From IMG/VR virus record IMGVR_UViG_3300047393_000100: a stretch of DNA of 39,982 nt; one strand, 5' to 3'. The first letter of the stretch is position 1, and each line of letters begins with the position of its first letter. Below, one piece after another: positions 1 to 39,982 of this stretch. This stretch comes from a virus (Duplodnaviria; Heunggongvirae; Uroviricota; Caudoviricetes). Under the pieces are notes generated by a model. The model worked only from the letters and a program-made list of their open reading frames with translations, did not search any database and was not told where the DNA came from. The position numbers and the translations under genes were made by a program.

Positions 1-75
1 AAAGCCAGAACTTAATACTTCTGTTAACAAAGGTCCATTATACGCATATAGAACAAAAAAATAAGTGTAAAAAAG

Positions 76-122
76 TTTTCACGGATCAAATATTATAGTT
101 ATATTTACACTATAATTAAAAC
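76..122 (+). promoter_or_regulatory. Early (host-sigma-type) promoter
   Basis: TTTTCACGGATCAAATATTATAGTTATATTTACACTATAATTAAAAC; TTTT-N20-TATATTTA resembles Bacteroidota TTTG-N19-21-TAnnTTTG. Confidence 0.7.
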
Positions 123-129
123 ATATACT

Positions 130-699
130 ATGATTTATACTTATTGTAAAGATTCGTTAATATTTAAAAGAGTAAGTCCAGTTGTTTATTTAAAAACAGT
201 ATTGGCAACTGTGGTTATGATTGGAGTTACTGGATATTTCATGTACAAATATGGAATAAAGAATTCTGTTAGTGAAATGTCAGTTGAGGAAAGAATAACA
301 CTTGTAAAAGAAAATGACCCATTCAGTAAAGAAAAAATGGCTGAAATGTTAGGAGGTTTAAATGTTAAATTTCCATGGATTCCAATGGCACAATCAATGT
401 TAGAAACTGGACATTGGAAAAGTGATATTTTCTTTGAAAATCACAACCTATTTGGAATGAAAGAGGCCAGAGCAAGAATTACCACCGCTATTGGTACAAA
501 CAAAAATCATGCAGAATACACAACATGGAGAGAAAGTGTGTATGATTACGCATTCTATCAAAACAGATACTTAAATACAATTAAAACCGAAGGAGAATAT
601 TATCAATACTTATCTGCGAGTTATGCAGAAGATCCTAAGTATATCCTAAAGGTAAAGAATGCAGTGGAGCGTTATAAATTAAAACAATTATTTAATTAG
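130..699 (+). CDS. GH73 glucosaminidase (peptidoglycan hydrolase) with N-terminal membrane anchor
   Basis: AQSMLETG (catalytic Glu), NHNLFGMK and YAEDPKY motifs typical of glucosaminidase/FlgJ-like enzymes; hydrophobic segment VVYLKTVLATVVMIGVTGYFMY near the N-terminus. Confidence 0.8.
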   Translation: MIYTYCKDSLIFKRVSPVVYLKTVLATVVMIGVTGYFMYKYGIKNSVSEMSVEERITLVKENDPFSKEKMAEMLGGLNVKFPWIPMAQSMLETGHWKSDIFFENHNLFGMKEARARITTAIGTNKNHAEYTTWRESVYDYAFYQNRYLNTIKTEGEYYQYLSASYAEDPKYILKVKNAVERYKLKQLFN

Positions 700-719
700 A
701 TATATAATTAATATAAATA
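699..719 (+). promoter_or_regulatory. Putative late promoter (GATATATA; TATAAATA at 712-719)
   Basis: Intergenic; TATAAATA is the T4 late consensus; low-information motif in AT-rich DNA. Confidence 0.35.
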
Positions 720-733
720 AATTTTAATATAAA

Positions 734-1231
734 ATGATAAAACCGAAGACATTAAATCAAGAGGTTGTTAGTGTAATAAATAAAAGTATTGCATTTGAAT
801 ATACGTCACATCTATTTTGGAATGCTGCATCTAATTGGTGTGCAAGTAAAGGATATAATACAGCTGCTGCATATTATGCAAATGAATCCTATTCTGAATT
901 AAAACATGTAAAAACTTTACAAGAATTTTTACTAGGATGGAATGTTGAACCAGCGATCCCCGCTGTAGAAACAGTATATAAATTTGATAGCCTACCCGAT
1001 ACTGTAGAAAAATCATATCAATTAATGCTTGCAATTTTCGATAACTATGTTGATAATTCTCAGTCTATTTTTGCAATTGACCTATCAACATTTGATTTTT
1101 TACAACAATTTAGATTAAGACAAGTTGAAGCACTTGCAATTTATTCTAATATATTAAGTGGATTAGAATTAATAGATATGAATAATAAATTAGATTTATT
1201 ACACTTTGAAGAAATATATTTAAAAGCATAA
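734..1231 (+). CDS. Ferritin-like protein with degenerate ferroxidase centre
   Basis: Aligns by eye to FtnA (SNWCASKGYNTAAAYY..ELKH, TFDFLQQF..Q); several iron ligands are substituted. Confidence 0.8.
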   Translation: MIKPKTLNQEVVSVINKSIAFEYTSHLFWNAASNWCASKGYNTAAAYYANESYSELKHVKTLQEFLLGWNVEPAIPAVETVYKFDSLPDTVEKSYQLMLAIFDNYVDNSQSIFAIDLSTFDFLQQFRLRQVEALAIYSNILSGLELIDMNNKLDLLHFEEIYLKA

Positions 1232-1779
1232 TGAAAAAAGTAAAATTATTTGAAGAATTTTTAAATGAAAGTTCTACTTGGGAAAATCTTTGTAAAAAAT
1301 CAAAGGTTATGTTTGGCGAATGGGTAATAGACGCATTAACTGAAGATGACATGGCCAAAATCATTGATTTAAAAGAGGCTGATAAATTAGCTAAAAAAAG
1401 ATATGGTGAATTTGGATTTGCTACTCTTGACCTTGATGAAATGCAAGAACTTATTAACAGATATCCTAAATTAGTAAAGGAATCATTGGTAAATGAAGCT
1501 AAAGATTCTACGAGAGAAGAATTAATGGATTTGTTAGAAACTAAATACAAAATCAAAACTGTTAGAACTTCTGAAGAATTCAATGGTCAAACTGAAGGAA
1601 TTTGGATTGCAGCCGATAACGAAGAAGAATTAAGCGGTAATAGAATGTTTGATTATTACAATCGTTCAGCAAAATATACGAATGGTGTACTAAAACAACT
1701 TAGAACAGCAGTTGAAAAAACAGGTTGGTGGTTCGAATGGAATGATCCAGGAACAATTATGATTTGGCCTAAAAATTAA
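1231..1779 (+). CDS. Putative capsid-internal protein, MKKVKLFEEFLNE leader, two modules
   Basis: Shared leader; internal LVKESLVNE-A linker; starts in a TAATG overlap with the ferritin stop. Confidence 0.7.
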   Translation: MKKVKLFEEFLNESSTWENLCKKSKVMFGEWVIDALTEDDMAKIIDLKEADKLAKKRYGEFGFATLDLDEMQELINRYPKLVKESLVNEAKDSTREELMDLLETKYKIKTVRTSEEFNGQTEGIWIAADNEEELSGNRMFDYYNRSAKYTNGVLKQLRTAVEKTGWWFEWNDPGTIMIWPKN

Positions 1780-1790
1780 TAAATAAAGAT

Positions 1791-1964
1791 ATGAAATATA
1801 TACAATTATTTGAAGAATTCATTAATGAAACTGAAATTGTTTATCATGATTACGATTTTCTAGGCATGCAAGCACAGATGGCAAATATGACAAGAGAAGA
1901 ATGGATTGCACATTATGGAACCGCGACTATCGGTTCTGGTATTGATGAAAAAAAAGAAGTATAA
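1791..1964 (+). CDS. 57-aa protein with MKYIQLFEEFINE leader (not in ORF track)
   Basis: Translated by hand: MKYIQLFEEFINETEIVYHDYDFLGMQAQMANMTREEWIAHYGTATIGSGIDEKKEV; ATG 1791, TAA 1962-1964. Confidence 0.75.
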   Translation: MKYIQLFEEFINETEIVYHDYDFLGMQAQMANMTREEWIAHYGTATIGSGIDEKKEV

Positions 1965-2018
1965 TCTAATATAGATTAAATTCTAAATAATACATACATC
2001 CTTAGGGACTTCCTATTT

Positions 2019-2066
2019 AATGGGTCTTTTTAGCTAGATATATATTCTAGACTAAAAAGACCCATT
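2019..2066 (+). promoter_or_regulatory. Long hairpin with GATATATA at its apex, covering the leader of the 2065 gene
   Basis: Perfect 15-bp arms AATGGGTCTTTTTAG (2019-2033) / CTAAAAAGACCCATT (2052-2066) plus CTAGA/TCTAG inner stem and TATATAT loop. Confidence 0.7.
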
Positions 2067-2457
2067 GTTATATATGAACCAGGACAGAAGCCCTCAAGAG
2101 ATGATTCTTGAACTATATGATTTATTTTCATCATTCAAACGAAGAATAGAGGATCCAAATTATATTCAAATTGAAAACACATTAGAAAAGTTGGTTGATA
2201 ACCAAAATGAAATGAAAAATGAGATTAGAGAGTTGAAAAAACAACTTTTAAGTCCATTTGATGGTGTTATTGTTGAAAATAAAAAGAATACTGAATTTAG
2301 AGAAACTCAAGAAGCATGGATATCTGAAAGAGATAAATTTATAGAAGAACATAAGTCACTAGTACGATGGAAAAACACAGTCGCTAAGGTACTTATTGCT
2401 CTTTTAACAGCAAGTGGTGCTATTGTAACATTTTTCATAAGTAAATATATAGGATAA
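2065..2457 (+). CDS. Coiled-coil protein with C-terminal TM helix, possible holin-like lysis protein
   Basis: Heptad-rich middle; VAKVLIALLTASGAIVTFFI hydrophobic tail; start may be TTG 2065 or ATG 2074. Holin function is inference. Confidence 0.5.
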   Translation: MLYMNQDRSPQEMILELYDLFSSFKRRIEDPNYIQIENTLEKLVDNQNEMKNEIRELKKQLLSPFDGVIVENKKNTEFRETQEAWISERDKFIEEHKSLVRWKNTVAKVLIALLTASGAIVTFFISKYIG

Positions 2458-2459
2458 CC

Positions 2460-2975
2460 ATGATAGTAGACAGAATATCCTTAAATATTGCACTAAAATA
2501 TCTTAATCAATTTCAACAAAATGAGGGAGAGGTTATTGATATACTTTTTACGTATAGGGATCAAGTAAATCCATTTACAAAAACTATGAAATTTGATAAT
2601 ATGGAAACATTAATATCGTTCGTTGATCGATATGCACCGTTAGTTGCATTCCAAGATATTGATTGCCAAGTAACATATTTATATCAAATTCAATCTTTTT
2701 CCATAATTAAAAATGGAACTGATAAAAACAAGGTGTACTATAATATAAATAACTTCACAACAAGTAGTACAAATATTAATCAAATATCTTTAATAGGATT
2801 AAATGATGGATATTTACCAGACATTGCCGAAGTTACACATGCATTTGTAGGAATTAAAATAAATGAATATATTTTAAATCAATTAGACTACATCGATTGC
2901 GGATATATTGAAATACATTATCCTGAGGCAATTTTAGAATTGGAAACACTATACAATAAATATAAACAAATATAA
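2460..2975 (+). CDS. Hypothetical protein
   Basis: 171-aa ORF in a tight operon with its neighbours; no family recognised. Confidence 0.6.
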
Positions 2976-5900
2976 TGGCACAAGACAATTTACAAGACTC
3001 AGAAATGAGAGGCCCTTATGGAGAATATAATCCGCTTTATCCAGGAGATCTTGGTAGAGCATTATATCATCCGGAGATGGATTATAACTTAGACCTAATT
3101 GGTCAAGTTATTCAAGGCTTTAGAGTGATGGGTACGAATGGTGATGGTAGCATAAATATAGATGATGATACTGAAAAGGTATTAAAACTATATATTGTTA
3201 AAATTACAGATACTGCCCTAATATCAGCTGGAGCTCCGGTTGGAGATAGAGTATGGATCCCTACTGATAAGATTGGAACCGATGAAGGACCTCAAGGATT
3301 TCAAGGAGATAGAGGATTTCAGGGGTTTCAGGGAGCTAGAGGGTTTCAAGGAGACAGAGGGTTTCAAGGAGCCAAAGGAGACCAAGGATTCCAAGGAGCT
3401 CAAGGTTCACTAGGAGCCGTTGGAGCACAGGGATTTCAAGGAGAACAAGGATTTCAAGGAGCTAGCGGATTTCAGGGGTTTCAGGGAGTTAGAGGGTTTC
3501 AAGGATTTCAAGGAGATCAAGGAGACTTAGGATTTCAAGGTAATCAGGGTCTTAAAGGAGATCAAGGATTTAGAGGAGACCAAGGTGCAAGAGGAGACCA
3601 AGGATTCCAGGGTAATCAGGGTTTTCAAGGTAATCAAGGAGCCAAAGGAGATCAAGGTTTTCAAGGTAATCAGGGTCTTAAAGGAGACCAAGGTTTTAAA
3701 GGAGACCAAGGTTTTAAAGGAGACCAAGGTCTTAAAGGAGATCAAGGATTCCAAGGTAATCAGGGTCTTAAAGGAGACCAAGGTCTTAAAGGAGATCAAG
3801 GCTTTAAAGGAGACCAAGGAGCCAAAGGAGACCAAGGATTCCAAGGTATTCAAGGTTCTAAAGGGGACCAAGGATTCCAAGGTAATCAAGGTTTTAAAGG
3901 AGATCAAGGGGCCAAGGGAGACCAAGGATTCCAAGGTAATCAAGGAGCCAAGGGAGATCAAGGATTCCAAGGATTCCAAGGTAATCAAGGAGCCAAGGGA
4001 GACCAAGGATTCCAAGGTAATCAAGGAGCCAAGGGAGACCAAGGTTTTCAAGGAGATCAAGGAGCCAAGGGAGATCAAGGAGCTAATGGAGATCAAGGAG
4101 CCAAAGGAGACCAAGGATTTAAAGGAGACCAAGGATTCCAAGGTCTTAAAGGAGATCAAGGTCTTAAGGGAGACCAAGGTTTTCAAGGAGATCAAGGAGC
4201 CAAAGGAGACCAGGGATTTAAAGGAGACCAAGGATTTAAAGGAGACCAAGGATTTAAAGGAGATATCGGATTCCAAGGATATCAAGGTAATACCGGTAGT
4301 CAAGGTAGTAGAGGATTCCAAGGAGACCAAGGTTTTCAAGGAGATATGGGTGACCAAGGGTTTCAAGGTCAGAGTGGTTCTGTAAATGGACAAACATTTT
4401 ATATGAACGAATCCGTTATTATAGTTAATAATGGAGGTGGCGCAAACGATCTTAATGAAATCTCTCCAATTCCAACCATTGGATCACAACAGGTTGTTAC
4501 TGCAACATTAACTGCATTACAGTCTGATGTATTATTAACACAATTTATTACACCCGCCGGATTAGGAGTTGCTGTAGTTCCATCCGGAATACAACAATTT
4601 AAGATGCACTTTACAAAGGCGGATGAATCACATTTAATACAAGTATATGTAAAAATAACACAGACGAATGCGAGTGGAACTCCTATTGCAGTATGGGGAA
4701 CATCAACACCAAATTTAATAGGATGGGACACTAGTCCTTTAATACCAGTTGACGTTTATCAAGATATATTTATACCATCAAAATACGTAGATCCAACTGA
4801 TAGGGTATTAGTTCAATTATACGCAATTAACGATGATAATCAATCTAGGACAATTAAATTTTACACAGAGGGTATTACTGATTATTCATATATAATTTCA
4901 ACATTAGGAGCAACTGAAGGTCCTACAGGTCCTCAAGGTCCTCAAGGATATCAAGGTCTTAAAGGAGACCAAGGATTTCAAGGTCCTAAAGGAGACCAAG
5001 GATTTCAAGGAAATCAAGGATTTCAAGGTCCTAAAGGAGATCAAGGATTCCAAGGTAATCAGGGTCTTAAAGGAGACCAGGGTTTTAAAGGAGACCAGGG
5101 TTTTAAAGGAGATCAAGGATTTCAAGGATTTCAAGGTCTTAAAGGAGATCAAGGTCTTAAAGGAGATCAAGGTCTTAAAGGAGATCAAGGATTCCAAGGT
5201 CTTAAAGGAGATCAGGGTTTTAAAGGAGATCAAGGATTCCAAGGTAATCAAGGTCCTAAAGGAGATCAGGGATTCCAAGGTAATCAAGGGGCAAAGGGAG
5301 ATCAAGGTTTAGTTGGAGCACAAGGATTCCAGGGAGATCGAGGATTTCAAGGATTTCAAGGATTTCAAGGTTTAGTTGGAGCACAAGGTCTTAAAGGAGA
5401 TCAAGGTTCAGTTGGAGCACAGGGTCTTAAAGGAGATCAAGGATTTACAGGAGCACAGGGTCTTAAAGGAGATCAAGGATTTCAAGGAGATCAAGGTCTC
5501 AAAGGAGATCAAGGTCTCAAAGGAGACCAAGGATTTACAGGAGCACAAGGTCTTAAAGGAGACCAAGGATTCCAAGGAGATCAAGGCCTTAAAGGAGACC
5601 AAGGATTCCAAGGAGATAAAGGATTTACAGGAGATCAAGGATTTCAAGGAGATCAAGGATTTACAGGAAACCAAGGATTCCAAGGAAATCAAGGTCTTAA
5701 AGGAGATCAAGGATTTCAAGGAGATCAAGGATTTCAGGGTAATACTGGAACTGCGGCATTAGAATTATCATATGAATATATTTGGAGTGATGCAAATAAT
5801 GCTAGTACATATCCTGGACTTAATAAAATTGCAGTAAATGGCGAGCCAGATACCTTTTCAGACGCAGGAGCCTTCCATTCGATATCAGCAAATGGTGTTG

Positions 5901-8233
5901 ATATATCATCCATATTAAACGCAATTGGAAATGTAGGTGCAGTTAATAAGGCACAGTTTAAAATTACAAAGTCTAATGATATAACAAAATACTTATTATA
6001 TAATATTACTAGTGTATCAACAAATACATCACCTAGTAAATGGTTTCAAGTTAATCTAATTTCACAAACAGCTCGCATATATCCTAATCAATTTGTTAAT
6101 GGAGACTTAGTTAAATTAAGTTTTATTTTAAATGGTAATACTGGACATCAGGGTGCTATAGGTGATCAAGGGTTTAATGGCCCTACTGGAGATCAGGGTC
6201 TTACTGGAGATCAGGGGTTTAAAGGAGATCAAGGTGATATAGGATTTCAGGGTCTTACTGGATTCCAAGGAACTACAGGAGATCAAGGTTTTACAGGAGA
6301 TCAAGGTTTTACAGGAAATCAAGGACCTATTGGTTTTCAAGGAAATCAAGGATCAATCGGAGCACAGGGCGAAAGAGGTTTCCAAGGTTTAGTTGGGGCA
6401 CAAGGTTCAATCGGAGCACAGGGTTCAACTGGATTCCAAGGAACTAAAGGAGATCAAGGCGAAAGAGGTTTCCAAGGTTTAGTTGGAGCGCAAGGTTTAA
6501 CTGGATTCCAAGGAACTAAAGGAGATCAAGGTGACAGAGGTTTTCAAGGTTTAGTTGGAGCACAAGGTTCAACTGGATTCCAAGGAACTAAAGGAGATCA
6601 AGGTATTAAAGGAGACCAAGGTTTAGTTGGAGCACAGGGATTTCAAGGAGATAGAGGTTTCCAAGGTTTTATTGGATTCCAAGGAACTAAAGGAGATCAA
6701 GGATTAGTTGGACCACAAGGTCCAACTGGATTTCAAGGTGATATTGGAGCACAGGGTCTAACTGGATTCCAAGGTAATGTTGGAGCACAGGGAAGACAAG
6801 GTCCAATTGGAGCGCAAGGTCCAACTGGATTTCAAGGTAATATTGGAGCGCAAGGTCCAACTGGATTCCAAGGAATTAAAGGAGATCAAGGTGACAGAGG
6901 TTTCCAAGGTAATATTGGAGCGCAAGGTCCAACTGGATTCCAGGGTAATATTGGAGCACAAGGTCCAACTGGATTCCAAGGTAATATTGGAGCACAAGGT
7001 CCAACTGGATTCCAAGGTAATATTGGAGCGCAAGGTCCAACTGGATTCCAAGGATTAGACGGAGCGCAAGGAAGACAAGGTCCAACTGGAGCACAAGGTC
7101 CAATTGGATTTCAAGGTATTGGATATTATGGATTAACTAGTACTACTTCAGTTGGAACTGGCAGTTCTGGTTCTAAAGTATTTACAGTAAATCAAGCAGC
7201 TGGAACAAATGCATTTATAATAGGAACAACAGTTAAAGCTATTTCAGGTTCATCTTATTTGATTGGTGATATTACAGCGTATGTTGGAACAACACTTACC
7301 ATAAATGCAGTTGAATTTTCAAATACAGGCGGCGCGGCTAGTTGGACATTTTCAGTAATGGGTAATAAAGGTAATCAGGGTATTACAGGAGCACAAGGTC
7401 CAACCGGACCACAAGGACAACAAGGTCCAACTGGTCCAACTGGAGCACAAGGGTCGCAAGGTCCAACTGGTCCAACTGGAGCACAAGGTCTAACTGGAGC
7501 ACAAGGGTCGCAAGGTCCAATTGGTCCAACTGGAGCACAAGGTTCACAGGGTCCAATTGGTCCAACGGGAGCACAGGGTTCACAAGGTCCAATTGGTCCA
7601 ACTGGATTCCAAGGAGATAGAGGTTTCCAAGGACTTACTGGATTCCAAGGTGTTATTGGAGCAACTGGACCACAAGGACGACAAGGTCCTACTGGTCCAA
7701 CGGGAGCACAGGGGTCGCAAGGTCCAACTGGTTTAACTGGATTCCAAGGAGATAGAGGTTTCCAAGGATTTACTGGAGCACAGGGACGGCAAGGTCCAAC
7801 CGGAGTACAGGGTACTCAAGGGGCAGGAATTCCATTAGATAACTTAACTCTAACATATTCATTAGGAGTAGGAACGCCTGCGTCTGGATTAACAGGAGAT
7901 ATTAGAGCGACTGGAGATATCACCGCGTATTATTCTTCCGATAGACGATTAAAAACAGATATTGTTAATATTGATAATCCATTAGAAAAAATAATGCAAA
8001 TTGGAGGTTATAACTTTAATTGGATTGATATGCCAGATATACATGGACATGTCGGCGCAGATATTGGAGTAATTGCACAAGAAATTGAAGCGATTCTACC
8101 TGATATCGTTGCAACTAGACGTACTGGATATAAAGCAGTTCAATACGAAAAAATAGTGGCATTACTAATCGAAGGTATTAAAGCACAGCAAATTCAAATA
8201 GATGCATTAAACAAAAGAATAGATAATTTATAA
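2975..8233 (+). CDS. Collagen-like tail/virion fibre with C-terminal intramolecular chaperone (peptidase S74-like)
   Basis: Four Gly-X-Y tracts ([12 protein letters not shown]) separated by three globular inserts; C-terminal SDRRLKTDI...GVIAQEIE...[13 protein letters not shown] chaperone signature. Confidence 0.9.
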
Positions 8234-8253
8234 AAACTTATAATTTTTATTTT

Positions 8254-8280
8254 AAAGGCTCCTATATAGGGGCCTTTTTT
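8254..8280 (+). terminator. Intrinsic terminator
   Basis: AAAGGCTCCT-ATAT-AGGGGCCTTT followed by a T run. Confidence 0.8.
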
Positions 8281-8295
8281 ATGCAATTTGGTTAG

Positions 8296-8323
8296 GAAAC
8301 ATTTGGTGAAAATATAGTATAAT
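8296..8323 (+). promoter_or_regulatory. Class-2 promoter GAAAC-N17-TATAAT
   Basis: Exact 17-nt spacer, 4 nt before ATG 8328. Confidence 0.6.
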
Positions 8324-8327
8324 ATGT

Positions 8328-9302
8328 ATGGAAAATGAAATGACTATTGAAAACAATCCTAAATTTTGGGTATCTAATCAGATAGGTTATAATGATTGGC
8401 CTGATTTTGGTGAAGGAAATAATATCAAACTTGATAAGAATCATAAAATTGCATGTGTTTATCAGATATGGGGTACTGAGGGGTATATACCGTACTTATA
8501 CCATTCAATAATAAGTCAAATCATGTACACTGATGTTGAGGAAATGGCAGATATTTTTATATTTACAGATCCAGGACGATATGTATATACTAAATGGTTA
8601 TTTAGAAATATATTAGGACCTGATAATATCATTGAAGTAGATTCTATAAACGCTATTAAATATATGATACCATGTCAACCTATCTTACAGGACTATGAAA
8701 TTGTATCATTTATCGATGCCGATATGTTTTTTTGGTCTCCAATCTCTAAAAAATATCCATTCTATAAAAATATTAAGAAGTATATTATAGAAAATACAAA
8801 TACAATTCTATTACTAGGAATGGATCCAACACCTGCAAGTAAAGTATTGCATGATAGAAAAAGAACATTATGTCCTAATATATCAGATGATAATTATATA
8901 AAATTAATAATAGAAGGAAGTGGAATGTCTATTGAAGATTATAAAGATTGGATGTTGCATGATAAATGGAAGATGAGTGGAGTATTTATATATGATAATC
9001 ACATGTTTAAGGATCCAAAATATCATAGTTACGCCATGATGCATACAGAGATAGGGCAATTATGTGATGAAACAGTATGGAACAGTTGGATAAAGGCAAA
9101 CAAAATAGAAACTTTGGATGTTTCTTTAGGAATTCCATACTATTACTCATTAGAGTTAGATGACATTATAAATACATATATAGAAGAGAATCCAAATTTA
9201 TATATGCTACATCCTATCGTTGGAGATAGGGTAATTAATCCACATGCTGTTGAATTATTAAATAAAATCAAAAAAGATTTTAAAGAATATGGGAAGAAGT
9301 AA
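8328..9302 (+). CDS. Putative GT-A fold nucleotide-sugar transferase
   Basis: VSFIDADMFF DxD motif; located among glycan-modifying genes. Confidence 0.5.
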   Translation: MENEMTIENNPKFWVSNQIGYNDWPDFGEGNNIKLDKNHKIACVYQIWGTEGYIPYLYHSIISQIMYTDVEEMADIFIFTDPGRYVYTKWLFRNILGPDNIIEVDSINAIKYMIPCQPILQDYEIVSFIDADMFFWSPISKKYPFYKNIKKYIIENTNTILLLGMDPTPASKVLHDRKRTLCPNISDDNYIKLIIEGSGMSIEDYKDWMLHDKWKMSGVFIYDNHMFKDPKYHSYAMMHTEIGQLCDETVWNSWIKANKIETLDVSLGIPYYYSLELDDIINTYIEENPNLYMLHPIVGDRVINPHAVELLNKIKKDFKEYGKK

Positions 9303-9936
9303 ATATGATGGATTAACATCTAAAATCGCAAGTGAAATACTTAATAAATGGATAAGTGAAAAATCTAAAAAAGTATCTTTCGCACTTTTAAACATAAATA
9401 GAAAAGATCTTGAATTTGATGTGCATGCCAGTTTATCCATAATATGTGATAAAACAATAGGATTTGAAGTACTTGATTCTACTGGAGCAGATGGCAGAGA
9501 TTTTGATGATGATGGACTATCTCAAACGCCATTCGTTATAATAGATTTTGCAGTAAATGAAGAATTATTACCAAAATATTGGAGCGAAATATATTTTTAT
9601 TTATGTGATGTAATTAGACATGAAATTGAACATATCACACAGGAGGATGGAGTTATTCCAAACTATAAAAATGGTAAACCAGGTGATGACGATAGCCTAC
9701 AGCGAGAATTAATTAAAACTAAATTATTACCAACATGGAATTATTATTTGTTACCGAAGGAAATTGACGCGAATTTACAGGGATTAAGATTAGAGGCAAA
9801 GAAACGTCGTAAGCCATTTATTAAAATAATTAATAAGTATTTGGATTTACAAGAATTAGAAAATACACATCGAAATATAATTTTCGAGAGATGGAGAAGT
9901 AGAGCAAAACAAATCGGAGGAATTCCAAAATTTTAA
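9289..9936 (+). CDS. HExxH zincin-like protein
   Basis: IRHEIEHITQ plus downstream LPKEIDAN as candidate third ligand. Confidence 0.5.
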   Translation: MGRSKYDGLTSKIASEILNKWISEKSKKVSFALLNINRKDLEFDVHASLSIICDKTIGFEVLDSTGADGRDFDDDGLSQTPFVIIDFAVNEELLPKYWSEIYFYLCDVIRHEIEHITQEDGVIPNYKNGKPGDDDSLQRELIKTKLLPTWNYYLLPKEIDANLQGLRLEAKKRRKPFIKIINKYLDLQELENTHRNIIFERWRSRAKQIGGIPKF

Positions 9937-9942
9937 AAAAAA

Positions 9943-10863
9943 ATGCAAATATTTGATAAAATATATATTATTAATTTAAGTAATAATGTAGAAAGAAGAA
10001 ACCATATTACAAATGAATTAAATGGAATTGGTTGGAATAATTATGAATTTATCGATGCAGTTAATGGCGCTGAACTTCGGCCGATTACTGAATTAATTGG
10101 CAGCGGAATTGTTTCCGATACATTTATAGATCCTAATGGTTTATTAACCAAAAATATTATAGCATGTGCTTATTCACATAAGATTGCATATCAACGATTT
10201 TTAGATGATGGATACGATACTTGTTTAATTTTAGAAGATGATGCGACTATTACGCCAATTGGATATAAATTTTTATTAAATAATTTACATAAAAATATAA
10301 AAAATGAATTAGAAAAAATCGATTGGGATATTTTTATATGGGGATTAGTAGGTGATAATATTCCAAATTATGGACATGTACCTGGAAGTAATATTTTAGT
10401 TGAATATAAGAAATATAGTCCAGATTGGGCAGGACATGCGTACCAAATAAATAGAAAAGGAGCTCAAAAATTACTAAATAATAATACGCCTATACAATTT
10501 GCAGCGGATGTAAATTTAGAAACTGCAAATTGTAATATATTTGCAACATATTTTACATTAATCGCACAAACTGTAGGAAATTTCACTAAATTCGTATCCG
10601 ACGATTTAATGGAATCATTTAAAAACACAATACACCAGGATCTATTTAATTCAGACACACTGAGTGTATTTGCTGATAAATCTCCAATGAGTGGGCATAC
10701 ATCTCATGACATATACTTTAGTGCAGATCGTTCAATAAGATATGAATCTAGAAAATATATGTGTAATATTTCCAAAGATATTGATATTAAATCAGTTAGT
10801 TGGAAAACGTTTAAAGATGATGAAGGAACTGAATGTAAAAATTGGTGTTATATCAGTTTTTAA
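9943..10863 (+). CDS. Glycosyltransferase family 25
   Basis: IYIINL...ERR, FIDAVNG, ACAYSH, LILEDDA motifs. Confidence 0.8.
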   Translation: MQIFDKIYIINLSNNVERRNHITNELNGIGWNNYEFIDAVNGAELRPITELIGSGIVSDTFIDPNGLLTKNIIACAYSHKIAYQRFLDDGYDTCLILEDDATITPIGYKFLLNNLHKNIKNELEKIDWDIFIWGLVGDNIPNYGHVPGSNILVEYKKYSPDWAGHAYQINRKGAQKLLNNNTPIQFAADVNLETANCNIFATYFTLIAQTVGNFTKFVSDDLMESFKNTIHQDLFNSDTLSVFADKSPMSGHTSHDIYFSADRSIRYESRKYMCNISKDIDIKSVSWKTFKDDEGTECKNWCYISF

Positions 10864-10881
10864 TTTAAAATAAAATAAAAA

Positions 10882-11703
10882 ATGACATTAGATAGTATTA
10901 AATATATAGTCACAGTAGGCACATCATTCACTCACGGGGGTGGTTACGCCGAAGGTACAGATACTATTAAAATATTAAATAAGTATGAAAATAACATTCC
11001 AAGTACACAGGAAGAATGTTCTTGGCCTGCCTTTTTAAAGAAATTAATCAAATCAGAAATTAAAATTTATAATTTGGCACTACCTGGTACTGGTATTGAA
11101 TATTTGATTAGAACTACAAATGAATGGATTATGAAAAATGAGAATAAAGTTAAAGATACTTTATTTTTATTAGAAAATTCTGGATATGGAAGAATTGAGT
11201 TATGGGATAATGAAGTAGAAAGATATGTTGTATGTAATTGGGATTATGGAGTTAGAAAGGATAATTTCTGTGTATCTTTACATAATGGAATTTCTTGGAG
11301 AAATTCAAAAAAATTAAATGATAAAATAGGTAGTGGAGAGATACAAGTTGAAAAATTTCTAGATCGATATTGTTCACCAATGCTTTTAATTGAGAATTTA
11401 CAATCACAATTCTTTGACTTTCTATGCAAATTGAAATACCATGGTATTAATTTTAAAATATTTGGAGAACATTTTTATGATGAAAGCTTTCAAAATGATA
11501 ATATAGTAAAAGGTAATAGACTTTATTTAAATGACAATAAAAATATTCAACATTGCGGAATATATCAATTCATTGCAGCTAATAAAGTTCAAATAAAAAA
11601 TATTACAAATGGTGAGATTAATGATGACCATGCGTGCCTAGAAGGAAATAGACAAATTGCAGAACAGTATTATAATCAACTTAAAGAATTATATAAACTA
11701 TGA
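10882..11703 (+). CDS. SGNH/GDSL-like hydrolase or acyltransferase
   Basis: VGTSFTHG (block I), SWPAFL, NLALPGTG (block II), DDHACLEGN (DxH-like block V). Confidence 0.55.
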   Translation: MTLDSIKYIVTVGTSFTHGGGYAEGTDTIKILNKYENNIPSTQEECSWPAFLKKLIKSEIKIYNLALPGTGIEYLIRTTNEWIMKNENKVKDTLFLLENSGYGRIELWDNEVERYVVCNWDYGVRKDNFCVSLHNGISWRNSKKLNDKIGSGEIQVEKFLDRYCSPMLLIENLQSQFFDFLCKLKYHGINFKIFGEHFYDESFQNDNIVKGNRLYLNDNKNIQHCGIYQFIAANKVQIKNITNGEINDDHACLEGNRQIAEQYYNQLKELYKL

Positions 11704-13373
11704 TACAGTTAGGAATTTCAGCATTCTATCATGATTCAGCGGCTTGTTTAATTAAAGATGGCAAGGTGTTAGGCGCTATTGAGGAAGAAAAGTTTACAGG
11801 AATAAAACACGATATGAATTTTCCAATCAATTCAATAAATTGGTTACTAAGTGAGTTTGAATGTAATACATGTGACATCAATGAAATATGCTGGTATGAA
11901 AATCCTGATCTTAAAAGGGATAGAATTTTATCTATTTTTAAAAAATATCCTATTAAAAACTTCTGGAATAGGATTAAATTCATAAAGAGACATAAAATCG
12001 AAGGAGATATCCATGCTATTTTAATTAAATATTTACAGTATGATGGTAAAGTTACGTATGTTTCTCATCATCTTTCGCATGCTGCTTTTTCATATTATAC
12101 ATCACCATTTAAAAAAGGTAAAACCATTATTGTTACAATAGATGGTGTTGGAGAGTGGGATACGAGCGCAGTTTACCTTGCAGAAAATGGTAAAATTATT
12201 AATAAAGTAATTGAGACTACATTTCCCAATTCAATTGGAATGTTATATTCTACATTTACTGCATTCTTAGGATTTGCGCCTAATGAAGGAGAATATAAAG
12301 TAATGGGATTGGCAGGATATGGAAACAAGAGTAACAATCCATATTATAATAAAATAATGGAACTTATTACTCTTAACAATGATGGTTCATTTGAGATAAA
12401 TCAAAAATACTTTACATGGGAATATTCTGACAAAATCATGTTTAATGACTCTCTTTGTGAATATTTACAGTTATCACCAAGGACAAAGGATACAGTAATT
12501 TCTACAGAATATATGGATTTGGCATATGCCATTCAAATGGTATATGAAAATGTATTTAGACATATTATTTCTACCATGCATAAAAAATATGGAGTAACAC
12601 AAATCTGTCTAGGCGGTGGATGCGCATATAATGGTATTGCAAATACAATCGCTTATGAATATTTTAAGAATGTGTGGATTCCATTTGCTCCATCTGATTC
12701 TGGTTCTGCAATTGGAGCATGTCTATCAATTAATAAAGAAATGATTGAAGTTTCTCCATATATAGGACCTAACTATAAAGATTATGATTTAAGTGAAGAT
12801 TTAATAAAGAAATCTAATTATATCACATGGAAACACATGAAAGAAGATGAAATTATAGAACAAGTTGCCAATGATATACATAAAGGTGATGTAATTGGGT
12901 GGTTTCAAGGTGCTATGGAATTTGGAGCAAGAGCACTTGGAAATAGGTCAATTTTAGCTTCTCCATTGGGAGAACACACTAAAGATAGACTGAATACCGT
13001 TATTAAGAAAAGAGAAGGATTTAGACCTTTTGCGCCAAGTTGCATTGAAGAAGAAGCTAATAATTTTTTTAATATACCTGAACCTGTTCCATATATGAAT
13101 CAAATAGTACATGTAAAGGATAATAAAATGCCAGCAATAACACATGTAGATGGAACTGCTAGAGTTCAAACAGTAACACAAAAACAGAATGATAAATATT
13201 ATAGATTATTAAAAAAACTTGGAGAATTATCTGGATATCCTATTTGTTTAAATACTTCATTTAACTTTAAAGATCAAACGATAACGATGACCCCTGCACA
13301 GGCAATTGATAGATTTTTAGATTGCGAAATGGATAGTTTAGTTATCAATAATACATATATAACAAAAAAATGA
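11700..13373 (+). CDS. Carbamoyltransferase, NodU/CmcH/TobZ family
   Basis: LGISAFYHDSAACL...EEEKFTGIKH, HHLSHAA, DGVGEW, EYKVMGLAGYG, EFGARALGNRSILA, REGFRPFAPS, HVDGTARVQTV, LNTSFN. Confidence 0.92.
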   Translation: MIQLGISAFYHDSAACLIKDGKVLGAIEEEKFTGIKHDMNFPINSINWLLSEFECNTCDINEICWYENPDLKRDRILSIFKKYPIKNFWNRIKFIKRHKIEGDIHAILIKYLQYDGKVTYVSHHLSHAAFSYYTSPFKKGKTIIVTIDGVGEWDTSAVYLAENGKIINKVIETTFPNSIGMLYSTFTAFLGFAPNEGEYKVMGLAGYGNKSNNPYYNKIMELITLNNDGSFEINQKYFTWEYSDKIMFNDSLCEYLQLSPRTKDTVISTEYMDLAYAIQMVYENVFRHIISTMHKKYGVTQICLGGGCAYNGIANTIAYEYFKNVWIPFAPSDSGSAIGACLSINKEMIEVSPYIGPNYKDYDLSEDLIKKSNYITWKHMKEDEIIEQVANDIHKGDVIGWFQGAMEFGARALGNRSILASPLGEHTKDRLNTVIKKREGFRPFAPSCIEEEANNFFNIPEPVPYMNQIVHVKDNKMPAITHVDGTARVQTVTQKQNDKYYRLLKKLGELSGYPICLNTSFNFKDQTITMTPAQAIDRFLDCEMDSLVINNTYITKK

Positions 13374-13492
13374 TTAGAAAATTAATTACATTTATAAAAC
13401 TAAAATTAATGGAACGCAGAAAAAAACTAATGTTTAAAAAGGCATTGGATAAATATAAAAAGCAAGGACCATTAAATTATAAAAATTTTTAA
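13370..13492 (+). CDS. 40-aa basic protein (not in ORF track)
   Basis: MIRKLITFIKLKLMERRKKLMFKKALDKYKKQGPLNYKNF; ATGA overlap with the carbamoyltransferase stop. Confidence 0.55.
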   Translation: MIRKLITFIKLKLMERRKKLMFKKALDKYKKQGPLNYKNF

Positions 13493-13505
13493 TAAATTCA
13501 GTATT

Positions 13506-13533
13506 GAAACAATAATTGCAATATACGTATAAT
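13506..13533 (+). promoter_or_regulatory. Class-2 promoter GAAAC-N17-TATAAT
   Basis: Exact 17-nt spacer upstream of the HAD gene. Confidence 0.6.
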
Positions 13534-13539
13534 TAATAT

Positions 13540-14091
13540 ATGGCAATGAAAAAATATACAACTGATAAGATTTTAATCTTCGACATTGACGACACTCTTG
13601 TGATAACGCATGCGAAGATAGTAGTTACTGATTCTAAAACTAAAGAATCATTTACGTTGACACCTGAAGAATTCAATGAGTATGAAAGAGGTATCGATCA
13701 TTGTATTAATTTTGACCAATTTCGATGTATAGAAATCATGAAAGCTGGCAAATTAATCTATAAATATTTCGATATTCTTAAAGAAAATTATAAAAAAGGT
13801 ATTGCAATTGGAATTATTACGGCTAGAGATGATAGAAATATGATTTATGAATGGTTCAAATATCATCTTGGATTTCATATTGATATGGAACTAATATGGG
13901 CTGTGAATGACCCCCTACATGGACTTACTGGAAACATACAAGAACGTAAGAAGCAGGCAATGCAATGGTTTATTGACGTAGGATATACTGACATCACGTT
14001 TTTTGATGATGATTTAAATAACATAAAATTAATTAATGAGTTGGGTATCGCATTGGAAATACCTATCAAAACGCATTTAGCTACAAAATAA
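13540..14091 (+). CDS. HAD-superfamily phosphatase
   Basis: ILIFDIDDTL (motif I), IITARD (motif II), FFDDDLNN (motif IV). Confidence 0.75.
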   Translation: MAMKKYTTDKILIFDIDDTLVITHAKIVVTDSKTKESFTLTPEEFNEYERGIDHCINFDQFRCIEIMKAGKLIYKYFDILKENYKKGIAIGIITARDDRNMIYEWFKYHLGFHIDMELIWAVNDPLHGLTGNIQERKKQAMQWFIDVGYTDITFFDDDLNNIKLINELGIALEIPIKTHLATK

Positions 14092-14094
14092 AGT

Positions 14095-15177
14095 ATGCGA
14101 AAAACGAAAAAAACGAATGCTATTTTAACATTAGTTGAAGAGGCTACTATACCTGGAACTTTGCATAATAACATGTATTTATTACAAAGATTGGTAGATA
14201 AAGGAAAATTGGAAGATTATCAAAGATTTATTACACAATTTCCAAATGGACAATTAGCAGCAATGTTACTTAAATATTTTGAAAGTCTGTCAGAGGATGA
14301 ATCTGATATATTAGCAGATGCTCTATATTCGTTAGAAGGTCCTCATCAATTAACAAAAGAGTATTATGCTGACAGAAATAATGTATGGGGTAGAATGTTT
14401 GACATGCAGGTTAGAGGATCAGGAAAGGGAGAAGTAATAATTGCATGGCTAATAAAAAATTCAAGCATACAAGGAGGTACCGAATCATTTGATGTTTTAA
14501 TTGAAGATAAAAAATATGAGGTAAAAGATTGGTCAAATCAAAAAAATTCATCAATATTGACTGGTGTGAAATCGAAGGTTTCTAATTTTGAATTTTGGAG
14601 AGAGATTGTAGATACTATTAGAAGATTAGATAAATTAACAGGATATTCAACATCGCCTAAGTTTAATTTTAAAGATTATTTCGATGATGATATATGTAAT
14701 TTGGTAGATATTATTTTAGAAAGACAAGGTATGATACTTTCTGGTGAATTTAATACAACAGATATTAAAAACTTTAAAAAATTCTATCAAAACATAAATT
14801 CTATTAATACTGAAATAATAGGATTTACAAATGTAATTCTTAGAGGACCTAATCAAGTTCCAATTGAATTAAGCATTGATCCCATTCATTTAAAAGATAT
14901 TTTAAATGAGTCATTAACAATACAAAGATCAAGCACTGATAATACATTTATTTATATTTTAACCGAACTGCGCAGACTAAAGTATGCAAGAAATCCAGAT
15001 GAACTGTACGCTGATATGCAATATGCTGTAAATAAAATAGTGGAAGGAATAACATATATTGTATATAGAGAAAATCAAATTAATATAACATGTGACTTTG
15101 TGCCACATGCTGTGAGTATATCAAGTTTAAGATTTCTTGAAAAAAGTATAGCTACCAAACATATAATTGATATATAA
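14095..15177 (+). CDS. Putative PD-(D/E)XK nuclease-fold protein
   Basis: GKGEVIIAW...FDVLIEDKKYEVK: E, D and ExK arrangement of restriction-like nucleases. Confidence 0.45.
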   Translation: MRKTKKTNAILTLVEEATIPGTLHNNMYLLQRLVDKGKLEDYQRFITQFPNGQLAAMLLKYFESLSEDESDILADALYSLEGPHQLTKEYYADRNNVWGRMFDMQVRGSGKGEVIIAWLIKNSSIQGGTESFDVLIEDKKYEVKDWSNQKNSSILTGVKSKVSNFEFWREIVDTIRRLDKLTGYSTSPKFNFKDYFDDDICNLVDIILERQGMILSGEFNTTDIKNFKKFYQNINSINTEIIGFTNVILRGPNQVPIELSIDPIHLKDILNESLTIQRSSTDNTFIYILTELRRLKYARNPDELYADMQYAVNKIVEGITYIVYRENQINITCDFVPHAVSISSLRFLEKSIATKHIIDI

Positions 15178-15180
15178 ATA
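15169..15180 (+). promoter_or_regulatory. Putative late promoter GATATATAAATA
   Basis: Immediately upstream of the leader-bearing gene cluster. Confidence 0.4.
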
Positions 15181-15198
15181 TAAATTATATGTAATCAT

Positions 15199-15381
15199 AT
15201 GAGTCAAGAAGAATGGAATGTATATATTGATACTGGATTTGTTCCTCATTATTTTATAAAAGAAATAGTGGAGAGTATTAAACTTGGCCATGTGTTAACA
15301 CCCAAGCACTTACAAATCTATATTACACATAGCCAAATAATAGAAATATATCTAAACACGAAAAACGATGAAAAAAATTAA
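15199..15381 (+). CDS. Hypothetical protein
   Basis: 60-aa ORF after a GATATATAAATA motif, overlapping the next gene start. Confidence 0.55.
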   Translation: MSQEEWNVYIDTGFVPHYFIKEIVESIKLGHVLTPKHLQIYITHSQIIEIYLNTKNDEKN

Positions 15382-16150
15382 ATTATTCGAAGAATTTATT
15401 AATGAAATTAAAGGAAGAAATAACACAGATCCTGAAGAAATAATAGATGATATTAACTCTAGAGTTAACTTTGGAAGTGCTGCAATCAAAGACACTAAAG
15501 ATGGACCGTCTATTGTTATTTACCTTGATAAAAAATCTGAAAATCATAGTACAATAGTAAAAGAACTTGAAAAAATATATACTGATGCTATTAAATATGA
15601 AAAAGGCAACTCAAGTAAAGATATCATTGTCTTTAGAATCAATGAAGAATTTGTTAATGAAATTAATATAGAAGATACCGAAATAACAGAAACTATATCT
15701 GAATTTTATGAATTGCAGATGCAAATCTTACAACTACAATCTGAGTTAAAACAAAAACAGGCGCAGTTTAAAAAGTTTGATACAAATATTCAACCAATAA
15801 TCGATGGAATGAAAGAAACTGGTGATAAGTTAGGGGTTACTGAAAAGTATGTTGTAAAGGTTTCAAGATTTGGATATGAAAGAACTACTGCATCATATAA
15901 AGATGCGTTTGAATTAGCGCTATCTAAAGTAAATGGAGCTACTCAAAAAATATTAAAGGAAGCGTTAGTTGCAACCGAAAAGGTAGGAAGTGTTGCAAAT
16001 TCATACACGATTGACCAAATGAATGAAGCGAATATTTTTCAAAAGATTATATCAACGTTAAAGGATATTTCCAGTAAATTTGTTAATATGTTTAAAAAGG
16101 AATCTAAAAATATTGATGCTGCAAATAATGATTTAAAAAAAATAGTATAA
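15368..16150 (+). CDS. Putative capsid-internal polyprotein, MKKIKLFEEFINE leader
   Basis: Leader plus internal INEEFVNE-I and QMNE-A sites; coiled-coil second module. Confidence 0.7.
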   Translation: MKKIKLFEEFINEIKGRNNTDPEEIIDDINSRVNFGSAAIKDTKDGPSIVIYLDKKSENHSTIVKELEKIYTDAIKYEKGNSSKDIIVFRINEEFVNEINIEDTEITETISEFYELQMQILQLQSELKQKQAQFKKFDTNIQPIIDGMKETGDKLGVTEKYVVKVSRFGYERTTASYKDAFELALSKVNGATQKILKEALVATEKVGSVANSYTIDQMNEANIFQKIISTLKDISSKFVNMFKKESKNIDAANNDLKKIV

Positions 16151-16701
16151 TGAAAAAAATTAAACTATTCGAAGAATTTATGAATGAATCAGTAAATGAA
16201 AAGAAAGCAGCATATGATTACGGATGTGCAATGATATACTTTGAATTTCCAGAAATGGAAGATATTCACGTTAAAATAGAGAAAGATGATGTATTTGTGG
16301 ATCCTAAAGATTCTACATTTGGACTAGAAACTGAACCGCATTGCACATTATTATATGGATTACATGCTGATGTGGCTCTTAACACTATTAAAAAAATAGT
16401 AGATGGATTTGAATTTGGTGAATGTACTATTAAAGAGGCTTCACTTTTTGAAAATGAAAAATTTGATGTACTTAAATTTGATGTAACTGGAAGTGGATTA
16501 CACGATTGCAATTCTGCTTTATCAAAATTACCACATACTACTGATTATCCTAACTACCATCCACATATGACAGTGGCATACCTTAAAAATGGTATGGGTA
16601 AAAAATATGTAGATTTATTAGGAACTGAAGAAAGAACCTTAAAACCATCATATATTGTTTATAGCCAACCTGATGGTACCAAAACCAAGATATCTTTATA
16701 A
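16150..16701 (+). CDS. 2H phosphoesterase, Acb1/T4 gp57B-like, with MKKIKLFEEFMNE leader
   Basis: Two HxT motifs (EPHCTLLYGL, YHPHMTVAY), YGCAM N-motif, DYPNYHPH. Confidence 0.75.
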   Translation: MKKIKLFEEFMNESVNEKKAAYDYGCAMIYFEFPEMEDIHVKIEKDDVFVDPKDSTFGLETEPHCTLLYGLHADVALNTIKKIVDGFEFGECTIKEASLFENEKFDVLKFDVTGSGLHDCNSALSKLPHTTDYPNYHPHMTVAYLKNGMGKKYVDLLGTEERTLKPSYIVYSQPDGTKTKISL

Positions 16702-16703
16702 GA

Positions 16704-16711
16704 GATATATA
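16704..16711 (+). promoter_or_regulatory. Putative late promoter GATATATA
   Basis: In the 35-nt gap before the 16737 gene. Confidence 0.35.
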
Positions 16712-16736
16712 AATGTAATAAACATAAAACAATATA

Positions 16737-17669
16737 ATGAAAAGAGTAAAGTTATTTGAAGAATTTATAAATGAATCTAAAGGATTAGAATTAGTACATG
16801 CATATGATAAAGATGGTACGATGTATGGTACTGGAGAACTTGTTAAAAAACAAGGTTCAAAATCTTTAATTAGATTTGACAGTGAAACTGAAAAATGGTT
16901 TGACAATAAAGACATTAAATTAGTAGAATCTAAATATAATGGAAATGTTGCCGGTGATGCCGCTGAATATATTGCTAAAGAATTATCGCAATACGTTAAA
17001 GGTATTATAAACCAATCTAATAATAATGTTACTTATTTTCATTTAAAAGATAAATCATATAAATCTAAAGTTATTAAAACCCTAAAGGATATTTATGGTT
17101 TAGATGCACAAGATGGTGGAACTCAATTCTCACCTTCACCAACTATCAAATTTGATAATGACGTAATATTGGAATCAAATATCGACGAAGCTACTACATC
17201 TTGGAGTAAAATGATGAAAGGTGTTAAGGGTGGAGATGGTGGACCTTGGAGTTTGGTTGCTATTGAATATGGAAAAGTAGTTGGTCAAAAAAATAGCATA
17301 AAGGTTAGAGACATATTACCTGCTGAATTTGAAGAATTTCGTAAACAATTTCCAAAGGCAAAAATTCATATTGAAGATGCTGGCGGTGGAGTAGTTTGGA
17401 ATGAATCTATTGTTAATGAAGCTCAAATCGGAGATAAATTAACTAAGAAATTTACAGAAGAAACTGGAATCTCAGTATGGGACAAAGTAACTTTAAAATC
17501 AGAATCTGGAATTTGGGTCGTTGCAAGATTATGGGCACCAAAGGATGATGGTGGTATGAATCCTGGTTTACATATTGAATTAACTAAAGGTAGTTCAAGA
17601 GAACACTTTCAGGTAATGGATGATAATGGAAATTTAAGCCAATTTGGAAAAGAAATCACAAAGAAATAA
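16737..17669 (+). CDS. Putative capsid-internal polyprotein, four small modules
   Basis: MKRVKLFEEFINE leader; linkers KLVE-S, VILE-SNIDE-A, VWNE-SIVNE-A. Confidence 0.7.
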   Translation: MKRVKLFEEFINESKGLELVHAYDKDGTMYGTGELVKKQGSKSLIRFDSETEKWFDNKDIKLVESKYNGNVAGDAAEYIAKELSQYVKGIINQSNNNVTYFHLKDKSYKSKVIKTLKDIYGLDAQDGGTQFSPSPTIKFDNDVILESNIDEATTSWSKMMKGVKGGDGGPWSLVAIEYGKVVGQKNSIKVRDILPAEFEEFRKQFPKAKIHIEDAGGGVVWNESIVNEAQIGDKLTKKFTEETGISVWDKVTLKSESGIWVVARLWAPKDDGGMNPGLHIELTKGSSREHFQVMDDNGNLSQFGKEITKK

Positions 17670-17935
17670 TGAAACACATTAAATTATACGAGGAATTTGT
17701 AAATGAAAAAGAATTTACAGAGGATCAAAGAAAAGAATTAGCAAGTAAAGGATTTGCATTGCCAGATGGAAGCTTTCCAATCGAAAATGTAGAAGATCTT
17801 AAGAATGCAATTCAAGCATATGGTAGAGCAGGAGACCAATCTGCAGCCGCAAAACATATTGCAAAACGCGCAAAGGCATTAGGACAAGAAGATCTAATAC
17901 CAACCAGTGATGATTTTCAAAAAAGTTTAAAATAA
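17669..17935 (+). CDS. Leader-bearing small protein, DUF6582-like domain
   Basis: MKHIKLYEEFVNE leader; ALPDGSFPIENVEDLKNAIQAYGRA...HIAKRAKALG resembles a phage head-associated domain as I recall it. Confidence 0.6.
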   Translation: MKHIKLYEEFVNEKEFTEDQRKELASKGFALPDGSFPIENVEDLKNAIQAYGRAGDQSAAAKHIAKRAKALGQEDLIPTSDDFQKSLK

Positions 17936-17937
17936 GT

Positions 17938-18447
17938 ATGAAAAAAGTAAGATTATACGAAGAATTCATTAATGAATCAAAGGATGTATTTCCAAATGAA
18001 ATCATAGGAAATGATAATATTCTTTTTAAGAAGGAGTGGGAAAAAATGAATGGTGGTAAACTTGCTGCCAAATATAACCAATATTTTAAAGGTTATGATA
18101 TTGATACAGGTGGACGTATCTTTAATACAGTAGATCAGTTAGAAAAATATATAAAAGCTACTGAACTTTCAAATAATCAATATAACAAATATAAGTATAT
18201 GCCAGAGATTCCAATTAAAGAATCTTTAGATGAAGCAGATGGTAGAGATACTCTAGGTGAATTACAAGAAATGGCATTAGGTCAACTTGAGAGAATAGCA
18301 GACTATGCTAATATGATTAAAGATCGCATAAACAGTGGAGAATCTCTAGAATCATGGATGTTTTCTCAATTAACTATTTCTTTAGAAAATCTAAATGCAA
18401 TACATGATTCAATGGACGGTAACGATAAAAACCCAAACGATAATTAA
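17938..18447 (+). CDS. Putative capsid-internal polyprotein, two modules
   Basis: MKKVRLYEEFINE leader; PIKE-SLDE-A linker; helical C-module EMALGQLERIADYA...LESWMFSQL. Confidence 0.7.
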   Translation: MKKVRLYEEFINESKDVFPNEIIGNDNILFKKEWEKMNGGKLAAKYNQYFKGYDIDTGGRIFNTVDQLEKYIKATELSNNQYNKYKYMPEIPIKESLDEADGRDTLGELQEMALGQLERIADYANMIKDRINSGESLESWMFSQLTISLENLNAIHDSMDGNDKNPNDN

Positions 18448-18449
18448 TT

Positions 18450-18671
18450 ATGAAAAAACTAATCTTAGCAATCCTATTACTATCAACACTTAGTTGTGCA
18501 ACTGTATTCCATAATGGACCAATTACAGAATATCAAAGAACCAAACCTCAAACAGGAGAACCTCAAAGAAAGGTAAAGGTATTACCACTAGTGGCAGACT
18601 TAATTATTTTCTGGCCAGCAACTGTGGTAGATTTTGCAACAGGTGCAATATACTTACCAAAAGAAAAATAG
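18450..18671 (+). CDS. Small lipoprotein
   Basis: MKKLILAILLLSTLS-C lipobox; VADLIIFWPATVVDFATGAIY resembles small Bacteroidota lipoproteins as I recall them. Confidence 0.7.
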   Translation: MKKLILAILLLSTLSCATVFHNGPITEYQRTKPQTGEPQRKVKVLPLVADLIIFWPATVVDFATGAIYLPKEK

Positions 18672-18693
18672 GTCTAGTAATTTAAAGTAAAGC

Positions 18694-18720
18694 AAGGGAT
18701 CCCCAACAGGATCCCTTTTT
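18694..18720 (+). terminator. Intrinsic terminator
   Basis: AAGGGATCC-CCAACA-GGATCCCTT followed by a T run. Confidence 0.85.
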
Positions 18721-19424
18721 CTATGCCCCCTAATCCTCTGACATGCCTCCACCTATCCAAAATCCACAAGATATAATTACAAGTACTTGGCATAAACCTA
18801 ACCCCCACAGGAATCCAAAATCATTACCAACCCCAAGGTCCCGAGTCGACGAAACCCCACCCCCACCATACAATAAAAATAATAATAATCTATAAAGACT
18901 AGATAAACAATAAGAACAGCTAAAGAATCTTAATAACAAACTAGATATAAACATACTAGATAATACAAGTATAAGATCCTCCATATCCCCAAGTATTCAA
19001 GTTATATCCATTCATATGTCCACCCTAACCCTGTAAGTATTAAAGATCTCTATGCTCCTACACCCGTACACGGGTAGAGTCCCCTAGGTGACCAGTTCAA
19101 GCATTTAAGATTTGATAATGATATATACAGGCCTTTAAGATCCCTAAGCCCCTAGTCCCCTAAGTCCCTGATTGGTAATGTAAATCCGTAAAGTAGATAC
19201 GTTAGGGCCCAAAGTCAATGTTCCAGGACCCTACTTAAACCTCTCGCCCAATTATCTCACCCCACAGGTCCCCACCCCCTGTATGTCACCTACCCTCCGG
19301 ACGCCAAAAAACCCCGCGAGCATGCTCTGTAGCACAGTCCAGCAGGGTGGCAAGGGTTTCATGGCTCTTCTGTGATTTTCTTAGAAAAGCCGACCAGACC
19401 CTAATTTGAAATTGTTAATAACTT

Positions 19425-19625
19425 TTACGATTGCAGGTACACCGTATGCCAGGCACTAAATCCCTCAGAGGTACTTGACCAGTCGAATCCAACTCGTAAA
19501 ATATCTTTTAGGTTTTGAAATCGGGTTTGAGCTAGATCTAGATCTTGTCTTAGATATTTTGCAATTTGCGTTCTTAGTTCTGGTGCTACGGTATCTAGTA
19601 TAGATTGGATAGTTTTAGTTTGCAT
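19425..19625 (-). CDS. Hypothetical early protein
   Basis: 66 aa, 6 nt downstream of the 19632 gene; FDWSSTSEGFSAW aromatic motif. Confidence 0.6.
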   Translation of the reverse strand: MQTKTIQSILDTVAPELRTQIAKYLRQDLDLAQTRFQNLKDILRVGFDWSSTSEGFSAWHTVYLQS

Positions 19626-19631
19626 GGTATA

Positions 19632-19895
19632 TTATTTAGGATTAGTTGAAAGGTTTGCTCCGGCTAGGTATAGGTTCGTAATCATGAACATTAGGGGGTT
19701 TTTACCCTTTTTGCTTGATATACTGTTTTTCCATTTTGTTCGTGTTTCAGGGGAAGCATATGTATTTGTGCTTTCGATGATTTCTAAGAAGGTGCTGCGT
19801 AGTGCTTCTTCTGTAAGGGTTTGCATTTTACCGATTAGGCTTTCTACCTGTGCAGTAATTGAGCGTTCTGTAATTGATAAGTCGATGTGTGCCAT
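19632..19895 (-). CDS. Hypothetical early protein
   Basis: Directly preceded by a copy of the early promoter motif (19905-19951). Confidence 0.7.
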   Translation of the reverse strand: MAHIDLSITERSITAQVESLIGKMQTLTEEALRSTFLEIIESTNTYASPETRTKWKNSISSKKGKNPLMFMITNLYLAGANLSTNPK

Positions 19896-19904
19896 GGTGT
19901 TGTT

Positions 19905-19951
19905 GTTTTAATTATAATGTAAATATAACTATAATATTTGAACCATGAAAA
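19905..19951 (-). promoter_or_regulatory. Early promoter copy
   Basis: Reverse complement TTTTCATGGTTCAAATATTATAGTTATATTTACATTATAATTAAAAC. Confidence 0.75.
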
Positions 19952-20001
19952 TTTATTTGCAATTATTTTTAAAAAGATTATGGGAGCACTAGACAGTAGA
20001 G

Positions 20002-20052
20002 AAACCTATAGGGTCAAGAAGAAACACCACATAACTTCATTGACCCTATAGG
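20002..20052 (-). terminator. Long hairpin / probable terminator after the RadA-like gene
   Basis: Perfect 13-bp inverted repeat CCTATAGGGTCAA (20005-20017) / TTGACCCTATAGG (20040-20052); only a weak TTTCTCT tail. Confidence 0.55.
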
Positions 20053-20071
20053 GGTTATAATTAAAAACGGT

Positions 20072-21181
20072 TTATAGTTCCACAACTTGAGTTTTAAGTT
20101 CTGCTGGTATACTGTCCTTGTCAAACCCAAATAATTTGTCAAACGAATTTGATTCACTATCTAGGGCTTTACGTTCTTCCGCTAAGATATCATCGTTGAA
20201 TAGGTCTCTTGCATATCTTGCTTCGTCGAATGTTACTCCGCCATTTAGGTCAAAGAATAGTTTTTTATTGACATCACCTCCACGATTCTTAGAGAATTCC
20301 ATATATCTACGGCCAGAATTTTCAGATCCATCCCAGTCAAGATGCATCATGGCAGTGGCCATATGTTTTAGTTTATTAGAACCAACAAATACTCCACCTT
20401 TAGATAATTGTAAGATGGTTACAAATGTTGTATGTTTAGATAGGATGTTATTTGCTTTGTTATGATTATCCATTAGATCTAGGAACCATTTCTCAGTTTT
20501 ACCTCGAGTCATCCCGCAAGCTTCTTTCACTGTGTCATTTACTTCTGTATATGAATCGGTTAAGATAACGTCCCATCCTTGAGATACTACTGATTCGATT
20601 ACCGATTTTGGGCATTCTTCAGTATAGTCTCCTAGGAATAGGATTGGTAATTGTCCCCAGTGTGGAAAACGTTTTAGGTAACGAGCCATATCGATTTGAT
20701 TCATTTCTGCTGAGATGAATAGGACCTTCTTGCCAGCTGCTTGCAACTTAGATAATAGTTCAAGTAGCACTGTAGTTTTACCAATACCAGGGGCTCCTGC
20801 TGCCATGACGTTTGTACCTGGTAGGAAACCACCTTCAGATGATACGAATTTATCAAACACTGTATTTGTAGCTAATGGAACAAAAAGGCTTTCATCTATA
20901 TTTAGGTCATCTAATTTGGTTAGAGTAATAGGTCCAACTGGTTTAGATACTTTAGGTTCTTGTACTTGTTTAGGTTGTATACCTCCACCATATGCATTAT
21001 GATAATCTTTAGAAGAATTAAAGTGACCTTGCTCGTTTATATTAACAAGTCTATTAGATTCTAATCCGCGGATCCATTCGTATTTAGGGTGATCCTCCTT
21101 GATTACTACGATATGATCTTGGTCAATAGCTCGTAATTCGAAGATGTCATTTAATTTGTGGAATGTGTAAGATACTTTCAT
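20072..21181 (-). CDS. RadA/Sms-like RecA-fold ATPase lacking the Zn finger and Lon-like domain
   Basis: Walker A GAPGIGKT, LFISAEM, Walker B VILTDS, GSNKLKHMATA, FSKNRGG. Confidence 0.75.
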   Translation of the reverse strand: MKVSYTFHKLNDIFELRAIDQDHIVVIKEDHPKYEWIRGLESNRLVNINEQGHFNSSKDYHNAYGGGIQPKQVQEPKVSKPVGPITLTKLDDLNIDESLFVPLATNTVFDKFVSSEGGFLPGTNVMAAGAPGIGKTTVLLELLSKLQAAGKKVLFISAEMNQIDMARYLKRFPHWGQLPILFLGDYTEECPKSVIESVVSQGWDVILTDSYTEVNDTVKEACGMTRGKTEKWFLDLMDNHNKANNILSKHTTFVTILQLSKGGVFVGSNKLKHMATAMMHLDWDGSENSGRRYMEFSKNRGGDVNKKLFFDLNGGVTFDEARYARDLFNDDILAEERKALDSESNSFDKLFGFDKDSIPAELKTQVVEL

Positions 21182-21189
21182 AATGTGGT

Positions 21190-21236
21190 GTTTTAATTAT
21201 AATGTAAATCTAACTATAATAGATGATATGTGAAAA
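21190..21236 (-). promoter_or_regulatory. Early promoter copy
   Basis: Reverse complement TTTTCACATATCATCTATTATAGTTAGATTTACATTATAATTAAAAC. Confidence 0.75.
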
Positions 21237-21264
21237 TTTAATTGCTTAAAGTTATTAACAATTT

Positions 21265-21618
21265 TTATTTTACTTGGTATGCTTTATCCCAGTCTCCGAT
21301 TGATATACCTACGTAGAATGTTGGGATGCTACCGTAATCTCCATCGTATGTTAATTCAGATTGGTCTTCTTTTAAGATGTCTACGATACCTTGCAATACT
21401 TGTGCAGTTTCAGGTCTATCTTTGTAGTTATCTTTAATATAGAAATGATTAACGTTCTCGTATCCATTTTCTTTTTCAGTTAGGGCAATTGGACCAGCAA
21501 GGATAGTTGCTTGAATTTTTGAATGATCTATATTACGTACTGAAATTTTATAATTAGGGAATGCAGATTTGATTGCTTTTCTTTTAGCTGCTACTTCTTC
21601 TTTAGTGATATATGGCAT
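21265..21618 (-). CDS. LPD29-like (large polyvalent protein-associated domain) protein
   Basis: RKAIKSAFPNYKISVR...IQATILAGP pattern; has its own promoter copy. Confidence 0.55.
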   Translation of the reverse strand: MPYITKEEVAAKRKAIKSAFPNYKISVRNIDHSKIQATILAGPIALTEKENGYENVNHFYIKDNYKDRPETAQVLQGIVDILKEDQSELTYDGDYGSIPTFYVGISIGDWDKAYQVK

Positions 21619-21630
21619 GGTGTTTTTGTT

Positions 21631-21675
21631 TTTTAATTATAAGTAAATCTAACTATAATCGATGATACGTGAAAA
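21631..21675 (-). promoter_or_regulatory. Early promoter copy
   Basis: Reverse complement TTTTCACGTATCATCGATTATAGTTAGATTTACTTATAATTAAAA. Confidence 0.75.
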
Positions 21676-21695
21676 TTTAAAGTGTTAAAACTTTG

Positions 21696-21914
21696 TTATT
21701 TTTTCTTGTACTTATTGTATAGCATATTAATCATAGTACCTAGTACAAATACGTTTAGTAAGATAATAAGAGAATTTACAGGTTCTTTAAGCATATATTC
21801 TAATGTGATGCATGATGCTAAGATTACGTTTGAAACTAATAGGTAAGCTAATGTACAGAATACTATTGAACCTACTAAACCAACTATTGCCATTTTAAAA
21901 GATCTACGTGTCAT
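21696..21914 (-). CDS. Small membrane protein
   Basis: Long hydrophobic segments; flanked by 78-bp near-identical repeats. Confidence 0.65.
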   Translation of the reverse strand: MTRRSFKMAIVGLVGSIVFCTLAYLLVSNVILASCITLEYMLKEPVNSLIILLNVFVLGTMINMLYNKYKKK

Positions 21915-21926
21915 ATTGTTTTTGTT

Positions 21927-21971
21927 TTTTAATTATAAGTAAATCTAATCAAATTGGGTGATATGTGAAAA
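21927..21971 (-). promoter_or_regulatory. Early promoter copy (variant spacer)
   Basis: Reverse complement TTTTCACATATCACCCAATTTGATTAGATTTACTTATAATTAAAA. Confidence 0.7.
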
Positions 21972-22008
21972 TTTAAAGTGTTAAAACTTTGTTAAATTTT
22001 AGACATAG

Positions 22009-22031
22009 AAAAACCCCCATATAGAGGGTTT
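22009..22031 (-). terminator. Intrinsic terminator after the DUF932 gene
   Basis: Minus strand AAACCCTC-TATAT-GGGGGTTTTT. Confidence 0.75.
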
Positions 22032-22091
22032 GAAATGGATTTAAAACCTGAGTCTTACAGCGTCTAGAATTGTGATGCTCCGTTTATAATC

Positions 22092-23231
22092 CTAGTTTAA
22101 TAATGAACCACTACGAACTAATTCTCTACCACCAAAGATATCTGGCATAGTGTTCTCGTGGTCAAATGATTTTTTACCGAATAGGTTACCTGATTTAACC
22201 ATCAAGTCTGATGCATTATAATCTTGCATATTAGTATCTATAATACCAGTAGCATGTGTTGCGAAGTGGGTTACTCCATTAACAACATCCCATACAGAAG
22301 TATTTGATTTTGCATGTTTTAATTGGTCTGTACTTAATGTGTCAAACCCTGCTTTATAGAATGCATTCATGTTTTCTGCTAGAGGCAACCAGTTATCTGA
22401 ACGTTCTCCAGCAAATGGAGCGATGAGGTTATGTGCAAATTGTAATTCATGTAGAGAGGCAGGGGTGTTATGCGCTGCTCTTACTCGTTCTGCAAATCCT
22501 TGAGGTGCAAAGTTATTTTTACGTAATTCATTTAAGTTTTCAAAGAATTTCTCCATTGAACCCTGATCTAATGAATTTAATGTATATGATTCTTGGGCGA
22601 ATGCTGTAGTTAATCCATTAGTACACCATTGGCGGTTAACATATGGAAGGACTTGAAAACCATCTTTAGGTGAATTTTGAAAAGTAACACCTCCGGTGAA
22701 TACTTCGTTGCTTAATCCTTGAACTGCAAAGTTTGCATTAGGGTTAAATGCATTAATAGTTACAATACCTGTTCCTGGATCTACTGACCAATTGGAAACT
22801 TCCATACTGTTATTGTCTATAATGTTTTCGGCAACACCCATAAATTGTGCGTTTGAAATACCGAACTGATCTTTCTTAGTAATAGCAACAACATACTTAG
22901 TAAGTGGGTTAAGTACCAATGTTACTTCAGATAATTTACCGCTATTAGAAGACATTGCATTTTTCATTGTATTAATGAATTGTGATTTAGCTTCTTTAGT
23001 AAATAGGGTTTCAAATTTTTGTGCGAATGCTTGAGACATTCCTAATAAACCAAGCAAATTCTTAAATGCCGATTTAGTAACAGATATACGGGATCCATTA
23101 AATTCAATTGTTTCGGCGTCAATAATATTGATATCACGGAAATGTACAACCTTGCGAAGATTTTGTGCTTCTAATGTATTTACCTTCTTACGATCAATAA
23201 CTTGACTTGATAATGTTTGAATTGTTGCCAT
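22092..23231 (-). CDS. DUF932-like protein
   Basis: GGVTFQNSPKDGFQVLPYVNRQWCTNG matches the G..F.NS....F...P...R..C.NG core; C-terminal SVWDVVNGVTHFATH. Confidence 0.6.
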   Translation of the reverse strand: MATIQTLSSQVIDRKKVNTLEAQNLRKVVHFRDINIIDAETIEFNGSRISVTKSAFKNLLGLLGMSQAFAQKFETLFTKEAKSQFINTMKNAMSSNSGKLSEVTLVLNPLTKYVVAITKKDQFGISNAQFMGVAENIIDNNSMEVSNWSVDPGTGIVTINAFNPNANFAVQGLSNEVFTGGVTFQNSPKDGFQVLPYVNRQWCTNGLTTAFAQESYTLNSLDQGSMEKFFENLNELRKNNFAPQGFAERVRAAHNTPASLHELQFAHNLIAPFAGERSDNWLPLAENMNAFYKAGFDTLSTDQLKHAKSNTSVWDVVNGVTHFATHATGIIDTNMQDYNASDLMVKSGNLFGKKSFDHENTMPDIFGGRELVRSGSLLN

Positions 23232-23248
23232 AATTGTTTTTGTTTATA

Positions 23249-23276
23249 TTTATATGATTAATTAAAAAATTGTTTC
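23249..23276 (-). promoter_or_regulatory. Class-2 promoter GAAAC-N17-TATAAA
   Basis: Exact 17-nt spacer upstream of the DUF932 gene. Confidence 0.6.
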
Positions 23277-23283
23277 AGTATTA

Positions 23284-23406
23284 TTAGGAATTAATTGCTC
23301 TGCATACCCATGATTGAGATACTTTAAGTCTATCAGCAATAATAGATGTAGTTAAGTTATCATTGAAGAATAAGTCCTTTGCGATTTGTGTTTTTGTAAG
23401 TTTCAT
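23284..23406 (-). CDS. 40-aa helix-turn-helix protein (not in ORF track)
   Basis: MKLTKTQIAKDLFFNDNLTTSIIADRLKVSQSWVCRAINS; IADRLKVSQSWV is a classic HTH; early promoter directly upstream. Confidence 0.7.
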   Translation of the reverse strand: MKLTKTQIAKDLFFNDNLTTSIIADRLKVSQSWVCRAINS

Positions 23407-23415
23407 AATTTGTTT

Positions 23416-23462
23416 GTTTTAATTATAATGTAAATCTAACTATAATAGATGATCCGTGAAAA
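23416..23462 (-). promoter_or_regulatory. Early promoter copy
   Basis: Reverse complement TTTTCACGGATCATCTATTATAGTTAGATTTACATTATAATTAAAAC, upstream of the HTH gene. Confidence 0.75.
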
Positions 23463-23589
23463 CTTTTTTACAACTATTTTCAAAAAAGTTGTTAACACTC
23501 CTTTGTTAATAACTTTATGGCGGGCTGGTTCATTATGTCGCGGAAATTGATTAATTTTATATGATGCCCCTTGGTTAGGGAATATTTAA

Positions 23590-23700
23590 ATATTTATGTA
23601 TGGTGGAGTCTACTCTTCCCCCTAGCAAGGATAGGGACGCCCATGTCGAATCTTCCGATTCTTTGTCTTTCGACGCGTTATGTCATTTTGTTATTTTCCA
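23590..23700 (-). ncRNA. Candidate structured small RNA
   Basis: Own promoter, no ORF over 16 codons, GC-richer; GTC-GAAA-GAC and GAATC-GGAA-GATTC GNRA hairpins closed by ACGC/GCGT; CCCTA-TCCTTGC-TAGGG hairpin. Confidence 0.4.
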
Positions 23701-23704
23701 TATA

Positions 23705-23736
23705 CAAATATAACTATAATACTTGAAATAAAAAAA
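23705..23736 (-). promoter_or_regulatory. Early promoter variant with canonical TATATTTG -7 box
   Basis: Reverse complement TTTT-TTTATTTCAAGTATTATAGT-TATATTTG; shares TATTATAGTTATATTT core; no coding ORF follows. Confidence 0.55.
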
Positions 23737-23800
23737 CATTGGCCTAATTATTTTCAATAAGATATGAACATTAAATTGTTAATAACTTTGTCCTATTATA

Positions 23801-23847
23801 TTTTCATGGGTCATGGATAATAGTTAGATTTACATTATAATTAAAAC
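23801..23847 (+). promoter_or_regulatory. Early promoter copy (divergent)
   Basis: TTTTCATGGGTCATGGATAATAGTTAGATTTACATTATAATTAAAAC. Confidence 0.75.
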
Positions 23848-23857
23848 ATATAAAAAC

Positions 23858-24289
23858 ATGACAAATTTAGTAAACACCACAGGTATCAACACAGTTAACT
23901 ATTTAAAAGATTATTCAACTGGTAGATTTAGATTTATTGCAAAATGCAGAGCAGGTTTCATGACAGTATCGGACGCATTTAGTTTTGACAATGCACATTA
24001 CATCCAATACCCTGAATCATTATTGGTTGCATATAAGAAAGGTGCTATCCAAACAATTGAATTCTGCCCAGACGGAGGAGATTATTACTTAACAGTATTT
24101 GCAAAGAAAGGAAATAAGGTTGTAATAATAGATGAGACTATCTTGGCTAGCCTAACAGTAGGAACTATCAACCAGTTATATTCAAATACAAATCTTTATA
24201 ACCAATCACAATATGCTGCTGTTGGAGCTAAGACGTGGGCAGATAAAGCATATGCAATTAATAATATGGCAGTCCTAGAGAACCTCTAA
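23858..24289 (+). CDS. Hypothetical early protein
   Basis: Early promoter copy 23801-23847 directly upstream. Confidence 0.7.
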   Translation: MTNLVNTTGINTVNYLKDYSTGRFRFIAKCRAGFMTVSDAFSFDNAHYIQYPESLLVAYKKGAIQTIEFCPDGGDYYLTVFAKKGNKVVIIDETILASLTVGTINQLYSNTNLYNQSQYAAVGAKTWADKAYAINNMAVLENL

Positions 24290-24325
24290 TATATAGATTA
24301 TAAATTAACATTAAAACATTTAACC

Positions 24326-24460
24326 ATGGCAGCTAATATCCTACAGACATCTAAAGAGATTCAACAACAAATCCTAAAGACTAAAACCGAAGATCCACAT
24401 AACTATAAAAAGATCCAAAGGTTACAACAACTATTGGATAAACTTTCAAATGACAAATAA
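24326..24460 (+). CDS. 44-aa helical protein (not in ORF track)
   Basis: MAANILQTSKEIQQQILKTKTEDPHNYKKIQRLQQLLDKLSNDK; TAATG overlap with the next ORF. Confidence 0.55.
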   Translation: MAANILQTSKEIQQQILKTKTEDPHNYKKIQRLQQLLDKLSNDK

Positions 24461-25149
24461 TGAAGTATACTGGGGTAAATTTCTCATTAGCAGATAAGAT
24501 AAATTCTGCTAAGACACAAACTACAGATAGGACTGATACAACTCAAATTCCTACTAGGGTTAACCCATCCCCAGGCGACCCATCATTATCAGTAGATACT
24601 TCTAATATCGATAATGCAGGTTCATATGTCAGTCAAAGACAATCGACAGCTACCGATGCAACCTCACCAGCCAAAACAACACAAATAGCAAATAAGACTA
24701 GTGAACTAACATATCAAAAGCCAACTGACTCAGTATATCCTAGAGAAAATGATCCTGGCAAAATAATCCCATCACCTAAAACTAAAGGATTTGCAGAAAG
24801 ACTACTAGATGCACAAATGTCTAATTACCTAACAGATAATAAGAGACCAACTCCTAGTAATACAACATCAGAATATCCTAAAGAACAGGGTACCCATATA
24901 AACAATTCTCAACCGGAGGATAATATGATCACACGACCTAATCCAGGTATCTTCGATCCAAGTAGTATAGGTACTATAAACCCTAAAGCTCCCTCAGGGG
25001 ATCCCCTAGGGAACATCCCTGGAGGCACTCCTGGAGCAACCCCTGAGGGTTCCCTAGGGCCTTTATATACGCCTCCTGCCATCTTTAAGGCACCTACTAG
25101 TCCTAAGGGCTTTACTACACCTAAGATTAATTTACCCAAATTCAAATAA
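24460..25149 (+). CDS. Pro/Thr/Ser-rich, likely disordered protein
   Basis: 229-aa ORF with low hydrophobicity; translationally coupled start. Confidence 0.5.
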   Translation: MKYTGVNFSLADKINSAKTQTTDRTDTTQIPTRVNPSPGDPSLSVDTSNIDNAGSYVSQRQSTATDATSPAKTTQIANKTSELTYQKPTDSVYPRENDPGKIIPSPKTKGFAERLLDAQMSNYLTDNKRPTPSNTTSEYPKEQGTHINNSQPEDNMITRPNPGIFDPSSIGTINPKAPSGDPLGNIPGGTPGATPEGSLGPLYTPPAIFKAPTSPKGFTTPKINLPKFK

Positions 25150-25893
25150 GGGTCCTATGGGACCAGCTTGACCCTAGGCACTATAGGCCTTACAGGGTAC
25201 CCTCAGGACAACTGCGGACCCTAGGGCACTGCAGAGTCAAATAGGCCCACAAGGACCCACTGCCAAATATTGCCAATCCAACACTATAGGCCTAGACGCG
25301 AGTGGTGATGGACGTAGAGCAAATGGAGTCATCATTGCATCAATTAGCCTTAAAGCGTATAGACCTCCATTTCGATAGAGAGACATGAAGGCATATGAGT
25401 AGAATTCGCAAATTGACTAAGAGTTTTAGGGTTGAGAGTTAGAGATGCATGGGTTTCTATTCATCTACTAATAATTAGTAATATAGCGATCGACCTTCCT
25501 ATAAGTCTACCATTAGTCACAGTCCAGAGATTCACTACACTCCAACCCATGTATGCCCCAGTGTCTCTCTAAGGTCATCAAATCCCTTGAGAATGTGTCA
25601 ACATACCCTCAGACGTTTCTCCATCCTACACACCCCTAGAAAAGTCAAAGTACCTGGATGAAAAAAATACCCCGGGGAAAATGGTCGACCACTTACGTAC
25701 TGCGGGAGTAACTATAAGAAATATAAGTACTAAAACAACACAGATATTGCCACAGATATTGACCCCTAGCATACCTCAGAGTAAATGTGAAAAATATTAT
25801 AAAAAAGTTTCACAGATTCTGAAACAAACGGGAGTACTGGCAATATAACTTAAGTCTTTAAGCCTGAGGGAAGACCAAGAGGGCAGATTACAT

Positions 25894-25936
25894 GAGGTTT
25901 GAGGTCTCACAGTACTGGAGAGGTTTGAGGTCTCAC
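25894..25936. repeat. 17-bp direct repeat GAGGTTTGAGGTCTCAC x2
   Basis: 25894-25910 and 25920-25936; a partial third copy AAGGTCTC follows. Confidence 0.85.
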
Positions 25937-26378
25937 CCGATTTAAGGTCTCTATATAGAATAATTTACCCTAAAAATAAGTGACTACCCAAATGAGGCGG
26001 AGGGGTGGCTGTTGTTGTAAGGACTATAAGTAATAAAAATAAATCGACATTTCGTTATTAGTATAAGACTATATAGATCAGATAATAAAAACGATATTCA
26101 TATAGATCTATATAGACAAGCAAGCAATCACATAAATATGGGAAATTATTTAAAGTATCATGAGGATGTGACAAGTATGGGTGTTGTTGCAAGGATCCCC
26201 TGATATTTTGGGGAATTACCCTTTAAGGTTCTGATATTCCTCCCGGGGATCTAGGCCCTTGACCCCTATTATTATAGGAAAAAATGAGTTTTTTGATGTT
26301 GATAAATTAAATTTTCCCACACCTATTAAAGATGGAAGATCTATGAGAAATAACTTGGAAATTATCTAAGAAATAAAT

Positions 26379-26406
26379 GAAACAAATACTAATAAGCTAA
26401 TATAAA
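26379..26406 (+). promoter_or_regulatory. Class-2 promoter GAAAC-N17-TATAAA
   Basis: Exact 17-nt spacer upstream of the Zn-ribbon gene. Confidence 0.6.
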
Positions 26407-26422
26407 TTACAAATAATCTAAT

Positions 26423-26629
26423 ATGTGGAAGACAAAAGAAATAACTAGACCAAATGGAACTAAGAAACGCCTAATGATTTGCCAAAATTCAAAACCAGGT
26501 GAAAGTAAATGGGGAGATTATGCACCTGAGGGTGGAATTTGTGAAAATTGGAGTGAGGTTGCACACAATACTACTGCATCCCTATGTCCTGAATGTACCG
26601 GTAGATCAGTCGGAGGCATGAAAATATAA
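26423..26629 (+). CDS. Small 4-Cys (Zn-ribbon-like) protein
   Basis: MIC...GIC...LCPEC; GAAAC-N17-TATAAA promoter upstream. Confidence 0.6.
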   Translation: MWKTKEITRPNGTKKRLMICQNSKPGESKWGDYAPEGGICENWSEVAHNTTASLCPECTGRSVGGMKI

Positions 26630-26683
26630 AGATATATAGAGTAACATACGATTTTGTTTTGAACCAACAATTTTTTCTATTAC

Positions 26684-26712
26684 AAGCTACCTTTAATCGG
26701 GTAGCTTTTTTT
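26684..26712 (+). terminator. Intrinsic terminator
   Basis: AAGCTACC-TTTAATCG-GGTAGCTT followed by a T run. Confidence 0.8.
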
Positions 26713-26781
26713 ATTAGAATAAATAGAATATAGAGGAAACAAAATCATTTTTTTCAATACAAATATTATAAATAATAAAAT

Positions 26782-28752
26782 ATGTCTAAGAAAACAAATA
26801 CACCTTTCATCGATCAATTCGGAGAAGATTTAACTAAAATGGCAAGTGAAGGTAAATTGGATCCTATCATCGGTAGGGAAAAGGAAGTTTATCGTATATG
26901 TCAAATTCTTTCAAGAAGAAAGAAAAACAATCCTATTATTTTAGGAGATCCAGGGGTTGGTAAAACTGCATTAGTGGAAGCCATTGCTCAGCGAATTGTT
27001 GATAAACAAGTTGCAATGACTCTTCTTAATAAGAGAATCGTTTCGCTTAATATTTCAAATATAGTCGCTGGTACAAAATACCGTGGTGAATTTGAGGAAC
27101 GCATGAAAAATATAGTGGATGAATTAAAAGAAAATAGAGATGTTATTGTCTTTATCGACGAAATTCATACCATTGTAGGTGCAGGTGGTGTTAGTGGATC
27201 TTTAGATGCTAGTAATATACTAAAACCTGCGTTAGCAAGAGGACAGGTACAATGTATTGGCGCAACCACGTTGGATGAGTATAGAGAAAATATTGAAAAG
27301 GATGGTGCACTTACCAGAAGATTTCAAGAAGTTTTTATAGATCCACCCTCAATTGAAGATACTATTGAAATTCTTAATAGAATTAAACCTAATTATGAAG
27401 ATTATCATGCAGTATCGTATAGCGATGAGGCAATAAAGGCATGTGTTACTTTATCTGAAAGATATATTACACAAAGAGAATTACCAGATAAAGCCATTGA
27501 TGTAATGGATGAGGCAGGTGCAAAGGTACATTTAAAGGAGGTTAAAATACCAGAAAGTATTAAAGAACTTGAAATTGAAGCTGAAAAGTATAAGGCATCT
27601 AAATTAATTGCAGTTGAACAACAGGACTACGAGAAAGCTGGTAAATTTAGAGATTTAGAATTAGCAAAAAAAGAAGAAATCCAAACTTCAACAAAGGAAT
27701 GGGAAACTTCTTTACGCGATAATAAAAAACAGGTAACTTACGAAGATATTGCTGAAACTATTTCACAAACTACTGGAATTCCAATTACAAGAATGACTGA
27801 CGATGAAAATAGAATCATTGTTGAAATGGAAAAGGAATTAAAATCCATGATTATCGGTCAGGATCTTGCAGTTGAAGGATTATGTAGAGTTATTAAAAGA
27901 AGTAGAACAGGTGTAAGTTCATCTAAAAAACCAATTGGATCATTTATGTTTATTGGACCTACAGGTGTAGGTAAAACTGAAATGGTTAAAGCTTTAACTG
28001 AATATTATTTTGGAAGCGAAGAGGCATTGATCAGAATCGATATGTCAGAATATCAGGAAAAATTCAATGTAAGTAGACTGATAGGTTCTCCTCCAGGATA
28101 TGTTGGATATGAAGAAGGAGGACAACTAACAGAACAAGTTCGTCGTAAACCATATTCAGTAGTGTTATTTGATGAGGTTGAGAAAGCACATCCAGATATT
28201 TTTAATACATTACTACAGGTATTAGATGAAGGTAGATTAACAGATACATCGGGTAGAATAATTGATTTTACAAATACTATTATTATTATGACTTCAAATA
28301 TTGGTGCTAAGCGAGTTGCAGAGTTCGGGGCAGGAATCGGGTTTAATAGTACTACATCATCATCATCTCATAAGATGGAAATGGAAACAGTTATTAGAAA
28401 AGAACTTAAAAATAAGTTTGCTCCAGAATTTTTGAATAGATTAGATGATATTGTTTTATTTGATGGATTAAAACAAGAACATGTATTACAAATTGCAGAT
28501 ATTGAAATTAATAAAGTAATTGAAAGAATGGCATCACAAGACTATTCAATTAAACTTACAAAAACTGCCATGATTTTCTTAGCAGAAAAAGGGTATGATG
28601 CACAATATGGCGCTAGGCCATTAAAAAGAGCAGTACAGACATACGTTGAAGATTTATTAGCAGATTCTATTATTATGGGACAAGTTATTAAAGGTTCTAA
28701 GGTATATACCATTTCGCATAAAAAAGGAGATGAGAAACTTTCCATAAAGTAA
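26782..28752 (+). CDS. clpC: ClpC-type AAA+ unfoldase without the N-terminal domain
   Basis: Two NBDs (GDPGVGKT/FIDEIH; GPTGVGKT/LFDEVEK), short UVR-like M-domain (QQDYEKAGKFRD), ClpP-docking IGF loop (GAGIGFNS). Confidence 0.9.
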   Translation: MSKKTNTPFIDQFGEDLTKMASEGKLDPIIGREKEVYRICQILSRRKKNNPIILGDPGVGKTALVEAIAQRIVDKQVAMTLLNKRIVSLNISNIVAGTKYRGEFEERMKNIVDELKENRDVIVFIDEIHTIVGAGGVSGSLDASNILKPALARGQVQCIGATTLDEYRENIEKDGALTRRFQEVFIDPPSIEDTIEILNRIKPNYEDYHAVSYSDEAIKACVTLSERYITQRELPDKAIDVMDEAGAKVHLKEVKIPESIKELEIEAEKYKASKLIAVEQQDYEKAGKFRDLELAKKEEIQTSTKEWETSLRDNKKQVTYEDIAETISQTTGIPITRMTDDENRIIVEMEKELKSMIIGQDLAVEGLCRVIKRSRTGVSSSKKPIGSFMFIGPTGVGKTEMVKALTEYYFGSEEALIRIDMSEYQEKFNVSRLIGSPPGYVGYEEGGQLTEQVRRKPYSVVLFDEVEKAHPDIFNTLLQVLDEGRLTDTSGRIIDFTNTIIIMTSNIGAKRVAEFGAGIGFNSTTSSSSHKMEMETVIRKELKNKFAPEFLNRLDDIVLFDGLKQEHVLQIADIEINKVIERMASQDYSIKLTKTAMIFLAEKGYDAQYGARPLKRAVQTYVEDLLADSIIMGQVIKGSKVYTISHKKGDEKLSIK

Positions 28753-28761
28753 TAGTATAAT
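28734..28761 (+). promoter_or_regulatory. Class-2 promoter GAAAC-N17-TATAAT
   Basis: GAAAC lies inside the clpC 3' end; exact 17-nt spacer; upstream of the gp42-like gene. Confidence 0.6.
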
Positions 28762-28787
28762 ATTAAAATAACATAATAATATAATAT

Positions 28788-29642
28788 ATGAATAGCTTTT
28801 CAAGGGTCTTCACAAAAATAATATCGGATATTAAAGTAAATGGAAAGGTCTCTAAACCCAGAGACCTTGAAGTTTCCGAATTAATGTATAATGGATACGC
28901 AGTAAATCCTACCCAACCTATTGCAAATTTTAATAGTAGAGAATTCAATTGGAAATACTTTGCCGGTGAATTGGTATGGTATTTGAATAAAGATACAGAT
29001 ATAGATTACATCAATCAATTTTCAGGATTTTGGAAAGGTATTACAAATCCAAACACAAACGAAATTAATTCTAATTATGGTTTTCTTCTTTTTGGTGAAC
29101 AACTTCAATGGGTTACGGATTCACTTAAAAAAGATAAAAATACAAGACAAGCAATTGCTTTCTTAAATCAACCTAAGTATCAATTTGAAGGTAATAAGGA
29201 TTTTGTATGTACGATGTATCTTAATTTTTCTATTAGAGAAGATAAATTAGATATGAAAGTGCAAATGAGATCTAATGACATTTTTTATGGCCTTACATTT
29301 GACGCACCTTTCTTTGCAGTAGTACATCAACATGTTTATCTTTGGTTAAAGTCAACATATCCGGAATTAACATTAGGAACTTATTATCATTTTGCGGATA
29401 ATATTCATTTTTATGAGAGACATTATGAACTTGCTGAGAAAATAGTGCATGAGGCGTTACATCAAGATCAATATATTATGGAATTAAAAAAACCATTATT
29501 TACAATTGAAAATAGTAATATGTTAATAACTGATCATGGTATTAACATGATACATAATATAAATAAAGGTATTGAAATTGATGCGAATAAAGATTATTAT
29601 AATAATATATTAGCAGAATACCTTAATATAAAAAGAGTATGA
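28788..29642 (+). CDS. Thymidylate-synthase-fold enzyme, dCMP hydroxymethylase (T4 gp42)-like
   Basis: EINSNYG, DFVCT (Cys141), MRSNDIFYGLTFD (Asp172 where dUMP-specific ThyA has Asn), NIHFYERH. Confidence 0.75.
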   Translation: MNSFSRVFTKIISDIKVNGKVSKPRDLEVSELMYNGYAVNPTQPIANFNSREFNWKYFAGELVWYLNKDTDIDYINQFSGFWKGITNPNTNEINSNYGFLLFGEQLQWVTDSLKKDKNTRQAIAFLNQPKYQFEGNKDFVCTMYLNFSIREDKLDMKVQMRSNDIFYGLTFDAPFFAVVHQHVYLWLKSTYPELTLGTYYHFADNIHFYERHYELAEKIVHEALHQDQYIMELKKPLFTIENSNMLITDHGINMIHNINKGIEIDANKDYYNNILAEYLNIKRV

Positions 29643-29935
29643 TTAAATATATGAATAAAATTCCAGAATTTTATATAGAAGGAGAAAATGCAAGTACTAT
29701 TCATAATACTAATGAATTTCATAATAGAATTGTTGAATTAATTGAAACAAATTTAAGTGGAGAATCAAAAGAAACAACACTATGTCATTTAATCACCAAA
29801 GATGGTACAGTGATGACCGCGGATTTACCTAGAAATGCGTATAAACAATCAATATTAAAAAGCTTAGAATTCTATATAGAAAAAGAGAATTATGAGATGT
29901 GTACAAGAATTAAAAATCTAATAGAACAATTATAA
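29639..29935 (+). CDS. Small protein with C-terminal UVR-like motif
   Basis: SLEFYIEKENYEMCTRIKNLIEQL resembles the E-x-YE-x-A-xx-I-RD pattern. Confidence 0.55.
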   Translation: MIKYMNKIPEFYIEGENASTIHNTNEFHNRIVELIETNLSGESKETTLCHLITKDGTVMTADLPRNAYKQSILKSLEFYIEKENYEMCTRIKNLIEQL

Positions 29936-29937
29936 AA

Positions 29938-30609
29938 ATGAATTACGGAAAAGAATTTGAAAAATACGCAATGAGTGACCATGGTGTTAGCTCAATGAAT
30001 TTACATTATGCAAAAAAGAATTTAGAAAATTCAATGACTCCATATATTTTAGAAGAGAGAGAATTGAGGGTTACTCAAATGGATATTTTTTCAAGATTAA
30101 TGATGGATAGATTATTATGGGTTGCAGGAACTGTAAATGATAATATGTCAACCGTTGTTCAAGCACAATTAATGTTTTTAGATTCAGTAGATACTAGAGA
30201 TATTACAATGCACATTGATTCAGGAGGAGGGAGTGTAAAGTCTGGACTTTCTATGGTAGATGTTATGGAATATATTAAATCTGATATACGTACAGTCAAC
30301 ACAGGAATGGCCGCCTCTATGGGTTCTGTATTATTAGGAGCTGGAACTAAAGGCAAGAGAAGTTCACTAAGACACTCTACCACTATGTTACACCAATCTT
30401 CGGGAGGATTCAGCGGAAATATTCAAGACGCTGAAATTGACTGGGCAGAATGGCAAAAGGTTAACAAAGAATTATTTAATCTTTTAGGACAATACTGCGG
30501 TAAAAAACCAGATCAAGTTATGAAAGATGCTACAAGAGATATGTGGTTAAACGCAGAAGAGGCATTGAAATACGGAATCATCGATGAGATTATAATTAGT
30601 AAAAGATAA
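29938..30609 (+). CDS. clpP: ATP-dependent Clp protease proteolytic subunit
   Basis: DIFSRLMMDR, IDSGGGSV, GMAASMGS (Ser), LHQSSGG (His), ATRDMWLNAEEALKYGIIDEI; MNYGKEFEKYA N-terminus resembles Bacteroidota ClpP. Confidence 0.93.
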   Translation: MNYGKEFEKYAMSDHGVSSMNLHYAKKNLENSMTPYILEERELRVTQMDIFSRLMMDRLLWVAGTVNDNMSTVVQAQLMFLDSVDTRDITMHIDSGGGSVKSGLSMVDVMEYIKSDIRTVNTGMAASMGSVLLGAGTKGKRSSLRHSTTMLHQSSGGFSGNIQDAEIDWAEWQKVNKELFNLLGQYCGKKPDQVMKDATRDMWLNAEEALKYGIIDEIIISKR

Positions 30610-30618
30610 TAACATAAT

Positions 30619-30816
30619 ATGAGAATACATTTTTATGTACATACTGAGGAATTAGAATATCTTAATACAATAATCAAGGGTAATATGGAAACTGGTGAAT
30701 ATCCAGTTTCCATAGCGCCTACTTATTTTGAAAATTCGTATTTAATAGATATATCATACGACGATTATGTAAGATTAAATGACAATAATACATTTACAAC
30801 ACTTATTTCATTATGA
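30619..30816 (+). CDS. Hypothetical protein
   Basis: 65-aa ORF in operon context. Confidence 0.6.
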   Translation: MRIHFYVHTEELEYLNTIIKGNMETGEYPVSIAPTYFENSYLIDISYDDYVRLNDNNTFTTLISL

Positions 30817-31124
30817 CAAAAAGAGAAAAACAAAGAGACCTTTTCATTGAATTAATTAATTATCAGTTAAAGGACCATGGGGTAAAATACGAAGATGTTA
30901 AGGAAAATCCAGCATGGTATATGGAATATCACACAACTTTAGAAAAAGAAAATGAATTTATAACATACTGTGTTTCTAGAATTCAAGAAGTTTTAAAACT
31001 ATCAAAGTCAAACGCAGAAAGAGAAGCTAGTTGGTTTATTCTACAATGGGGACTTACTACCACATATTCTCAGAATAAAGAAATAAAAGATATTCAAAGA
31101 AAAATAAAAGATTCAGAATTATAA
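30813..31124 (+). CDS. Hypothetical protein
   Basis: 103-aa ORF with ATGA overlap. Confidence 0.65.
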   Translation: MTKREKQRDLFIELINYQLKDHGVKYEDVKENPAWYMEYHTTLEKENEFITYCVSRIQEVLKLSKSNAEREASWFILQWGLTTTYSQNKEIKDIQRKIKDSEL

Positions 31125-31186
31125 GATTATCTTAATATAATTCATTCTTTGTACATATTTTCCATGTAAATATTGATAAATACTGT

Positions 31187-31888
31187 ATGGAAATATTTGA
31201 TAAATATTGGCTTACCACTGGCCCATTTGACTACGAATCAAAACAATATAAATTATTAGCTGCAATTAAGGAAATAAATTCTTTAGTTGAAGCTAACTTG
31301 TTATATACCGCGATAAGTATTGTTGAGATAGAACTTGAAAAACTTTACAATATAAAATATAATAAAGATTCAATAGAATTAAAACATAGAAAAATTAGTG
31401 GAATCGATATTGATAACATGGAACTATCTTACGAATATTATGAAACCAGTAAAGAAATACAGGTAATATACGATATTTGTGATACTGCAATCGAATCTTT
31501 AGAAAAAACATATAGATATATTAGAGATAAATGGAGGGCTATTGAAATAAAGTGTGAAATAACAGAAATACCAGATAAAAAACCATTGAATACCATGGGA
31601 TATATCATGTATATTGTTCCTAATTCTCCAATTATTAAAATTTATAAGTATATAGAACCGACTAGTTTTAAAATAGATTGGAATAAATTTAAATTAACCG
31701 AGGTTTGCGAAATTAAAAATGAAATTAGAGAAATTGCAGTATTCATTGCGCATTCTGAGGCGAATACTAATTCATACCGTTTTTTTAGATTTGATGTAAA
31801 GATTAAGACAGAACTTCCTTCATTTGATGAATGTATGCTTCCACTTATGAAATATTGTATATTTAATAGAATCAAACATGGAATTTAG
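31187..31888 (+). CDS. Hypothetical protein
   Basis: 233-aa ORF; no family recognised. Confidence 0.65.
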   Translation: MEIFDKYWLTTGPFDYESKQYKLLAAIKEINSLVEANLLYTAISIVEIELEKLYNIKYNKDSIELKHRKISGIDIDNMELSYEYYETSKEIQVIYDICDTAIESLEKTYRYIRDKWRAIEIKCEITEIPDKKPLNTMGYIMYIVPNSPIIKIYKYIEPTSFKIDWNKFKLTEVCEIKNEIREIAVFIAHSEANTNSYRFFRFDVKIKTELPSFDECMLPLMKYCIFNRIKHGI

Positions 31889-31919
31889 AATATATACATT
31901 ATAAAAATAATTTTTAAAA

Positions 31920-33161
31920 ATGGCATACGTTATAAATGAAGATATAATCGCTAGCATAGATTCAACCTTTAATCTTAAACAAGGTGAATCTCACATGTAT
32001 GAAATAATACTTGATCGCGATTTTCTAGGAAATCAATTAAATGCAAGAGTAGTAACATCAATATCAGTTGGTATATTAAATTCATCTGGCGAAAAAGTAC
32101 TCATGTATAATAATCCAATGGTACCTGGGGTTTCAGATACTCTTGTATTTGCGGATGTTTCTGAAAATAAACCAGGTGTTATACGATTTGAAATTACAAG
32201 TTCTCAATCTCTTTCAATTATAGGTGGAGAATTAAATGTACAAGTTACTTTAGTTTTTTCTGATTTTTATCCAAACGCAAAAACATATATTATGCCAGTA
32301 TTATTACTAGGCCAAGTTATTGAGTTAGATCCAACAGATGGAGGTACAGGAGGAGGTACAGGAGGAGGAACAGGAGGAACACCATCATATAGTGTAGGTG
32401 CACCATTATATACTATAGAGCATATTGATGGTAATTATCCAAGTCAATCTGGTAAAATGTCAATAAATTCACAAAATCCTACTCTAATTACAGAAATTAC
32501 TTTTAGAAATTTAGATAAAAACCTAGTAAGAGCCACCGCTCTTGAAAACTTCCTAGTTAATAGAATGGGAGCAGACCAAATCAATGGAATAATTACAATA
32601 TTCGATATAAATAATCCTAAATTTTATACGTTATATAAAATATTAGGATGGCAACGAGTTGATATCACATCAGGAAACAATAACGATGATAATACTGATG
32701 GAATCAAAATAATGGTTGCATTAGAAGGAATTTCAACAGGACCTGGCGTTTTAAAAACTACATGGATTATGGGAGATAGCATTACATTTTCAGTAGATAC
32801 ATATGGTATTACAGGAAGCTCAATCGTTCCAACCGGAATACTAACGTTTGACGATAAACATAAAAGAGTAACGATTCCAACTAATGGAAATAACTCACCA
32901 ACTGGGGCATATATTAGTTATTCTCCATATTACGATTCATACGTTATTGTGGAAATTAATGGAATTAGTATAGATCTTGGAAATAATAATAAAAATGCAA
33001 CTGCATATTTTTCAGGAAATAATGGATTAACCGCAGTTCAAATCGAATCTATCAGACAAGGAGACCAACTAATTTGGAATGGTGATATCGCAGGATATGA
33101 ACTAGAATTAGGTGATGAAATCAATCTAATATACGAGGTAAACGTGGATGATTTAAGATAA
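31920..33161 (+). CDS. Putative virion structural protein (beta-rich, GGGT linker)
   Basis: GGTGGGTGGGTGGT hinge; C-terminal domain paralogous to those of the 33329 and 37990 genes. Confidence 0.55.
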   Translation: MAYVINEDIIASIDSTFNLKQGESHMYEIILDRDFLGNQLNARVVTSISVGILNSSGEKVLMYNNPMVPGVSDTLVFADVSENKPGVIRFEITSSQSLSIIGGELNVQVTLVFSDFYPNAKTYIMPVLLLGQVIELDPTDGGTGGGTGGGTGGTPSYSVGAPLYTIEHIDGNYPSQSGKMSINSQNPTLITEITFRNLDKNLVRATALENFLVNRMGADQINGIITIFDINNPKFYTLYKILGWQRVDITSGNNNDDNTDGIKIMVALEGISTGPGVLKTTWIMGDSITFSVDTYGITGSSIVPTGILTFDDKHKRVTIPTNGNNSPTGAYISYSPYYDSYVIVEINGISIDLGNNNKNATAYFSGNNGLTAVQIESIRQGDQLIWNGDIAGYELELGDEINLIYEVNVDDLR

Positions 33162-33328
33162 TTCAAAAAATGATTTTTTTAATTTTTATTTAAAAAATAA
33201 TCATATAATATATCAAAATCAATAAAACACTACACATTCATATTAATATATAATCCAGTTACAAGCAATAATGCGAGTAACTCCATACTCAATAAAGGGT
33301 ATGGGCCTAAAAAAATTATATATTATAT

Positions 33329-35212
33329 ATGGCACAAATTCGTTCAAAACAAATCGCAGACTTTTTATCATCTGTAAACTGGGCTTCTGTTAACTCAACG
33401 GACATCGCAAATGCGGCTGACATTAAAGCATTAGTATCTTCTGAGATCGCTGCTGTAAATGGAGACAACTCTGCAGTATCTGATGCTTTAGTTGCAGAAA
33501 TCTCTGCTACTAACTCTGACTTCGTAAGAGTTGAAGCACATTTATCGGCTGAAATTTATGACGCTAGACTTTACACATCTGATGAGATGTTAAGAGCTCA
33601 AGAAGCTGAAGATGCCTTAACTGCTGCTTTATCTACTGAGATTGCTTCTACTAATTCTGACTTCGTAAGAGTTGAAGCTGCTTATGCTGCTGCAGATTCT
33701 ATCGAAAAAGCAAGAGCTGAAGGGGCTGAAGGAGTATTAGATGGTAAAATTTCTACAGAAAAAGGTAGAATCGACGCTATCCTATTAGCATCTGATGCTG
33801 ATAAAGATTCATTCGCTGAAATCGTTTCATTAATTAATGGAGTTGATACTACAAATGATGAAGCATTCGCAGGATACGTATTATCTAACAATGCTTCTGT
33901 TGATTCATTAGAATTAGCTATCGCTGGTGATTTTACTTCTATCGATACTAGAGCTTTAGATTTAGAAAATGCATTATCTGCTGAAATCTCTGCAACTAAT
34001 GGAGATGTTACTTCTATTGATTTAGCAATCTCTACTGAGCATTCTCATCACACTGCGGCTGAAGCTTCTTTAGAAACTTTAATCTCAGTTGAAATTGTTG
34101 ACATGACAACTTATGTTGATGGAGAAGTTACTTCGATTGATGCTGCAATTTCTGCTGAAATCTCGGCTACTAACTCTGACTTCGCAAGAGTTGAAGCTAA
34201 TTTATCTACTGAAATCGCTGGCATGACAACTTATGTTGATGGTGAAGTTTCTACAATCAATGTCGCTTTAGCTGCTGAAATCTCTGCAACAAATGGAGAT
34301 ATCACATCGATTGACACGAGATTAGGTGCAGTAGGTTCTAGTTTAGTTGATTCTGTTGATTCATTAGAATTAGCTTTAACTGCTGAAATCTCTGCTACAA
34401 ATGCTGATTTCGCTGAAGTTAACTCTTCTGTTGATTCATTAGAATTAGCGTTAACTGCTGAAATATCTGCTACAAATGCTGATTTTACTTCTGTTAACTC
34501 TAGAGTTTCTACTGAAGAAGGTAGAGTTGATGCTATCTTATTAGCTTCTGCTGCTGACAAAGATTCATTTGCTGAAATCGTTTCTTTAATCAACCTAGTT
34601 GATACTACTAACGATACTGCATTCGCTTCTTATGTTTTAGCAAATGATGCTTCTGTTGATTCATTAGAATTAGCTATAGCTGGTGATTTTACTTCTATCG
34701 ACACTAGAGCTTTAGATTTAGAAAATGCACTATCTGCTGAAATCTCTGCTACTAACTCTGACGTTACTAGAATTGACGCTGCTTTATCTGCTGAAATCTC
34801 TGCTACTAACTCCGACGTTACTAGAATTGACGCTAATTTATCTACTGAAATTGTTGGCATGACAACTTATGTTGATGGTGAAGTAACTTCATTAGAAGGT
34901 TTTATTAATGGTGAGGTTAATTCATTAGAATCTACTATCTCTGATTTAGAACTTACACACGGTGATAGATTAACTTCATTAGAAGGTTACATCATGGAAG
35001 ATGCACAAGTATACGTTGAATCTTTCGTAGGAAACGCATTCGAATATAATGTTGCTAGCAATGTTCAAGATGGTGAGAAAAATCTTGTATCTGCATTCGT
35101 AAATGGACATAAAGTTGAAGTTTCTACAGTTTCTGGAACTACCGTTACTTTAGTAGATCCAGGTTATGTAATTGACGCTGATGATACTGTAGTTATTTCT
35201 TACCAAGGATAA
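33329..35212 (+). CDS. Acidic alpha-helical repeat fibre/whisker-like protein
   Basis: Recurrent AEISATN(S/G/A)D, duplicated ~83-aa unit, shared C-terminal domain, strong downstream terminator. Confidence 0.7.
   Translation: MAQIRSKQIADFLSSVNWASVNSTDIANAADIKALVSSEIAAVNGDNSAVSDALVAEISATNSDFVRVEAHLSAEIYDARLYTSDEMLRAQEAEDALTAALSTEIASTNSDFVRVEAAYAAADSIEKARAEGAEGVLDGKISTEKGRIDAILLASDADKDSFAEIVSLINGVDTTNDEAFAGYVLSNNASVDSLELAIAGDFTSIDTRALDLENALSAEISATNGDVTSIDLAISTEHSHHTAAEASLETLISVEIVDMTTYVDGEVTSIDAAISAEISATNSDFARVEANLSTEIAGMTTYVDGEVSTINVALAAEISATNGDITSIDTRLGAVGSSLVDSVDSLELALTAEISATNADFAEVNSSVDSLELALTAEISATNADFTSVNSRVSTEEGRVDAILLASAADKDSFAEIVSLINLVDTTNDTAFASYVLANDASVDSLELAIAGDFTSIDTRALDLENALSAEISATNSDVTRIDAALSAEISATNSDVTRIDANLSTEIVGMTTYVDGEVTSLEGFINGEVNSLESTISDLELTHGDRLTSLEGYIMEDAQVYVESFVGNAFEYNVASNVQDGEKNLVSAFVNGHKVEVSTVSGTTVTLVDPGYVIDADDTVVISYQG
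33752..34756 (+). repeat. Intragenic duplication of ~250 bp (33752-34000, 34508-34756)
   Basis: Both encode STE.GR.DAILLAS.ADKDSFAEIVSLIN.VDTTND.AFA.YVL.N.ASVDSLELAIAGDFTSIDTRALDLENALSAEISATN. Confidence 0.85.
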
Positions 35213-35244
35213 TCTATTGTATTAAGTATCTTACTTAGATAATT

Positions 35245-35269
35245 AAGGGAGCTTCGGCTCCCTTTTTTT
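35245..35269 (+). terminator. Intrinsic terminator with C(UUCG)G tetraloop
   Basis: AAGGGAGC-TTCG-GCTCCCTT followed by a T run. Confidence 0.9.
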
Positions 35270-35307
35270 ATAATAAATTAAATATATAAATTAAATAAAT
35301 ACCTTTT

Positions 35308-36504
35308 ATGAATATAGGAATTACAATAGGGTTAACCAAGGAAAATGAATCTCTTTGGATTAACGGAATTAAACTAAATGCGTTATATTTAGCAAATACC
35401 CTATTAAGTATAGGGGAACATAATGTATGGATCTTAGATACCTCCGATAAAGTAGAGGATCTTACAAAAGTACAATGGGACACTAACAAATTTAAAATAT
35501 TTAAATTTAAAGAAAAATTTAAAGAAATAGATTTGCTTATAACATTAGGTACTTCAATTCCAGAAAATTGGTCAAATGCAATAAAAACTGCAAATCCAAA
35601 TGCTAAGATAGTAAAATATCAATGTGGTAATAACTATGTCGTAGATATGGAAAGAGTTTTATTTGGAGATCCCGATGCTGAAGGAATTCCATCATGGGAT
35701 AAAGGGCATGATGAAACATGGACCATCCCACAACAAGAACACCACAATAAAGAATACTTTCAATTAATATATAGACAAAATCCAAAGGATGTTAAAATAG
35801 TTCCATTTGTATGGGATCCTATGTTTATAGATAGAAATAGCGAAATACTTAAATCGCTTGGAAAGAAAAATCCAAAATATACACCTAAACCAATATCTGA
35901 AAAGAAAATTTCAGTAATGGAACCAAATTTAAATGTTGTAAAATACGCTCTTATACCTATTATGATCGTTGAGGCATTCTTTAGAAAACTTGGAGAAAAT
36001 TCATTTAAACAACTATATGTTGGAAGTGGTAATAAGTTATTAAAACATAAATATTTTCTAGGAATGATTAAAAACCTAGATATCGTAAATAGAAAAAATC
36101 CACTTATCAAATTTGTACCAAGATATCCTGTGACTACCTTTTTAGCTGAAGAAACTGATATTGTACTTGCACATCAATGGGGAAATCCATTAAATTATTC
36201 ATATTTGGATGCAATTCATTTCGGCTATCCAGTGGTGCATAACGCTGATTTTATAAAAGATGGTGGATATTATTATAAGGACTTTTCAATATTTGGAGGA
36301 ATGGAACAATTAGATATTGCAATAAATCAACATGACAACAATATAGAGGAATACAGAGAAAAGAATAAAAAGGTATTAGATAGATACTTATCAACTAATC
36401 CAGATGTTGTAGATACATATAGAAAATTAATAGAGAATTTATGGGATCCTAATAAACATAAATTATCATACAAATATAACTGGAAAACAAACACATATAA
36501 ATAA
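35308..36504 (+). CDS. DUF2827-like putative GT-B glycosyltransferase
   Basis: VPFVWDPMFI, ISVMEPNLNVVK, DIVLAHQWGNPLNYSYLD, YPVVHNA...GYYY. Confidence 0.7.
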   Translation: MNIGITIGLTKENESLWINGIKLNALYLANTLLSIGEHNVWILDTSDKVEDLTKVQWDTNKFKIFKFKEKFKEIDLLITLGTSIPENWSNAIKTANPNAKIVKYQCGNNYVVDMERVLFGDPDAEGIPSWDKGHDETWTIPQQEHHNKEYFQLIYRQNPKDVKIVPFVWDPMFIDRNSEILKSLGKKNPKYTPKPISEKKISVMEPNLNVVKYALIPIMIVEAFFRKLGENSFKQLYVGSGNKLLKHKYFLGMIKNLDIVNRKNPLIKFVPRYPVTTFLAEETDIVLAHQWGNPLNYSYLDAIHFGYPVVHNADFIKDGGYYYKDFSIFGGMEQLDIAINQHDNNIEEYREKNKKVLDRYLSTNPDVVDTYRKLIENLWDPNKHKLSYKYNWKTNTYK

Positions 36505-37271
36505 TGAGTGAATTATCAAATTTAATGGAATCAATCGATAAACAAAAAATATCGATAATCATGCAATCTTATCTTGGAGATTATCCAGGTTCTAGAACAG
36601 ATGCTATATCTAAATTTAGAAGAGCAGTAAAAAGTTTTCAAAATCAATTATATAAAAATTGTGAATTGATTATAGTGGCAGATGGTTGTACTAAAACACA
36701 CCAGATTTACACCAGAGAATTCAAAAACGATCCTTCAATTAAATTCATATTCGTAGATAAAGATACCCCACACATGTACGAATTAAACGAGGATGGACAT
36801 AAATATTATAGAGGATTTCCACGAAGGGTTGGAGTTGGTGCTGCAACAGGGTCTTTAATAACATATATGGATTCCGACGATTTTCTAATGCCAGAGTTTA
36901 CATTAACATTATTACTAACGTATAATATGAATACTGATTTAGAATGGTGGATTAACACTGAGTGGTATGATAATGAAAACGCCAAATGGGAAGATAACAA
37001 TGTAATCTTTGGAAGTAATCATGATGAAGATATAGAAATAGAAGGTATTCCGGGAAAATGGACAAAAACATCAGTAAAACCAGGTATGGCAGTTTTAAGT
37101 CCATGGTTATTAATGCACAAGGCGTCATGTACTACCAAATGGAGAGATGTTATAGGAAATAGTGAAGATTCTGATTTCAATAAAAGACTTAGAAACGATT
37201 ATAAAAATGGTACTGTACTTAATAAACCAATATATGTGCGATGCCATTATAGAGATGTATGGGATATTTAA
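36504..37271 (+). CDS. Glycosyltransferase family 2
   Basis: ISIIMQSY, SFQNQLYKNCELIIVADG, ITYMDSDD. Confidence 0.8.
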   Translation: MSELSNLMESIDKQKISIIMQSYLGDYPGSRTDAISKFRRAVKSFQNQLYKNCELIIVADGCTKTHQIYTREFKNDPSIKFIFVDKDTPHMYELNEDGHKYYRGFPRRVGVGAATGSLITYMDSDDFLMPEFTLTLLLTYNMNTDLEWWINTEWYDNENAKWEDNNVIFGSNHDEDIEIEGIPGKWTKTSVKPGMAVLSPWLLMHKASCTTKWRDVIGNSEDSDFNKRLRNDYKNGTVLNKPIYVRCHYRDVWDI

Positions 37272-37855
37272 TCTCTATTTAAAGATTTTTTAAATATGTC
37301 AGCACAGATGGCGAGATATTCTTTTTTAGAATTCTCGTCATTTTTTATATACCAAGAGTATGCCATAGAATTTTCATATCTTGCAATATCTCCTTTAATA
37401 ATAGAAATATTTTCGGATATATTACTAATTTCATCTTCGCCTAACTCATCAAATTCAATATCTAATTCCATCGCAAGTTTAAGTAACATTCCCCAGTCAT
37501 GTTTCGAATTTGCATCATTTAAATCTTCATACACTTTTTTAAGAAATTTAGTTTCACTTGAATTAATATCTCTTAATTTATCCGGATGACATTTTACCGC
37601 AATCTTTCTAAATATTTTTTTAAATTTAGGATCATTATGATTATTATTAACCTCTTCTATAATTTCTATGTCCTCTTCCTTTATTTCAATATCGATTTTG
37701 GGTTTAGGCATAAGAGCTTCTACTGCTTCTGGATCTGATTCTAACATTGCATTTCTAAACTCACCCTCCGCAACACTCGAAATTTCTTTAACATCATCTA
37801 GGGTTTCATTTAGATAATTATAGTCTCTAATAAGTTTTTTTAGTATAGGATTCAT
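37268..37855 (-). CDS. J-domain (DnaJ-like) co-chaperone
   Basis: FKKIFRKIAVKCHPDKL with intact HPD, followed by KKVYEDLNDA helix III. Confidence 0.75.
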   Translation of the reverse strand: MNPILKKLIRDYNYLNETLDDVKEISSVAEGEFRNAMLESDPEAVEALMPKPKIDIEIKEEDIEIIEEVNNNHNDPKFKKIFRKIAVKCHPDKLRDINSSETKFLKKVYEDLNDANSKHDWGMLLKLAMELDIEFDELGEDEISNISENISIIKGDIARYENSMAYSWYIKNDENSKKEYLAICADIFKKSLNRD

Positions 37856-37989
37856 GTAGTATTTATTCTAATTATATTAAGATATTCCTGTTAATATAAT
37901 ACTGTATCGTAATATTATATGAATATATAGAATTGAACGAGATTAAATAAATAATCTTTTTATAGAAAAAACAAAAAAAATAAAAATCT

Positions 37990-38748
37990 ATGTCACAAAT
38001 TAAAATCAAGCAGGTTGAAGGTTTACAGGCTGTATTGGATGCTATTGGTGCTGGGTTACAATCTGGATCTTTAAAGTCTACATACACTCAAATTGGCCAT
38101 GGCTTTTCTGCAGGAAGTGTAATTGCTTTCTTAAATGGATCTTGGGTTTTAGCAGACGCATCATCGGCAGAGAAACTAGGTAGACTAGTTGTTGAAAGTG
38201 TAACCACCGACGAATTCGTTGGAGTACAACTTGGTAATATTGAAATTTCCGGATGGGGACTTACTCCTGGAAAATTCTATATGGTAGATGAAACCGGAAA
38301 TGGAACGGTATCTGAATATTTATCTCCATCATTACCAAACTTTGCGTTTAGTAACCCTATTCTACAATCGTTAACCGAAGAGAAAGCGCAAGTTCTTCCA
38401 TGGAGGCCAAGTTTAGGTGCAACTCCATTGGCGCAAGGACAAGAATATACCCAAACTGCCCAATCAGAATATACCAATGGAAATGGTTCATCTACAGGTA
38501 TTTCGTTAGACTTCACCCCATTTGCCGATTCAACAGTACAAGTATACATTAATGGTATTGCAGTAACAGAATCATATGGAAACAAAGATGGTGAGGTATA
38601 TTTTTCAAATGACGGAGGAACAACATCTGCTGGTATTTCAGAATTAATTGCAGGATCTACTTTACATTGGAATACAACAAATGCAGGTTATGAAATTGGA
38701 AATGGAGATACATTAGATTTAGTATATGAAAAAAGTTCATTAGATTAA
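37990..38748 (+). CDS. Putative virion structural protein
   Basis: MSQIKIKQV N-motif shared with the 33329 gene; shared C-terminal domain (VYINGI...WNTTNAGYEIGNGDTLDLVY). Confidence 0.6.
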   Translation: MSQIKIKQVEGLQAVLDAIGAGLQSGSLKSTYTQIGHGFSAGSVIAFLNGSWVLADASSAEKLGRLVVESVTTDEFVGVQLGNIEISGWGLTPGKFYMVDETGNGTVSEYLSPSLPNFAFSNPILQSLTEEKAQVLPWRPSLGATPLAQGQEYTQTAQSEYTNGNGSSTGISLDFTPFADSTVQVYINGIAVTESYGNKDGEVYFSNDGGTTSAGISELIAGSTLHWNTTNAGYEIGNGDTLDLVYEKSSLD

Positions 38749-38780
38749 TATAAATAATAAATAAAAAAAAAATAAAAAAT

Positions 38781-39982
38781 ATGTCAATTACACCGTACAT
38801 TTCTACTTCGGGGCCACAGGGTTTTACAGGGTTTCAAGGTTTTCAAGGTACTGCTGGAGATCAAGGTCTTATCGGAGATCAAGGAGAACAGGGAATTCAA
38901 GGAACACAAGGTCTTAAAGGAGATCAAGGTTTCCAAGGTATTACTGGAACAACTGGAGCAACTGGAGATCAAGGTCTTAAAGGAGATCAAGGTTTCCAAG
39001 GTATTACTGGAACACAAGGTCTTAAAGGAGATCAAGGTTTCCAAGGTATTACTGGAGCAACTGGAGCACAAGGTCTTCAAGGAACACAAGGAACACAAGG
39101 AATTCAAGGAACACAAGGTCTTAAAGGAGATCAAGGTTTCCAAGGTGTTACTGGAACAACTGGAGCAACTGGAGCGCAAGGTCTTAAAGGAGATCAAGGT
39201 TTCCAAGGTATTACTGGAACAACTGGAGCACAAGGTCTTAAAGGAGATCAAGGTCTTCAAGGAGAACAAGGAATTCAAGGAACACAAGGTCTTAAAGGAG
39301 ATCAAGGTTTCCAAGGTGTTACTGGAACAACTGGAGCAACTGGAGCACAAGGTCTTAAAGGAGATCAAGGTCTTCAAGGAGAACAAGGAATTCAAGGAAC
39401 ACAAGGTCTTAAAGGAGATCAAGGTTTCCAAGGTGTTACTGGAACAACTGGAGCAACTGGAGCACAAGGTCTTAAAGGAGATCAAGGTCTTCAAGGAGAA
39501 CAAGGAATTCAAGGAACGCAAGGTCTTAAAGGAGATCAAGGTTTCCAAGGTATTACTGGAACAAGTATCACGGGAGCAACTGGAGCACAAGGTCTTCAAG
39601 GAACACAAGGAACACAAGGAATTCAAGGAACACAAGGTCTTAAAGGAGATCAAGGTTTCCAAGGTGTTACTGGAACAACTGGAGCAACTGGAGCGCAAGG
39701 TCTTAAAGGAGATCAAGGTTTCCAAGGTATTACTGGAACAACTGGAGCACAAGGTCTTAAAGGAGATCAAGGTCTTCAAGGAGAACAAGGAATTCAAGGA
39801 ACACAAGGTCTTAAAGGAGATCAAGGTTTCCAAGGTGTTACTGGAACAACTGGAGCAACTGGAGCACAAGGTCTTAAAGGAGATCAAGGTCTTCAAGGAG
39901 AACAAGGAATTCAAGGAACGCAAGGTCTTAAAGGAGATCAAGGTTTCCAAGGTATTACTGGAACAAGTATCACGGGAGCAAC
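38781..39982 (+). CDS. Second collagen-like fibre protein, 3'-truncated by window end (not in ORF track)
   Basis: ATG 38781: MSITPYISTSGPQGFTGFQ..., then Gly-X-Y ([18 protein letters not shown]) with no stop codon to the end. Confidence 0.9.
   Translation, partial: MSITPYISTSGPQGFTGFQGFQGTAGDQGLIGDQGEQGIQGTQGLKGDQGFQGITGTTGATGDQGLKGDQGFQGITGTQGLKGDQGFQGITGATGAQGLQGTQGTQGIQGTQGLKGDQGFQGVTGTTGATGAQGLKGDQGFQGITGTTGAQGLKGDQGLQGEQGIQGTQGLKGDQGFQGVTGTTGATGAQGLKGDQGLQGEQGIQGTQGLKGDQGFQGVTGTTGATGAQGLKGDQGLQGEQGIQGTQGLKGDQGFQGITGTSITGATGAQGLQGTQGTQGIQGTQGLKGDQGFQGVTGTTGATGAQGLKGDQGFQGITGTTGAQGLKGDQGLQGEQGIQGTQGLKGDQGFQGVTGTTGATGAQGLKGDQGLQGEQGIQGTQGLKGDQGFQGITGTSITGA

Follow-up and report, generated by a model that had tools for sequence, protein, structure and literature searches.

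The window analyzed here, a stretch of 39,982 nucleotides from an uncultured freshwater (aquatic) jumbo phage, contains seven open reading frames (ORFs), all on the plus strand, that share the leader MK[KRHY][VI][KQR]L[FY]EEF[ILMV]NE but have unrelated bodies (Table 1), as the preliminary description of this DNA had stated. This tag is 13 residues long and has the general form MK-x-(V/I)-x-L-(F/Y)-E-E-F-x-N-E. A six-frame scan of the window with [FY][EQ][ED]F[ILMV].E returned those seven tag sites only, each 6 residues past an ATG. The window is syntenic with a complete 256-kb relative, designated G001, whose proteins are 40 to 80% identical to those of the window. At the 5' end of the gene cluster, TATAAATA is a candidate promoter element; it is not enriched overall (15 occurrences versus 11.5 expected), and a sigma-70 promoter scan found no excess. 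At the other end, o18450 gave no family match in Pfam and PHROG profile searches. Both o1231 and o1791 lie near an endolysin-like gene.

Table 1. Genes and sequence elements of the window. In linker sequences, the numbered Glu is the last residue before the putative cleavage point, which is marked by a hyphen.
Feature	Position	Strand	Description
o1231	1231-1779	+	Tagged two-module polyprotein, 182 aa; tag 1231-1269
o1231 linker	1468-1497		Tag-like KLVKE84-SLVNE89-A; C-terminal module begins at aa 90
o1791	1791-1964	+	Tagged small protein, 57 aa; tag 1791-1829
TATAAATA	15173-15180		Candidate promoter element 5' of o15199
o15199	15199-15381	+	60 aa, no tag; first ORF of the cluster; homologue in G001
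o15368	15368-16150	+	Tagged two-module protein, 260 aa; tag 15368-15406
o15368 internal tag remnant	15635-15661		RINEEFVNE98-I; module B is aa 99-260
o16150	16150-16701	+	Tagged putative 2H phosphoesterase, 183 aa, two H-x-T motifs; tag 16150-16188
o16737	16737-17669	+	Tagged four-module polyprotein, 310 aa; tag 16737-16775
o16737 linkers	16917-16928; 17163-17189; 17394-17420		KLVE64-S; VILE146-SNIDE151-A; VWNE223-SIVNE228-A
o17669	17669-17935	+	Tagged small protein, 88 aa, possibly DUF6582-like body; tag 17669-17707
o17938	17938-18447	+	Tagged two-module protein, 169 aa; tag 17938-17976
o17938 linker	18211-18234		PIKE95-SLDE99-A
o18450	18450-18671	+	73 aa, lipoprotein-like, no tag; last ORF of the cluster; lipobox-like LSC at N-terminus
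Terminator-like hairpin	18694-18717	.	Two-way; closes the cluster
ClpC-like ATPase and ClpP	26782-28752; 29938-30609		Both also encoded in G001

When the seven tags were aligned as DNA, they differed by synonymous codons (for example, TTT/TTC, GAA/GAG, and AAA/AGA), which implies that the peptide is what is conserved; codons also vary while the tag residues stay the same across contigs. The DNA upstream of all seven tag ATGs is A rich, and AT-rich phage genes often have A-rich initiation regions in common, so the shared start could instead be an element that acts at the mRNA level, for example a downstream box or a translation enhancer, or else the trace of a recent duplication or gene conversion, with no function as a peptide. 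We consider this very improbable, given that residues are kept while codons differ, that the likeness among the seven ORFs is limited to the tag, with none in the DNA upstream, and that remnants of the tag occur as peptide motifs deep within ORFs (see below).

In all seven window tags, the final residues are (I/L/M/V)-N-E, which at the sequence level corresponds to the prohead protease motif hydrophobic-x-Glu, and the tag is predicted to be helical in the AF2 model of o16737. Within the bodies of the tagged proteins, hydrophobic-x-E-[ASG] occurs at 4.8 times the density of the other window ORFs (12 sites versus 2.5 expected; Poisson P = 1e-5), although hydrophobic-x-E is a loose motif and several sites fall within folded modules, where cleavage is unlikely. 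The stricter form, hydrophobic-N-E-[ASG], is 19 times denser in the tagged-protein bodies than in the remaining window ORFs. Every internal site that the preliminary description had listed was found, namely, those in Table 1 plus E93 and E220 of o15368. However, QMNE220-A of o15368, which it had taken to be an inter-module linker, falls within a conserved module.

The larger tagged proteins had been read as chains of small domains, and this was borne out by searches: hundreds of other proteins contain the same modules, either singly after the tag or in shuffled form, and the break points coincide with the predicted sites. For o16737, 374 representative clusters match at least one module, in any order; the starts of these matches cluster at aa 1, 60-62, 144-155, and 222-225, and their ends cluster at aa 66-72, 148-155, 222-233, and 310. 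The AF2 model of o16737, built from the full-length alignment rather than from module-fragment alignments, contains four compact domains (pLDDT 80.5, pTM 0.41), with low confidence at residues 67-71 and 141-153 and a dip at residues 221-230 (block mean 67). Fold searches with this model gave no significant match and nothing telling among AFDB clusters, and module 1 had weak Hfq/Sm/Tudor-like fold matches (E about 0.03). Most modules matched no known fold or family in Pfam, PHROG, and fold searches. The C-terminal module of o1231 stands alone behind the tag in contig L065 (106 aa) and is the last module of 270- to 385-aa polyproteins in L043, L096, and L040; a 227-aa protein of L036 has module 1 of o17938 in its interior, and module 2 of o17938 lies right behind the tag in L114. 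The body of the small protein o1791 (aa 11-56) corresponds to an internal stretch (aa 54-99) of a 156-aa protein in L078. The body of o17669 is DUF6582-like as a lead only, based on an Atlas feature search in which it matched, with a score of 0.90, a cluster that has DUF6582 in 29% of its members; o17669 also has a weak match (E = 0.0065) to phrog_80, which represents the C-terminal portion of head maturation protease proteins.

The linkers themselves resemble the tag. The internal VFRINEEFVNE of o15368 aligns column by column with the N-terminal tag of stand-alone, 175- to 179-aa homologues, which indicates that two tagged genes were fused in frame. The AF2 model of o15368 was of poor quality (pLDDT 54) and dipped in confidence at aa 91-103, and an Atlas search with module B returned no named family. 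Internal tag remnants numbered 117, versus 31 ± 5.6 in shuffles, and they retain mainly the C-terminal, cleavage-like half of the tag. Judged from their sequences, the larger tagged proteins of the window are true polyproteins linked by degenerate copies of the tag. In-frame fusion between adjacent tagged genes would give rise to such polyproteins, the downstream tag persisting as the linker. The cargo bodies of G001 showed no motif enrichment, as expected for proteins that are mostly single modules.

To determine how widely the tag is distributed, IMG/VR was searched with a degenerate DNA pattern of the tag, which matched at least 120 stretches. Among the matches listed, at least 276 complete ORFs (at least 224 of them distinct) carry the tag, and they belong to at least 90 unrelated families. 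In G001, all 15 of the six-frame matches to the core lie on one strand, each at the N-terminus of an ORF. The matches in three additional contigs were likewise confined to one strand, and reversed-pattern controls gave 0 matches. Besides A, S, or G, the residue that follows the final Glu of the tag is often K or E, which together account for about 29% of tags. Some tagged proteins are up to 1,170 aa long or have hydrophobic, membrane-like segments, which is unusual for head cargo. No tag-bearing cultured phage was found in the collections searched, the cluster had no match among GenBank phages by megablast or tblastn, an exact 32-mer of the window had no match in the IMG/VR data searched, and the tag strings were not found in the literature searched. 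A metagenome protein set yielded more than 3,700 homologues of the protease-scaffold protein of this clade.

The closest known counterpart of the tag is found in phage T4, and the comparison with T4 in the preliminary description was correct: in the T4 record, IPII and IPIII begin with MKTYQEFIAE-A and IPI begins with MKTFKEF...ITE-A. The tag shares with IPII and IPIII the initial MK and the core [FY][QE]EFI.E, a match of ~7 residues that is too short for statistics. An intermediate form between the tag and the T4 sequence, MIKKYLEFMKE-S, is present in the huge phage LR756502. Among the internal proteins (Ips) of T-even phages, their own tag is the sole common feature, and these proteins inhibit type IV restriction (PMC3012670, PMC12373910). 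Like the T4 Ips (Ip1/IPI, Ip2, and Ip3, with ten or more in related phages), whose capsid-targeting sequence the prohead protease gp21 cuts, the proteins described here have a short N-terminal tag on otherwise unrelated small bodies, are encoded by clustered genes, have a small residue after the core [FY]-[QE]-E-F-I-x-E, and include cargo of anti-defense character. The gene neighborhoods are also alike, in that ipI adjoins 57B (Acb1) and an Acb1-like enzyme lies within the cluster here, while ipII and ipIII adjoin the lysozyme gene e and o1231 and o1791 lie close to the endolysin-like gene. In contrast with T4, the tag here ends in N-E and has three extra residues, Bacteroidota rather than enterobacteria are the probable hosts, and the repertoire is far larger. 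Further differences are that the cargo here contains enzymes (2H phosphodiesterase, GNAT, kinase, and ATP-grasp) and Tad3 and that some of its modules are strung into polyproteins with degenerate tags as linkers.

A prohead protease, together with candidate scaffold and capsid sites that share the motif, was found in relatives. Peptidase_S77, the T4 gp21-type prohead protease, scored above the cutoff in all eight of the large tag-bearing contigs tested. The head module of G001 consists, in order, of Portal_T4, a tagged 125-aa acidic protein, an S77/S80 protease-scaffold fusion that also matches Peptidase_S80 and has a long, coiled scaffold, and a Gp23-type capsid protein. T4 resembles these relatives in its gp21-type protease, portal, and Gp23 capsid protein but differs in that protease and scaffold form a single fused protein in this clade. 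The hydrophobic-N-E motif recurs in G001 as RVNE-A/S at the protease/scaffold junction, where the R-V-N-E columns are >95% conserved across 118 homologues, and the capsid protein begins with MA-x-LINE-A in three relatives. A tagged small acidic protein occupies the gp67/68 position in G001, G003, G004, and G007, and G007 has a further tagged gene between the scaffold and the capsid protein. By its predicted genes, the head module of relatives such as G001 is T4 type.

These observations bear on whether the tag might serve some other machine, either as an uncleaved recognition or degradation signal (for example, for phage ClpC-ClpP) or as an oligomerization helix. Both the window and G001 encode a ClpC-like ATPase and ClpP, and a helical tag would suit either role. 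However, the same core acts as a capsid-targeting sequence in the T4 Ips; within the head module, the tag and the hydrophobic-N-E that ends it are found again, at the junction of protease and scaffold and where the capsid protein begins; and a degradation signal does not predict remnants that keep mainly the cleavage-like half. We therefore regard either role as improbable.

Of the window proteins, o16150 matches PF13563 (2_5_RNA_ligase2) at 28.7 bits (cutoff, 27) and also phrog_755, whereas its match to Acb1 (PF23474) is below the cutoff (22.7 versus 27 bits). Its orthologue in G001, which is 72% identical, scores just above the Acb1 cutoff at 28.3 bits. In a pairwise comparison with T4 gp57B, the second H-x-T motif alone aligns, and the comparison with the PDB Acb1 entry 7t26 gave E = 0.54. 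These profile matches identify o16150 as a putative 2H phosphoesterase near the Acb1 family. It has a second site, SVNE17-K, directly after the tag, its family is the second largest cargo family among the IMG/VR matches listed, and the orthologue in Maribacter phage Molly is without the tag. Homologues of Tad3 (PF25185; cutoff, 27) carry the tag in two relatives (L069:6015-6770, 75.2 bits, and G001 L138:7816-8577, 68 bits); the window has none. Other tagged cargo in relatives includes a GNAT acetyltransferase, a P-loop kinase (AAA_33/Zeta), and an ATP-grasp protein. Acb1 (T4 gp57B) is an anti-CBASS 2H phosphodiesterase and Tad3 is an inhibitor of type I Thoeris, and both are expressed in the cytoplasm. 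The tagged cargo matches the 2H/Acb1 fold and the Tad3 domain but, unlike these known inhibitors, carries a head-targeting tag, which implies delivery as premade protein. The occurrence of a tagged Tad3 and a tagged Acb1-like phosphodiesterase suggests that inhibitors of signaling defenses can be delivered as protein; if so, many of the uncharacterized modules are candidates for new anti-defense functions.

The cargo also helps to weigh the possibility that the tag targets the prohead core but that most of the proteins it marks serve as disposable parts of the core or scaffold, as T4 gp67 and gp68 do, and are degraded and expelled at maturation. The tagged acidic proteins at the gp67/68 position are what such a role would predict, and T4 shreds its core proteins at multiple hydrophobic-x-E sites (PMC5694885). 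Against this, the cargo includes enzymes and a validated defense inhibitor family (2H/Acb1-like, Tad3, GNAT, and kinase), the modules have compact, conserved folds rather than the low complexity of scaffold, and the number of unrelated families far exceeds the needs of a scaffold. We consider it unlikely that most tagged proteins are core parts, and we judge instead that the leader is probably the capsid-targeting sequence of a T4-type internal-protein system with cleavage and injected cargo.

Two other groups of delivered proteins invite comparison with this system. The inner-body and ejection proteins of phiKZ, 201phi2-1, and SPN3US are processed by an S80 protease at (S/A/G)-x-E or A-x-E. 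These are also jumbo phages in which many head-internal proteins are cut after Glu, often at multiple sites, and their protease is autoprocessed on its C-terminal side; the G001 protease likewise matches Peptidase_S80. In contrast, the sources consulted on these phages describe no single portable leader common to many unrelated proteins, although two diverged paralogs of SPN3US have an identical 15-residue N-terminus, and P3 is small in the phiKZ group but hydrophobic here, as in T4. Polyvalent proteins of phages and conjugative elements (Iyer et al. 2017, PMC5512222) also combine several unrelated conflict-related domains in a single chain, which enters the cell together with the DNA. They are described as large and multidomain, without a common head-targeting tag, whereas here small modules are connected by tag-derived linkers that resemble protease sites.

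Taken together, these results support the interpretation in the preliminary description, namely, an address tag, loading into the head, cleavage, and injection, with which all of the computational tests run agreed. From the sequence evidence, we infer that tagged proteins are packaged, cleaved, and injected and have anti-defense activity, as follows. The tag, as a short helix, would bind the scaffolding core during prohead assembly, after which the gp21-type prohead protease would remove it by cutting after the Glu of hydrophobic-N-E. The protease would also cut the tag-derived linkers of the polyproteins, freeing each module inside the head. The freed modules would then exit the head with the DNA at infection and may act ahead of any phage gene expression, at least partly against host defense.

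Because injected proteins act ahead of all phage gene expression, they are the first answer of a phage to host immunity. To our knowledge, only a handful of them are understood, namely, T4 Ip1 to Ip3 and the Dar proteins of P1. Provided that the tag acts as its T4 counterpart does, injected cargo can be recognized directly from sequence by a motif of 13 residues. We give about an even chance to the broader proposition that, in a very abundant clade of uncultured aquatic jumbo and huge phages, the tag serves as an address label open to mining and marks hundreds of families of premade injected cargo (including enzymes and defense inhibitors), with new cleavable polyproteins arising by in-frame fusion. 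Should this be true, the tag profile alone would yield a large catalogue of anti-defense proteins of the first minute of infection. The T4 tag is already in use for loading foreign proteins into phage heads, and the tag described here may serve in the same way. The tag-derived linkers, in turn, suggest a simple evolutionary path by which gene clusters may become cleavable multi-effector polyproteins.

The seven ORFs of interest, all on the plus strand, share the start MK-x-(V/I)-x-L-(F/Y)-E-E-F-x-N-E, as the preliminary description had stated, and a six-frame scan of the 40-kb window for the core of this tag, [FY][EQ][ED]F[ILMV].E, located it in seven places, at the same seven ORF starts and nowhere else. 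The pattern is genuine and goes far beyond what chance would produce. When the DNA of the seven starts was aligned, invariant codon positions were interspersed with synonymous changes, and no likeness was detected upstream of the ATG or past codon 13. Since the likeness is confined to codons 1 to 13 and tolerates synonymous changes, the peptide is conserved rather than a DNA repeat; the proposal that the tag is an mRNA element fits less well. Relative to other window ORFs, the tagged bodies (the proteins minus the tag) were 4.8-fold denser in hydrophobic-x-E-[ASG] (P = 1e-5) and 19-fold denser in hydrophobic-N-E-[ASG]. All of the internal sites named earlier were present in the window proteins, but QMNE220↓A in o15368 (arrows mark predicted cuts) is not a linker, as it lies inside a conserved module.

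The tag resembles the leaders of T4 internal proteins. In the T4 record, IPII and IPIII start with MKTYQEFIAE↓A and IPI with MKTFKEF...ITE↓A. The window tag MKKIKLFEEFINE↓S shares with them MK, [FY]-[QE]-E-F-I-x-E, and then a small residue, although it is three residues longer and the stretch of likeness is short. LR756502, a 642-kb phage, has a 2H enzyme that begins with an in-between form, MIKKYLEFMKE↓S. In T-even phages, the leader is the sole feature common to the internal proteins and steers them into the scaffolding core; of the 10 or more Ip families known, Ip1 to Ip3 are injected and inhibit type IV restriction enzymes (PMC3012670, PMC5694885, PMC12373910).

The gene neighborhood of the window also echoes that of T4, which may be coincidence: T4 ipII and ipIII adjoin lysozyme e and ipI adjoins 57B (Acb1), and in the window, o1231 and o1791 lie between endolysin-like and holin-like genes, with an Acb1-like enzyme in the main tagged cluster. 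The sequence TATAAATA, the T4 late-promoter consensus, was not enriched in the window overall (15 matches versus 11.5 expected); six of the 15 lie within ~30 nt upstream of ORF starts (712, 15173, 23247[-], 26767, 36496, and 38749). The giant collagen-like ORFs, near which glycosyltransferase-like genes lie, also give rise to lengthy spurious reading frames, both in the other frames and on the complementary strand.

When IMG/VR was searched with a degenerate DNA pattern of the tag, at least 120 stretches matched. Among the matches listed, there were at least 276 complete tagged ORFs (at least 224 distinct) of 39 to 1170 aa, with bodies from at least 90 unrelated families. The core was also counted in three further contigs (9, 11, and 7 occurrences), where it was confined to one strand in each; reversed-pattern controls gave no matches. 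LR756500, a 462-kb uncultured phage and the closest GenBank relative by capsid protein, carried 10 cores. Among cultured phages, Molly, pT24, MaF61, and PAU had none, and no cultured carrier of the tag turned up in the collections searched; the tag strings were not found in the literature searched. A few of the tagged proteins are very large or contain membrane-like segments. The two longest in the table may be long polyproteins; in some proteins of loci L002, L071, L078, L083, and L084, a hydrophobic, membrane-like segment follows right behind the tag, which is unexpected for soluble head cargo.

The window itself was absent from the phage collection searched. The head genes were found in relatives, chiefly G001 (IMG/VR contig 3300012346_000380; 256 kb, terminal repeats, estimated complete), which is syntenic with the window over ~50 kb with proteins 40 to 80% identical.

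Coordinates and profile matches of features in the window and related contigs
Feature	Place	Coordinates	Profile	Remark
Tagged ORFs	Window	Starts 1231, 1791, 15368, 16150, 16737, 17669, 17938 (+)		
Endolysin-like gene	Window	130-699		o1231/o1791 region, 130-2457
Holin-like gene	Window	2065-2457		
Collagen-like ORFs	Window	2975-8233; 38781-39982		G-x-x repeat
End of tagged cluster	Window	18450-18717		Untagged 73-aa lipoprotein-like ORF, then two-way terminator hairpin
ClpC-like ATPase	Window	26782-28752		
ClpP	Window	29938-30609		
T4-type portal	G001 head module		PF07230	
125-aa acidic core protein	G001, between portal and protease			Tagged start MKKLIKTFEQFIFE↓A
604-aa protease-scaffold	G001	L123:100-1914 (-)		N-terminal Peptidase_S77/S80, long scaffold-like tail
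Major capsid protein, Gp23-type	G001 head module		PF07068	
Nine-gene tagged cluster	G001	L138:1499-8577 (-)		Includes Tad3-domain protein, 2H enzyme, GNAT acetyltransferase, AAA_33/Zeta-like kinase
1170-aa tagged protein	L050	2502-6011 (-)		No Pfam match
831-aa tagged protein	L040	5722-8214 (+)		No Pfam match

Each of the eight large tag-bearing contigs tested had a Peptidase_S77 match above the profile cut-off, and a second tagged gene lies between the scaffold and capsid protein genes of relative G007. Whereas protease (gp21) and scaffold (gp22) are separate genes in T4, the tag-bearing clade fuses them: a gp21-type protease and a ~430-aa scaffold-like tail form one ORF of 590 to 660 aa (homologues P0182 to P0301). 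The metagenome protein set contains over 3,700 homologues of the fusion protein (E ≤ 1e-20), so the clade is abundant. The protease family is wider than the tag family, since the cultured Maribacter phage Molly (Molly_1; L142, L144) has a borderline S77 match (27.1 bits), no tag core genome-wide, and the same 2H enzyme without a tag. The window ClpC-like ATPase and ClpP are 73% and 79% identical to their G001 counterparts, and PHROGs labels the ClpP a head maturation protease; given their distance from the G001 head module, they are probably not that protease. A tag acting as a signal for ClpCP or for oligomerization explains the data less well.

Three head proteins, independently of the cargo, point to hydrophobic-N-E as the likely protease motif. 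In 118 full-length protease-scaffold homologues, AELKRVNE↓(A/S) lies directly behind the protease domain, with R-V-N-E >95% conserved and a variable linker following; phiKZ-type proteases likewise autoprocess on the C-terminal side (PMC5694885). The capsid proteins of G001, G003, and G007 begin MA-x-LINE↓A, and KLYE↓D is conserved near residue 44. The third head protein, the core protein encoded between portal and protease, bears the tag itself. T4 gp21 cleaves after Glu, e.g., at ITE and LTE (PMC5694885), and FLTE↓A is present in T4 gp23. A prohead protease and candidate scaffold and capsid sites sharing the motif, as looked for at the outset, were present in relatives. The residue after the predicted cut of the tag is often K or E.

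Modules of the larger window proteins recur elsewhere, either standing alone immediately after a tag or placed differently within another polyprotein. In a full HMMER scan, 374 representative clusters (74 to 1103 aa) matched at least one of the four o16737 modules, in any order, with starts clustering at residues 1, 60 to 62, 144 to 155, and 222 to 225 and ends at 66 to 72, 148 to 155, 222 to 233, and 310; these boundaries coincide with the predicted sites E64, E146/E151, and E223/E228. AlphaFold2 modeled o16737 as four compact domains (mean pLDDT, 80.5) with a helical tag (residues 7 to 14), low confidence at 67 to 71 and 141 to 153, and a dip at 221 to 230 (block mean, 67); the pTM of 0.41 means that their placement with respect to one another is not fixed. 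In an alignment of 25 o15368 homologues, the internal VFRINEEFVNE matched column for column the N-terminal IKLFEEFVNE of stand-alone 175- to 179-aa forms, which identifies the linkers as degenerate tags and indicates that polyproteins arise by in-frame fusion of adjacent tagged genes. Extra modules in other homologues are attached via SEFINE, EDFLNE, and EDFINE. In a set of 399 tagged proteins, we counted 117 tag-like motifs at internal positions (31 ± 5.6 in shuffles) and 21 strict EEF-x-NE-like remnants (1.8 ± 1.4 in shuffles).

Some of the cargo could be identified. The o16150 protein, a 2H phosphoesterase (PF13563, 28.7 bits, above cut-off), has both H-x-T motifs and belongs to the second commonest cargo family among the matches listed. 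It scored below cut-off on the Acb1 profile (22.7 bits), and its G001 orthologue barely above (28.3 bits). Direct comparisons with T4 gp57B and PDB Acb1 were weak, which leads us to place it near Acb1, as a 2H phosphodiesterase; alternatively, it may be a cyclic phosphodiesterase of RNA repair. The Tad3-domain protein of the G001 cluster scored 68 bits and a tagged homologue in L069 scored 75 bits; Tad3 has been validated as an inhibitor of ThsB, the Thoeris sensor (PMC13728456). Other tagged bodies matched DUF5661, Lcl_C, and, below cut-off, R2K ATP-grasp (22 bits). As a lead only, o17669 appears to resemble DUF6582, a domain occurring on head protease and scaffold proteins. Most modules had no match in family, fold, or Atlas searches. 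The view that tagged proteins are disposable core parts fits less well.

All available comparative evidence supports the interpretation first offered, and a T4-type capsid-targeting system is the best reading and probably the correct one, with packaging, cleavage, injection, and activity inferred; the family and its architecture, the derivation of the linkers, the head module of relatives, and part of the cargo identities are demonstrated. The tag would dock cargo onto the scaffolding core, the S77 protease would cleave after hydrophobic-N-E to remove tags and separate modules, and the freed modules would pass into the host together with the DNA. The principle is already familiar from T-even phages. 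New here are its occurrence in an uncultured clade of high abundance, a cargo repertoire of this size and enzymatic character, the presence of the tag on Tad3 and Acb1-like proteins, and polyproteins whose linkers derive from the tag.

What the first reader, a model, noticed from the sequence alone, without database searches (positions are those of the whole stretch)
16150..16701. Acb1/gp57B-like 2H phosphoesterase carrying the capsid-targeting leader
Seen: two HxT motifs (PHCTL, PHMTV) behind MKKIKLFEEFMNESVNE. Known: T4 gp57B (Acb1) is a 2H phosphoesterase that degrades CBASS/type III CRISPR cyclic oligonucleotide signals. Inference: the enzyme may be packaged and delivered at the moment of infection, before any phage transcription. 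The alternative is an RNA-processing 2',3'-cyclic phosphodiesterase.
Basis: partly seen in the sequence, partly recalled or inferred. Interest (0 to 1): 0.72.

Follow-up and report, generated by a model that had tools for sequence, protein, structure and literature searches.

The report
Leader-tagged Acb1-like phage phosphodiesterase
A jumbo phage, probably of Bacteroidota, encodes a small 2H phosphodiesterase, distantly related to the anti-CBASS enzyme Acb1, behind a removable T4-like head-targeting tag, so the enzyme is probably loaded into the capsid and injected with the DNA; neither its substrate nor its packaging has been shown.

Summary
ORF 16150-16701 (+) encodes 183 aa with two intact HxT motifs (H64-C-T66, H139-M-T141) behind MKKIKLFEEFMNESVNE.

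**Enzyme.** The body is a confident 2H fold (AF2 pLDDT 89). It belongs to a separate family of more than 870 members. Acb1 is its nearest characterised relative, but only by sequence profile. It scores below the Pfam Acb1 cut-off and lacks Acb1's Trp residues and C-terminal lid. Structure does not separate it from LigT, Usb1 or CPDase. The substrate is unknown.

**Leader.** Residues 1-18 are not part of the fold. The same leader heads 7 unrelated ORFs in the window and about 19 in the complete 256-kb relative G001. It resembles the T4 capsid-targeting sequence and ends in [ILV]-x-E, the T4 gp21 cleavage pattern. In 101 of 116 orthologues that Glu lies 8-9 residues before the first strand.

Supporting comparative evidence:
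- all five related jumbo genomes tested have a T4-type S77 protease;
- a leader-bearing ORF sits between portal and protease in G001;
- cargo modules keep [ILV]-x-E boundaries whether free-standing or inside polyproteins;
- leader variants co-vary within genomes;
- other cargo includes Tad3 Thoeris inhibitors.

Packaging is inferred, not shown. This scan reached similar readings on other genomes (e1-1856634, e1-1852021).

The parts
16150..16701 (+). Whole ORF, 183 aa plus stop: leader followed by the 2H phosphoesterase body
   Evidence: more than 870 homologues, the nearest 90% identical
16150..16188 (+). Leader M1-E13, MKKIKLFEEFMNE: the tag shared genome-wide, ending in M-N-E
   Evidence: Same leader on 7 ORFs in the window. 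AF2 pLDDT below 50 with a detached helix at residues 6-12. Same pattern as the T4 IPII/IPIII CTS MKTYQEFIAE.
16189..16200 (+). S14-E17 (SVNE): a second V-N-E. E17 is the Glu that is invariant across the family and the most likely processing site.
   Evidence: E17 invariant in alignment A1. An [ILVMFT]-x-E with its Glu 8-9 residues before the conserved Cys is present in 101 of 116 relatives.
16201..16698 (+). 2H phosphoesterase body, K18-L183
   Evidence: AF2 pLDDT above 90 for most of residues 19-183. 2H fold matches at Z 11.6-13.8. Leaderless orthologues start at the equivalent of residue ~20.
16339..16347 (+). First catalytic motif H64-C65-T66
   Evidence: Invariant H64 and T66; coordinates
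16564..16572 (+). Second catalytic motif H139-M140-T141, within the block T-D-Y-P-N-Y-H-P-H-M-T-V-A-Y that is shared with Acb1
   Evidence: hhalign and HMMER alignments to Acb1; coordinates
15169..15177 (+). GATATATAA, a putative phage late-type promoter heading the run 15199 -> 15368 -> 16150
   Evidence: The same motif lies 19-36 nt upstream of the G001 prohead protease gene, the 561-aa gene after the capsid gene and several very large ORFs; the portal gene has the one-base variant AATATATAA. Function inferred only.
15368..16150 (+). Upstream leader-bearing ORF (260 aa), translationally coupled to the 2H gene. Its first module (residues 1-93, ending FRINE) is fused directly to a 2H body in relative P0116.
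16704..16712 (+). Second GATATATAA motif, immediately after the 2H stop codon, heading the next leader-gene run
16737..17669 (+). Leader-bearing 310-aa polyprotein. Modules B (residues 65-146) and D (229-310) are separate leader-bearing ORFs in G001, with boundaries at [ILV]-x-E.
17669..17935 (+). Leader-bearing 88-aa ORF
17938..18447 (+). Leader-bearing 169-aa ORF
1231..1779 (+). Leader-bearing 182-aa ORF, orthologue of G001 194239-194787 (50% identity)
1791..1964 (+). Leader-bearing 57-aa ORF
18694..18717 (+). Terminator-like hairpin that closes the leader-gene cluster

Best explanation
The gene encodes a two-part protein. The body (about residues 18-183) is a catalytically competent 2H phosphodiesterase. 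It belongs to a large, uncharacterised phage family whose nearest characterised relative is the anti-CBASS nuclease Acb1. The first 13-17 residues are a detachable address tag equivalent to the T4 capsid-targeting sequence. The proposed mechanism is as follows. The gene is expressed with the head genes, and the amphipathic leader docks the protein onto the prohead core. The T4 gp21-type (S77) prohead protease cuts after the conserved [ILV]-x-E (E17, possibly also E13). The mature enzyme stays in the capsid and is ejected with the DNA into the next host. There it most likely hydrolyses nucleotide immune messengers (cyclic di- or tri-nucleotides of CBASS or type III CRISPR type) before any phage gene is expressed. 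Shown here: the ORF, the catalytic tetrad, the 2H fold, the modular and widely shared leader, its fixed [ILV]-x-E end, and the T4-type head genes in five related jumbo-phage genomes. Inferred: cleavage, packaging, injection and substrate.
For: ENZYME. Two invariant HxT motifs. Pfam 2H hit above cut-off. AF2 pLDDT 89 with a 2H fold. In the PDB profile search only Acb1 entries are hit. hhalign against an Acb1 alignment gives 89.5%, E 2e-6, across the block T-x-D-[YF]-P-D-Y-x-P-H-x-T-x-[AS]-Y, against 2.3% for E. coli ThpR. The Acb1 base-stacking residue F107 aligns with the conserved Y133.

LEADER AS A TAG.
(1) Residues 1-18 have pLDDT below 50 and are detached from the fold. Orthologues in Maribacter phage Molly, LR756508 and LR756504 lack the leader and start at strand 1.
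(2) The same leader heads 7 unrelated ORFs in the window and about 19 in the complete relative G001.
(3) It has the same pattern as the T4 CTS: MKTYQEFIAE|A against MKKIKLFEEFINE|S. T4 internal proteins join the core through the CTS, and gp21 cuts after Glu, for example at ITE-6 and LTE-619 (PMC5694885).
(4) 115 of 116 orthologues have [ILVMFT]-x-E, and in 101 the Glu lies 8-9 residues before the conserved Cys.
(5) All 5 related jumbo genomes have Peptidase_S77 above cut-off, and G001 has a gp23-type capsid gene.
(6) In G001 the ORF between portal and protease, the position of T4 gp67/gp68, carries the leader (MKKLIKTFEQFIFE|AEA), and the capsid protein starts MAQLINE|AEIRETWSPIIE|A.
(7) Module boundaries: FVNE|AQIGDK follows the leader in G001 and IVNE|AQIGDK follows an internal linker in the window; likewise KLVE|SKYNG and EIKE|SKYNG. 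In P0116 the 2H body follows leader-module-VIDLNE|.
(8) Lineage-specific leader types are shared by the 2H protein and unrelated neighbours in the same genome (L077/L078 RMQKLAGLIxE, L037 FTQFxNE).
(9) A GATATATAA motif is shared by the head-gene upstream regions and the 2H operon.

ANTI-DEFENCE THEME. Leader cargo includes Tad3 Thoeris inhibitors (3 of 41, best E 4e-19), GNAT acetyltransferases and a kinase. In T4 the Acb1 gene 57B is adjacent to ipI. T-even internal proteins are diverse defence proteins that share only the CTS (PMC3012670).
Against: There is no direct evidence for cleavage, packaging or injection: no proteomics exists for any relative (pT24 has only a genome announcement). 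The window's own head genes could not be examined because no whole genome is held; the head-module evidence comes from a relative whose 2H orthologue is 72% identical. Pfam Acb1 scores below cut-off (22.7 against 27) and the profile match is local, covering 44 columns. The protein has no Trp (Acb1 uses W74 and W147) and no Acb1-like C-terminal lid or E141 context. VIA-align gives Usb1, CPDase and LigT-type enzymes Z scores equal to or slightly above those of Acb1. Two structural groups of viral 2H PDEs cleaved none of 18 messengers tested (10.1101/2025.08.21.671373), so an intact tetrad does not predict an immune-signal substrate. A HAD/polynucleotide-kinase-phosphatase-like gene lies 2 kb upstream, and relatives encode Rnl1 and Rnl2 RNA ligases, which keeps an RNA-end function possible. 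S77-like matches also occur in genomes whose orthologue lacks the leader, so leader and protease are not strictly correlated. The promoter motif is AT-rich, and its late timing is assumed.
Confidence: 0.55

Rival explanations
1. The leader is a capsid-targeting tag as above, but the enzyme is an RNA-end or other phosphoesterase (RNA 2',3'-cyclic phosphodiesterase, healing of RNA cut by host anticodon nucleases or CRISPR/abortive-infection RNases, or Appr>p hydrolysis) and not a degrader of cyclic-oligonucleotide immune signals.
For: VIA-align places Usb1, Deinococcus CPDase, archaeal and Thermus LigT-type enzymes and plant CPDase at Z 12.9-13.8, marginally above Acb1 at 12.2. Swiss-Prot neighbours are Usb1, YjcG and ThpR types. 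PHROG 755 and many source annotations say 'RNA ligase/2'-5' RNA ligase'. A HAD gene matching the polynucleotide kinase PHROG lies at 13540-14091. G001 has a leader-bearing AAA_33/Zeta-type P-loop kinase three genes from the 2H orthologue and Rnl1 plus Rnl2 ligases. The Acb1 lid and Trp residues are absent.
Against: Sequence profiles favour Acb1 over ThpR. The RNA ligases lie about 190 kb from the 2H gene in G001 (about 62 kb across the terminal repeats) and carry no obvious link to it. T4 has Pnk, Rnl1 and Rnl2 and still uses its 2H protein as Acb1. The names are automatic family labels. The only leader cargo with a characterised function is an immune inhibitor, Tad3.
Confidence: 0.22
2. The shared N-terminus is not a capsid-loading signal. 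It may be a different common signal, for example a degron or adaptor tag for the phage's own ClpP/ClpB-like machinery, a timing or regulatory peptide, or a sequence favoured for translation initiation. In that case the 2H enzyme acts in the cell in which it is made, like T4 Acb1.
For: The window encodes ClpP (29938-30609) and a ClpB/ClpA-like double AAA+ ATPase (26782-28752). T4 Acb1 is not known to be packaged. Some orthologues work without a leader. No proteomic evidence exists. The leader is AT-rich and lies at the start of the mRNA.
Against: Synonymous variation and unrelated upstream DNA argue against a nucleic-acid signal. The [ILV]-x-E end at a fixed distance from the domain, the same sites used as internal module boundaries, the leader on the ORF in the gp67/gp68 position of the head module, and LINE|A and IIE|A at the capsid protein N-terminus are all specific predictions of the T4-type core-and-protease model and are not expected for a degron.
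Confidence: 0.15
3. The N-terminal segment is an enzyme-specific lid that closes over the substrate, like the N-terminal lid (residues 1-15) of phage BCSR5 2H PDE-9.
For: PDE-9 has an N-terminal lid that affects substrate selectivity (10.1101/2025.08.21.671373). 9Q2G is the best PDB profile hit. The leader is predicted to be a short helix.
Against: The identical peptide heads 6 other unrelated ORFs in the window and about 18 in G001. It is absent from several orthologues. In P0116 a whole extra module separates it from the 2H body. AF2 does not dock it on the active site (pLDDT below 50).
Confidence: 0.03

Closest known systems
Acb1 (phage T4 gene 57B; Erwinia phage FBB1, PDB 7T26/7T27; Pfam PF23474), anti-CBASS 2H nuclease (Hobbs et al. 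2022, PMC9117128)
   Same: Compact phage 2H phosphoesterase with an HxT/HxT tetrad. Shares the extended block around the second motif (T-x-D-[YF]-P-D-Y-x-P-H-x-T-x-[AS]-Y), including the position of base-stacking F107 (Y133 here). Acb1 is the only PDB family hit by sequence profile. In T4 the gene lies next to a CTS-bearing internal-protein gene, ipI.
   Different: Below the Pfam gathering score (22.7 against 27). The profile match covers 44 columns only. The protein has no Trp (Acb1 W74, W147), no Acb1-type C-terminal lid and no E141 context. BFVD Acb1 models reach only TM 0.5-0.6 at ranks 25-35. Acb1 has no cleavable leader and is not known to be packaged.
Capsid-targeting sequence (CTS) of T4 internal proteins IPI/IPII/IPIII and Alt, removed by prohead protease gp21 (Mullaney & Black 1996, cited via PMC5694885 and PMC3012670)
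   Same: A short N-terminal peptide, M-K-x..-[FY]-[EQ]-E-F-I-x-E, on otherwise unrelated proteins, ending in [ILV]-x-E. It occurs in phages with gp20/gp21/gp23-type head genes. The genes are clustered in variable regions. The cargo includes anti-defence proteins (T4 IPI* against GmrSD; Tad3-like proteins here).
   Different: Three residues longer (MKKIKLFEEFINE against MKTYQEFIAE). Far more numerous per genome (about 19 in G001). Also used as internal linkers in polyproteins. Found in jumbo phages related to Bacteroidota phages, with a protease fused to a scaffold-like region. Function is inferred here, not demonstrated.
Divergent viral 2H phosphodiesterases (Doherty et al. 2025, bioRxiv 10.1101/2025.08.21.671373; PDE-9 of Burkholderia phage BCSR5, PDB 9Q2G/9Q2Y; penguinpox cGAMP PDE 9BKQ/9CIW)
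   Same: Phage and viral 2H PDEs with a conserved tetrad and low sequence identity. 9Q2G is the top PDB profile hit and 9CIW the top Foldseek hit.
   Different: No relative of this family is named among the enzymes tested there. Substrate range in that study followed structural group, and two groups were inactive on all 18 messengers. None is described there as virion-targeted.
E. coli ThpR/LigT and archaeal/bacterial RNA 2',3'-cyclic phosphodiesterases
   Same: Same 2H fold (Z 12-13.5, rmsd about 3 A) and the same catalytic tetrad.
   Different: No significant profile similarity (hhalign 2.3%, mis-registered). ThpR has Arg five residues after the second His (HITLLR in the alignment), where this family and Acb1 have Tyr.
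Virion-delivered anti-defence proteins: T4 IPI*, P1 DarA/DarB, ICP3 ejectosome protein Gp15 inhibiting the CBASS effector CapV (bioRxiv 10.1101/2025.07.23.666291)
   Same: The concept of a counter-defence protein carried in the particle and present at the moment of DNA entry.
   Different: None of these is an enzyme that degrades signalling nucleotides. Gp15 is a structural ejection protein that moonlights, not dedicated CTS cargo.

Membership tests
2H phosphoesterase superfamily | Two H-x-T/S-x motifs forming the catalytic tetrad | tested here: met
   H64-C-T66 and H139-M-T141, invariant in 30 relatives
2H phosphoesterase superfamily | Bilobed alpha+beta 2H fold | tested here: met
   AF2 pLDDT 89. 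VIA-align Z 11.6-13.8, rmsd about 3 A over 130-155 residues to many 2H structures. Pfam PF13563 at 28.7 bits against a cut-off of 27.
Acb1 (Pfam PF23474) | Score at or above the Pfam gathering threshold | tested here: not met
   22.7 bits against a cut-off of 27. Many relatives carry a precomputed PF23474 hit. hhalign against an Acb1 alignment gives 89.5%, but over 44 columns only.
Acb1 (Pfam PF23474) | Nucleobase-stacking aromatics Y12, W74, F107, W147 and adenine-specific E141 (Hobbs 2022) | tested here: inconclusive
   F107 aligns with the conserved Y133. The protein has no Trp. Equivalents of Y12, W74 and E141 could not be assigned without coordinates.
Acb1 (Pfam PF23474) | Flexible C-terminal lid (residues 145-152) closing over the ligand | tested here: not met
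   The C-terminus YIVYSQPDGTKTKISL is predicted as core beta-strands at high confidence and shows no sequence similarity to the Acb1 tail.
Acb1 (Pfam PF23474) | [quoted passage not shown] | not testable with these tools
   Requires enzyme assays and plating experiments
T4-type capsid-targeting sequence (CTS) cargo | Short N-terminal peptide shared by otherwise unrelated proteins of one phage | tested here: met
   7 ORFs in the window and about 19 in G001, far above the controls. Lineage-specific variants co-vary within genomes.
T4-type capsid-targeting sequence (CTS) cargo | Leader ends in the prohead-protease motif [LI(V)]-x-E | tested here: met
   M-N-E13 and V-N-E17. The Glu lies at a fixed distance from the domain in 101 of 116 relatives. 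The same motif bounds modules in polyproteins.
T4-type capsid-targeting sequence (CTS) cargo | Genome encodes a gp21-type (S77) prohead protease and a gp22/67/68-type core | tested here: inconclusive
   Met in all 5 related jumbo genomes and in the G001 head module, which has a leader-bearing ORF between portal and protease. The window's own genome is not held.
T4-type capsid-targeting sequence (CTS) cargo | Protein is found processed in virions; leader is sufficient to package a foreign protein | not testable with these tools
   No proteomics for any relative
ThpR/LigT RNA 2',3'-cyclic phosphodiesterase | Sequence-profile similarity, including the H-x-T-x-x-R second motif | tested here: not met
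   hhalign 2.3%, E 0.02, wrong register. Tyr144, not Arg, stands five residues after H139. No LigT chain appeared in the PDB sequence searches.

The most novel reading that the evidence does not exclude
Jumbo and huge phages with T4-type heads, many of them apparently infecting Bacteroidota, run a large and previously undescribed 'injected proteome' system. A lineage-specific N-terminal address tag plus [ILV]-x-E processing sites load dozens of interchangeable cargo modules, singly or as polyproteins, into the capsid. These include a signal-degrading 2H phosphodiesterase, Tad3-type Thoeris inhibitors, GNAT acetyltransferases and kinases. Several host immune pathways would then be disarmed at the moment of DNA entry, before any phage transcription.
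Probability: 0.4. Interest if true: 0.8.

Novelty: new variant of a known kind. Interest (0 to 1): 0.62.

Why it matters
All characterised phage enzymes that destroy immune nucleotide signals (Acb1, Apyc1, other 2H PDEs) are thought to be made after infection begins. That leaves a window in which CBASS, type III CRISPR or Thoeris can fire. An enzyme delivered ready-made with the genome would close that window. It would extend the T4 internal-protein principle (IPI* against GmrSD) from restriction inhibitors to signal-degrading enzymes.

The leader also offers a practical handle. It is a simple sequence rule (an N-terminal tag ending in [ILV]-x-E, in genomes with an S77 protease) that could nominate injected anti-defence cargo in thousands of uncultured large phages. 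Such a tag could also be tried for loading foreign proteins into capsids, as was done with the T4 CTS.

If the enzyme turns out not to act on immune messengers, the family (more than 870 members) is still a large, untested branch of viral 2H enzymes.

Tried and rejected
- **Whole genome of the window:** not held. An exact-match scan of IMG/VR with a 44-mer from the gene found nothing. Head-gene evidence therefore comes from relatives.
- **Subfamily assignment by structure:** Foldseek PDB, VIA-align, BFVD and AFDB Swiss-Prot all confirm a 2H fold but do not separate Acb1 from Usb1, CPDase or LigT. I dropped structure as a discriminator.
- **Complex prediction:** G001 leader segment (2H orthologue residues 1-40) against the G001 protease-scaffold protein. 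No verdict (score 0.00, controls not run), so it counts neither for nor against.
- **RtcB ligase:** none found in the 5 relatives searched.
- **Literature search for the leader sequence** (KLFEEF, LFEEFI): no paper.
- **Virion proteomics of a cultured relative:** pT24 has only a genome announcement. PAU and PTm1 were not pursued.
- **Protein Atlas look-up of the neighbouring 310-aa leader protein:** no usable hit.
- **Rfam and tRNA scans of the window:** nothing.
- **N-terminal lid reading of the leader:** considered and rejected because the peptide is shared with unrelated proteins (see rivals).
- **Leader as a DNA repeat or translation signal:** considered and rejected because of synonymous variation and unrelated upstream DNA.
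- **Sigma-70-type promoter scan:** at background level (38 found against 37.6 expected), so uninformative.
Full report
**1. Observation.**

ORF 16150-16701 on the + strand encodes 183 aa that begin MKKIKLFEEFMNESVNE. It contains PHCTL (H64, T66) and PHMTV (H139, T141); coordinates are. Its ATG overlaps the stop codon of the upstream ORF (TAATG), which suggests translational coupling. Both HxT motifs are invariant in 30 relatives.

**2. Context.**

The window is about 29% G+C, gene-dense and mostly on one strand. It encodes:
- a 1752-aa collagen-repeat fibre with an S74 intramolecular chaperone domain;
- a glucosaminidase and a ferritin-like protein;
- a GT25 glycosyltransferase and a carbamoyltransferase;
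- a thymidylate synthase;
- ClpP and a ClpB-like double AAA+ ATPase.

No whole genome is held for the window. The 2H protein has more than 870 relatives. The closest (87-90% identity) lie on syntenic metagenome contigs. Others lie in 480-640-kb huge phages, in IMG/VR jumbo phages and in Maribacter phages. The capsid gene of the complete 256,444-bp relative G001 (IMGVR_UViG_3300012346_000380, direct terminal repeats, 2H orthologue 72% identical) is closest to a 462-kb uncultured phage. After that come the Lak megaphages, Tenacibaculum phage pT24 and Sphingomonas phage PAU.

**3. The enzyme.**

Family searches place it in the 2H superfamily:
- Pfam 2_5_RNA_ligase2: 28.7 bits, cut-off 27.
- Pfam Acb1: 22.7 bits, cut-off 27, so not met.
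- PHROG 755, 'RNA ligase'.

AlphaFold2 run on a 30-sequence alignment gives mean pLDDT 89. Residues 19-183 are confident. Residues 1-18 score below 50 and form a detached short helix.

Structure searches confirm the fold but do not resolve the subfamily:
- Foldseek against the PDB ranks penguinpox cGAMP PDE, Usb1, BCSR5 PDE-9 and Acb1 first (E 5e-6 to 1e-4). E. coli LigT follows at 4e-3.
- VIA-align puts every 2H subfamily between Z 11.6 and 13.8.
- BFVD shows that the true structural neighbours are uncharacterised phage 2H proteins (TM up to 0.81). Entries named Acb1 appear at ranks 25-35.
- Swiss-Prot models give Usb1, YjcG and ThpR types at TM about 0.5-0.6.

Sequence profiles are more telling:
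- A profile of the family hits only Acb1 chains in the PDB (9Q2G, 7T26, 9Q2Y; E 0.05-0.5).
- hhalign of the leaderless body alignment (A3) against a 16-member Acb1 alignment (A2) gives 89.5% probability and E 2e-6 over 44 columns around the second HxT.
- Against T4 Acb1 alone it gives 43.8%.
- Against E. coli ThpR alone it gives 2.3%, in the wrong register.

The shared block (…T-T-D-Y-P-N-Y-H-P-H-M-T-V-A-Y here, …T-H-D-F-D-D-Y-T-P-H-I-T-L-S-Y in T4) includes the position of Acb1's base-stacking F107. However, Acb1's other ligand-binding elements (W74, W147, E141 and the C-terminal lid; PMC9117128) are not recognisable. This protein has no Trp, and its C-terminus is predicted as core strands.

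A recent survey shows that viral 2H PDE substrate range follows structural group, and that some groups cleave none of 18 messengers tested (10.1101/2025.08.21.671373). No relative of this family is named among the enzymes tested there.

Conclusion: this is an active-looking 2H phosphodiesterase of a separate family. Acb1 is its nearest characterised relative. Its substrate is unknown.

**4. The leader.**

*It is a shared peptide.* Seven + strand ORFs in the window (starts 1231, 1791, 15368, 16150, 16737, 17669, 17938) begin M-K-x-[IV]-[KRQ]-L-[FY]-E-E-F-[ILMV]-N-E and have unrelated bodies. All 7 motif occurrences in the six-frame translation are N-terminal. The reversed-string control gives 1. 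G001 has 20 N-terminal and 3 internal occurrences against 3 in the control, and about a dozen cluster around its 2H orthologue. Codons vary synonymously and the upstream DNA differs.

*It resembles the T4 CTS.* Fetched T4 sequences read MKTYQEFIAE|A for IPII and IPIII, and MKTFKEFTST…ITE|A for IPI. The window leader has the same pattern, three residues longer. In T4 all internal head proteins join the prohead core through the CTS. gp21 cuts after Glu and removes the propeptides of gp23, Alt and the internal proteins (PMC5694885). [quoted passage not shown]

**5. Tests of the CTS reading.**

(a) *Modularity.* Orthologues in Maribacter phage Molly, LR756508 and LR756504 lack the leader and start at the first strand. 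LR756502 and LR745206 have related leaders.

(b) *Fixed cleavage-type site.* Among 116 relatives the leader sequence varies by lineage. Even so, 115 have [ILVMFT]-x-E, and in 101 the Glu lies 8-9 residues before the conserved Cys26. E17 is invariant in alignment A1.

(c) *Protease.* All five related jumbo genomes carry Peptidase_S77 above cut-off, and none of 14 control genomes does. G001 also has a gp23-type capsid gene.

(d) *Head module.* The G001 order is portal, a 130-aa ORF, protease-scaffold (604 aa), then capsid. The 130-aa ORF occupies the position of T4 gp67/gp68 and contains MKKLIKTFEQFIFE|AEA. The capsid protein begins MAQLINE|AEIRETWSPIIE|A.

(e) *Module boundaries.*
- The window's 310-aa leader ORF contains two modules that are separate leader-bearing ORFs in G001 (82-83% identity).
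- Module D follows FVNE| (the leader) in G001 and IVNE| (an internal linker) in the window.
- Module B follows EIKE| in G001 and KLVE| in the window, and ends at VILE| in both.
- Relative P0116 has leader, module, VIDLNE| and then the 2H body. Its first module is homologous to residues 1-93 of window ORF 15368, which ends FRINE (E 1e-18).

(f) *Covariation.* Genomes whose 2H protein has a different leader type have unrelated neighbours with that same type. Examples are L077/L078 (…RMQKLAGLIVE| with …LRMQMLSGIITE|) and L037 (MIKSFTQFVNE| with MKLKKFTQFINE|). The mean best within-genome score is 24.4, against 16.1 between leader types.

(g) *Promoter motif.* GATATATAA lies 19-36 nt upstream of the G001 protease gene, the 561-aa gene after the capsid gene and several very large ORFs. 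The portal gene has the one-base variant AATATATAA. In the window the strict motif occurs at 699, at 15169 (heading 15199, 15368 and the 2H gene) and at 16704. Late timing is assumed, not shown.

(h) *Cargo theme.* Of 41 non-redundant leader proteins, 3 hit Tad3 (Type I Thoeris inhibitor; 68 bits against a cut-off of 27 for the G001 member). Two are GNAT acetyltransferases, 3 are ATP-grasp-like (below cut-off), 2 are DUF5824 and one is a Zeta/AAA_33 kinase. Tad3 binds and blocks ThsB (PMC13728456).

**6. Counter-evidence and limits.**

- Nothing here shows cleavage, packaging or injection. No relative has virion proteomics.
- The head-module evidence comes from relatives, not from the window's own genome.
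- S77-like matches also occur in genomes whose orthologue lacks the leader.
- The RNA-end rival remains open. A HAD gene matching the polynucleotide kinase PHROG lies at 13540-14091. G001 has a leader-bearing P-loop kinase and Rnl1 plus Rnl2 ligases, the ligases about 190 kb away. Structure does not exclude LigT-like chemistry.

**7. Mechanism and odds.**

- The protein is an active 2H phosphodiesterase: about 0.9.
- The leader is a T4-type capsid-targeting and processing tag: about 0.7.
- Given packaging, the substrate is a nucleotide immune messenger rather than RNA ends or another phosphoester: about 0.55-0.6.
- The full first-reader model (packaged and anti-signalling): about 0.4.
- My best explanation, which commits to the tag and to 'most likely anti-signalling': 0.55.

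**8. Novelty.**

Both components are known kinds: the T4 CTS with its internal proteins, and Acb1-type 2H PDEs. I found no description in the searchable literature of this leader family in these jumbo and huge phages, of its scale, of its use as a polyprotein linker, or of its attachment to a 2H phosphodiesterase. Virion-delivered counter-defence has precedents in IPI* (PMC13326640) and in ICP3 Gp15 against CapV (10.1101/2025.07.23.666291).

Earlier follow-ups of this scan reached similar readings for leader-tagged 2H proteins on other genomes (e1-1856634, e1-1852021). A first-stage note on this window proposed the polyprotein idea (e1-5400769), which I tested.

Noticed in passing
window 16737-17669; G001 193196-193627 and 193945-194232 (loci L102): The window's 310-aa leader ORF is a polyprotein of at least four modules separated by KLVE|, VILE|SNIDE| and IVNE|. 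Two of the modules are free-standing leader-bearing ORFs in the relative G001 (82-83% identity).
   Followed up: yes
G001 199513-200277 (L102:9516-10277, minus strand): A leader-bearing 254-aa ORF two genes upstream of the G001 2H orthologue hits Pfam Tad3 (Type I Thoeris inhibitor) at 68 bits. Three of 41 non-redundant leader proteins hit Tad3. No Tad3 homologue was found in this window by tblastn.
   Followed up: partly
T4 record NC_000866, 73591-74410 (L107:11592-12411): In T4 the Acb1 gene 57B lies directly next to ipI, a CTS-bearing internal-protein gene. T4 Acb1 itself starts MMEFKDFSTG, which faintly resembles the IPI start MKTFKEFTST but has no [LI]-x-E before strand 1.
   Followed up: no
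Maribacter phage Molly_1 NC_062751, L109:3280-3994: The two genes just upstream of Molly's leaderless 2H gene begin MKTNQIKSLVE|S and MKKENIKELIE|S. This may be a different CTS-like tag in a cultured phage that could be tested by proteomics.
   Followed up: no
L077, L078 (IMG/VR loci): A distinct leader type, …EFKRMQKLAGLIVE| / …LRMQMLSGIITE|, is shared by the 2H orthologue and unrelated neighbouring ORFs in these genomes.
   Followed up: partly
window 26782-28752 and 29938-30609: The phage encodes a ClpB/ClpA-like double AAA+ ATPase and a bona fide ClpP (E 1e-55) 1.2 kb apart, with a thymidylate synthase between them. Their role is unknown; they could be a rival receptor for an N-terminal tag.
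   Followed up: no
window 17669-17935: The 88-aa leader ORF (…ALPDGSFPIENVEDLKNAIQAYGRAG…) weakly matches the C-terminal part of PHROG 80, 'head maturation protease' (E 0.0065), and PHROG 16160.
   Followed up: no
window 13540-14091: A 183-aa HAD-type protein matches PHROG 415, 'polynucleotide kinase' (E 1.7e-10), 2 kb upstream of the 2H gene. It is conserved at this position in the closest relatives (L003-L005) and is relevant to the RNA-end rival.
   Followed up: partly
window 2975-8233: A 1752-aa ORF made largely of collagen triple-helix repeats (16 Pfam stretches) ends in a Peptidase_S74 intramolecular chaperone domain, so it is a fibre protein. G+C rises to 0.40-0.43 across it.
   Followed up: no
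window 25150-26780: About 1.6 kb has no ORF of 70 aa or more, no tRNA and no Rfam match. A GATATATAG motif lies at 26631.
   Followed up: no
BFVD hits A0A0K0N719 (Gordonia phage GMA2, 883 aa) and several 900-1100-aa Gordonia phage proteins: 2H-like domains occur inside very large actinophage proteins, one of them annotated 'putative structural protein'. This hints that virion-associated 2H domains may exist elsewhere.
   Followed up: no
window 15368-16150, residues 90-113: ORF 15368 contains an internal half-copy of the leader (RINEEFVNE|INIEDTEITE) right after its first module, which fits reuse of the tag as an internal linker.
   Followed up: partly
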